Made by a program: the position numbers and the translations under genes. A DNA stretch of 64,000 bases, taken from positions 51,646,001 through 51,710,000 of the forward strand of contig CM060734.1 in the NCBI GenBank assembly GCA_030704615.1. The letters are read 5' to 3'. Below are positions 1-64,000 of this stretch, piece after piece; position 1 is the stretch's first letter; every line of letters starts with the position of its first letter. The notes beneath the pieces are model-generated. The model had not been told where the DNA came from, searched no databases, and saw only the letters and a program-made list of their open reading frames with translations. This stretch comes from Takakia lepidozioides. Lineage: Eukaryota; Plantae; Bryophyta.

Positions 1-427
1 AGAGTTGATCCAGGTGGTGATGTAAGTGTCATTGTGAGGTTTAGTGATTATTACTACGGAAAATTGTTGTCTTCGAGACACAGGTGAGGCCGTAGGTCAT
101 GGTTAGTGACGTAAGACCACGCGGAAGCGGGCTATGTTGATGTATACAACCTTACAGATCGAACGCAATACGACGCAAAGGCCGTAAGGGCTCTATCATA
201 TCCCCACTTCGTGCCAATATTTTCCCACATGAATTGGAACTGGAGTAGGTGAACCCTCATATACATCAGGTGCCCACCGCCATTCTTGTCAAGCACGGGA
301 CGGCAGGTGACTCACGGCTTCACCCTGCCCAGGAGGCTAACTCGCTAATAACTTTCCTCCTTGGGGTTTTAGAACCATGGTTCATAGCTGGGATTTAGTC
401 TGTCTGCAAGCGGCAAGTTTATTGAAG

Positions 428-707
428 GCGCTAATATGGGTGTATTTATTCCTGGCAAAATTTCGACCACAAAAATTAAAATAGAATCTTCTGTCGTAAA
501 TTCCCTGTTTTCTCATGGACGAAATTGCCAAACTTCTCCAAATAAAATATAAGCCATGGATGAATTTTCCAAATATGGATAATAGACATGGATGAAGGTA
601 GGATGATTCTATCCCAATTTCAGTGGATGGACAAAATGTAAGGCTATTTCTCGCAAAACTTAGTAGCCACTCCTGTTATTTTTCAAATTTCCAAAAAAAA
701 AAACATT
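428..707. mobile_element. MITE, probably hAT-derived; diverged reverse-complement copy of the element at 38017-38291
   Basis: Colinear reverse-complement similarity to 38017-38291 over about 280 bp (e.g. ctcgcaaaacttagtagccactc vs gagtggctacagagttttgcaa). Termini are eroded in this copy. Confidence 0.7.
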
Positions 708-937
708 AGGACTCAACTTGGAGCCGTGCCACTGGGGTCTCCTGGATTGGTCGAGCGGATGGTCATTGCCTTGCAGATTGAGTGATGTGTATGTATTTGT
801 GTTTGCCATGCTCTCTGTTGGGTTCTTGTTAGGTAGCCTCCGTTGAGTTTTGAGCTGTGGTTTGTGGTTTCAGGGATTTCAGTGGTTGATGCACATGAGT
901 TTCGTGTATATAATTCTGTAGTCTGGGCTGCAGATAC

Positions 938-1140
938 CCTAGTATAGGGACCATTTCGACATAAATTTTAAATATTTCAAAGATTGTTGAAAATTTTGGA
1001 AATTGGTTTTGTGAAATTAAATAACTTTGTGAATATACAATAAAGCATCTCTTAGAATATTCCATATGTCGAAATGAAATTCTCAAAATAAAAAATATTT
1101 GACAGATGCCTGTCGATCTTGACAAGGTACTACGTGGTAG
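938..1140. mobile_element. Tc1/mariner-type MITE; diverged reverse-complement copy of 37760-37942
   Basis: AT-rich body matches the reverse complement of 37760-37942; right end caaggtactacgtggta resembles the TIR caaggtactacggta. Confidence 0.7.
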
Positions 1141-1489
1141 CAAAGCGGGGGGCCCGGAGGTGCCCACTGGCCGGGGGCTACCCTTATGGCTATCTCTAGC
1201 GTAGGAAAGACTAAGGGCCCGGCCGGGATTTTTTTAGTGAGAGAGGAGGGCACGTCGACGTTCCTGCCACCTCAGGATGCCACCTTCCGCGTAAGCTTCC
1301 TCTTCTTGACGAGAGGAAGCACCTTACGTCGCGTAAGCTTCCTCCTCTTGCTGGCGGTCCGATGAGGAAATCCCTGAATTTCTCAGTATTGTCGGAAGAG
1401 ACTTATGAAACCCGCATCTATGAGAGGCTGGAACAACTCCCCTGAGACTACCAAGTCGACGCGAAGCAGGCCTTCTGTGCACACTAGGG

Positions 1490-1768
1490 ATACTTGTTTC
1501 TCTGGCACAAAGCCTTGTCGCCGGTGCTTTCTGCTACACATAAGCATATGAAGTATAGTGATTCTAACTAGTAGACTTCTTATACGTGTTTCTCTGGCAC
1601 AAAGCCTTGTCGCCGGTGCTTTCTGCTACACATAAGCATATGAAGTATAGTGATTCTAACTAGTAGACTTCGTATACTTGTTTTTCTGGCACAAAACCTT
1701 GTCGCCTGGTTCTTCTGCTACACTAAGCATATGCAGTATAGTTATTCTAACTAGTACACTTCTTATAC
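1490..1768 (+). repeat. Tandem repeat, 3 x 92 bp, immediately upstream of the GTPase gene
   Basis: tctggcacaa recurs at 1501, 1593 and 1685. Units 1 and 2 are nearly identical and unit 3 is more diverged. Confidence 0.95.
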
Positions 1769-1837
1769 ATCCTGAGCCTGTGGTCTATTTGTGTTGTGTT
1801 ATGATTGAAGTTACGACGATCCGATTGCAAGAACACA

Positions 1838-3157
1838 ATGGCCGATGTCACAGTCCTTTTAATTGGTCATGGCCAGTACGCGCAGAGTATTGCTCAGGTC
1901 CTGAGAGACAACAAGTACACTGTGAGAGAGATAGAGAGCAGTACTCTGAGAGAGATGGAGAGCACTACTGACTTGGTCGACAAGGACAAGCTATTGTTGA
2001 TGGCAAGGAAATGGATATCCAAAAACTCTTTGAGAGATCTGGATGGCCGCAATGTAAAGGTTGTATACACAGTAGGTAGTGGTGAAAGCGATTCCAACTA
2101 TTGCTTGAAATATATGCATGTCGTGCGTTTCGTCTTTAAGAGAAGCGTGTCAGCTATTGTTGTAGTGGCTGAAGACAAGAGCACTGTTCGAGTTGTTTCT
2201 GAGAGGTACGGTAAATCCTTCGCTCATTACGTTCCAAACGTGGTGATCAAGAACGTAGATGAGGGTTACGATCAGTCACATATAATCAGTATCCTGGATG
2301 CTATGCGAGCATTCACAATTAAGGTCGGTACGATTAAGAACAATCCAGGGAATTTGAAAGTATGGAGCAGTGAAAAAGTGATTCTGTTTGGAAGGACAGG
2401 ATCGGGCAAATCGACTATCGCACATATGCTGACTCGCGGCGATCTTCATACCGACAGTGAATTTGTAGCAAGTTCACGTGCGAGAGGAATGACCAAAAAG
2501 ATTACTAGGGGAGAAGGTAGAGGATGGCACGTTACAGATACTCCTGGATTTGGGGAGGCACGAGAAGGTACTGTACCCACACCAGAAGCAACAATCATTA
2601 TAAGGAAATTTGTGACGGACATAGGTGGGGAATACTCTCACTACATTTATGTGGTGAGGAAAGACAGATTGACTGTATATGATCAAAGACTGTGGAAGTT
2701 CTTCAAACAAGTCTTTTTAAAAGCAGAAAAGAACTTTACTGTGGTGGTTACCGATTGCCAGCACGAGATGTCAGCAGAGGACGAGGCTCACTTGCGACAG
2801 ACATTTCCCGGATGTGAGAGTTTTCTTTATGTGGATTTTTGCCCCATAGACCGAGAAGACGAGGAACTCGAGGATGAGAACAAAGATGTCAGAAGGGAGT
2901 CGTTACAAAAACTTGAGAAAGGATTGGCGAACCTTGGACTTGCAGATACGGATTGTTTCTACGGAGCATTTTCAAAGGAGAGCTTGAGAGTTTTCAAGAA
3001 AACGCTAAAGATCGACGCAAAAGATTCTTTGGGTGATCATATAGGAGGACTAGTCAGTGCTACTATTTACAATTTACTTGCAAAGCCTGCAACTGTAGTT
3101 GCAAAGTTTGCAAGAGAGTCAAAAATAGATGAAGACTTCATGCTACTCCCTCAATAG
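1838..3157 (+). CDS. Intronless AIG1/Toc34/septin-like P-loop GTPase (439 aa) with an N-terminal Rossmann-like domain
   Basis: Uninterrupted ORF from the first ATG at 1838. G1 GRTGSGKS, G2-like RGMT, G3 DTPG, G4-like VVVTDC. The N-terminus VLLIGHGQYAQSIAQVL resembles a GxGxxA beta-alpha Rossmann start. Confidence 0.85.
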   Translation: MADVTVLLIGHGQYAQSIAQVLRDNKYTVREIESSTLREMESTTDLVDKDKLLLMARKWISKNSLRDLDGRNVKVVYTVGSGESDSNYCLKYMHVVRFVFKRSVSAIVVVAEDKSTVRVVSERYGKSFAHYVPNVVIKNVDEGYDQSHIISILDAMRAFTIKVGTIKNNPGNLKVWSSEKVILFGRTGSGKSTIAHMLTRGDLHTDSEFVASSRARGMTKKITRGEGRGWHVTDTPGFGEAREGTVPTPEATIIIRKFVTDIGGEYSHYIYVVRKDRLTVYDQRLWKFFKQVFLKAEKNFTVVVTDCQHEMSAEDEAHLRQTFPGCESFLYVDFCPIDREDEELEDENKDVRRESLQKLEKGLANLGLADTDCFYGAFSKESLRVFKKTLKIDAKDSLGDHIGGLVSATIYNLLAKPATVVAKFARESKIDEDFMLLPQ

Positions 3158-4449
3158 TATGTTACAAACAAGCGCTTACTATGAATCGAGGGACAGCAGC
3201 CTTGTAGCTGGTGAGAGCCAAGTACAGAAAATAGTCTTCTAATGGCTAGTTTGTGATCACTCCAATATGCTTCTCTAATACCAGATATATGCACTGTTGA
3301 TTTTGCGCATTTGGAAGGCTTGGTAGAGGCCGGGGTCTAAGCAATTATCTTGCACCAGCCCGGAATGCAATTCACAGGCCTGACGTTTCCAAACAAAGAC
3401 TCCACACTGAGTCCCTCTCGTTTAATAGCATATGAAGGAGGAACTCCTTGAGCAGACCTCTCATCTCTCAGTTTAGATATGGATAATGGCAGCCCTACTC
3501 AGGACCTTTTTTTTATTAGCTTGTCTGATTTTTGTTTACACATGGTACTTGAGACTTGGATGTATATAGACTGTGCACCACACAGATATCAAATATAATG
3601 AGCAAAGAGTTACCCCCACTTAAAAGTTTTCTTTGCTTTGTTTTTCACTCTGAAGTCTTCTAAGCTTGTTGCTGTAGCAGAGCGAAATATTGCAGGCTCA
3701 CAAATCAATATCCTGATCACAACCCAACTAATAACATACAAGAGAGGGGTGCGAGGATGGCCTATGTACCCTTGCCCTGGGAACAACAGGGAAATGGAAA
3801 GTGAACCTGTCTTCTTTCACTATCTTTAATACTATGAGATCCGTGGGAGATTCAATTGTCTAATCCGTGATACCCAATCTCTCACGGAGGTCTTCCATTA
3901 CATGGATCAGAAATGCTTGGCAGCATAGGTCTGCATGGGGTTTTGACTCTCAGACAATTCCTTGAACATTAGTTGCTTTTAGGCTGCTTGTGGATGGCCC
4001 TCTCTCTCTTTTCTTTCTTCCTCTTGTCCCATAAGCTCCTTGAGGGGAGGTTGTTGAAGTACTATTTCATTTCATTTCTCTGTCTGTTTCTCACACAGAC
4101 TCATGGCAACCCTCAAGGGAATCTTAGGATTTAGTGGACGTGCAATGTCAACTGGGAAAATGCTGCTATAATGTACACTGGAGGCAGTCGTTTGATTTCC
4201 AGAGGGATATAACCAACAGGGAGAATCAACGTCACGTTTAGTGCTGTGTTTATGAATCCCTTGTCCAAGGACAGATCCGTTTTTTGGATTGAGGGTCAAG
4301 GGAATGAGTAAGAACAGGTGTAATGGTAGCATGGGCTGGAGTGGAGCATTACAATAGAGGAATGATGGATCCACCGCCTCCTGTTGGTGAACCTGATGAT
4401 GCTTGGGTAATCTCTCTGACTCCCTTGCCCCTTGCTAACAGATTGCTGA

Positions 4450-6500
4450 CTATTGTGTTGTGGTGGCAAGACATGTGGGGTGATGGTCAGTCACGACTTG
4501 GCCGGTGTCTTTCCTCCAATCATCGGAGGTTCCAAGTGGCCACTGGTTGGTATTGAGTCTGTTTTACCAAAAGAGTCTGTTGGAGTATGGTTGGAAAGAT
4601 GGAAAGTCAGATACAGTCTGCAGCAATGGACAGAGGATCTTGGTTACAAACAGGAAGGTATTCGGGATGCCATGGCAAAAAATTGTGTGGACTGCCTAAG
4701 AAAAAGAGATGCTATGAGTCCATGTGCGAGATCTAGATTAATGTCAGAGTACAACTTCCTTCTTTGTACAGCAAAATTGACATGACATGCAATGTGCTTT
4801 GGGATGGGGGCAGCTAGATCTCAGGCCACGCTGGCAGCTAGGTGAGGTATATGCAGAAGGAGAAAGTGAAATCTTTAAAAAAGCCTGGTGCCCACCTTTC
4901 CCTTACTGCTCAGGTTCAGAATTACGCAGAGGGATGTCACAAACACCCTACATGATCCACCCAAGTGCTGGTGGTGCAAGCGAGGTCCAAGCGATTCTAG
5001 CCCGGGCATAAAATTCAAAGTGAAATCATTGATTCCTCGAGCCTTCATTTTTGGTGAGGGTGTTTGTGCAACATGTGCAAACTTGAACCCCTTTCCAGAT
5101 GTTCCACTTGGCAGTTTTGTACAAGAGTTGGAGACAAACTTCTCATAATAGAGCAGACTGAATTGAAGAAAATTGTAACATTGGAAGAGATGTGAGATGC
5201 AACCTGTAGAGTTTAGCATTTAAGCTGACACAACAAAGTCAAGCCACCGATGCATGTTTGACCCCCTTTTGATGCCTGTTGGTGGCAAGCTTTGCACTGG
5301 CAACAAAAGAACTGCAGAAGAGGTGGAAGGTGAAATGCTCATGCTTTTCAGATACATCCACGCATGTTTAGTCCTCCCATATAGGTTGCCAGACATGGTT
5401 CACCATCCTGAAACTGAGATCCATTAAGTGTACAAAAGTAACAAAGCTTTCCCCCACCCCGTTCTTATGAAAGTATGGAATTGTGTCTGATTCTTCAGCA
5501 TTCCTTAATTACTCATCCATAGGAGGTTCATCAAGCCATGACTGTGGTAACAGACATAACAGACAAGCCCTCAGATACTAAACTCTGTATTATGAACTTA
5601 GGGCAACAAAACATAGAGCAACTGGTGTGGAGTTTAGTCAGAGTCGTACCTCCTGTCTCCACGTTAGTAGATGGGGTACTAGCTCCCGACCGACGGAAGA
5701 GTATGGTGAAGCAACGCTATGGTGGGAAAACGCGGCGAAGTCCCAAAGAAGTCCCTCAGAGAGAGCAGAACGCGGAGCCCGTACCAGAACTCTAAGTTGC
5801 ACTCGGACGCTTCTTATGATGTTTTATGTCAATTATGCAATCAATGGACCCACTCGCTCCGACAACTCCCAACAACTGTCGGTAAGGGAAGAAGGGCCCA
5901 CTGATCTGCTTGCGCAAGACTGGGAAGCTTCTGCGGATCATTTCAGTTCGAGCCACTGCCGGTATCCGGCGTGCTGCCTCCATAAAGGTGCTTAGAGCAT
6001 TCAGTATCAGCGCTCTTTAGGCTCAACAGATGGTTCACTTGCAAGATACCTCGGAAGCATCTTCAGAACCGAAGCCGTAACCTCCCGCGGGGAATGATTT
6101 CATTTCGTGGGCTGATGCGTGCTGTGGACTTTCTTTTCGCAGATTCCAGAGGTGAATCTCGTGTCATGAGCTGGAGGTCCAACTTCAGGAGGTTGATAGG
6201 TCGTGGAGGAAGCAGACTGTACAAAGCTTGCCATCGTAACAGTCGTCGGGAAGTGATAGCTGGTCCTTGTGCAGGCAACAGATAGGTGCACGCAGCGTCC
6301 AATTCGGAGATTAATAACATGGCTGGGCTCTATCTTCATCGTCTTTGTTATTATGTGTAGATTTCTCCTGCCCGATGCATGGTGGCCATGCTCAATTTGT
6401 ATCTTCATTAACTCTGTTCGAAGACCTCTCCTACCCCGTGGTTCATTGCAACGAGGGTGTGAAGTGTGAACACTTTAGTTGGAAACGGAAATTTCGGAAA
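4450..6500 (+). mobile_element. Possible highly degenerate retroelement (gag-like) remnant
   Basis: Broken ORFs with gag-like VWLERWKVRYSLQQW at about 4580 and a zinc-knuckle-like CQLCNQWTH at about 5827-5855. No LTRs or RT motifs recognised. Confidence 0.3.
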
Positions 6501-7709
6501 TTTGAACGACCATTCCATTCTTGTCTTTCCTTCGTGTAACCTCGGCCAGAAGTGGTGGAGTATCCGTCTCCTTCCGTCGTCGGCATGTTACCCAACTATG
6601 ATAATTTACAAGTTGTTTTTCACTGACGTGGGCTTTGATAGTAAATTTTAAGAGGCTTACGGCCATGGCGGTCAGCGGACCAGCTTAACCTCATGAGATC
6701 AGCTTTCCAGCTCTAAATTTGGTGAAGGAAAATGTACATATATTCTCAATAGATAGATGTTCTTCGCGAGTGATTTGTATAGTCGACTTTTGAGATAATG
6801 GAAGGTTCATACATGTACATGAGGCAAAGGATGACATTGGATATAGTAGTAGTATCAAGTAGAGTGGAAGCACCAAGATATATATTTGTACATCGCCATG
6901 TTAATTGCTTGACTATGAACAACTGTAGGTAAGGGAGGGCCCCCACCCACTCACCTGCTAATCTTTCGGTCATATAGTATATATTCCGGTCGTTTAGATA
7001 TTTGTGTGTAATCAAATATATGAAGTTTTGTACGTTGGTTTTGTTTTGATTTGTTTGTTTTGTAGATTTGAGATGTCCCCAACGGCAAGGCCCTAGCCCT
7101 GGTGCTTGGTATCGTTGGAAAGCCCTCGAAGGGGTGCATGGGCTTGGTCTCATGATTTTTGGACATGCCGTGTGGGAGATGTGGAATTCGAAGTACTTTT
7201 GGTCGCTGAAAATTCCCAAAAATAGCAAAAATGGCAAAGTGGGACAAATGGAGAGATATCAAGGGAAAGGTCTCTGGTTCAAATCTGGTCTTAGGCTCTG
7301 TGGAAAAAAAACTTACTTAGATGACATTGGACACTTGGGCCAATGGCACAGGCTACCCTAGTTATATTCAATGAACCCACCCCCTCCCATAACTATGAAC
7401 AATTGTCGGTAGGAAGGAGGGGCCACTTGCATGCTGTGCACCATTATTTGAAGCCCAATAGCCTACATGAAATATTAGGCCCACTTGCACTTAAGGGGGT
7501 TGACCTACTTGCACTCAGGCATATTTTATGTAACTATTAGGTCACATTGGCCCACTTTACCTTCCAGCTTTTTTCACCTTTTTCCCTGGGGGTCTCTACA
7601 TTTGCAAATCGAGACAAGTTGGAACCCCTTTGTTTGCATATTTCCTACAGACTGACCAAAGCGGAATCCCGATGAAGGGGAACATCTGGGTCCCCACACC
7701 TGGCCAGTC

Positions 7710-8218
7710 AGTGCTTTCTGCTACACATAAGCATAGTAGACTTCTTCTAGATCTTGCTGTTCTCTTTCTGTTTTGTTATCATAGAAGTTACGACAATCCC
7801 ATTGCACAATGAACGATGTCACAGTCCTTTTACCTCGTCATGCAGTACGCAAAGAGTATCGCTCAGGTCCTGAGGGACAACCAGTACACTATGAGAGAGA
7901 TGGGGAGCATTACTGACTTGAAAACCTTATGCAGAATTTTGGTTGGCGAGGAGATGGATATCCAAAAACTCTTTGATGGCCGCAAAGTAAAGGTTATATG
8001 CGCAGTAGGCAGTGGAGAAAGCGATTTCCACTATTGCTTGAAATATATTTATGTGGTGCGTTTCGTCTTTAAGGGATGCGAGTCAGCTATTGCTGTAGTG
8101 GCTGAAGACGAGAGCTCCGTTCAAATCGTTTGGAAGTGGGACGGTAAATCCTTTTCTGATTACGTTCCAAAAGTGGCGGTGATCGACAATGTAGAGGAGG
8201 GTTACAAGTTACCTATCA
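7710..8218 (+). pseudogene. Truncated, indel-containing paralogue of the GTPase gene's 5' region
   Basis: QYAKSIAQVLRDNQYT...GRKVKVICAVGSGESDFHYCLKYIYVVRFVFK matches the 1838-3157 protein. The upstream gtgctttctgctacacataagcat matches the 92-bp unit. It is cut by a CACTA terminus at 8219, before the GTPase domain. Confidence 0.9.
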
Positions 8219-10350
8219 CACTACAAAGGGGGCCTTTGTGACGCCCGGGCCACGCCGCCGCGTCGAGAAAACGACCATTCCGGGCCCGGGGCCGGCACCG
8301 AATTTGCGACGCCCGGCAGTCGCATGGGCATCGCTAAAAGACGTCGCAAAAATGCAACGTATGGGGGTCGCGAGCCCCCGCCCCAACTCCCGCGACTGCC
8401 GGACATCGCTTTTCGGGCCGTCCGCGCCGATGGCAGGGGCGTCCAGCGAGCGACTTCTGGCCGTCGCTGCCCTCCAGCCGTTGCATCCCATCGACGTGGC
8501 GTGAGCCAGGTGGTACGTCAATCGATGCCAGTGCGTCCCTGCAAGCGACTATTGGGCGTGGCAAAAAAACAGCATGAGCAGGAGTCGGACTCCGCCACGC
8601 CCGAGCGTGGGTTTGCGCGACGCTCTGGCGTCGCTATCTTTATATTTAAAAGACCTGGCGCAGGCAAGGTGACGGGCTCCGCGACGCCATTGCGTCGCGG
8701 CTTGCGACCCCCGGACCAAAAAACACGTCGCAGGGGGTGACTTAATTTACGACGCTTGGCCGTCGCCGCTTGCGACCCCCGCCCAAAAAACCTTTCGCAG
8801 GGGGTGTCTTTATTTACGTCGTCCGGCCGTCACGGCTTGCGACCCCCTCCCAAAAAATACGTCGCCAATTACGACGTCCTGCAGTCGCGAGGCCAGCCTA
8901 GTGGGGAGGTTTGGGGGTTGATTTTGGGGGTGAATTGGGGATGGTTTTTGTTTTTTGCCTGGTTTTGTTTTTGGGATGGGAGACCTTACAGCTTCCATTT
9001 CTCTGATTTAGCAAGTACACAATTGAGCAAGCATGAATTGAGGGTGAGGACGGTGCGACACATGAATAGGATGGAAGATGGAAAGATGGAAATATATTTA
9101 TAGGAAATGAGCTGAAAAACTCACAAGGGTTCAGTAGGCTAACCCTGGGACCTACATGGACTAGGACTAGTCATCCTCATCCTCATCATCAGTGGAGGAC
9201 TTAGAGCTATCCGATGAGCCTGATGACTCCGCGCCCTTTGCCAGAGCACCTAAATGAGGCGGCGTTCCTCTAAGTCCCACAGAGTTCTCATCCAATCCCT
9301 AGCCATGATCCCTACCTCATCCATACTGGTGTCATGTAGTGCACTCATCCCCTCCGTGTTGGCCATGTTCTTCATGAGGGATTGCCAACCATGCTCCTTG
9401 GCGTAGTTGTACTCTACCGGAGATGGTTTCCTCTCAAATGCGTTTTGCTACACATGCCACAAATTAAAGTCAGTTCTTCGTGATGATGGAGCCAGAAAGA
9501 AGACATAACAAAATCCATAGGGAAGTACGACTTACAAATCGCAAGATAAAACCCTTGGATCTGTCAGCGCCCCACTTGTGTGTGGATTCGTGCTTGTGAA
9601 GGCGGACTGTTGTTGCTTCGCATGCCCGGTCAAATTTGGCATTGTTTGCGGCATCATTCTCTCCCGCAATGAGTGCATCCCACGATACCTATGCCCCCCC
9701 CCCCCCCCCCCCCTCCCCTCCACCAATTAGTGAATTACACACATACATTGCATCGAATCCACCTCATTAATGCACATGCGACAAATGGAGGTGAAATGAT
9801 TCAAGATTTGCCAACCTGTGTAATTCCATAAGGTGGTTTGGGTATAGCCCCATTTTCCATTGCCCTCTGAATGATCTGACCCTCCTCGTCTCCTCCTCCC
9901 TCATCGACAACATTGGGCTAGTAATGGAGGCTTTCAAAAGCCCTTGAACCTGATGTTGGGCCTTGGCAAGTGCAGCCTTTGCTACGGAGGAAGGGGTCGC
10001 TATGGGGGTGACATCCAAAAGTTGCCCATACCGGGCCCCCGAAACGGGTGATGTGTTTGCCAAGGTACATTTCACCCATCTTGGTGGCCGAGGGTGTGCT
10101 CAACTAAGCATCTGGCTCAGCAACAACCTCCCGAATAGGAAAGCTGGCTGAGCCGGCCCCTGGCGCATCCAAGATGTGGACAAGAGGGGGGGTACTGGCC
10201 TCGAGGGGCAGACGAGCCCTCCGGCTGCGGCTGTCGACGGATCTGGTTAACCGTGAGACGGCCTGGCGCGTCACACGTGCCGGCAGAGCAAACGGATTGT
10301 CCGCCCCTTTCTTTGGGGCACAAGCTGGCACCTGTCATGCAAACCCACAA
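8219..10350. mobile_element. CACTA (En/Spm) element left end with GC-rich subterminal repeats and decayed internal ORFs
   Basis: Starts CACTACAAAG at 8219. About 700 bp is dense in GCGAC/GTCGC motifs in both orientations. Fragmentary minus-strand coding remnants at about 9170-10080. Confidence 0.75.
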
Positions 10351-10487
10351 GTTAGCCTCATTAGGAAACAACCTCTACATTCCAGATCAAAAACAAAAAA
10401 AACCAAGCATGTTGGGGGCTGAGAGCAGCAAGTGCTCGGGGTCTCGAGATGGGGCAACAAAGAGAAAAGAAAAAGGTGGGGGGGAGG

Positions 10488-10559
10488 GGGGGGGGGGGAG
10501 TGACTGAGCACCACCAGCAGGTGCTGAGCACCACGGGCTCAGTCACTCCCCCCCCCCCC
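10488..10559. repeat. Perfect inverted repeat (G-run + AGTGACTGAGC ... GCTCAGTCACT + C-run)
   Basis: Arms 10488-10509 and 10537-10559 with a 27-nt spacer. Looser A-rich/T-rich complementarity extends to about 10381-10590. Confidence 0.85.
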
Positions 10560-10779
10560 ATTTGTTTTTTTTTTTGGTTTCTTGATCTCTCCCTCTCTCT
10601 CTCCCTCTCTCCCTCTCCCTCTATAACTTTTTGGATTTCATTTGGCCCTGATACTTACTATTTGCTTCTTTCATCTAAACTGGATGAAATACATGAATAA
10701 TAGTGACCTATTCTAAAAATCCAAGAGGTAGTAATTTGTACCATCATAAATGATAGCAGTTACTAAACCTAAGCCTATA

Positions 10780-13376
10780 CCATAACCCTAAGATACCTTT
10801 TTATGGGATATCATCCATTAACAAAGTGCATCTCTTTAAAATGTGATTTTTCATCCACCCTGGATGAGAAATCGGGAAGTTGTGCCCTAAACGGGCCGAC
10901 ATATTTCACAGCACAGAACTCGTGCTTCTATGATCCTTGATGATGCGCCGTGTAAACATGCTCCCTTGCAGCTACATGGTACTCGTGATGGCTGGCTTTT
11001 GGGATGCGCATTGGCAGATAGACAGATTCCTCTCTGGCAGTCGACAATGCAGTGATCGCTCTGCTCAAAAATTTATGATTCTGTTAAATTCGCAGCGGCG
11101 CTCTTACTCCTCGTTGGGAAGTACTCCACCCCTACTTAGCCACAGATTACATGTTGCTCTCTTTCTGTATGAGCTACTCTCTATCTGTGAACACTTCTAC
11201 TTTGATTACGTTCTGCTGGAGACATCTACTGGACGCCATGGCGCAGGGCATACCACAAACACTCAAGGTTTTTTTTTAGTGTACCCTTGCTTGGATTACG
11301 ATTTGTACATGCTTTAGAATTCAACACTGACATGGATAGCAACTGTGAAAACCTGCACTCACCTGATGCATCCTCACTAACACACATCTCTATGTGGTGG
11401 TTTTTGGGACGGGCACAGGTGAGGGTCTTCACTTGTCTTGAATTATTGAAGCTTGCAGAGTCTGATTCATGCATAAGGGATTGCTGCTACCACCTGAAGC
11501 TGCTGATACCAACTGTTGTTTCAAATCTGCCATCTTGCTGCCTCAAATCGGCTTCAAGAAATAGATAAAGAACATAAAGAACCCCCCTATATAAATCAGC
11601 TTTGTATTCAGCAAAACAGGGACCCAAACAAGTGTTACATGTTTGGGTATGTTTCATATGGAATATTTACAACTGTGCATAGCAAGAATAAGTGTTCAGC
11701 TTGCCAAAATTGTCACCCTTGATTACATTGAAAGCCTGGAAAAGAAGTTCCAGCTTTGTTTTGTTTAACACCTTCACCATATCAGAGTTGCAGACATTTT
11801 CTAAGCAAATTACACACTGGGGTATAACCAGATACCTTGTTTTTTGTCCCACGACCCGGTTTAGGTCTGGGGCCAGTGTATAAATGCATTAACAAGGTGT
11901 TGAATAGCAAGCAAGTATTCAGATTGCTACAATTACCACCAATGTCTACATTGCACCCTAGAAAAAGAATTCCAGTTTGTTTTGGTAACACAAACACCAT
12001 CTCAAAACTGCAGATATTTTCTAATCAGTTTACCATCATAAAGTAGTACCACAGGGTCTGAATTGTTCATTCCAACAGGCTAGTAAGCTGCCATGGCATA
12101 TTTATCCTAAGGCAACATGAACACAAGATCAACTACTTAACAGCCAGCAAGTGCTTACCACCATGGACATAGTCCATTAAAAAAGCCAAGCATCCAGGGG
12201 CTTGTAACCAAAGCCATTATCTGGTCAAAGAAGAGCCACCCTACAATTTTGCATGGCACCAGATGTCCTAAAACAGCCTGCTCGTAACAGAATCCAGTCT
12301 TTCCAAGGTTTACAATAAAAGACACTGTTTGGTCAAAAAACAGAGCTTCCCCACTTTGTTGCTTGGTACTAGATATCTTAAAACAGCCAGCTCGTCATAT
12401 AATTGCTCCGGTGTCACAACAGAAGGCCATTGGGAACAAAAGAGAAATAGCCTAATGAATCGTTGTCCACCATAGAAGGTTAAGAACAAAGGCCAGAAAG
12501 ATCAATGCAAAGAGGCAGAAAGAGGTCTTCTCCCCCAAACATACAGAAGTTGTGGCGTCGCATCAATAGCTCGATTTCATTCAACTTCAAGCTCAAATAA
12601 TCATATTAAGTGAGGACCCTCACCTGGTCCCATCACAAGCCCCCACAAAAACCAACAGGTTAGTAAGGATTGTGGAACCCCAGGTGATTCACATGTCTCA
12701 CGCTTGTTATCGTTGTACAACATGCATTCCAAAGCAGGAGCAGAAAGAAATCAGAGCATAAACAAGCCATCACCTTGATGGTTTGCGGAAGAGAAGCCTG
12801 CGAAATGGCTCCCAAGACCAACAAACAACAAAACACAAAAAGAGTGGACTGCCCAAGCATTTTAACAGGTTCATTCACTTCCCTGAGGTCTTAAGATGCG
12901 CCGCTGTATCTTAATGATCAATGAAGGGCACAACAAACGATCACAACCTCGGTAGATCGCCCGCCAACATGAAAGACAACCGCCACATGGAAATTGAAGG
13001 CACTACCGCCATTGCGCACCCCAAGAGAGGAAGAAAGTACTGGAATCTTGCCAGAAACCCTGCAGACCTTAATTACGCAGCACCATAGTAATCAAAGGCC
13101 TTGAATCGGGCTCAATGCGCACTCCGCCACCATCCCTCAGTTCCAGCAAACCTTAAGCACGATTGTCGTGCAGAAAATTAGGGCAGGGAGGAGATGAAGC
13201 TATTTCCCCGCGATTTCATCCGCATGGGATGAAATCCACCAACAAACGGTTGAAAAAATCCCGATTTTTCATCCCTATGTCATCTGCCAGGGATGACATC
13301 TAGATAGGGATGAAAATCATTTGGCAGTCATTAGGATAGAAACCTCATGACCTTATAAACCAAAAATCCAAGTAGG
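10780..13376 (-). mobile_element. Degenerate PIF/Harbinger-like DNA transposon
   Basis: Inverted subterminal motif tgattttcatcc...ggatga(g/a)aaatcggga at about 10843-10877 and, reverse-complemented, at about 13259-13320. Minus-strand remnants WW, LGQST, RAIDAT and FNRII occur in the order expected for a Harbinger DDE transposase. Confidence 0.45.
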
Positions 13377-15871
13377 GTGTGTTCGTCTGTTACAATAAGG
13401 AAGGGTCAAGAAAAGAACGTCCACTGGACAGTGGAGAAAGAGACAAAATCAAAGGGAGGGTCATCCACATTGAATCAGAAAAAACTTCCAGGAATGAAAT
13501 TGAAGAATGGAGATTTTATACCTCGTTGGACTCGTCTTGTATTTGCTTCCAATTCATTTCAGGTGGTAAGACTCTCAAAGTATCCCTCCCCAATGCATCT
13601 TGTCTTATAGGGCATGAGGTCAGAATTTCCGTTGACAATGGACATAATGTTACCCTTTGCCTGAAGCGTCCGTGGGCGTGGTCTCTCACTCCACGGTTCC
13701 CATGGAGACTTGACAATCAGCCCTGTTTACTCAACTATTTGTACTCCATATATGTGGACCTGCCAATTCCATGAATTGTCCACCAAGGAGTCTCATAAAC
13801 ATTTACACCCTCAATCGTAACGTATGTCCTGCGAGAGGTCCCTTCCAACATGTGAAGTCGTTTTGAAATATTTAGTCCATGTTCTCTCCTCTCATCGAAA
13901 GTGGATAACCAAAACGAAGTACGGATAGCCAAGGTTTTTCGCCAATCGAAATATTGACAGCAGTGAAGTTTGCAACAAGGTTTGCTGCTCACGGACCGGA
14001 TTTCCTCCAGAGTAAGATTCTTCATTCTTTTTTTTTGAGTGTTCCAAATCTCGATCCCTCTTCTTCCTCGTAAAATGCCGATACGCCGCTTTCTTCACAT
14101 CTGCCTCGTGATCTTCGTACAAGATACTGTCAAAAGATCTAATAAAATTCTTCAGATCATTTGAGAATAGTCTCCTACTTTCCAAAAGTCATGTTTTTAT
14201 TAAAGGCCATTTTACAAGAGACATCAAAAATCCAGATCCTCCAGAAAGTATTTTGGTGACAATAACTCCAACATCGTCCTCTCCCAGTTTGTCATCGAGG
14301 ATCACCTCGTCCAGAATGCAAGCTTGAATCCTCCCCTCGAACAGTGTATCCCCATCATCACCCAATAGTACTCCAGTTGTTTTTTCCAAGTCCTCCGCTC
14401 GGATTCTCGGAACTCTTCGATGGTATGTGGTTTGATTCACCCTCGTCGACGTCAGAATTTTCGACAGTATACCTTCTCTCCTGCGTAAAATCAGGATTCA
14501 TGTCATGCCCTCCTTGATACTCGTTATTCTCCGCATGAGCTTCGCCAACATTCCATACCACCGGGGTCCCAATGGCCTCTTGCAAGGTGTTAGCATCCAT
14601 ATGTCCATAATGAAGAGGACATAATGAGTTTGCTTCATCACAAGAGATGAGAACCACTGAAATGGTTGAGGAAGATAATTGGTATCCATGACAGGTCCCA
14701 ACCCAGGAGACATTAAGGCAGTCCCCAGTTGCTACTGGAGATGAAGATCCGGGAAGAGTAAGAAACACTCTTTGACCAGTCTCTAAGCTCATGATCACCA
14801 GAACCCCCACTGCACACGCGAGGTGAAAACCCCTCCGTCACAACCTTACTCACAGTAATAAGCAGTATGAGTTAAAATTCTATTCAGAGATGAATCAATA
14901 CAAAAAAAAAAAATACCCTCGTGTATGAACGTTTCAGAGAAGTAGAATAGAAATGGAATTACTGTTTGGTCTAGAACATGTCATGCGAAGATTGAGTCTA
15001 ATTACATAACCTCTACTGTACAGTGGAGGCTGCATGAGATACAGATGAAAAAAGTCGGATGGATAAATACTAGTGGATGAATATGGTTACGTGGATGAAT
15101 AATTATAATGACGGATGAATGTGAGCATTGACGCGACTATCTAGTGGAGGTCCACGACTTGATGGATGACGGAATATGGAAATTGGAGAGATGGACAAAT
15201 ACAACGAAAGGAGAGTATTGGACTGTAATTTCTAAACGTGCAGATAAGAAATAAGTAGATTTTCTTATAGATTATCGAATATACACCTGGATGTCATAAC
15301 ATTTCCTATGGGAGAAAATGAAGTGCACACGAGAGATTATGGAAATTCAGAGAGGTACACCTGCGATGGCCACAGAGGTACCACTAGTACAGATTATCAT
15401 TTTTATGACTGCAAATATTCGATATTGCTAAAGAAGACTACATTTGACTTGTGACTTGTGACTACATTTGCAGTGATAAGTGCGATTATGACTACATCAC
15501 TCTGCAGTGACAAACACGAAGTCAGTTCTATCATCACTGTGGAGTGATAAGTGCGAAGTGATGGTCGTCACTGTAGACGTGGCACCTGCCAACGACTCAG
15601 AGTGACGTGGGGTGTAGTGTTGTAGTCATAAGTATACGACTACAAGGCTACGTGTCATGACTACACTTATGACTACGTCACTACAGATGAGCGCCAACAT
15701 GCAGAGGTCTCTCCATGACACACGTGACCCCCCGGATGTATATGACTACACGACTGTACCTTTTGACTACACTTATGATTATATCACTACTCACTACATC
15801 AATGAGGGGTAGTCTGCATGTGGCATATTTCATGACTACAAATACAACTCCATCACTATAGGTTTGTAGTG
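13377..15871 (-). mobile_element. CACTA/CMC-type element end with decayed TnpA-like and transposase-like ORFs
   Basis: Terminus reads CACTACAAACC on the minus strand from 15871, with GACTAC/CACTAC subterminal repeats at 15430-15870. 14358-14810 encodes VATG...CHGYQL...TLQEAIGTPVVW (Tnp1/En/Spm-like). 13500-14185 encodes CCKLHCCQYF...WWTIHGIGRSTY...HGNRG...LPPEMNW with frameshifts. Confidence 0.7.
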
Positions 15872-16315
15872 GTTCTGATAGGTCATCTAACACGTGTCTT
15901 TATTCAATTAGTTTATAAAACCATTAAATGCTATTTTATTTATTAATTTCATGTAAATTTTATTTATCGTTTAGATATTAAGATATGTTTCAATATACAG
16001 AGCAATATATTTAATTGAATGAAAAAATTTCACACTAATACACAAATTGTCTCTAGAATGTCGATCATACAGCAAAAAACCAATGGGAAAAATGTTCCCA
16101 TGGATGCCACAGAGGCTCTACAATGCGCATTCAAGAAGCTTGAAAGGCCACATGGATAGATAACCAAGCCTCAAAGGCTACAAGTCCCAAAACCCAAGCC
16201 CACTCTTAAAGAGCTCTATTTACAAATCACCACTGTGGCATATTTTCAACTACATTGCATCACATAGTCCCACCATTGACTGGGATCAGAAAAGTAATCA
16301 TTCCACAACTTCTCG

Positions 16316-17870
16316 TCATTTGCCCCTAGGTCTCCAAAGCCTCCATCCACGCCCTTGCTGTGTATATCTGGCATTCATCACACTCCACAATACCACATGT
16401 CGTTCAGCCATACTGTCGAACACTCCCTTTGCATCCTCAATGCATCCACATTTGGCATACATGTCCACCAGGGCAGTGTTCAGAATGACAGGTGCAATTC
16501 CAGATTTGATGATGCCACCATGCATCTCTTTGCCCTTTTCCAGGGCTGCCAGGCTTGCACAAGCATTGTAAACACACAAACGTGATCTGGTTACACTGCA
16601 CCCCTTCCCCCATCATTTGCTCATATGTCTCCAAGGCCTCCATCTCGCCCCCTGCTGTGCATATCCTGCAAGCATGGCATTCCATGACACCATATCTTGT
16701 TCAGCCATACTGTCGAACACTCCCTTTGCATCCTCGATGCACCCACATTTTGCATATATGTCCACCAGGGTATTGTTCAGAATGACATCGGGTACAATCC
16801 AGCTCTGACAATGTCACCATGGACATCTTTGCCCTTTTCCAGGGTTGCCAGGCTGGCACATGAATTGCAAATGCACACAAACGTGATGTGGTTGGGCTTC
16901 ACCTCTTCCCCTATCATTTGATCATAGGTCTACAAAGCCTCCATACCAAGTCTCTGCTGTACATACCCTGCAAGCATCGCATTCCATGACACCACATCTT
17001 GTTCAGCCATAGACTTGTTGAAAAAGTTCCCTTCACATACATGTCCACCAGGGCAGTGTTCAGAATAACATCTGGTACAATTCCAGCTTTGACGATGTCA
17101 CCATGGACCTCTTTTCCAGAGCTCCCCTGCTTGCGCACGCATTGCAAAATACAAACAAATGTGATGTGGTTGGGCTTCACCCCTTTGCGCAACATTTGCT
17201 CATAGGTCTCCAAAATCATTCATACCATACCCATGCTTGGTAAATCCTGCCAACATTATATTCCACGTGATCAAAGACCGTTGAGGCATTCTGTTGAACA
17301 CTTGGTGAGCATCCATGATGTTCCCACACTTAACATACATGTTGACAAGGGTGTTGAGTATAAAAACATTTGGTGTGAATCCACTTTAGATAATGTGAGT
17401 CATGTGCACCTACTTTCTAGCTTCCAGACCTTTCATCTTGATGCACTTAAGCAAGAGACAGACATACGTACCTGAATCTGCTGAAATGCCTCATTGGTTT
17501 AAAGTCTGTAGAGCCTCTGTCAGGCTGTCTGCCTCACAAAGCATCTTTACATGCCCAGAAGTTCTAGAAGAGGCATTGTGGACTCCCTCTCTTGATAGTC
17601 TATTTTCAGAAGCTGTGGTCATGGTTGAGGTGCGTGATTTTATCAATTCTGCCATTGCAGCTCCTGCCTTTACTTGATCATCTACCCATGCAGGTTTCTT
17701 GTAGCTACTGATCCACCTGGAATCAAGGTAATCCAGAGCTTGAAGTCCAGCCCTCTTGGATGAATCTACACCCACTGCTCCTTCAGCTATCCATGCCTCT
17801 GCACAAATCATGCATACATCATTGTCTTGCAGCTGATAATGACAGCCTAGATTTGTTCTAGGAAACACCC
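16316..17870 (-). pseudogene. PLS-class PPR pseudogene (about three to four L-S-P triplets, frameshifted, no E/DYW left)
   Basis: Repeated NTALVDMYAKCGCIEDAKGVFDSMAE, EALETYEQM and GVKPNHITFVC motifs across shifting frames. N-terminal VKMLCEADSLTEALQTLNQ is homologous to the intact PPR genes. Confidence 0.92.
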
Positions 17871-18984
17871 AACTCAGCTTATTACACTAGTTCCTTTACT
17901 GAATTGCGTCTGCTACTCTCCTGTAATCTAACAGGCATTCACCTTTTTGCCTCAACGTCCCACCATTGACTGTGGTCAAAAAAATATTCATTCCGCAGCT
18001 TCTTTTCATCTCTGTTATGGGTTTTTGGATACGTTCCTGTTGGGTATTTGCAGGATTGGGTGTCTCAGTTTTTGTGTAACATGGCAGTTTCTGCAGCGAC
18101 CTCCCTCCATGGTTTTATCCATATTTGTCCAACAACTCAATATTTCATCTAAATTTATATGGTATAGGGTTTCTAACTACAATAGGTATGTGTACCAATT
18201 GTTAGATTGCAAAAACAATCATGTACCAGAGAGCCATGGACTTTTAAAGTTGATTACAGTGGAGTGCAGATGTTACACATAAAATCTTATGGACTGAAAA
18301 AACATCATGTACACTCATACACTGGCACAAAAGAAAACACACTAGGGGTGTCATTTTTAAATCCAACCCAAATCCACTTTTATATGGACTAGTTATCTTA
18401 GGAATTGAGAGCTATGGATTATTTTGCACATAAAAACAAGTTGATTTGCTCTAGTCCATAGCATCTTATGTTTTGGGTTTTTGAGATGTTGTCTTTTACT
18501 AAAAATGCATACAAACCTATAATCTAGAGGTGCCAGGTAATATATGGACAAGTGGTTGTAAACTCTAGATTTTGACGTCTAAATGTTTTTTCAAATTAAA
18601 GATTAAAACATCTAGTAAAGATTGTTTTCAATATTTGAGGATGGACTCTTTACTAAAAATGTTATGTATACTACTATCTATCTATAAAAAATAAACTGAA
18701 AGCAATAGACTCAAAAATAAATAAAAATCCATGGACTTCTAGTGGACTCAACATGTGCCACTTTTGATCCACCCAATCCTGCAACTGCCCTGTTGTCACA
18801 GTGGCAGTATCATGTCAAAGTAACTCCAATCTACATTCACTCCACCAACTAACTTGCAGAATTCAACATAAAATTTTTGGGCCGATTCTGATATGAGGAA
18901 AAAATAGGGTGAAATGTGTTGAAGAAGGTACCCTGATTACCAGTGCCTAATTTTATCAGCTGTGCCGCTGCTGCTGCGGCATCC

Positions 18985-19455
18985 AGTTGACCATCTACCC
19001 ATGCATGTTTCTTGTAGCTATTGATCCACAGGGAATCATATGTAATCTTGTGCTTGAAATATGGCCCTCTCGGATGAATTTGGACCCACTCTCTATCCCT
19101 GCTCCTTCAGCTATCTCTACCTCTCTGTTCCAGCAAACACCCTAACTCTACTTATCACTCAAGTTCCTATGTTGAGCTTCCAACAGACATTCACCTTTTT
19201 ACACCAACGAGCTAACTTGCAGAATTTAACCTGAAAATTGAGGGACGATTCTGATAACAAAAGAAACAAGCTGAAATGTGTTAAAGAAGGTGCTCACAGG
19301 TCTCCAAAGCCTCCATCCCACGCCCTTGCTGTGCATATCCTACAATCATCGCCCTCCATGACAACACATCTCGTTTAGCCATACTGTTGAACACTCCCTT
19401 TGCATCCTCGATGCACCCACATTTTGCATACATGTCCACGAGAGTACTGTTCAGA
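18985..19455 (-). pseudogene. Second PPR remnant: one S-P pair plus a duplicated PPR leader region
   Basis: 19290-19455 encodes NSTLVDMYAKCGCIEDAKGVFNSMAKRDVLSWRAMIVGYAQQGRGMEALE. 18985-19200 is similar to 17675-17950. Confidence 0.85.
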
Positions 19456-20437
19456 AACAATTTAGCTACATCATAGCAACAGGTTTGTATAAACTCCAAC
19501 CTAAACTCCACCTTCACGTGGCATGTGCATTTTTCTTGTGCCTTCTTTCTTGTTCCATCAGAAGTGAATAGATGAGAAATTAGGATAGAAGTAGCACAGG
19601 GTAGCATGTGGAATGGGGTGTATGACAAAACAAAAAGTGAGCCCGATTCAAACCCGAGTAGCAGACATCGTATGGTCACACCATATTGGAATGTAGAGAA
19701 TATGGCTAGAGAAATCAAAGGATAGCCAACAAATCATACATACCTTTTTGTTCGCAGGTTGAAAACATGTGAAGATCATCCCCTTTACACCTAGCACCAG
19801 TCGCTATCGGAAATTTAAGAACTCTTTCTCACTCGCACCCAATCTTTTCTTTGAACCACAAATGTGTTAGTCCAACGACAGCCATGTGTCACATCCGCCA
19901 CCAAATCAGGAGTTAAAGTAGCAGTGCAGGCATACATGCAATTTCCTTCTCAGTTTCATTCTCTTTGAGAGTAGACCCCACAATTCGCTCTCTTGAGGAT
20001 TGGTATGCCACAGAGAAAATGTCCTCAACAATACATCACAGACACCATTCGCAGGGAGAGGTTAATGAACAAAGGAGAGTAATCAATGAAGCAAGACACT
20101 CTCACCTTTTAAAAAGAAACATCGTTTCACCATTACTTCATTTCATCTAATCATTCGTTAAATGGATGGACAGAATGGAAAGAATGAATTGGATGATATT
20201 TGCATGGATGTTGGATGGAATATGCGCGACCATTCGATTTCAAAAGGACGCGATGGTTCAGATGCTCTGCGACGACACCATATAAAGGGTGTGCTTGTTC
20301 AGCCCACCCTTCTGGCACTCCATTGTGTACGCAGAAGCGCTGTGGAAGTGCTAAGAGAGAGGTTTACTATTTCATGAGCAGAAAGAAATGAGCCATGAGC
20401 CATGAGCCGCATGAGCGGTGAGCCGAAGTCTAAGACA

Positions 20438-20626
20438 CACGGTTTTCATGAGCGGACTCCTCCAAATTTGGAAATGCGGCAGATTAAAAAAGTATAAAAA
20501 TAATAGTTTTTAAATTGACCTTGCCATTTTTGGAAGTTCCAGATCCTGTAATGCGGCGAAGATATGTTGTCAGTAATAATTCCGCTCATGGTTTTTTAGA
20601 TCCGCTCATGGAAATGAGAGACCGTG
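20438..20626. mobile_element. Small inverted-repeat element (CACGG...CCGTG) with catgagcgga subterminal motifs
   Basis: cacggttttcatgagcgga at 20438 vs tccgctcatggaaatgagagaccgtg ending at 20626; atgagcc tandem copies lie just upstream. Confidence 0.4.
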
Positions 20627-21099
20627 CAATGAGAAATTCAGTATACCAAAGCAAAAGGACGCAGCATACTAGCCTCTATAGAGTATTCCGCGGTTTTATA
20701 TGCCTTAACATTGGAATGAAGTTGACCATTCTGCCGCGATTGTATGATCCCCATGCACCAATAGAGTCTGTAGTAACTCAAAATTCTGTCATCTTCAGGT
20801 ATTCGGCAGGAAAGGTTTGCGACTCAACTGGGAAATGCGATGCCGCATTATGGTTCGCACGTGCGAGATTACTAGGGGGTTCGTTGTTGGCGACGGTCGG
20901 CTCCCTAAAGACTCGGTGTGACTATCTTACTATGACGAAGGCCGCAACTACCAGTATCTACGACGTTACTTGGAAATGGCGGCCGCATTCCTTGCCGGGG
21001 TTCGAATGAGGAATGCAAAGTTTGATGCAAAGTTTGAGGAGAGCAGCACAAAGAAACCCTCCAACAAACAAAATACAAGCACGTGGAAACAGAGTGAAT

Positions 21100-24000
21100 G
21101 CATAGTATTATCTTAGTTCGAGCAAAACAAGTTACTGGTAGACAAAGACATAAGTCGAACCTTTGTGGCCAAAGTCAGAGGTACTTGCAGCCAGTACAGT
21201 TCTACTATAACTGAAACTCCGAAAAGGATGGGCGTAACATTGTGTTGTGGCCCGCAAGCCAAACTCATTGGTAAAATATAGTCCACCATTGGGAAGAAGT
21301 TGCGAGCTTGGCAACAAGACCACACCGCCACCTCAAAGTGTTCAAAACACTTTTGCAAAAAGTCATAACAGCGTGGTCTCAAAACTACCATCTTCTTGCC
21401 ACACATCTTCCCCACAAAACCTGGGAAGGGATGCAGGCCCATTAGCAGAATGAAAAGATTCACATAACAGACCATTTAAGTCCAGAATTAGTAAATGCTT
21501 CCTCGCTGGTCCAAGAAGTAAACCGTCATTTGGCTTAAACATGTGAGCAGGAGAAATTAAAGCAACCTGCTTGGTTGTTTTGTCCCCGTCTACATCTTCC
21601 TCCCCATTTAAACTCCCATATACCTGCATACCAGAATCCGGTGTGCTGTCCTCATTGACTAATCTATTTTGAAGAAACGAACATCCAAGTTGTGGCGTCC
21701 CACATCAAGGAGTTTGTTCCGCACACCATAGCGTCCCATGACAAAGAAAGACGAACCAAACCCCACCCTGACTCTACTCTCCACTAGCTGTTCGGCCGAC
21801 TTCCTCCAAGTCCCGGCCAAGGGTGGAGCTCTCAAGCTCCTCCCAGTGCACTCTTCTTGGCCCACTTAAAGGCCAAGGAATGATCCTCCCCGAGGATCGA
21901 ATTGCCTTACTGCAACAACTTTGTTTGCGACTGCTCATGATGCCGCTTTTGACATCACCTTGAGCAAGGGTTCACCTTGAACCCTTTTTGACTAGGAAGA
22001 TAACTTGAACCAACCGTGCGCCCAATCACTACAATTGGGTCGCCTTGGATGCTGGCTGAGGTACGGGAAACGCCCCAAAGCCGCACTACTACTTCGTCCC
22101 GAGGCTACACGATCATAGTACGTGAACGGAAGCACGTAGCTTTCGCGTTAACCCGCACTACAAGGCAACCCCCTCGGTAGCGCAGTTATAGTTCGTACAC
22201 GCGCCAAGTGAGCACTAGACACACACGTGAACTCCAAAGAAGGCGCAAGTTTCCTTCGCCCATTGGATGGGAGTCACCCGATTTCGGCACTACGCAAACA
22301 CACGAGTAATCCAATTACCTTCTCCACTTATAAGCATCCATATTCAGAAGAGTGTACACCTCTTGGGGACTCAACCCTGGTGCATGTATGAAGTGATGAG
22401 TTGTGGAATTACACCGGAGTCTCTTTAGGTACACGTAGTATAAATGCTTGCAGGTTCTCTGTCGATGTCCTCCATTGTGGCCGTCACTACGTCCACCAGA
22501 TGTGTGGCAGAAGACGCTCGCCAGGAGGAGTGGACTGATTCTGCCATATTCGTGTTTGGCATGTCCGTGTCGGAATCGAGGCACCGCTCCTACAAGGACA
22601 GAAACAATGGGGAGGGAAAAAAATGAGAAAGGTCGTATGTAATAGAACGACAATGCAGGGAGGAAAAGTCTGGCATCATACCTCCCGCAGTACTGTCCAA
22701 AACTGCCGATACACGGAAATGCCACCACCCAACCAGCTGTGCAAGGCTCCCAGATTGGTTGTCTCCACTGCACCTGACGTGTTCCACCAAGCCTCGATGA
22801 TAGTAAACTTAACCTCCGCGTCATCAAATGTGGGTGCATCCTTCCACGCCGTACAAAGGACACGGTGTTCAACTTGGAATGAACAATTTTGGTAGTGTAG
22901 TGAGATAGACTCTGCATCCAATGGAATCCACAAGATCTCTATTTCCCCTCCATTGGAATATTGGGGTCCTCACCGTACACACGCCGCACCGCTGCCCAGT
23001 TGGCCTGAGCGTCGTCTGCCATGAATCCCCTGAAATTGGGGCTGGCAAACCCGTCTCTTTGCCATCTGATCGTTTATGCTCTCCCACAAATGCATCTCCG
23101 ACTGTGTGTCCTCCCCTTTCATCTCGCAGATCGCAATCGTCATGAGCCTCTTGGAGTGATAGTCATAAACATGCGCACCCATGGTCACCCACTGATGGTT
23201 TATAATTCACTTGATGTGGTCAAACATCACCCAAGCATTTGACAAGTTTCCAGTTGTCATGCGAGTGACCAAGTCGACTCCACTCCCAGGCCCACACGTT
23301 GACATTTTAAAAATGTAACAACGATAGGATTCGCTGCCTTGCCCTGGAAACCTGCTACCTTGGATGTAGTCATATCCAATCCTTCGTTTTACCTCCAGAA
23401 TTGAGTGCATGTCCGACCCCCGCTGAACTCCTGCTTGCAAGATACGATGTGATTCCGCACATTCGGACTACAAACGTGCGAGACGTACTCCCATAGGTCA
23501 AGCATCTCCTCTTCGTTCAAGGGCACTCGGACTAAACCATCTTCAGACATGATGATTGCCAAAAGCAATCTTGTGGGCTGCCTTCAGCTGAATCTGCTTT
23601 GGTCTAGCTCCGGGGGCCAAATTTCACCTCATCTTTTATGATGTCGTGTGCTTCCTGCACAACCTCCCGGATGTTGCCTCTCGCCAGGGGGTGGCAGTGG
23701 ACCCCAACGTATATGCAAGCTCGTGTCAAGTCCGGGAGCAAATGGATTACATAATAATGCTTGGCTTTGCACATGGACATGCACGTCGGTGGTTCTTTGC
23801 AATGTGCGCACTTGAAAGTACCCGATGGAGCCTGGCTGGAGACAATGAATGGATGATGGGTGTTGCCAGTCCAATCCGTCTCGTTTCTCCGCCCTCCTTT
23901 GGAGAGAAAGTGGAAGCAGGGCAGGATTGAGGCACCTCAGCTTCCCCACACAGAGGACGTATCGTACACGAACACCATCAACAATTTTCGTGCTACTGGT

Positions 24001-24700
24001 CTTCGTCACACACCAGGGGTGTCAATCACGCTTTCGATCCATGTCTGTTAACATTCCTGAGGCTTTGTTTGACGAAGTAACAGGTGGAAACTCGAAGATG
24101 ACATTGCCATTGACTTCGGGAGGCAGATACGTTACCTTCCTGACTGGAAATTTGGCATAGTCGAGAGCAGCTAGCTCGGAACGAGAACCATCGACGTGAT
24201 GTTGCCGTAGGAGTTGCACAATGGACCGGGTTGGAGTTATGCTCGAGGGTACATGCGTAGCACCTACAGAGACGTCCATGTCGGATTTGAACGACCGTGT
24301 GGAGGACATGGGGACCTCAATGCACTCATCTTCCTCGTCGGAAATGTCGAATACCTCCACACGAGAAGCTATGGAGGGTCTTGACAGTCCAGGTTGGGAA
24401 TGATTATCGTTGCATACCTCTCTATTGGCAGTGGCCGCCTGTCGGTTTCCCGACTCCTTTGTGGATGGTGTCAGAAGCGACTGATTCAGAAAGGGAATGG
24501 GCATTCCCACAACTCGGTACAAGATGGTGTCTGATGGGGGTACGTGCCACTTGATTCCGCAACCTCCGTTGTTACCTAACACGACAATGGTCTCGCCAAC
24601 CTGTCCAGGAACATCCTTCATTTCTTCTTTCAAATAAACTGTGCCTGGTTTGAGCTTGAATTTGGAACAAAGGTAAGTTTCAGTCACTTTGCAAAGTCCT
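21100..24700 (-). mobile_element. Degenerate Mutator-like (MULE) element: GCM-like zinc domain, DDE transposase, SWIM-like finger and FCP1/NIF-like phosphatase remnant
   Basis: Minus-strand fragments MDRKRD / CVGKLRCLNP, FKMSTCGPGSGVDLVTRM...VMFDHIK, HVYD...MTIAICEM, IEAWWNTSGA and CKHLYYV...FIHAP, followed by LLILDLNGLL and LRPRCYDFLQKCFEHFEVAVWS. Many frameshifts; TIRs not located. Confidence 0.7.
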
Positions 24701-25217
24701 CCCTCGTTTGCTAGGATCCAGGCTCGTCCAAGTTGCGGAGGACATCAAACTATAGCGTAGGAATTTGGAGCCATCGAACACCGCACGAAGTTGACAAGTG
24801 CGAGGTTCACTATAGCGATAGATCAAGGCTCACAGGCACCACGTAATCGGAACTGTGGAGTCCATCCACGATTCGAAGTCGCACATTGAAGTGGAAAAGA
24901 AAGTTTCAAGCTACATGCATGAAGGTGAGAGGTGTGATTCCATATCCAGTAAGTATGACAATGATGGCCGATTCGACGACGAAATAACATCTCCTGACAG
25001 TTTCTCATGAGGGTGGATCCAGTAGTATTTTCGGTGCAGACATGAACGTTCGCACTGACAAGTGCCAGGACTGTTAGTTAACCGATAAGACACCCAAGTT
25101 GTGCTCATTAAGGCATGCCGCAATTGTGTTGTTTCGGAACAATGCATCCCATTGCACATGCCTGAACGGGAATGCGGTCCCGCATTCCTGTTCGACATCA
25201 TCCTCTCACTACTACGT

Positions 25218-25790
25218 TTAGGGGGGGTTAGTGACGCCGGGACCCCAGGCGCGCCGGACGCGACGACCCTCTTGCAACTTCAGCGCCGCGCAGGCGCTCG
25301 TCCCGGAAAATTGCGACGTCGGCCCGTCGCCGCTGCGCCGCTCTGGTGACGCTTCGCCTGCTTGCGATTCCGCCACGTCGCTGCTGATGGGGATGACCCA
25401 CCAGTGAGCTGGGAGTTGCGATGCCCGGGTATCGCACTTACCCTCTGCAACGCTCCCGCAAGGCTGCGACTGCCGGGAATCGCAACAACACCCCCTCACA
25501 CTTAGGCGCGCAGGGAGGGCCGAGTCAGGTCGTGCTGGGGTTTGCGACGTCCGGACGTCGCCGCAATGCCACAATGGCGAGGTTGCGATTCCCCGCTGTC
25601 GCAAGCTTGCTGGGGCGACGCTCCTGCAGGGCCGCGACGTTGGGGAGTTGCAAGGATGCCATTTCCCCCTTGGCCGCAACGTGGCGAGGGCACGCCACCT
25701 TGCGGGGGTTGCGACTGCTAGAAGTCGCCCGTCAGCGGTAATGCGACGGGCCTGCGTCGTCCGGAAGTCGCAGAGAGGCCCTATTTAGTG
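25218..25790. mobile_element. CACTA element right end, same family as the 8219 end
   Basis: Ends ...aggccctatttagtg at 25790 (CACTA on the minus strand) and carries the same GCGAC/GTCGC subterminal motifs as 8219-8900. Confidence 0.7.
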
Positions 25791-25907
25791 TCTCTTTGCA
25801 AAGGTCATGGCTGAGGCCAGGGTCAATTGATCCCCTTCTTCCAATCTTTATAGTGCTCTTTCTCTCTTGCTGTATAACAGGGCCAGAGTTCTTTCTACCA
25901 CCATTGG

Positions 25908-28290
25908 TGAGAAGTCCCTCTCTATGCATCGCTGCATCAACTCCAGCGATGGCTGCTACCTCATGATTCATGTACGTGGGCCAGAGCGCTTGGTTTTGCG
26001 GAACATCGGGTGCAGGAAATCTTTTCTCTCTCCCACTCTTTCTTCTCCCTCTCTCGCTATCCCCTTCTGTCCCAGGAAAGGTCGAGTCTTTAAGAGGGCA
26101 AATAACTTAGAAGGGAAGCCATGAGCCATGAACCAAAAACAGAAGTGGGAGGTAGAAGAGGAAATTCAGTCAGCGATTTTGCGATCTTTCATCCTTTCAC
26201 ATGTTTCATTCCTTTTTGTTCAAGGAAATTCTTCCTTTTCAGTAGAGTGTCCATGCAATTGCAAGAGCTGCCTGATGACAACGCTTGGTTGAAAGGAACA
26301 ATGCAAGCCCTGCCTCCCAGGAATAAACTAGTCCATGATTTGTAAGACCGAGGTTTTAATAGACAGATTGTCTGTGTAGTAGGTATGTTGGTTACAATCA
26401 GTTTCTGAAGATGTTCTCGTTGCCACTGGTTTCTTATTATGTTTGTGGCATCACACACACTGATAGTACCTTTACAGTCAACGCTGCTTGTGAAGGCATG
26501 AAATCCATGCTCCTACAAACAAAACCAGTTGTTCATGCCTCATCTCAAGAAGCTGACTTCCTGAAATGTAGAGAGCATTGCTAGTGTGTGCCCTTTATTC
26601 CGGCACAAGTGTTATTCGGATGGGTACGATTGGTTCCGACTTCAATGATGATGGAGGGGCTTCAGTCTCCCGTGAGGAGCTCCTGAGAAATTGGTTTGAT
26701 AGCATCATCAGCTTTCAGAGGCAAGGGGAAGAACCATGTATGAAGAGATCCCTCTGGTCAACTCATGCTTACACGTCCCTGTAAATTCTTGACATGGCCT
26801 GTCATAAGGTATTCCTTGACTTCGCTGTGTTGCTCACTTGAATTGCAATCATCACCATGCCGCCACACGAAGAGGGAAATTATGTCTCTGTGGTTGCAGG
26901 TCAAACTGAAGCACAAAATGGGAGAATGCAGCCATTGACCCTTTGGCTATGACATGACCAGGAGGGCACGGTCCCACTCCTTAACCACCTTCTACTTGAA
27001 AAAAATTTCTCCAAGCTTCTCCACATCAATATTTGGACACTTGGACATTGCCTGCAACCGCACGTAGCACTCTACAACACTCAGATCCCTTGGCAAGTAA
27101 CTAACTCATGAAGCCCACAACACAAACTGGGTGCATGCCATTTTGGCAACAACATGTGTAACCAGACCTAAATCTCAAGAAACAAGAACTCCCCTGAATT
27201 ACTAGCAAGGCATGATAAAAGCCACCAGCAAGCAGAAGTATCGCTTCCACAGGTGACAAAGGCTTGGGATCACTGCAAGTCTAGCTCCTCGATTCAATGA
27301 TCTTTATGGAAATATAATCAGCAAGACTAACATCATGCGATTTTGGATTGAGTGAGACCTGGCAACAACCAGAGGGGTGGGAGAGAGACACGAACTTGTG
27401 AAGCTCTCTTCTTCTTCACGTATGTAATGAAGACTAGCTTGCCTTCTGGGGTAACATGCCATTTGCTACAGCCTTGTGAACATAGGACGCCCCCGAATTT
27501 GCACCGAGGACACCGCAGGGAGGGGGGCGAAAGGACAACAGCAGAGCAGATTGACTCGGTGCAGGTATATCATACTTGAGGTTCTTTCGCTCAGCTTAGG
27601 CAGTCGAGACACTGCTGAAAGCTGTGACCTTTCTTCCCTCTGTTCTAGGTCGTATTTGTCGATTTAAAAGCTTTCTAGAAAATCTGAAATGCAACATCAC
27701 CACTCTTAAAGGTAAGTCCCACTATTGTAGCAATCTTTGGATCTCTTTCATACCAACCTCTTTCAATCTACAAAGATGGCACAGGGCTTTTTGGTTGGAA
27801 AAGTAATGGCAGCGCATCACCTTTCTCCTTCAAGTTTGAAATGATGCACTTTCTTTCATGCACATTGCTTGTTTCACCAGTAATCCCCACAAGAACAAAC
27901 TCCATCTTGAAAGTGGTGAAAGCGGTTAACATCCCGTACAACAATACATCGCCCGACAATTTTGGAGATGAACTTGGTGGCCATGTGGCAGTCACTACAC
28001 ACCCGAAGGTTCTTGATGACACGGATAGGCATCCCAGGAGGCATGCTGATCAAACCAAAAGCAATGGCCAGTTTCTCACTGTGGTGGCAAAGAGAAAACT
28101 CCTTTAGCTCCTCCTCCACATCATGCAATACAAAACGTGTGTCAGGCACATAGCCAGCAACCTTCATCTGCCCAGACAACCATTTCAGCTCACTCTGGAT
28201 CTCCTGAATTTGTGGATGCAATTTGTCATCTACAAGGAAAGTATGGATCTGGTTGTACACCTCAATGCAGCTGTGCCCTGGCTCCTTTCT
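25908..28290 (+). repeat. Segmental duplication copy 1 (about 2.4 kb, includes the DYW 3' end and downstream flank)
   Basis: Matches 31944-34231 at offset 6035-6036 and continues at 41261-41354. The ORF-track translations of the two copies are identical through the middle. Confidence 0.97.
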
Positions 28291-29877
28291 GATACCTCTG
28301 TCCTGCATCATCTTTCTTACTTTTGCTGTATCATTCCACCTACCAGCAGCAGCATAAATGTTTGATAGCAGCACATAAGTTGGAGCGTGCTGTGAATCCC
28401 ACTTGAGAAGGCATTCTGCTGCGCATTCTGCTACCTCCACATTGACATGAATTCTGCAAGCACCAAGTAAGGCCCCCCACACCCCAGCACCTGGTTCGAC
28501 CGGCATTTTGTAAATGAAGTCCTCTGCCTCATCCAATCGGCCTGCACGGCCAAGGATGTCCACCATGCAGCCAAAGTGCTCCACTGTAGGAGTGAGGCCA
28601 TGATCTTGGCTCATCGAATCAAAATACTGACGGCCTTCATCCACTAGACCCCCATGGCTGCATGCACAAAGAACACATGTAAAGGTGACACCATCTGGTT
28701 TCAACCCTTTCTTTCGCATTTGTTCAAATAGAGTGAGGGCCTCTTCACCACACCCATGCTGAGCATATCCAGTGATCATTGCACTCCATGAGACCACATT
28801 TCGTTCAGCCATATTGTCAAACACTCGACGTGCATCATGCATGCTCCCACATTTGGCATACATGTCAATGAGGGTAGTCTCAAGGATAATATCTGGAGCA
28901 ATTCCAGCTTTCACGATGTCAGCATGAACCTCCATACCCTTTTCGAGGGCTGCCAGGCTGGCACAAGCATTAAGAACACAGACAAACGTGACAATGTTGG
29001 GCATCACCCCTTTCAATATCATTTGCTCATAGATCTGGAAAGCCTGCATACCACACCCATGCTCAGCGTATCCTGCAATCATCGCACTCCACGAGACCAC
29101 ATTTCGTTCAGCCATATTATCAAATACTTGACGGGCATCCTTCAGGTTCCCACATTTTGCATACATGGCAGCAAGGGCAGTCTCCAGGATGATATCTGGT
29201 GCAATTCCCGATTTGATGATGTCCCCATGGACCTCTATGCCATTTCCCAAGGCTCGTAGGCTGGCACATGCCTTGAGAACACAAATGAAAGTGACATTGT
29301 CTGGAGTCACTCCTTCCCGTATCATTTTCTGATAGAGCTCAACAGCCTCCCTACCATGCCCTTGCTGAGAGTATCCTGTGATCATTATAGTCCAAGTAAA
29401 CACATTTCGTTCAGGCATATTGTCAAACAATTGCCGTGCATCCACCAAGCTTCTGCATTTGACATACATGTTGACAAGGTTGTTAAGTAGAAAGATGGTG
29501 GGCTTCAATCCACTTTGAATGATGTGGGCATGCACCTGCTGTCCCTCTGCTAGGCCTTGCATGTTGATGCACTCCTGCAAGAGACAGACATAGGTATCGG
29601 AGTCCACTGAAATGCCTTGTTGGTTCAAAATTTGTAGGGCCTCTTTCACCTCTCCTGCCATACATAGTGTCCTCACATCACCACATAGTAGTTGACCTTG
29701 TATCCTGGCAGCTAGCTCTGCTTTCACCCAAGGAGGATTTGACCAACTATCCATCCAAAGGGCCACCTTTGTGCATTTATGTTTGAAGTCTGGTGCTCTT
29801 GGACTTCTCTGTATGAACCACCCGAGAGCAGCTGAGAAGCCACAGAGTATTTTAACCACAAATGAGGCTACCACCAC
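27874..29877 (-). CDS. PLS-class PPR-E1-E2-DYW protein, organellar C-to-U RNA-editing factor
   Basis: L-S-(P-L-S)x2-P2-L2-S2-E1-E2, PG box [19 protein letters not shown], terminal DYW. The first in-frame ATG is at 29754; the true start may lie in an upstream exon. Confidence 0.95.
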
Positions 29878-31943
29878 TGATCTCCAAGCCTCCTCAAATA
29901 TGAGACAACAGCCTCGAGCAACCCACCTGGAAACACCATCCTACAACACCCTGCACCACTCTAAACATCCATAGCAGTAGGAAGAACCAGGTTTAAGCTG
30001 CCTTTTCAGCAATGAGAGACAAATATCATGCAGCTTCAGTCACAAGCAGTCCGTGACAAACTCTTTAACATACTAAATGCAACGTAGCCTCACCTTATGA
30101 ACACTGTTGTCCCACCACAGTGAAGGATCCGAGAAAAACTCCTGCCAGAGCCGTTCCGTGCTCTCTGCTTGATCTGTGTGCAGGAAGCACAAGACCATGA
30201 GAAATTGCCGGTGCTACTTGCCACGGCTTGTAGTAAGGAAAACTAGTGCTTCAAGATAGATCCTCTACAGCTCCTACTTGTCCTGGGCCTTAAGGAAAGG
30301 CTATCATAGGCTTTCCATAAGAGGAGGCACCCACCCTTTCTAAGGCATGGTTTGACTATTACCATCATAGCCAGATGAGACACATATCTGTATCAAATTG
30401 GGGAACAGATACTATCCTCTAGAAAGCCCTTCACACAAGCATCAACTTGCTGTGTGTGAGCTGCCCAGCAATTAGAGCCCAACGGGGCCAGGGCTTTAGG
30501 CTCAGCTTCAAAATTTTGAAAGAGCAGAGGTGCAGGGAGAAGGGGAAAGAGAGAGAAATGAAGAGATATATCACTATACAGTTTACCACAGCCTTGTGGA
30601 TACAGACATCATGCCTAATTTGGAGGGACCAAAAAGGGCAGAAAAGGGTAACCTGAATTCACCGATTCCATAAAGCTCAATGTGCTCATGAACACCTGTC
30701 TCCCGCATGACACTAACCCACACATCATGCCATCCCCACTTGTGTCCCACACACCACAACCGGCCAGTATCTTAGACTGGAAAAACCTCCCCATAAACCA
30801 TGCCCACAGGCAAAATGATTAGCCGAGGACCAATTGTCGTTCCTTTCACTCTTTAGCGCTTCTGCAACAGACTTGACGATTCATTCCACTGTAGAGAACT
30901 CAACCACTATTCAATCAACAGATGCATTTGGCCCAATGGGCATGGGTGTATTTAACAAAGTGAGCCAGACTCTGATTATGACAGGATAAAAGAGACAGAG
31001 AGTGGCACCTAAGAGCCAATGCCCTTCCTGCCCTACCTGTCCTTAACTATTGGCATACATATGTGAGAATAACACTGACCTCAGCAATGTTTTGGCGAAT
31101 GCTGCTCTTGTCGACGAAGGCCATAAGGGAGCGCCGCAAGGCAGGCATGCCCTCCACAAGGGTCATGCTTTGTGTCTGTCTGCTCCTTCAAATCTGCTAC
31201 CGGAATTTGGACGTTACTTCACAGTATGTAAAAGTTACCAAGACAAAAAAGAACTCGAGAAATAAATAGGACCCAGAAAGAAAGGCGTTCAGAGTAGGTG
31301 CAAATAAATCAAGCTATCAATCTCCTCAGGGTGGAAGGCACCTGGCATAGGTCGAGTTAAACCTTTTCGAGCTTGTCTTGACGGTTCTCCAAACAATTAC
31401 AAGTTCAGTACGGGATTGGAAGCTGCAGAACTGTAATTTATTGGTCATTACACATTGGGGGATTAGAGGAGAAAGAGGAAAGTTGAGGCCACTGGGAAGC
31501 TGATGTGTGAAGGCAGAGATGGTTACAAATGATGCAGCGATTTGAAGGGGTAGTGTAGAGTTCCACAAAGAGTGTAAAACGCGATGACAATTTGACAACA
31601 CAGGACAACACGAGCTGCACCCACATTATCCTCGTCCATTGCTCGTTGGAAATGGCACATTTTGCAGTAAGATTCTCTCAGCTCACCACAGACAATTAAA
31701 ACACTAAGTTTCGGCATTTCTACTACCCAATTCTGTGCATCACCCAATTCCACACATTTTCCTACAGGGATCCCCGCCTCCATCGAGCAAAGTACAAATT
31801 TCCTCCTTGGGAAAACCAAGTTGCTGTTCTAAATGCAAGGAAAATTCGATTCGATGGTGCACGGAGACAAAAACCTCGCACAGGACGTAAGAACCGTGGG
31901 GAAAGAGCGAACGGAAGAGGCCGTGAGACAGCAGCAGCCGCGA

Positions 31944-34231
31944 TGAGAAGTCCCTCTCTATGCATCGCTGCATCAACTCCAGCGATGGCTGCTGCCTCAT
32001 GATTCGCGTACGTGGGCCAGAGCGCTTGGTTTTGCGGAACATCGGGTGCAGGAAATCTTTTCTCTCTCCCACTCTTTCTTCTCCCTCTCTGCTATCCCCT
32101 TCTGTCCCAGGAAAGGTCGAGTCTTTAAGAGGGCAAATAACTTAGAAGGGAAGCCGTGAGCAGTGAACCAAAAACAGAAGTGGGAGGTAGAAGAGGAAAT
32201 TCAGTCAGCGATTTTGCGATCTTTCATCCTTTCACATGTTTCATTCCTTTTTGTTCAAGGAAATTCTTCCTTTTCAGTAGAGTGTCCATGCAATTGCAAG
32301 AGCTGCCTGATGACAACGCTTGGTTGAAAGGAACAATGCAAGCCCTGCCTCCCAGGAATAAACTAGTCCATGATTTGTAAGACCGAGGTTTTAATAGACA
32401 GATTGTCTGTGTAGTAGGTATGTTGGTTACAATCAGTTTCTGAAGATGTTCTCGTTGCCACTGGTTTCTTATTATGTTTGTGGCATCACACACACTGATA
32501 GTACCTTTACAGTCAACGCTGCTTGTGAAGGCATGAAATCCATGCTCCTACAAACAAAACCAGTTGTTCATGCCTCATCTCAAGAAGCTGACTTCCTGAA
32601 ATGTAGAGAGCATTGCTAGTGTGTGCCCTTTATTCCGGCACAAGTGTTATTCGGATGGGTACGATTGGTTCCGACTTCAATGATGATGGAGGGGCTTCAG
32701 TCTCCCGTGAGGAGCTCCTGAGAAATTGGTTTGATAGCATCATCAGCTTTCAGAGGCAAGGGGAAGAACCATGTATGAAGAGATCCCTCTGGTCAACTCA
32801 TGCTTACACGTCCCTGTAAATTCTTGACATGGCCTGTCATAAGGTATTCCTTGACTTCGCTGTGTTGCTCACTTGAATTGCAATCATCACCATGCCGCCA
32901 CACGAAGAGGGAAATTATGTCTCTGTGGTTGCAGGTCAAACTGAAGCACAAAATGGGAGAATGCAGCCATTGACCCTTTGGCTATGACATGACCAGGAGG
33001 GCACGGTCCCACTCCTTAACCACCTTCTACTTGAAAAAAATTTCTCCAAGCTTCTCCACATCAATATTTGGACACTTGGACATTGCCTGCAACCGCACGT
33101 AGCACTCTACAACACTCAGATCCCTTGGCAAGTAACTAACTCATGAAGCCCACAACACAAACTGGGTGCATGCCATTTTGGCAACAACATGTGTAACCAG
33201 ACCTAAATCTCAAGAAACAAGAACTCCCCTGAATTACTAGCAAGGCATGATAAAAGCCACCAGCAAGCAGAAGTATCGCTTCCACAGGTGACAAAGGCTT
33301 GGGATCACTGCAAGTCTAGCTCCTCGATTCAATGATCTTTATGGAAATATAATCAGCAAGACTAACATCATGCGATTTTGGATTGAGTGAGACCTGGCAA
33401 CAACCAGAGGGGTGGGAGAGAGACACGAACTTGTGAAGCTCTCTTCTTCTTCACGTATGTAATGAAGACTAGCTTGCCTTCTGGGGTAACATGCCATTTG
33501 CTACAGCCTTGTGAACATAGGACGCCCCCGAATTTGCACCGAGGACACCGCAGGGAGGGGGGCGAAAGGACAACAGCAGAGCAGATTGACTCGGTGCAGG
33601 TATATCATACTTGAGGTTCTTTCGCTCAGCTTAGGCAGTCGAGACACTGCTGAAAGCTGTGACCTTTCTTCCCTCTGTTCTAGGTCGTATTTGTCGATTT
33701 AAAAGCTTTCTAGAAAATCTGAAATGCAACATCACCACTCTTAAAGGTAAGTCCCACTATTGTAGCAATCTTTGGATCTCTTTCATACCAACCTCTTTCA
33801 ATCTACAAAGATGGCACAGGGCTTTTTGGTTGGAAAAGTAATGGCAGCGCATCACCTTTCTCCTTCAAGTTTGAAATGATGCACTTTCTTTCATGCACAT
33901 TGCTTGTTTCACCAGTAATCCCCACAAGAACAAACTCCATCTTGAAAGTGGTGAAAGCGGTTAACATCCCGTACAACAATACATCGCCCGACAATTTTGG
34001 AGATGAACTTGGTGGCCATGTGGCAGTCACTACACACCCGAAGGTTCTTGATGACACGGATAGGCATCCCAGGAGGCATGCTGATCAAACCAAAAGCAAT
34101 GGCCAGTTTCTCACTGTGGTGGCAAAGAGAAAACTCCTTTAGCTCCTCCACATCATGCAATACAAAACGTGTGTCAGGCACATAGCCAGCAACCTTCATC
34201 TGCCCAGACAACCACAGCTCACTCTTGATCT
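31944..34231 (+). repeat. Segmental duplication copy 2
   Basis: Near-identical to 25908-28202; interrupted at 34232 by a 7-kb insertion. Confidence 0.97.
33909..34231 (-). pseudogene. Duplicated DYW domain, C-terminal part; the N-terminal part lies at 41261-41354
   Basis: Matches the DYW of 27874-29877 except for two single-codon deletions (K, E) and one substitution at the insertion junction. HSE, CxxC and DYW are intact. Confidence 0.93.
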
Positions 34232-37200
34232 ACCACACAATTATAATGCCCCCATTCACTGGGCGATCTCAAACAGCCAGCTCTGGCCCTCATTATCTTG
34301 TCCCGTGTCACACCATCAGCCCACACCCTAGTCAAGGTAGCTTCTGCTTCACAAATCAAACAACACCCAAAACCACCAAGCCTACAACCAAACTACACTG
34401 TCAATGCACATGACTGCCTTAAATCCCCAGACACTACACACACCTAGTGTAGTATATATATGCTGCCAAACACAAATATTATATACCACACTTTCCTACA
34501 TTACATCTAGCATTACCCCACAGGAAAATAACAAACCCGAACATAGACATTTTTGCTCACCAAAACCCGGTCCACAAATTACCTTAGCTGCTACTCCTCC
34601 AAATTCATGTATGCAAATGGTAAGTGCCAAGCAACCCTTGTTTAATACATATGGCCTGCTGTGCCTGAACATTGTAACATCCCTACTACCTTGGCCCACC
34701 ATAGAAGATACAATACTTGCTGGAAGAAAAAACTGCATTTACACAAAACCGCCCACATTAATCAGATCATATGACTATGCTACACATCTCCTAGGGTTCA
34801 GACATATATACCTGCTGGTGATCTCTCATACCATAACAACACCCCCGACCTGTCTGGTTGGCCACATGGACAACATTACTCGGCTGCTGGATCCTCTCTG
34901 TCTGATAATGCATCACGCTGTACTAACCCCGCTTGCCCCCCCATTCCCTTATCCATACAAAAAATGGACACTCCAATTCCAAAATTCCACTACAAAACAA
35001 ACTGGATACAATCACATGCCCCTTCAAAAATCATATGTACGGCTTGCTACATCCACTGACCATAATATAAAACCCCAATGCTGGATACCTTGTTACTGGC
35101 CCACCTCTTCTACTCTGGACTTGTCGTCCTTACCCCCACAATGCTCTGCAAATCGCAATAACTGCAAACCCATGAACAACTATATGCCACCCATTACCAC
35201 TACCTCGCACAATCAATCTACTTCCTAGAACCCCATTTACTGGCCCCCGTACACAACCCTCAGAACAGCACATACCTCAACAAAGACTGCTCCATCCTCT
35301 ATGCCAATAACTACTACAAAAACAGCCGCATACCTATATACTACACAATTAAGACAGACTGAATGCCAAATACAAAATACCACTGTTCATACCCCTGGGG
35401 CCGCCAAGCAGACTACAAATATTGCCAAGCGGTTATTATCACACGAAGGTAGATCTCTGTCTATAACTGAGACAACACCCCCTCCCAAGCAACTGCCCTG
35501 CTACAACACACAAGATACACCACTTGCTGTAAAAAGCTGCGCCCACATCACCCCCACCACAGCAGTAAACCCATATACATATGCTACAAAAACAATTGCA
35601 TGCCTATATAGTTGGCAGACATTGTCCACAGATACAGCAATGGCGCACCTGAGGCGTGACTCCACGTCTAGCAATACCTCTAAAATTAACAACACACAAA
35701 CAAAAAAGAAATACCTGTCACAACGCATCATTCAAAAGATCCTTGCTTCAATCACAAGAAGGTCTCATGCCGCAATAAAATTCTATTCCCAACACATTGC
35801 ACAGCGCGACCTCCAGCTGTGTATCATTAAATCGCTTACTCCATCCCACTGTCCCCCTCTATACCATGTTCAGAGTCAAGACCCCAAGCAAGGCCCCCTC
35901 TGTGTAATCACATTTGACAAAGCCTCTGCCAACATAGAACCAAAAAACAGAACAGGAACCAATCAATTATGCTTACCAAACCCATGTCCACAAAACACCT
36001 CCGTTGATATCCCTCGAAACCCCATGCAGCCTACAAATACTGTCGCACATCTCTTGCCGGACGCGGATAGATCTTTGTGTGTAACTGATGCAACACCCCC
36101 TCTCTCTTAACTGCCTTGCTACACCATGCAAGATACATCATTTGTTATTAAAAGCTACATCCACATCGATTGGCAGCTACTGTATGCAGATACAACATTG
36201 ATGCACCTGCGGCCCGATACCACATGCAGCAATATATTTAGAACTCATAACACACGAACAAACCATACTGATTCCTTCCTAGTAACCATACACATGCAAA
36301 CTATTTACAGCCTGATATATGAATACTTTCAGAAATCCACGATGCTCTACAACCACATATCAATTACAACGAACTGTACCTCAGCCCCCATTAAACAGCC
36401 CATGTTAGTTACAAGGTTGAGGCATACTGAATGCCAATTACAAACGCCTGGCAACACCATGATACCAAAAAATCAGATACAACGAACCATGAATCATGCT
36501 GCTTCATGATTACATCCCTGGCCCCCCTTACCGCCATCAAAACTCAGCAATATGCACTCTACCGCCACAGTGCCCCATTCAAAAGACTCGAGCCTCAATT
36601 TCAATATTATGGTCTCACATCACCAACAAATACTACCAAGACATTGCAAACTGCTCCAACCAACTATACATCAACAGCGCTCCGCACAACTCACAGATCA
36701 TGCAATATCCCTCAACTCTCGCTACCACATATCACAAATCTCAAATCCCTAATTCACTAATGCCTCCAAATTGGGCTGCTGTCAGCCCCTATAACCTCAT
36801 GCATCTCTCACAATTGCCCCACTGCAACAGGAAACAATTACCCTCACAACCTGGCAAAATAGCTCCATCTACACTACCAAACCAGACGCTCTCTTACCCC
36901 CAGCATTCCACCCTTGCTCCTACCTGCAACCGACTCACAAATACTTGGACTGAGTCTAAATCAACCAGATACACATAGACAGGCCCCTTACTTCTGCACT
37001 GCACACCGGATCCTACAAAAACCCATTAAAAAACCCCTACTAATTCCACACATAATGCAGGCAGAAAGCTCACCACATAAAAAAGAGCTGCCATCTGCAG
37101 GACCTCCAAAAGTCGACCTTGCCCCCCCCTGTCACACTCAAAACTCACTCGTAACCACCCTGACAACCACCCTGACAACGCTCAACCTGTCAAGCACTCA

Positions 37201-37759
37201 ACCTCTACTGAAGCATACCTCCGTGAGAGCTCTTGTTGCCCGGAACCAAGCCCATGCACAGATCCAAGCCCACTGTGCCCCGCCCAACTTTCAAACCCAT
37301 GGATATCGTCCAAATAACACACTCCACATTCATCCAAGGGGCTTTTTCCCTATCCATTTCATCCCCATTCACACCAAAAAACGAAATACAAAACTATAAT
37401 AAATAATGCAATAATTAATAATAAAAATAACAAGCCTCAAACGGCAATTGGCTCTCTTGCTTTGTACCCCCAACTCATTTGCCCAGTTTGGGAAGGTCAG
37501 GCAACCCGGACGAAGTAGGAGGGTCGATGGGAGGTAGACAGCTGGGTGGTTTTTTTTTTTTTTTTAAAAAAAATGGGCATGGGATGGGGCGGTGGGCCCC
37601 CTCCACCATGGCCTCCAAAAACTATATAAGGAGGGTAAGGAGTGTATACATTTTATTAGAATTCTCCGGCCTCTCTTGGGTGGGCTCTGCAAGCCGAGCC
37701 CCCTTAGAAAAAAAAAAATTGGAACCTCAACCATCATCTAATTAGAATATCTCTTACTA

Positions 37760-37942
37760 CCGTAGTACCTTTGGCAAGTTCAACAATCATCTGTCGAATA
37801 TTTATTTTATTTTGAGAATTTCATTTCAATATATGGAACATTCTCAAAGATGCTTACATTTAATTTCACAAAATCAATTTCCAAAATTTTCAACAATCTT
37901 TGAAATATTAAAATTTGTGTCGAAATTGCCAAGGTACTACGG
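37760..37942. mobile_element. Tc1/mariner-type MITE with TA target duplication
   Basis: TIRs ccgtagtacctttggcaa / ttgccaaggtactacgg, flanked by TA at 37758-37759 and 37943-37944. Confidence 0.88.
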
Positions 37943-38016
37943 TATGCAACACCAACAATTACTACACTTTTTGTACACGTTTGGTTTCTGATGCTTTGCT
38001 TTGGTAACAACATAAG

Positions 38017-38291
38017 CAGTGTTTTTCTTAAGAAATTTGGAAAACAGCACGAGTGGCTACAGAGTTTTGCAAAAAATAGCTGTATATTCTGTTCATCCAC
38101 TGAATTTCATCCCTTCATGTACTTCAATCCATTTATATCATCCATATTTGGCGAATTCATCCATAATTTATTTTTTATTTGGAGAAATTTGGCGATTTCA
38201 TCCATGAAATAATAGGGAATTTGCGACAGAATATTTTATTTTATTTTTTGAGGTCGAAATCTGGCGAAAATTAGCCAATAAAAAAGCGCTC
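38017..38291. mobile_element. hAT-type MITE with an 8-bp target-site duplication
   Basis: Ends cagtgttttt ... aaaaagcgctc; aacataag at 38009-38016 and 38292-38299. Confidence 0.85.
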
Positions 38292-41260
38292 AACATAAGA
38301 GGAAGGTAAGACTATAAGACTAGGGAGCATGACTCAACACCAATCAGCACCTTGACACGGTGTAAGGTACTTTGACCACATTTTCTCCATTGACTTGCAT
38401 GTCTCCGCAAAGTCTCTCTCTACAAGAGAGAGCCAATAAAAATAATGGTTTAAAAAATAATTCTCATATATTCGGACTCTGTCTTCTCATAACACATAAA
38501 CTGAAACCCAACAATATTACATATGCACATACACTATTACAGGCATACATCTACTAAATGATTAAGTTGCCACCATACATCCCACCCTACATTCTATCAG
38601 AAAAAACAACACATCAGATTCCTAGGCACATAGCCATACTCACTCCCTAGTGCCAGAGCCAAAGATGGGCAGTCATCAGCGCTGAGTAACTTGCTATGAC
38701 TACAACAAACAACTACCAGCAGTTAACAACCCTTTTCAAAGTAGCAAAAATAGGTCAACACAGACTGCAAGAGGAACTGAATATGATTCTGAATCAGGAT
38801 ATATAACCGCAACACTCTCTTGCTGCTCCTCCCCAACGAATTCCTTCTGTTGAAAATACAAACCCACATCCTGCTTTGCAAGCCAAGAGTCTCCTGCCCC
38901 CATTGTAGCTGTCAACGGAACCCCAAATTAAAATTACTCCCCCCTCTTCATAATATTAGCACTGTAATCACAGTATAAATCCACGCTCGCCTATTACTGT
39001 ACCGATGTTGTATTGACGGAACCAAGGCATGTAACCAAATTTTCTTACTGTCCCACAGCCACCAAAACACGACATTTGCCACTCAACTCCCTTCAAAGTA
39101 AAAGCCATATAAAAACACAACGCCCCTGTGAATTGGGCATCCCGCGCGCTACAGGTCCCATTCCATGCTCTCTCAAATTCAGACACACCACACATACTCA
39201 GGAAAAGGCCCTAAATATACATCAAACACTGAACCAACATCCTATATGGAAATGCCCAGCTAACTTTCAAGTACCAAGGCCACAAATATTCCAGAAATAG
39301 CTGCTTTCATAACTAACCAACACCAGCCCCTCATAACCATATGCCATCTACAGAAACACCTCCCCCCTCACTCCACAAACCCTAAAGAAGTCTTTCGCAT
39401 TTTAATCTTTTATCGAACTTGCAGGCCCAAATGCAAGCTGCTGCAGTATCCTTCACCTCGCAAAAAGCTTAACTGCAGGAACAAAAACATGACGTATCCT
39501 TAACGCAACCCAGCCCCCAATGCACTAGTGCAGTTACCCAGGAGCCTCTATGGTATTGGTACTACAACTTTAGTTGAGGCCTACGCTATAACGTTGGGAA
39601 CGCAGCTGCATGAAGCTCTAAATGATGTTGATAAATTGGGGAATATTTATCAAGGACTCCTTAAGCATGTCGCCTCGAAATTTGGTGGCTTAGCAAATTT
39701 ACCGGCTATCAACCCCATTGCATGCACCAACTCCCCTATCACCAGGACCCTCTTCATACTCAAACATATGCACATCTCTGGACACTACTATGCGCACAAT
39801 CCAACTTCATTACACATCCCTAGAAAATGCTTGGGACACAAGCCCACAAATTCATCTCTTCAACCCAGACAACATACCTCGTAAACAAACCACTCTAAAA
39901 TTCTTTATGCAATTTAACATCACCACAGTCAGACAACTTACAGATGCTAATGGCACCAGACTTATCGACCCACATGCTTTTCGACTAAAATACCATAAAC
40001 CATCATCGCGCTCCCAACATGTTCATTTGGAACACCTCCAAACACTACTATGTTTTCCCACTCCTGCTTGTTTAACCCACACATGTCCACGACAATGTAA
40101 CTCTTCGCCCCATCACCCATGGGAGCTACTCCCTCGCTATTCATCGAGCCCGACGCAAAACCAAATCCAATCAATATTCCATGGCTTCGCCCTAAACCCA
40201 ACAAGCGTCCACCCCATACAACCAGCTCAAACACCCCAACCACAGCCACCACAACCAAATACTATATCGTCCCCACTTGCTATTCAACCCACATGACACC
40301 CCGTAACACCCGCCCACACATTAGAGGAAATACAAGGCATAACTCAAAAAATGTCTTTGGATCAATATGGAGCCACATGTGTCAAAACTCTATATAATTG
40401 TCAATGGAAGAGATCAACCCCCAAACGTAACACCTTGGAAAACAATGACCAACTTTTTAGCACCCATGGTAATCCAAATTTACACCATAATATTCAAATG
40501 GTTACCGAATACCACCGACGAACCAACACCCACTACTTATCGCATATTCATACCCAACATGCAGATGAACCACAAGCCAATGATAGACGTTTCATCAGCC
40601 CGCCACGAAGTATCCCAAATCTACACATCTCTATAGCTGAATGTAACCCAGATAAAGACATCATGAAGTCCCAGGCCCACATTCACACTCACAATAACTT
40701 GGCACACATATATGGACCACTAGGGTACTACATTGGTAACATAACACTCCAAAGATTGGAGTGGTTATGGAAAAGATTTCATTCCAACCCACTCCACCTC
40801 ACAGACTTGCACACGCCGTCAGCATTTGCAGTACAAGTCTCCAGACTCATCCAACGCTACGCCCAAGACCTACCACCCAAAACACCCACAACAACAAACA
40901 AACTTTCACTTGCACACTCCCACTCGACCCTCCCCGCACTCCTTCTAGACTTCCTCACCACGGAGCTGCAACTCACTCACTCATATTACTCTAACCCTCT
41001 CACATGCCCATTGGGTTTATCTACTTACTCGAGCTTACACAACATTGATCAACACTTTGGATCCCTGGGGGCTGCAAGGTCCTACCAATGACAAGGGCGA
41101 GGGTTTGCACACCCCCATAATGTCGCTTCTGCCAGTGAAGCGCTTCATTGGGCGCGCATTGCTGCACATATGGTGACCCCTGAAAGGGGGCAGTACCCGC
41201 AAGGGGAAGAGGCTCTTATTTACGCTAGCTTTGGTTGGCGTCATATATATATATATATAT

Positions 41261-41597
41261 GGATCTCCTGAATTTGTGGATGCAATTTGTCATCTACAAG
41301 GAAAGTATGGATCTGGTTGTACACCTCAATGCAGCTGTGCCCTGGCTCCTTTCTCAATGCTGCCCCTTTGATAAAACGCTCTTCATGATTCTTCACAAGG
41401 CTGCCACTGATGGTGACAGTCCGGATGCCATATTTGTCTGTCACATCAGCATGAAGGTAAGAAAATGAAGAAGAATTTATGTTAGTCTTCTCAAAGTTTT
41501 CATACGTACTCAAAACAATACACTCAAAGGTTGCATCTCTCACACTGTAATCAAGATCATCTACAGTCCAAAGAGGTCGGTTGCGTCTCACAGCCAT
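41261..41597 (-). pseudogene. Chimeric ORF: OB-fold/RPA-like N-terminus (probably Helitron-derived) fused in frame to the PG box and start of a DYW domain
   Basis: ATG at 41597, about 81 non-PPR residues (TVDDL...FECIVL...LHADVTDKYGIRTVTI...FIKGAAL), then [31 protein letters not shown], identical to the PPR gene. Junction at 41354/41355. Confidence 0.75.
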
Positions 41598-41708
41598 TAC
41601 ACTATGCGAAATAGAAGATTACCTGAAAACAATGAAGATAAAGGAAAGAAACAATAGCTAAACAATTTGTGCTTCAGACATCCTTTATTTTATATAAAAT
41701 AGAGAATG

Positions 41709-41865
41709 TAGGCCAGTGGTAATGGGCACTTACCACGTTGGATGTGGTTGTAGGTTCAAACCACGGTCTGGTGTGTAATGAAGGTGTCTACCTTTCGGCT
41801 GGAAGGTAGTAGCCCTTGTGAAGAGACACCATAAGTTAGGCTCCCTTCGGGAGACGTCAAACTTT
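41709..41865 (+). mobile_element. tRNA-derived SINE with target-site duplication
   Basis: A box taggccagtgg (41709-41719), B box ggttcaaacc (41753-41762), anticodon-like stem accac/gtggt, short T-run end, flanking direct repeat tata(a/g)aatagagaatg. Confidence 0.85.
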
Positions 41866-42449
41866 TATAGAATAGAGAATGGCTTTGAGTGTAGTAATAT
41901 AAGAATATTTCTATATTCTACATTGACGAGCTTCGAGAGAAGCGGGTCCAATAGTATTTAACATCCAAGAAACCGCCATCACGACTGAGGTACTTCATCA
42001 ATTGATGATTTATGAATGAGGGTGGTGCCAAATCTTTTTAGAGAAGTTGGAGTCATTTAAATATTAATATTTTAAATAAAGTTCATGACCTGCCCTTACA
42101 CACGACCGGCTGGCTTCTATAACAACAAACCCTTTATATCCATGACCGGCAACGAAAAAATGAGCATAGATTATGCATATCCGTCGGACAACATAAATCT
42201 TAAAATCCTCACAAGCCCGGGCCGGCAGCTTCTAATGGGTTTTTATATTGACAAGTCTGGGGCCGTAGGTCATGTTCTTAGTGACATACCTGCCCAACAC
42301 TGATTGCCACCTTTTTCATTTTAATTGAACTTTGACATTAAAGACACTAATTTACTCATTTCATTCATATTGCTTCTGGTTTGCTTATGCCAAGGGGGCC
42401 ATTCGAACGTAAAATTTGGAAGAAAGATATGAGCAAAGCTTAGTCTTTG

Positions 42450-42910
42450 ATGACGTTATGTGAAGCATGGGGATGGTAGGGAGGCCTTGAAGATATATGA
42501 GCAAATGATACTCCAAGAGGTGATGCCAGACAAAGTCACATTCACTTCCATTCTGAAGGACATCCTCGAAGCTCGACTTGTGCCAGATGTCATTCTGGAA
42601 ACTGTCCTGGTTGCCTTGTATGCCAAGTGTGGGCACATGAAGGATGCACGGCACTTGTTTGACAATGCAATGATTGCAGGATATGCCCCGCATGGCTGTG
42701 GTATAGAGGCCTTTGAGATGTATGAGCAAATGATACAGGAAGGGGTCAAGGCTAACAAAGTCACATTCATTGCTGCTCTGAAGCATGTGCCAGCGTGGCA
42801 GCCCTCAGAAAGGGTAAAGAGCTACATGCTGAAATCATTAAAGCTGGAATCATACCAGATATCACTTTGGAGAATACTCTTGTCGACATGTATGCCAAAT
42901 GTGGTTTGGC
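42450..42910 (+). pseudogene. PLS PPR pseudogene fragment with internal deletions
   Basis: KHGDGREALKIYEQM...PDKVTF, ILETVLVALYAKCGHMKDARHLFDN, LENTLVDMYAKCG; frameshifted. Confidence 0.9.
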
Positions 42911-44018
42911 TATGGTACTCAAGGTTTGCGAAATTCTGGTTGAATTAGTGTTTATATTTTATATATTGTGTTTTTGGTTTTTTGTTTTTTGTATGGAGGT
43001 GAACCACACGTAATAGTTTCATATTAAAATGATTCTCTTAGTATATAATATAATATATTTTGGCTTACAATTAATGATTTGGAATTATTGACTGTTCATA
43101 AATGTACAGACAGATAGGATAGTTTTTCGTTTGGGTGCAGCTGTACCCTATAAATGCACCGTGTCTCTATATCCGCCAATGGTTTTTTTCCGTTTTGAAC
43201 ATACGACTCCTATGACCGAGGCTTATAAACAGAAAACCCCCATGATTAACTGCTCACAGGATACCAACCCCCCTTATTATATGTTTCCAATCACAGTAAG
43301 GAGAAGAGCATGGCAAAAATGAGTTATAATTTGTTTCAACCCTTAGTAGCAGATGTGGCTTGAGAGAAATACAAATGGAACAACTGCAATTGCAAACTTG
43401 TGCAGTTTAGCCCTCAAGCTTTGTACTGGCAGGAACCAACTGTTACCATCTTAACCAGCTACGTATGTCAGTAACTGGTCTTATCACTTGGGTATATGTA
43501 GGAGAAAAGCTTGATGGTCATATGCAAGTTTCAATCCTTGAAACTCTCAAACTACAGTTAAAATGTTGCAGCTATGTGTTCTTCTCCCCTTCCCCCCACC
43601 CCAATGTATGTACAGAGTATGTAATGTTACAGGACTCTGTTCTTTCTGCAATGTAGCAATATTGGTGGTGGATAGGTGCTTTTGATACTCCGGCCGACTG
43701 CACTCTCTGGCGGTTAATCAATGAAGAGGTTATAGTATCCTTGTTGCTTCAATGTGCATCTTTTTCCAGTTTAGGATGTGGGTAGGAGCAATGGAGGAGC
43801 ATCAATCCTGGCAGCACATATAGTATGTGTGAGTTGAGAGAGCTCCGCGCACAAGGGACAAGAGAGTGCACAAGTATCAAATGGTGACATCACCACTACA
43901 ATGAGTAGGGTTTGAAGTAAACCCCTGGTGTAAAATGAAATGGATGGTATCTGATTGAATGTTCTTCAAAAAATGCAATCAAAAGGCTCAATGATAATGG
44001 ATAAAATCCACAGCTCAA

Positions 44019-47000
44019 TTATGCCCCATTCTCACAAATGTGGCAAATCCAATGAGCAGGAGGGGTTGTCCGTAGATTGGACGTCACACAGCTCCAATGG
44101 AACTCCAGTTCACACCAGTTACAGCACACAAAATCTGCCATGTCCACCTGCATACTACACACATTACAATGTACCCTCCATGCCACCCTTCGGGCAGGGC
44201 CATGCTCCACTTGTATCTTCTGACCACCGCACTCTTTGGGTTGCTGGTGAAGTGATTGTGAATTTGATGCACAATGCTGTTGCTTTGAGTTCAGCAAAAG
44301 AACTTGTGCCTCTGCATCCTGCCATGGCCCCACCTTCTGCTCAATCCCAAAATTAGCACAGTTTACCATTCCTGAACAACCTGATATGGACCTTCCTTTC
44401 CAGCTTCCAACATCAGCGCTCAAGATGAATTAAGTTGGTGTAAGAACGCATCGACACCAGGCAATGCAGATGGTACAAATTAAGGAGGTACCTCTTCCTT
44501 AGAAGACGAACTAAAAGTCGCATCTGCAAAACATGGGTGTATAGGGGAGGAGTCATCAAGCAACCTCCAAAATACACTCTTCCGTGGCCGTGTTTTATCA
44601 GAGTCTTCATCACACACCCCACTTTTATCAGGAACTTCGTCATCCACCCATGTTTTGTGAGAAACTTGGTCATCAACCCCTGTTCTATCAGGAACTTCGT
44701 TATCCACCTCGGTTTTATCAGGAACTTCATCATGCAGCCTTCTTGTATCAGGATTTTCATCACCCAGCCTTGTTTTACCAGGACGTTCATCATCCGCCCT
44801 ACCATTCTCATGATTGCTATCAATGTTTGTGATGCTTTGATCCTCAATTTCCCTGTGGGCATTTGTTGAGTTAGTCAAACTCCCTCCCAGAGATACAATT
44901 TGGACCTTTCTTTTCTTCGAATGGAGGGACAAATGACCCCAGTACTTGGGCTGTTCATTGAAAACCTTGTGGCAGGTTTCACATTCGAATGTTCCATTTT
45001 TAGTATCTGTAGTGGCAGGCATCCCCACTGCACTCCCATCCATACCAGTCTCTGCCTTGCGCTTCCCACTCTGATCTGGCCCTCTCACCGCTCCATGGGA
45101 CTTTTTTGAGTGGTGATTCCGCACAGAGGGTCTGTGTGCAGGCAAGTCAGGAGACTCAAAGGCATCAGATAGGTGGACACCTTCATGATTTCCTTCAAGA
45201 GGACCTCCCTGCTCCACACCCATGGAGTTGGTGGCAGCACCCTGAGCATGGCCCATACTCACACGATGTGCCAGCAGCATTGCTTTGGAGCTCCAAAACA
45301 GGCCACATACGTCACAGTTGAAAGTGCGAGTGTGCTTGGAGCGTCGCAAGTGCTTCCGAAGTAAACTTCCTTTCCTAAATTCTTTATAACAAGTGGGACA
45401 TTTGTTCTCACCTGGCTTGGTGAGCTGGGCAGGGATTGGCTGCTGCACTTGCAAAAGGGGAGGATGTTCAATCCGGCTAGCATCCAAGCCACCCACCATG
45501 TAGCCTCTAGGACTTTTCCAATCCTCAATTGCTTCATCGCACTCTTGCAAAGATACTTGTTCACCTTGCTCCTGCTGGATGTGTGCTGGGATGTCCCTAT
45601 TCATGCTCCCACCTCTGTCTGGCTCACTTGAGTTGGTGGCTGTCCTCTTGCCTTCGGGTATGTGACTAGGCAGCCCATGCACATGTAAGCTGAGATGGCG
45701 TGATGGAGGACCCCCTTCACAAGCTGTAGCTGGTGATGTGACAATGTCCTTACATGTTGTCGCTTGCTGCAATGTGGCCACCATGTGCGCTGCAGCCTCC
45801 TTGAATGATCCCCACATCTTGCCTTCTGGGCTGCATCCACCCACAAGAATACTGCTAGCCATGAGAACCAAAAGCATTCCTTATCTAAATCCATCCTCCA
45901 TAACCCTCAACCGTCCACATTTCAAGCCAAAATCTAGGTACTGATTGGAGGCTTTCACTGTTGGATGGGCTTCAAACAGAAAGTCGAACCAAGCAGTGCA
46001 GTATATGCCTATAGAAAAGGATGGATTGCTTCTGGCGTAAAAATCTGGCTTCATATTTGGTCTACAGTGTTGGGAAACATTGAGCTATGGCACAAATGGA
46101 TGTTGAGATGGATCAAGTCTATATAGCCTTTCTGGCATACAAAAGGGCTTCAGAAAAACACATGAGCATCCACACACCAAAAATAAGTATTTGAGGAATG
46201 CTAGGCACCTTTGGTATACGTGAGGAGACTGTCCCTACCTGCGCCACTGTCTGTATTCAAAGAAAAGCCGACCACTCTTGTGACGCAAGCCCACGCACAC
46301 AGTCCAGCCCTTGGGAAAGCCCCGAGCATCCACAATCTTGCGCTTCATCTTGTAAGTTGACCACTTGCCATCCATGCTCTCCAACCGCTTCATCATCTCT
46401 TCAACTCTGTCGTCTTTGATTCTTACATCCTCAATATTCTCGTTTTCACCATTCAAGTCAACTTGTGATGATGCGCGTTGCAACTCACTGATCGTAACAC
46501 TTTTATCAGCTTCCTCCTGAGACCACCCCATAGGCCTATCTGCTGTGAATTGAGGCTGTTGCGAGGATCGAGCAAAGTCATCCTCACTCCCTCCACTGCT
46601 AATGCTACCTTCCCCCTGCATATCTCGCCTCCTCTTTCCGGCATTGCTCCCACGCCCCCGGTTTTTCCCTGTTGTGTCCCACTCAACTGCCATGTCCTCT
46701 GCTGGTGATATAGTGCTGATTGCCCCCGCATAGCCTTGCATCTGCTTCTTGTTGGTGCATCCTTGGGGCCCATCTTCCTTCTCCGGCGGGCTCCCTTCAG
46801 CCTTGGTTTGTAGCACAACAACCTCACGGCATGATGATTCATGGCTGCCCCCAGTAGGATCTTGAGGCCAAGGGAAAAATTGGGTGGGCGGCCTTGTCTG
46901 CGAAGCAGAGATGGTTCGTGGAAGACCAGCTTTGCCGTGCAAGGGTATACCATCCATCTGCCGGGGTCCCTGCTTCAAATCCCACTTGCTATAAGTCTGC

Positions 47001-47215
47001 TTGCGGCTGCCAGCGCTCTCGTTGAAGATGGCTCTATCGATCTTGGGGACGGGGACGACCAAGTCCTGCATACTGGCCATAGCAACTTGGGCTGAGAACC
47101 CTGCCAGCAGCCGCAGCTCATCCTGTGAGAACGCACCCACATCCACGATCGGGAGGCGCAATGCCAACATGTGCTCGTCTTCTTCCCTCCCAACGGATCC
47201 AGTCATGTGGCCCAT
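44019..47215 (-). CDS. MBD8: MBD8-like methyl-CpG-binding-domain protein with three C2H2 fingers, acidic repeats and a C-terminal PHD finger (spliced)
   Basis: PKIDRAIFNESAGSRKQTYS is the MBD8 N-terminal motif. The MBD-like KRKIVDA...PKGW...R/SPEGKMWGSFKEA is joined by a phase-2 GT-AG intron (46238-45831). C2H2 fingers in 45405-44915; C4HC3 PHD at about 44170-44030. The start and the last splice junction (about 44490-44370) are not resolved. Confidence 0.85.
44591..44800 (-). repeat. Coding minisatellite, about 7 x 30 bp (DEVPDKTxVD-like decapeptide)
   Basis: tt(t/c)tatcaggaacttc-like unit at 30-bp spacing within the MBD8-like exon. Confidence 0.9.
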
Positions 47216-47469
47216 CCAGGGATTATATTGTTGAACGGGAGGGCCAAGGTTCGCCAGATTCAAGGTGAGTCCACAACCAGATTGGCAATGTCCAACTCAA
47301 TTTCTTGGATGTCTCTTATTTCCCAAATCCTTCATTCCAGTAAGTTCAAATACCAAGGAAGGAGGCTTAACTGTCTCACTGTACAAGGTCCCGCACCTTC
47401 ATCATGCCACTCTCCATTTCAATTGCGTCTGAGGTGTTCAATTGCATCCAGGTGTGGGCATGCTGCAAC

Positions 47470-47820
47470 TTGTCAACACCATACAAGTAACAACGCACTG
47501 TCACAAAACAGCTCCAATGCAATCTCACATACCTGAAAGAATAATACCCTCTCACCTCCAATGCAACCTCACATACCTAAAAGGATTATACCTTCTTCCA
47601 CGATCTTCGAAATCAGAGCTGTGCGCATCCTTCGTCAACAATATACAAGTAACAACCGGCAGTCACAAAACAACTCTAGTGCAATCTCACGTACATGAAC
47701 GAATCATCCCCTCAACTCCAATGCAACCTCACCTATATGAAAGAATGAAACAATGATACCTTCTTCCACGACCTTCCAAATTAGAGCAAGTGTGCACGTT
47801 CTTCCAAAGCACGTCGACAC
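47470..47820. repeat. Diverged tandem duplication, 2 x about 162 bp, upstream of the MBD8-like CDS
   Basis: gtcaaca...atacaagtaacaac...gtcacaaaaca...ctccaatgcaacctcac...taccttcttccacga starts at both 47472 and 47634. Confidence 0.85.
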
Positions 47821-49582
47821 CAAACAATATCGATGGGAGAAACATGCTCGAAAGGAGGAAGATGCTCAAAAGAAGGAATCCCCCACCCTTGGCAACACCA
47901 ACACCGAGCGTGAGAGAAAATCGTCGTCTCTCCGAGCTTGTAGTGGAAGCCTCCGTAACTTCCTGCTCAATGGATGCACCGTAATAAATCCGGATGAACA
48001 TCCATCGATGAAGATCATAGGTCTCGAGAGGTGCCAATCTTCGAGGCACGATGGCTTCAAGGTGCCAATGGATATTCTCTACCCCACTCTGAATCTTCCA
48101 AACCTAATTGCCTTCAGATTCTTTCCAGCAGATCCAACCCATTAAGTTTGAAGTGCTTTTTATATCTTCTGAACTTCGATTGTCACTCTTGCGTTGATTA
48201 AGACGAGGATCAGCTGGCAGGATGGAGGAGATATGGGATACTCTGGCTGAGAATGCAGGGCACAGTGTGAAGATGGGAGATGTTATAGTGCCTCTGGTTG
48301 TGGACGCTTATGTCGACAAAGATGATAGTCCTCCAAGTAGTGCCGAGGTCAGTGTTGCTTCTATTTGTCTTTGAGCCTCATATCCTTTCTGAATGATTAA
48401 CTGTGCATGAGTGCGCCTGTTGTCCAGGAGTCCAGGGTAGGTAGAGCATTGGGTCCTAGCCTTCTCTTAGCAGCCTTTGTGCAGAGTTTCTCTTTGAACT
48501 ACACATGTGTTGCATGAGACGTCACCTTAGTAGGGGTGAATTGGTTGAAATTAGGTGGTTGTGATCACCTGAAGTTTGTGGATCAGAGAATTCCAGTTTG
48601 CGCTTTCCCTACATTTTTTGTTTTTTCTGACTGGGCATGGGGTGTGTGGCCACAAGCCTATGGTTAGCAGTTTGAGTCTCTCTGTGAAACTACCTTTGGC
48701 TGTCATACCCTCTTGGGAAGGGGGGAAGAGAGAGATGTCAGAGAGACCTTCAATTTTATGGGAAGTATATATTTTCCTTCAGTTAACATGACCCAGGCTA
48801 ATCAGGAGATGCTAAAGATCTTTGTTTAAGGACTCGGGCTCCTAATTTACCTGGCAAAATTTTCACGTTTTCTTAGCTCTTGCCTATAGCTCTTGCAGGT
48901 AGGTCAAGCAATAGACGACACTGGGAGGAGTTTTTCTCAGATCCTTTACAGTGGTGGGACAACAGGATTGATGAGGTGAGGATCTCTTCTTTGGGATATG
49001 AAAGAGTTTTTCAAGGAGGGCCTCTGACTGAAGCCAGGTGATGATGTTTTGTGGACTGGAGTGTGTCTCATAAAGTAATGGTGATTTTGTTCTTTGATGT
49101 GAAGGCAACAAAAGGTGCCTGAATTTTTCTATTATTAGTTCATTCAGAGAGATTTTCGAGGGTTGTTCCTTGTTACTTTATGATGCCTATAGGTCTGGTA
49201 ATTGCAGCCTGGTCTATGTGAGGCTTTGGTTGAGCAATTATCGAGCATTAACAGATTATCTCGCTCGGTTATCCATATGAATCAGGTAAGGGTATTGGAA
49301 ATCCATTACCTGGGAGCAGTTACCAACAATTTGAAACCCACTATGCTACCCATCCTTGGTTGTTAGATAACCAGAACTTGCATCAATAGCCTCAATGAGA
49401 ACATGTCCATGACACATATAGGATATAAGTTCTCCATAGACGGAGTGCGGTAATATCACTTGAAAGTACACATCTTGGAATTTATATAATCATTTTATTT
49501 GTTGTTGGGTTATGTGGCAAGTGCTAGGCTTATGTCATATTTTGATCAATACATATTTTGATATCCACCTTCAGTAACTGTG

Positions 49583-49889
49583 AGGTAAGCCAAGGGTATC
49601 TCTTCATATCTCTCCTAATATCTGTGATTGAGAACCACTAGTGTCACAATACCAATACCCAAGCAAGTCAAGGATATCTCTTCATATCTCCTGTGATGTG
49701 TTGAGAACCGCTAGTTTCACAATACCAATACCCAGGCAAGCCAAGGGTGTCTCTTCATATCTCTCCTGATATCCGGTATTGAGAACTACTAGTTTCACAA
49801 TACCAATACCCAGGTAAGCCAATAGTATGTCTTCATATCTCTCCTGATATCCGGTATTGAGAACCACTAGTTTCACAATACCAATACCC
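49583..49889 (+). repeat. Tandem repeat, 4 x 78 bp (second unit 73 bp), directly upstream of the PPR-DYW CDS
   Basis: Units start at 49583, 49661, 49734 and 49812, each ending tcacaataccaataccc. Confidence 0.95.
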
Positions 49890-49979
49890 ATGTCATATCA
49901 GAAACGTACACAATGTTGGAAAAATAATCACCTCATACCGAGACACTACCATTTAGACTTTTTCTAATACCCTTTTGTG

Positions 49980-52568
49980 ATGATGCAAGGTCGAGCAAAA
50001 TCTGGTGATGGAGTCTTCAAGACCTCTTGTAGTAACATGAGGCCATTATGTAAGGAAGAAAAGCTGAAAGAGGTGGTGCAAATTTTGACCAAGCATGGCG
50101 TCATGGTAGACTCCAATATGTATCGTGACTCCAATACGTATGTCTGCCTCTTGCAGGAGTGCATAAAGAGCAAAAACCTTGAGATGGGAAAGCAGGTGCA
50201 CACCCACATTATCCAAAATGGATTCAAGCCAAGTATCCTTCTGTTGAACACCCTTGTCAATATGTATGCCAAGTGCCAAAGCTTGGTCGATGCACGCCTA
50301 GTATTTGACCAAATGCCTAAACGAGATGTGTTTACGTGGACCACCATGATGACAGGATATGTGAGGCATGGGTGCAGTAGGGAGGCTTTGGACCTTTATC
50401 AGCAGATGATATCAAGAGGATTGATGCCCAACAAAGTCACCTTCATTTGCATGCTGAAGGCGTGTGCCAAGGTAGGAGCTCTGGCACAGGGTAAGGAGTT
50501 ACATGCTGACATCCTCAAAGCTGGAAGTGCACCAGATCCCATTCTGGATACTGCCCTCGCTGCTATGTATGCCAAATGTGGGAGCATGAAGGATGCACGT
50601 CAAGTCTTTGACAATATGGCTGAACGTAATGTGGACTCCTGGAGTGTGATGATCACAGGATATGTGCAACATGGGTGTGGGAGGGAGGCATTTGAAATCT
50701 ATGACCAAATGGTACGGGAAGCCGTAACACCCAACATTGTCACATTCATTCTTCTTCTCAAGGCCTGTGCTTGCCTGGTAGCCCCAGAAAAGGGCAAAGC
50801 GGTTCATGCTGACATCATCAAAGCTAAAATTCCACCTGATATCATCCTGGAGACTGCCCTGGTCAACATGTATGCCAAATGTGGGAGCATAAATGATGCA
50901 CGCCAAGTGTTTGATAAAATGGCTGAACGAAATGTGGTCTCATGGAGTGCAATGATAGCAGGATATGTGCAGCATGGGTGTGCTAAGGAGGCTCTCAAGA
51001 TCTATGAGCAAATGCTACAGGAAGTGGTAATGCCTGACAAAGTCTTGTTCAGTTGTGTTCTGAAGGCATGTGCTAACATAGCAGTTCTGGAAAAGGGCAA
51101 AGAGGTTCATGCACAAATCATCAAAGCTGGAATTGTGCCAGATACCATTCTGGGGAATTCCCTTGTTGACATGTATGCCAAGTGTGGGAGTATGAAGGAT
51201 GCCCAGAGTGTATTCAACAACATGGCTAAACGGGATGTTGTGTCATGGAATGCAATGATAGCAGGATATGGTCAGCACGGTTGTGCTAGGGAGGCCCTCC
51301 AACTATTTGAACAAATGCAACAGGAAGGCTTTAAGCCAAACATGGTCTCATGGAGTACAATGATTGCACGCTATGCTCAGCATGGCTGTGGTAAGGAGGC
51401 TTTGGAAATGTATGAGCAAATGATACGGGAAGGGGTGATGCCTGACAACATTGTGTTCACTTGCGTTCTCAATGCATGTGCCAGCCTAGCAGTGCTGAAA
51501 AGGGGCCGAAAGGTCCATGGTGACATCATCAGAGCTGGAATTGTTCAAGATGTCATATTGGAGACTGCGCTTGTTGACATGTATGCCAAATGTGGGAGCG
51601 TGAAGGATGGCCGTCAAGTGTTTGATAGAATTGTTGGACGAAATGTGGCCTCCTGGAGTGCAATGATTGCAGGGTACGGTCAGCATGGGTATGGTAGGAA
51701 GGCCATCCAACTCTTTGAACAAATGCAACAAGAAGGCTTGAAACCAGACAGTGTCATCTTTATATGTGTTCTCTCTGCATGTAACCACGTGGGCTTAGTG
51801 GAGGAATGCTGTCACTACTTTGAGTCCATGAGTCAAGATCATGGTCTTACTCCTACAGCGGAGCATTTTACCTGCATGGTGGATGTTCTCAGCCGTGCAG
51901 GGCGATTCCATGAGGCAGAGGACTTGATTAACAAACTGCCAATCAAGCCAGATGCTGCGGTGTGGGTGGTCTTGCTCGGTGCCTGCAGAATTCATGGCAA
52001 TTTGGAGGTAGCAGAACATGCAGCAAAATGCCTTCTCAAGTTGGATCCAAAGAAATCTGCAACTTATGTTCTGCTATCAAACATCTATGCCGCGGCTGGC
52101 AGGTGGGATGATACAGCAAAGGTGAGAAACATGATGCAGAACAAAGGTGTCAAAAAGGAACCAGGGCACAGCTGGATTGAGGTGGACAACCAGGTGCATA
52201 CTTTCACTGTAGGAGACAAGTTGCATCCACAAATTGACAAAATCCATACTGAGTTAAAGACATTGTCTAGGCAGATGAAGGAGGCTGGGTACGTGCCTGA
52301 CACGCGCTTTGTATTGCATCATGTGGGGGAGGAGCAAAAGCAGTTTTCTCTTTGCCACCACAGGGAGAAGCTGGCCATTGCCTTCGGGCTGATCAGCACA
52401 CCCTCTGGGACACCTATCCATGTCATCAAGAACCTTCGGGTGTGTGGTGATTGCCACACAGCCACCAAGTACATCTCAAAAATTGTTGGGCGAGCAATTG
52501 TTGTACGGGATGCGACCCGCTTTCACCACTTTGAAGATGGGTTTTGTTCTTGTGGGGATTACTGGTGA
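49980..52568 (+). CDS. PLS-class PPR-E1-E2-DYW protein (18 clear PLS repeats), organellar C-to-U editing factor
   Basis: Single long ORF with PGHSWIEV, HREKLA, CGDCH and terminal DYW. A targeting-peptide exon upstream is possible. Confidence 0.95.
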   Translation: MMQGRAKSGDGVFKTSCSNMRPLCKEEKLKEVVQILTKHGVMVDSNMYRDSNTYVCLLQECIKSKNLEMGKQVHTHIIQNGFKPSILLLNTLVNMYAKCQSLVDARLVFDQMPKRDVFTWTTMMTGYVRHGCSREALDLYQQMISRGLMPNKVTFICMLKACAKVGALAQGKELHADILKAGSAPDPILDTALAAMYAKCGSMKDARQVFDNMAERNVDSWSVMITGYVQHGCGREAFEIYDQMVREAVTPNIVTFILLLKACACLVAPEKGKAVHADIIKAKIPPDIILETALVNMYAKCGSINDARQVFDKMAERNVVSWSAMIAGYVQHGCAKEALKIYEQMLQEVVMPDKVLFSCVLKACANIAVLEKGKEVHAQIIKAGIVPDTILGNSLVDMYAKCGSMKDAQSVFNNMAKRDVVSWNAMIAGYGQHGCAREALQLFEQMQQEGFKPNMVSWSTMIARYAQHGCGKEALEMYEQMIREGVMPDNIVFTCVLNACASLAVLKRGRKVHGDIIRAGIVQDVILETALVDMYAKCGSVKDGRQVFDRIVGRNVASWSAMIAGYGQHGYGRKAIQLFEQMQQEGLKPDSVIFICVLSACNHVGLVEECCHYFESMSQDHGLTPTAEHFTCMVDVLSRAGRFHEAEDLINKLPIKPDAAVWVVLLGACRIHGNLEVAEHAAKCLLKLDPKKSATYVLLSNIYAAAGRWDDTAKVRNMMQNKGVKKEPGHSWIEVDNQVHTFTVGDKLHPQIDKIHTELKTLSRQMKEAGYVPDTRFVLHHVGEEQKQFSLCHHREKLAIAFGLISTPSGTPIHVIKNLRVCGDCHTATKYISKIVGRAIVVRDATRFHHFEDGFCSCGDYW

Positions 52569-53409
52569 AACAAGTAACGTGCATGAAAGAAGGGGACATT
52601 CTCATTTTCGTAGGCAAAGAGAAGATTTGGAAGAAAACAATTTCTGTCATTCCATGCGACAGTCCTTACTGCTGTCAAACTATGAGCATAGAATGGCAAT
52701 GGCGGGCATTCTTCACAGACCCTTGACAGTGGTAGGACAAGAGGTTTGATAAGGTGAGGGGATGTTGGAGCTTGTGACTGAATCTGGCAGGAACTGGATG
52801 CATCGCTAGTGGTTGACACTAATTACACATTTGGCCTTCCCAGTGAAAAGCAAAGGCAAATTGGAGTGTTGGTATCAGGAAATTGTCCTTGTTAGCTGAC
52901 AGAATGTGGGTTATTCAAACTGCTCCCGCTAATTTTGAGAGAGGCTTGAAGCTTTGGAGGTTGTAACTTTGTAGCCCATTCAATGTGAGGCTGTGGTTCA
53001 ACTTATCGCTGCTCAGCTACCCTCTGGTGGTTTTCCCAGAAAACTCGAAGATCAGCACACTTCAGACAAGCACACAAGGAGGCCCTTTGGATTGAAGGTT
53101 GGTCAAACCCTGCTTGGGTGAAACAAGAACTATCTGCAATGATACAAGGTCGGACACAATCTGTTGATGGGTCTAATGTACACCTTGAAGCTCCAGGCCA
53201 AGAATCAAACAGGTATGGTTTGATGATGATTCAAGAGCTCTAACTCAAGAGATGGTATACGTATAGTCAAGTCCCATAGTACGTGACTGCAGTAGTCTTT
53301 TTATCTTGGATATGCAGCAAGGAGCCTGTCTTTGTGAAAGGGTCCTTTACAGTATTGAGGAGACTGCAGTGGAAAGAAGAGCAAGAAAGCGAGTCAACAC
53401 GAGCTCTTC

Positions 53410-54334
53410 TGACATTGTGGGTACATAGGACACTATATAAGACAGGAGAACTGAAAGAGGCCCTGCACAGTTTGAGCCAAAAAGGCATTTTGGCACACTC
53501 CAAACTCATGCCTGTCTCTTGCAGGAGTGTGTCAAAACTAAAGACTTAGCTGCTGGAAAGAAAGTGCATGCCCATTTAATCTAAGGTGGTTTCAATCCAA
53601 ACATCTATCTACTGAACATCCTTGGCAACAGGTATGCCAAGAGCGGCAGTATTGGTGGATGCCCACCAACTGTTTGACAGAATGCCTGCATGAGATAAAT
53701 TTACATGGAATATAATGATAGCAGGATATGTCAATCATGGTGGGGTGAGGAGGCTAAGATGATGCAACGGAAGAAGGTTACATTCAGTTGCATTCTCTTT
53801 TTTTGTGCCAGCCTAGGAGCCCTTGTAAAAGGTGAGGAGGTACATGCTAATATTTTTAAAGTTGGAATTGTGCCAGATACATTCTTGCAATACGCTTCTT
53901 GACATGTATGCCAAATGCAGGAGAATAAAGGATGCACATAGAGTGTTTGACAATATGGGGAAGCGAAATGTGGTATCTAGACGACAAAGTGCATCCACAC
54001 ATTGAGGAAATTCATACTGAGCTGAAGAGATTCTGGGCTGATGAAGAAGGCTGGTATGCGCCTGACACGCGTTTTGTATGACATGATGTGGAGGATGAGC
54101 AAAAGCAATTTGCTCTATGCCATCCCAGTGAGAAGCTGGCCATTGCGTGTCGGCTGATCAGCACGCCCACTGGGACAGCTCTATTTGTGATCAAGAACCT
54201 TGGGTGCATGTGGTGACTGCCACATGGCCACCAAGTTCATTTCGAAGATTGTGCAGCGAGCATTTGTTGTACACAATGCCAATCGCTTCCATCCCTTTAA
54301 AGATGGGGTTTGTTCTTGTGTGGATTACTGGTGA
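53410..54334 (+). pseudogene. PPR-DYW pseudogene with a large internal deletion
   Basis: LYKTGELKEALHSL and decayed L-S-P-L-S repeats, then a jump at about 53980 directly to DKVHPHIEEIHTEL...HPSEKLAIA...GDCH...CSCVDYW-stop. Multiple stops and frameshifts. Confidence 0.92.
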
Positions 54335-55314
54335 AGCAAGCAACATACACCAAACAAAGTATGTTGTTGGGCTGGAAGTCACCACAGCTCCTTCCGTCTC
54401 TAAGTGAAGAGTGAAATTGAAAGAGAGAATTTGCAGAATTGAATCTGACAGTCAGGAGTGCACAGTCTGTGGAGTTTAACATGGTAATCATCACAAAATA
54501 AGTAAAGAACAGCAGCTGTGAATTCGTGAAAAACCTTACTATTAAGGATTTTACAGCAGATTTTGCACAGGACTGGTGAGTCAAGTGATGAAGGTTTAGA
54601 GTTATGCAATCAAAATCCACACTGGAGGATGCCTTATATGTGACTCATTCTTCTGGTGTGGGTAGGGAATCACCGGTGTTTTGACATATTAAGACTTCCT
54701 CCTGCATGCCACAAGAGTTGGAATAGCTTCAAATGGATTATTCTCAGTCGTTTGCCACAAAAACAGCTTTGAGAGTTGTTAGTCGTTCAACTCATTGAAG
54801 AGCTCTTCGCCTTTCACAAGTCATCTTGCTTAAATGAAGTCTGAAGCAGTTTCTGGTTGCATTGAAGGTAGTGCAGCTGCTCCTATGTGACAAGACCGAG
54901 AATCAGTCTTAGACAACACATGAGCGATTAGCCTCTAAGTGCCCAAAGAACATACGAACATACCTAGTCAAAATGTTTTGGCCTCTCTCACAGAATTACT
55001 ACGATGTGGGTTGCTTCTACATGTCTGCACAATTGTACAATTTCATGCTGAGTGTGCCCATGGCCGAAAATATACCTGCTGCTGCAAGATGAACAATATT
55101 ACTATAGGAGTATATCTCGATCTGAGAAGCTTAAACTAAACCCTCATGCGTTCTAGTGCGATTCGTGTGTGCAAGTGATCGTGGGTTCGTCTTGGATGCC
55201 CCCTGCAAGGGTACAGCTTCTCTGCAGGGTCAGCTCCAATGTGCTCTCGAGTCTCCACCCATGATATGCTAACATGCACGGTCTTGACCTTTTCCAGCAT
55301 TCTTTAATGCAACC

Positions 55315-58300
55315 ATGTCCATGAAGGAGAGGCTAAGAAAGGCGGTGATGCTGATAGCAGCAACACAGGACAAGCACATAGCCAGGCTGCCATTGTTGGA
55401 GCGATCCTTGGTGCCTCTGCTCACGCTGGCCAGCTCTTTCTACAAGTACGGAGTCTTTATCCGTCGTCTGCTCTACCAATTCCACATTCTGCGTGAGACC
55501 AGGTGACTTGTCACATACCCTCGCCGATATAGCGGTTGATTGATCGTGGCGGAGAAGGTTCACTTGTTGGATTCTTTGACTAGGAGAATAGTTTCTCATA
55601 CTTGAACTGAACACAATCTGGCATTGGTAAGACCGAGATAAATGTACGACCATTACATATCAGTTGCACTGTATTCTGGACCTCTATGGTTGGTATGTTC
55701 GCCTCGGCCCTCAAAGCGGTTTCTAGCAGCAAAGTCCCCGCATGAACTTGAAGAGTTTCCATACGGAAAAGTGCACTTGACTTGCAGTGTCACGGTGACT
55801 TTAGCAAGATGCATACCACCCAACCCCTTTTCTCTCTCTGTCTTTTGACACCCACTTTGCAGTTTTTCCATTGCTTGACATTTTTAATATATGTAGTGAA
55901 GAATGTGCACGGTTTGCTTGGAGGGGTCAGACTGCCGGTCCCTGTAGTCAGTGTGGGGAACATAACATGGGGTGGGACTGGAAAGACACCCATGGTGGAG
56001 TATCTGGCCCGCCTCTTTCTCAGCACTCAACTCTGTCCCCTAATACTCACAAGGGTGAGCTGCACTGCAATGCCCTAACAGTTTGCAATCTTGTCATCTT
56101 GGGTGGCGCACAGCAATTGTAACTGATAGGGATACATGCATCCTTCTTTATTTCATTGCTCTCTCTTCCTCTGCCTTACTTCCCTTCCTAGTGTGCTCTA
56201 ATGTTTCGTGTTGAACGGGCTGCAAGGTTGTCTGTGTTTGTGCCACCCCCAGTTCATCAATGGGGAGTTGTTATGCAGAAATTTGTGCATTTATCTCAAG
56301 TGAAACTGGGGAGTGTGCAGGGGTATGGAGGAGGGGATGAAGTGCGATTGCTTCAAAAGCACCTGGAAGGGACTGCAGCCAAACTTGGTGTGGGTCCCAA
56401 TCGAGTGAAACTCGCAATGTCCATATTGCAGCACCATTCCAAAGGAGAATTGCAGGAGATAGGCGTGTTGATCCTGGATGATGGTATGCAGGTCAGTCTC
56501 CTCTTCCCTTGTGACTTTTGAGCTCTTTGTAGGCTGCTCAAGTGCCTATTGCTGGCCCTAGTACTCTTATGATGAGAGGAAAGAAACTCTGATAGTGCAG
56601 ATCCTAATTCTAACTCACGTGCTTCAGCATCCTCAGATATAGGGATAATTTGATTATTGTTGCCCTTGAACATCTCCCCCATAATCCCTAGGCTCCTCCT
56701 TTTGAGAGATGTCATACCAAGGCTAACGTGAGCATTTCCGATAAGGTGGCAGTAATAAGATTGGACTAGATGTGGGATCATTTGAGGGATTGTCTTGGTG
56801 GCATGAACTAGTGGCTGCCCAAAAGCTGGATAGTCTGGCTTTAATCTAGGTCCTGTACCAGTAATGTGCAAGCAGGTTATCTGGGGAGGTTGAACTGGGG
56901 GTACATGCAGGTGGGGAGATGCTTTGTGGTATAATTGGTGGTGCTGTGTCGATTGCCAACACACAAAACACTAGGACAAACCATTGAGTACAAACAGTTA
57001 CTTTGACAATATATGTCCTTCTGATTTAAACTTTCAAATAACTTTTGCAGCATTGGGCCATGGCAAGAGATGTAGAGATTGTGATGCTGAATGTGGTAGC
57101 ATTATGGGGAAATGGGAGAATGGTGCCGCGTGGACCTCTCAGAGAGTCCTTGCAAGCTTTCAAACAAGCACAGGTGGTGGTTCTCCACCACATAGATTTG
57201 GTAAGCTTTTGTTGTCTTGATGGAATGTTGAGACAGAAAAACTTGCAGATACAGAGTGAGAGCCTGTCTTGTTATGAAGGTGCTGTAGACAATTCTTCAC
57301 ATAATGTAACTGAATAATGCAACTTGGTTGTGGACTTGGAGCAGGTGCCAGAGGACAGGGTAAAGAGTGTGAGAGGCATACTTGATAAAGTGCTGAGGTC
57401 AGGGTCAATTGTCATCGGAAGTTGCATGCGACCCTGCTGTTTTCACAAGGTGCCAGCCATGGGTTCATTGGCAGAGAGCGACTTGATAGTGCCACTTGAA
57501 GTGGTTCAAAATGCTGTGGTGCTGTGTGTCTCTGGAATTGGGTGTCCCGAGTCCCTTGCTTTAGTTCTTCAGCAGGTCGGTTGCTCTGAGCTGGAGCTGG
57601 ATTGTGGTTCTTGCATGTCATTAGACGATAGTGACTGCAGTCTTTGGTGAGCAGGCTATGCACAGTTCTGACTTAAGGAAAGATGTGGTGAGAGTGAGCA
57701 AGACTCTTCGGAAGAGAGCAAGAATATGCTCATGGACCTTTCTCGGACAAGTAGGCTATGCCATACACTCCAGGACATAGTCTCAGGGTTGCCTAGCTAG
57801 TAGTCAGGCTCCAACCAACTGGGCTACGGAACTCTCCCCCTAGTTGCTGTAGCTCTTGTGCAGATCGAACGGTATCTACATTAGTTCTCTACCTTACTAC
57901 CAGTTGCTCTATCAGTAAGATAATAGTGTGAAAAGAACTGAGAGTGGGTGAGGTGCTTTAGCAAGCGACTCAGCTTGGAGGTGAACGTCCATTTGGGTAA
58001 TGTAGCCTATGTCTACGTTCCCTTCTTTGCCGATTTGTTCTAGCTTCCCAGGTTTTTGGTCTATTTTAACAACATGTTATGTTCACACAGCTGGGCTGGT
58101 TTGATTTGAATGTGTGTGGGTTGCAGGCAGGTGCATTGCATGTGGAGCGCTTGGAATTCGGCGACCACCATAGCTTTGATGTCAAGGTTTGGCTTGAACC
58201 AAAGTTCTCTTGTTAGTGCACATACCGTGCTCTATGTGCATGCTTTGGGCCTTTGGTAAACATATGTGGCAGAACGGGCCAGAGATGCTGTCTCTGTGGA

Positions 58301-59434
58301 GACACTGGCAGTTGATATGCCTAGATGCAGAGACAAAGCTACTTGACTGCGAAGGTCCCAGTGCAAAAGCATAAAGAGGATCTCCAGTTTCGAGGTACAC
58401 ATCAAGTCAATGTCCACATTAGCGCATTTCCTTCTTATAAGTAGGTTGGAGTTGTAAGGTTGGTGGAAGGAAGCCACATATCAGACAATTGGTTGTAATT
58501 TTTTGTAAAGAAGAGGGACAGATGTGTGATGTGGTTTATTGCTTAATGAGTGCAGGATCTGGACAAGATACAAAGCATACTGCTGCAGCTACAGCTTAGG
58601 TTCCGGGAGCACATGGTACTGCTTGTTCTAAGTGAGAAGGTAAGTTAGCTTTATGTATGCAGTGATCAAGACTTACATGTAAGGACGGTTTTTGAGGGAA
58701 TGGGTTTTGAGTGTTCTCTGAAGCCCCCTCTTTTTGGCTGTTTTGAAGGAACATGTTTCCTTCGTAAGATCGGCACTACCTATTGTCAACACAGTTAGCC
58801 TCATATATGTCATGTCCTTAAAGATCACTATGCAGGCAGCACACTCTTTATCTCCTGTCTACTTACTGTTCATTGACCTTGTCAATCGGCTCTACCAGTT
58901 GTATAGCCTCCTATTCCTGTTTTCGTGTTTTCGTGTCAATATGATATTGATAGAATCCTTTCATAAGGAAATTGTTCTTTCATTTCGTGTCATACAATTT
59001 GGCACATATCAGAATATTCTGGGGGACAGCAGTATGTAACCATGTCTGAGAAGCCTTAAACCTTTGTCATGCTGGAAATTAAGAAGCAAGCCTTACCTCC
59101 AACAGACTGGCTAAGACTGCTCCTGAACAGTCAGCTAAGGCTTTCCTGCCTGCGTGTTTATCCCCAAGTAATGGAAATGAAGACTTGTGTGGCTGACATT
59201 GACTTGGGGTTGTATTTGGCAAAGGACTATGCTCGGGATCCAGCCATGATAGCACAGCTGGCAGGGGCTGGTCCTCTGGTTCTTCATTCACAGCTGGAGA
59301 TTGTAAGTGGCTATGGCGACGAACATGCCTTTGGTGACCTGCTGGCCAGTGTTGCAGGTCATCGTGATTGTCCTTTTCCCAGGCTGGGGATGCCCAAAGA
59401 TGAGTGCTCAGGCTTGAAGGCTCTTTGTTGTTGA
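55315..59434 (+). CDS. LPXK: Tetraacyldisaccharide (lipid A) 4'-kinase, 8 exons, 405 aa
   Basis: GT-AG exons 55315-55502, 55931-56054, 56321-56491, 57051-57200, 57345-57575, 58127-58186, 58556-58639 and 59225-59434 join in frame. Motifs [47 protein letters not shown]. Confidence 0.95.
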
Positions 59435-60599
59435 TTCTGCTATTGACCTGTCATAAATATGGGTCCTATGGGTCCAATGTGTTGAGTGCCCCACGTGAGG
59501 TATTGCTAACCACACTAAGACATTGCTAACCACACTAAGACAGTCGTTGAACTCAAATGGTGAGAAACAGACATTGTCCGGCGATGAAGGTTCAGGTTTA
59601 CTCCTATCATCTGATTGTCATCAAATGAAATGGATGTTGCTCATATGTTATCGTGGGCGGAGGGTGCAGCCATTCATTTCACAACAGGCTCTTTTCTGCA
59701 ATGATATTTGCGCTTTCTTCTTTTGAATCGTATTGGGGACTGCTTTACTGTCTGTAACCCCGGCTACTGCTGTAGGCAGGGGGCAGGGCCTTAGGCAGAA
59801 GTTTCCTAGAAACTTTTGATAGGAATCTGTGGGTGTTTTGCTCTTGAAAATTAGAACAATCTCATTCATGGCATGGACTTTTAAGCCTGGCACTTGTGTC
59901 CCCATAACTTTCCCTATGTTCACTGAAGGCAATCGGACCCTTCTGAGGGGAGGGTAGAGACTGGTTTACTCTGCCCCCATTGGCTTCTGGCACTCCAGAA
60001 GAAGCAAAATGTATTTGAAAACCGAACTTGAGTAAAACCTTCGTTTGTCAGATTCTCTTGGCAAGTCTCTGGTGAAAAATCTCATCCATGCCATGCTGCA
60101 TGCTTCTTCTGAAGACCTGCTGCCATGCAGGCCATACTGGCTGAAATTACAGACCCTGGACCGCCCATTGCATCGAGGATTGCATCGTGTGTGGGACCCT
60201 GAATCTGCCTATGATAATGTATGAGGAGGGTTTACATCATGCGGCTCCTCTCCACCCAACAGAAGAGTGGGCACCCACTGTGTGCGCTAAACCTACACAA
60301 GACCAAGACATCTTGGCCCACTATCTGTAAAGAAAAATGGGTGCTTGTCACGCAGGGCATGTGAAACCCTCCAACCACTGTTTCCTGCGCAGCACCCTGA
60401 AATCTATATAGTTCAATCAAGGTGGACGGAGCAGGAGCAAGGCTCATAGCCACGCCTATTGGGACCTGCCGTTTGCAGTCCTCAGCACAGGAATGATCTA
60501 TGGCATTTGCAAAGTCCTCATGCCTGCTGCCACTCTACACATCTGTCTTTCTTGCTCACTGAAAGCTTGTATGCATGACGTTGACATAGCCCGAAATTC

Positions 60600-61560
60600 T
60601 GGGTAACTTCAGTACTTATGTCTGAATCTTTTGCAGGCCTCGCAGAAGGCCATTGAAAGGTCACACATTACAAGAAGGGCTGATTAAAAGGGTATCCATG
60701 GAACCATCCTTCATGTCCTAATGTTTTGAAAGGGGGATTCCATCTTTGGCCGGTTCCTTTCGGTGGCAATTGGGAGTGACTTTGGAACCAGCCCTTAGAT
60801 TACACCACACATTTTCAGGGGATGCCAGGCACATCCACTGAATTTGAAGCAAGTGGACTTGGGAATCTATAAGGCTAGTGGAGGATACATCATCACTGGC
60901 ATGCTTCAACTGTGGCAAAATGGGCCACATCAAAGCACACTGCAAGGAAGCTAAAAGGAAGAGAGTGGGGTGTAGAGCTCATCCTTCCTACCCTGCACCC
61001 GCCCTCCACCCTCCGGACAACACCCCTAGGGAGAGGCACACCTCTGCTCCATCAGCAGGTGCACTGGTCGCTCCAGCTGACCCAAAGGATTTGCTACAAA
61101 TCAGTAGTCCAGGTGCGCAACACATTAGCCCTTCACTTCCAGTCCCTAAAAAACTCAGAGACCTGGGGGAGCCAATGACATTGGAGTCTGCACACAACAA
61201 AGCAACATGGGAAATCAAAGGAAAATGGATACCTCAGAACCTCAACTCTATGGCAAATATGGAAGGTTAGATGTGCATGGACACTGTTGGGAACTACATG
61301 CACCCTGTCTACCTTATTGTCCAGAGTCTTCTGGGACATGCAGATTGAGGGGAGGAAGGCTTGGGCCAAAATGTGTGCAGATGTCCAGCGCAGATCACAA
61401 CAAGCAGCAGCCATCCATGACAAGTTCGCAAGTTCCTGGGCAAGAAACGGTCTTCTCTGCGTAAGCTCGTCACCATCCGACTGCACCTGGACAGCACTCC
61501 CACCAGTCCGATGGAGAGATCTCAACACGCCCCTCCATGGCGGCGTCCCCAGAGTTTGAC
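60600..61560 (+). mobile_element. Retroelement gag/ORF1 remnant with a CCHC zinc knuckle
   Basis: CFNCGKMGHIKAHC at 60902-60943 within broken reading frames. Confidence 0.55.
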
Positions 61561-63588
61561 AGGGATGTGAATTGGTATCACATTAAGTCTGCAGCTAGAT
61601 TGAAATTCCGCTGATCTGTCTAAGTCCACTCAATGTCTCCACACAGATTGCGAACCAGCACTCTCCTGATCTTCCAACAATCTGTTTGAGGTCTGCCCAG
61701 TTCAATACGTTACTTCTGCAATATCGTTGAACCCCCTACGGGTTCTGCCTCTGATAGGGTTCTGCTTCTGTAGGCTTCTATCGTCTTCTATCAGGATGCT
61801 GCATAGCCTCTAGCTGGCTATAGAGATAGGGTTCTTGACCCTGTGTGTACGGATGCACCTCTATTGTAGTCCTTAGAATAGGAAGTCGATCTGGCTATAA
61901 TCATAAGCTTTGCTTAAGTTAGCTTTCCCACATATTGTTCGCAGTAGTTTACAAATTCTTGAATATTCCATCTGCTTTTTGGCAGGCCAATTGAGGTGTC
62001 TTCGTATCTTCCTGTGGCAGCCCTTGTGGGAGCTTCCGATCCGGATTGCGAATGAATTCCTTCTAGACTTGTCTGGCGCGCTCTCTGCCACTACGGTTTC
62101 GTGGGTCCTTGCTCCTACTATTTTGCAGCTGGGAAAGCCTGCCAGGTGCTGCTTCACTGCTTGAAAAAGTCAGCATTCTGTTCGGAGAGCACCATGTACC
62201 GGAATGTATCCATCGGCAAGACTGTATTGAAGGTCAAGGGCGACGGCGCTGTAGCTGGGCCCCACTGCCACGCTGCTGCCTTCCCACACAACGCAGACTC
62301 GCACAATGCAGCCCACTGCTGCTTTTGCCTCATCATCAAAAGCTTATCGTGCCACAACTCGATAACGGTGTACATCATCATCACCGTACTGGAAACCTGG
62401 AGCTGACCCTGTACCGACGTCCTGCAAGTGATTGATGCACGGAATATCTCAGGAATCTGAGATGACGAGTCTAGACTCTAGATCCTGTTGATCATCAATG
62501 ATGGCCTGCCATGCTCTTAATCTAGTGTGAATAAAAGCTGCCACTCTGCACTGCCCTGCTTCTACCCATCTACATACAATCTCCTTCATCACGCCTCTTT
62601 GTTTCGCACTTGCCGAACGCGAAGAGGCATTAGATGAATAGGCAAAGGGGAATTAGTGGGCTTGTGAGGGATCCAATGATCATGAATCGCCTTGGTTATC
62701 GTTGCATGCTCCGTTGCTGCTCCTGGCAGCACTGTTGCAAATCCAGATCACATGCAACTGGCCTCAACTGAATGCTGCACTAAATGAGCGCGTCAGCAAC
62801 CTTCAAGGACCACAAACAGTATAGTAAATATCTTCACAGCCCTAGCTTTCTATGGCGGAGTGACAGCAAAAAAGCCAAACTGATATGAGATTCCGGCCGA
62901 TTCCACTGCTCAGCACACAGAATTTAGCCCAAATGCTTTCCCTCGAGCTCGGACCGTCAATATCCAGGAAAATTCCAGGATTGCTTCAACTAAGCGGAGC
63001 ACCCACAAAAAAGGAATACCTAACTTACTGATCTCATCACCCTCAAATGTGCAAATGGATACACATGCCTCCAAGTACCAGCAAGTGATTAAGGCAGTCA
63101 GGGCTTTTATGTGCGTAGAGTCAAGACGCACTTTAATGTTGGCTATTCCTGGTGAGATCCACATGAATGCAGTTCATCAACAGTGTTTGCATGGGCTTTC
63201 ACAAGATGCAAGATGGATTTGGCGGTGGCACGGTGCTCCAAGAAAAAGATGGTTTCCTTTGACACGTCTCCCCACGCAGCCGTGTCCGAGCTGTTTGCTT
63301 ACTTCCATGCCTTCAAAGTTCAGCTCCGATCTCACTCTTATTATAGTCACACAGGGTGGCGGCTGCGCAGCTGCCGAGCAGTTTGCCAGGCAGGTGTCAC
63401 TTGTGGATCCCTCTGTGAAGGGCTGCTGCTGAGGACAGCTGAGGACAGCCCACCTTGACAATCCTCTCCCAGGGGGGGATTACGACTGTCAAATTTTCCC
63501 CACCCCCTTTTCATTGAACCCCACTCCTGCCCCGCCTTCATCCCCTTGCTGGTCCCCCCATTAGTTGGTGCCCTTTGAGAACCAACTT

Positions 63589-63700
63589 GTAGCCCAGTGG
63601 TAATGCACACATACCACCTCGGAAGTGGTTGTGGGTTCATTCCAACCGAAGCTAGTACCCGCCCATGAAAGGATGGTTCCTACATATGGATTTGAAGAAA
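63589..63700 (+). mobile_element. tRNA-derived SINE head related to the 41709 SINE, with a different body
   Basis: gtagcccagtggtaat...taccacctcggaagtggttgtgggttcattcc aligns without gaps to 41708-41762. The 3' boundary is uncertain. Confidence 0.7.
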
Positions 63701-64000
63701 CAATTCGATAATTTTTGTGTTTACTTTTTGACTGAGAAATGTCATTTGGTCACAATTATTTCACTAGTCTGTTGGTAGATTACTCATGGCCACTTTAGAC
63801 TATGGACCAAGACCAAAAAGACGCAGACTAATTTGAAGCAAATTGGTCTACATCTTGGTCCCCATATGCATATTAAAATATTACTATCATAGGGACCAAA
63901 GTTGGTGTGTGAAAATGCCTTGGAACACGCCTCTCATTTTAAGATAATAGGGTCTTCAATGGGCACGTGCGATGTGGCCGGTGGGCCCCGCGCACGGACG

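Follow-up and report, generated by a model that had tools for sequence, protein, structure and literature searches.

A probable young chimeric pseudogene joining a duplicated PPR-DYW gene end to an OB-like relic in Takakia lepidozioides

The chimeric DYW locus found in the analyzed window (the whole stretch of 64,000 nucleotides) is, very probably, a very young pseudogene that was made by local copying and chance fusion and was later split. Most likely, it is a gene fragment that arose by accident and is dead, not a natural base editor, which matches the caution in the earlier note on this DNA that the locus may be a rearrangement accident. A 2,383-bp segment with the end of a PPR-DYW gene and its flank was copied locally in the same orientation, presumably through repair or replication. 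The upstream end of this copy adjoins what is left of an RPA70/DUF223-like gene, which is repeated and probably transposon-borne; this isolated relic retains the start codon and the first 81 codons only. The frames of the relic and the DYW copy agree by luck (one chance in three), yielding an ORF of 217 codons. Later, an insertion of mobile type, 7 kb long and flanked by a 7-bp target duplication, broke this ORF within the gating domain of DYW. The 217-codon ORF was presumably never functional.

Duplicated gene end and fused reading frame

PPR-DYW genes and gene fragments were found in the window at 16309-17523, 27874-29877, 42453-42904, 49977-52568, and 53427-54360. The locus and its source comprise the following features:

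27874-29877, minus strand: parent PPR-DYW ORF, 667 aa, with PPR repeats, E, E+, and DYW
25908-28290, minus strand: source segment, within and downstream of the parent gene
31944-33908, minus strand: duplicated 3' flank of the parent, equal to 25908-27873
33909-34231, minus strand: remainder of the duplicated DYW domain and stop codon, with two derived one-codon deletions
34225-34231: left copy of the target-site duplication, TTGATCT, with one mismatch
34232-41259, plus strand: insertion of 7,028 bp, ending in (TA)9, with a G-poor plus strand
41260-41266: right copy of the target-site duplication, TGGATCT on the plus strand
41260-41354, minus strand: duplicated PG-box piece, 100% identical to parent 28196-28290
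41354/41355: fusion breakpoint
41355-41597, minus strand: 81-codon N-terminal piece, herein referred to as the leader, the 5' part with native ATG of a multi-copy DUF223/RPA70-like OB-fold ORF family

The duplicated 2,383 bp consist of the last 417 nt of the gene at 27874-29877 and 1,966 nt of its 3' flank. With its orientation unchanged, this copy lies about 3.7 kb upstream of the parent gene, and the DYW part is 6 kb from that intact gene. The copy is 99.39% identical to 25908-28202 over 2,295 bp and 100% identical to 28196-28290. Besides 7 differences grouped within 25958-26128, the copy departs from the parent in two 3-nt deletions and a single base of the target duplication, and in nothing else. 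No substitutions between copy and parent were found in 26129-28107 (about 2 kb); thus, the intact catalytic motifs are uninformative on selection and reflect youth only. The arrangement across 28290 is common to the parent and the paralogue at 49977-52568, and the gene at 27874-29877 is therefore the original.

Excising the 7,028-bp insertion at 34232-41259, together with either of the 7-bp target duplicates that flank it, restores a minus-strand ORF of 217 codons; the excision of 34232-41260 proposed earlier keeps the frame too. This figure is arithmetic on coordinates, with 41597-41260 (338 nt) and 34224-33909 (316 nt) giving 654 nt, or 217 codons and a stop, and the searches were run with the two pieces of the ORF singly. 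In the rejoined ORF, 81 non-PPR residues lead into a PG box and a DYW domain of full length. As it stands, the ORF at 41241-41597 (minus strand) begins with the ATG at 41597 and runs through these 81 residues into the PG-box stretch. The open minus-strand frame of about 217 aa described in the earlier note is confirmed in every detail of the observation. This includes the two whole-codon (3-nt) deletions relative to the parent, which, together with one target-duplication substitution, are the only changes in the coding part. The motif "ttttcag", suggested as a candidate acceptor before the ATG, is also present, but it is directly followed by an in-frame TAA at 41621-41619. Therefore, no upstream sequence can enter the 217-codon frame.

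The insertion is absent from the parent, which carries one TGGATCT where the target duplication flanks 34232-41259 in the copy. The fusion therefore preceded the split, the order that had been proposed earlier.

The ORF at 33909-34229 (minus strand) matches the Pfam DYW_deaminase family (PF14432) with an E-value of 6.1e-42 and 141.8 bits at model positions 1-93 of 93. The motifs HSE, CSDCH, and CSCGDYW are retained in the copy, the same as in the parent. The upstream piece matches the E+ motif at positions 1-17 of 28 only (22.4 bits against a cut-off of 24), because the insertion interrupts this motif. The PG box, the gating domain, and the deaminase core are not in one frame, the gating domain being split by 7,028 bp. 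The codon deletions correspond to parent positions 28183-28185 and 28108-28110, and both sit between the PG box and HSE. This region is the DYW gating domain, and removal of the beta-finger markedly lowers editing (PMC7611903). Both codons are retained in the paralogue (52152-52568), and thus the deletions occurred in the copy.

The leader and its OB-like family

The leader, native ATG included, corresponds to the beginning of short unannotated ORFs that form a multi-copy family. Among 1.84 billion representatives, 13 true relatives of the leader were found, with lengths of 71-174 aa and identities of 34-56%. A profile search with the family returned 168 clusters, every one of them unannotated. 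No Pfam domains were found among the 120 profile matches listed (67-255 aa), and no continuation into a PG box or DYW was found among the leader relatives retrieved and read. DNA similarity between window positions 41260-42900 and the loci of the relatives was not detected. Insertion of a 2.4-kb copy into a continuous OB gene was considered and rejected: the frame past 31943 is unlike the family, and only 41346-41600 of the window was matched in a tblastn search with 143 proteins, comprising family members and others retrieved.

The RPA-type OB fold ascribed to this N-terminus in the earlier note stands in part. The family looks distantly DUF223/RPA70-like, on evidence that is weak but consistent, and the signals are below threshold in Pfam. 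The 81-aa piece from the window matched no Pfam family at E<=10. Weak DUF223 matches were found in 4 of the 37 relatives searched (best E-value 0.032) and a RADX match in one (E-value 0.0074), and no family member reached the Pfam threshold for DUF223 (PF02721). In the ESM Atlas, the relative P0052 scored 0.93-0.94 against DUF223/REPA_OB_2 clusters; its ten best matches belong to one clan, and 191-193 of 256 features are shared with the three best DUF223 clusters. The window piece scored 0.87-0.90 against OB-fold clusters. Such feature resemblance of the leader family to DUF223/OB clusters is a lead, not proof. A profile search of PDB sequences gave nothing relevant, the sole return being a lipoate-protein ligase (E-value 0.14). 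The AlphaFold2 models had mean pLDDT values too low for a fold search: 48.7 for the window piece and 41.5 for P0052 (33-row alignment).

The window piece aligns with its relatives up to "..IKGAAL", and the truncation point in the family alignment lies between "..KKGxFL" and "RLENF..". The relatives run 60-100 residues further, with more strands. Judged from this alignment, the window copy lacks the final strands of the first OB barrel and would keep approximately three initial strands plus the helix region, in agreement with the incomplete barrel noticed earlier. Residues 1-20 of the leader contain three Asp, and the N-terminus appears acidic, unlike a transit peptide.

A PIF1-like helicase fragment occurs 8 kb downstream of one family relative, in the same orientation (L001), and hints at a Helitron link. 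Plant Helitrons often bear an RPA-like gene and take up gene fragments (PMC4683698, PMC3288121). Additionally, a hairpin with an 8-bp stem was found just inside the far boundary of the duplicated segment. The OB-like piece and the DYW fragment could accordingly be read as cargo or a remnant of one non-autonomous Helitron that captured the 2.4-kb host segment, with the same pseudogene formed by another mechanism. This reading is improbable. The hairpin occurs in the parent copy too, the far boundary is ..TCTCA and not CTRR, and TC...CTRR termini were not found at the duplication boundaries. Within the window, neither Rep/helicase nor any further part of the leader family was found. Helitron RPAs were reported only from monocots and dicots (PMC4683698), whereas the host here belongs to Bryophyta. 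The copy is only 3.7 kb from its source, a distance that better fits local repair synthesis.

Functional potential, expression, and alleles

A functional young gene could present the same picture, with its native start codon, its PG box and DYW domain complete, and its indels confined to whole codons. Under this explanation, the pre-insertion haplotype or other haplotypes would express a PPR-less DYW deaminase that acts in trans in the manner of Arabidopsis DYW1/DYW2 or is guided to single-stranded nucleic acid outside the organelles by the partial OB module. The in-frame 217-codon ORF with intact HSE, CxxC, and DYW and the OB-type signal in the leader speak for it, as does the ability of short DYW proteins to act in trans (PMC7076377, PMC7611903). 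Nevertheless, it is highly improbable, given that the zero divergence from the parent shows no constraint, the OB barrel is incomplete, both deletions strike the gating domain, and the ORF is disrupted in the sole genome at hand. The OB-DYW architecture is likewise absent among the retrieved relatives, and no RNA signal was found in contig-based runs. These runs, labelled as RNA from the species, contained fractions of 0.03 and 0.00 of the words sampled; rare transcripts drop out of contig-based runs.

Four DNA runs contained 0.77-0.94 of the sampled 31-mers of 41262-41900, the junction included. All of them come from a single sample, probably the assembled one. No transcript or uninterrupted allele was found in these contig-based RNA runs and DNA runs from one individual, and an uninterrupted allele may exist elsewhere. 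A metagenome scan with the chimeric N-terminus returned two leader relatives with 43% identity only and no copy of the locus. The chance is very slim that a transcribed uninterrupted allele in the population produces a cytosolic or nuclear DYW deaminase of 217 aa, which an RPA-like leader or a partner would target to single-stranded nucleic acid. Such an allele would be a naturally arisen PPR-independent editor, seen very soon after its birth. If expressed and active, it would make a PPR-less DYW domain with a foreign N-terminus a natural experiment in enzyme retargeting; otherwise, the locus is of little importance.

An assembly mis-join of parent-gene reads and an unrelated repeat at 41354/41355 would agree with the 100% identity of the adjacent 95 bp to the parent and with the single origin of the DNA runs, but it is hardly credible, as the four runs contain most of the 31-mers sampled from the stretch with the junction. 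Moreover, the copy shows differences not seen in the parent and a separate insertion with a regular target duplication; a collapse or mis-join would not generate these.

The suggestion of a natural base editor is not upheld: the OB module is truncated, the intactness of the DYW domain reflects only youth, and the retrieved relatives have no DYW. The likeness to engineered base editors, with a remnant of a binding module N-terminal to a cytidine deaminase, exists on paper only. In contrast to such editors, the binding module of the locus is truncated, and the DYW domain, an RNA deaminase, is autoinhibited and depends on PPR/E context (PMC7611903). The Arabidopsis proteins DYW1, DYW2, and MEF8 similarly contain a PG box and DYW domain with PPR repeats absent or nearly so. 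However, they are conserved, expressed, and organelle-targeted, with known E+ partners and deaminase activity in trans, whereas the locus has no conservation among the relatives retrieved, an apparently acidic N-terminus, two gating-domain deletions, and a broken frame. The leader family resembles DUF223 (PF02721)/RPA70-like plant genes, including the Helitron-borne ones, in being multi-copy with copies that look decayed. It differs from these proteins in falling below the Pfam threshold, and the window copy is partial.

The chimeric pseudogene thus proposed is most similar in its parts to plant partial-duplication PPR-DYW pseudogenes, having a local 3' fragment with flank, no PPR array, and a later mobile insertion. 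Unlike these pseudogenes, it happens to share a reading frame with the beginning of an OB-fold gene of transposon type and forms a clean 217-codon ORF. The locus represents a datable case of PPR-DYW clusters in the T. lepidozioides genome shedding gene fragments and shows a gene fragment gaining a start codon from a transposon relic.

The G-poor insertion

Two features were distinguished inside the insertion:

37481-38560: block of differing composition, approximately 79% similar, inverted, to window positions 460-1134
40351-41091, plus strand: 3'-most ORF of the insertion, PCIF1_WW-like protein, with homologues P0150-P0155

The block at 37481-38560 is probably a nested repeat. The insertion had been called a retroelement in the earlier note, a label that is not supported, as no LTR, reverse transcriptase, or poly(A) tail was detected. 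No RVT or other retroelement domains were found in its 28 ORFs on both strands, and LTRs, TIRs, and direct terminal repeats were not found; the tail is (TA)9. Comparison of the 3' end with the neighbouring SINE-like repeat (blastn-short) gave matches of 7-8-mers only. Rfam matches were not found in 31000-42900, and the tRNA search was negative.

The plus strand of the insertion contains 12-14% G, and its ORFs on this strand exceed the length predicted from composition. A retroelement hypermutated from G to A (C to U) beside a deaminase gene was rejected as the source of this skew, mismatches in the internal repeat being balanced (15 A/G vs. 16 C/T). Homologous contigs from elsewhere share the G-poor skew (11% G in contig L008). 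Since these contigs are skewed too, the G-poverty is a family trait. The insertion is a member of a G-poor family that encodes a PCIF1_WW-like protein. This mobile family and the large unannotated family of DUF223-like ORFs are by-products of the analysis that may be more useful than the locus itself.

The chimeric ORF and the source of its DYW part

The chimeric ORF is opened on the minus strand by the ATG at 41597 and encodes 81 residues without PPR character (herein, the leader), followed by a 31-residue PG box stretch. An in-frame TAA (41621-41619) is located directly after a 'ttttcag' site; thus, 41597 is the earliest possible start in this frame. This upstream piece ends by running into a (TA)9 tract at 41259. 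The remainder of the DYW domain was found seven kb onward, at 33909-34229(-), where it matches the whole PF14432 model of Pfam (E 6e-42) and contains the HSE, CSDCH, and CSCGDYW motifs. The two pieces are separated by an insertion (34232-41259) bordered by TGGATCT and TTGATCT; the parent gene has a single TGGATCT. Removal of the insertion and one copy of the target duplication leaves 338 + 316 nt, that is, 217 codons and a stop. This reconstruction was verified by arithmetic and piecewise alignments, with the two ORF pieces analyzed separately. Both the open 217-codon frame and the intact HSE, CxxC, and DYW motifs claimed in the earlier note were confirmed.

In a self-comparison of the window, 31944-34231 matched 25908-28202 (99.39% over 2,295 bp) and 41260-41354 matched 28196-28290 (100%). 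Both matches trace back to an intact 667-aa PPR-DYW ORF, 27874-29877(-), which supplied 417 nt from its 3' end and 1,966 nt of 3' flank. This ORF and its paralogue, 49977-52568, share their arrangement across 28290 (81.8% over 1,253 bp); therefore, 27874-29877 is the original and 31944-41354 the copy. The copy is located 3.7 kb upstream of the source, in unchanged orientation.

Differences were listed by local alignment of both DNA pieces of the copy to the parent. Seven are clustered at 25958-26128 (31994-32163 in the copy), no more than 220 bp from the far boundary, and the next ~1,980 bp (26129-28107) are identical. This cluster may represent a patch of error-prone synthesis or the edge of a conversion tract. 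The other differences are two 3-nt deletions and one base within the target duplication. The paralogue still has both codons; they were therefore lost in the copy. With so few differences, the duplication is extremely recent, and for this reason the intact HSE, CxxC, and DYW motifs are uninformative about selection. The insertion site and both deletions fall between the PG box and HSE, a region defined as the gating domain, in which removal of the beta-finger markedly reduces editing (Takenaka et al., PMC7611903). We infer functional harm from the two codon deletions.

The leader and its family

The leader matched no Pfam family at E<=10. When 1.84 billion representatives were searched exhaustively with HMMER, 19 matches were obtained. 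Thirteen of them are short proteins (71-174 aa, 34-56% identity) whose alignments span almost the entire leader and which begin at the same methionine. The remaining six, long repeat proteins aligned only through a short 'DVTD..G..TVTIS' stretch, were set aside; phage baseplate (BppL_N) motifs were found in four of the five scanned. A profile search gave 168 clusters, derived mostly from metagenomic assemblies and all 'hypothetical protein' or unnamed, and no Pfam domain was found among the 120 matches listed. Longer members run 60-100 residues further ('..RLENF..K.K..Y.KGD.DW.I.LS..TKV...F...'), a continuation absent from the window.

The leader family probably has an OB fold. In the ESM Atlas, the full-length relative P0052 neighbors DUF223, REPA_OB_2, and 'RPA 70 kDa first OB fold' clusters (0.93-0.94), sharing 191-193 of 256 features with the three best DUF223 clusters, and its ten best matches all belong to one clan. 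The window leader scored 0.87-0.90 against OB-fold clusters. Among 37 family members scanned with Pfam, four had weak DUF223 matches and one a RADX match; no family other than DUF223 recurred. AlphaFold2 models of the leader and P0052 were unusable, and PDB sequence profiles gave no relevant match. The suggested resemblance to an RPA-type OB fold is plausible. The barrel had also been described as incomplete, and the window copy is indeed truncated ahead of the final strands of its first barrel.

As a whole, the family is large and unannotated, with 168 or more clusters at 90% identity; its short ORFs are similar to the first RPA70/DUF223 OB fold, and it is seen mostly in metagenomic assemblies, on eukaryotic contigs.

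The 7-kb insertion

The label 'retroelement' given to the insertion was not substantiated: no LTRs, TIRs, or other inverted ends were found in 34232-41259, none of its 28 ORFs on the two strands was found to contain a reverse transcriptase or any other domain of retroelements, and its terminus is (TA)9, not poly(A). Four stop-free runs on the plus strand (295, 293, 264, and 200 codons) exceed all 300 composition-matched simulations, and the insertion is not junk. Searches with its last ORF, 40351-41091, recovered homologues with E-values as low as 5e-31, two of which (P0153 and P0154) are above the Pfam threshold for PCIF1_WW. The segment 39519-41166 is colinear with the metagenomic contig L008, and the two have an odd composition in common (G about 11% in L008). 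The ORFs of the homologues extend well past the end of the window element, so this copy may be 3'-truncated.

Across the insertion family (34232-41259(+) and the contigs L008 and L009), the sense strand is strongly G-poor (G 11-14%, C about 30%), and the 3' ORF encodes a PCIF1_WW-like protein (homologues P0150-P0155). One homologue, P0153, extends into 'IYTDGS', a stretch similar to the beginning of an RNase H domain, but Pfam did not bear this out.

Origin and status of the locus

The copy has sharp boundaries, and inspection of them revealed no microhomology above chance and no target duplication. In the simplest reading, a local templated copy arose through either break repair or template switching during replication. 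The copied segment would have been placed adjacent to, or into, a relic of an OB-family gene, and the leader and DYW frames would have matched by a one-in-three chance. The 7-kb element inserted after the fusion. That the fusion preceded the split, as previously proposed, is borne out by the parent, in which the element is missing and the target site occurs once.

Helitron capture is a rival mechanism. An RPA-like gene is often carried by plant Helitrons, and such genes have been reported only from monocots and dicots (PMC4683698). In the locus L001, a leader relative is followed, 8 kb downstream and on the same strand, by a PIF1-like helicase fragment, which is suggestive of a Helitron. To this extent the Helitron-type N-terminus of the earlier note agrees with the data; tblastn with the family matched the window only at 41346-41600. 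Assembly error is unlikely, since the copy has private differences from its source and the insertion has a proper target duplication.

Nothing found supports a working gene. Each RNA-labelled run of the species contained at most 0.03 of the sampled words, and all DNA runs containing the stretch come from one sample. No second copy of the locus was found in the metagenome scan, and no DYW continuation was found among the leader relatives retrieved and read. The earlier caveat of a rearrangement accident becomes our verdict: the locus is most likely a young chimeric pseudogene, already broken.

The window as a whole is a PPR-DYW cluster undergoing rearrangement. PPR/DYW fragments (16309-17523, 19291-19456, 42453-42904, and 53427-54360) surround the two intact PPR-DYW genes, and one fragment, in inverted orientation, sits just 0.9 kb from the chimeric ORF on its upstream side. 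Other features found in the window are as follows:

1805-3157, plus strand: AIG1/GTPase-like ORF, 450 aa, at the window start
41700-41865, minus strand: short SINE-like repeat with B-box-like GGTTTGAACC, just upstream of the chimeric ORF
44480-45877, minus strand: C2H2 zinc-finger ORF, 465 aa, upstream of the chimeric ORF on the same strand
63588-63639: partial second SINE-like copy, 84.6% identity

ARAGORN found no tRNA in the SINE-like repeat, and an Rfam scan limited to the 41700-41865 copy gave no match. Weak Transpos_assoc (PF13963) matches were found at the N-termini of the 27874-29877(-) ORF (residues 77-126) and the 49977-52568(+) ORF (residues 46-85).
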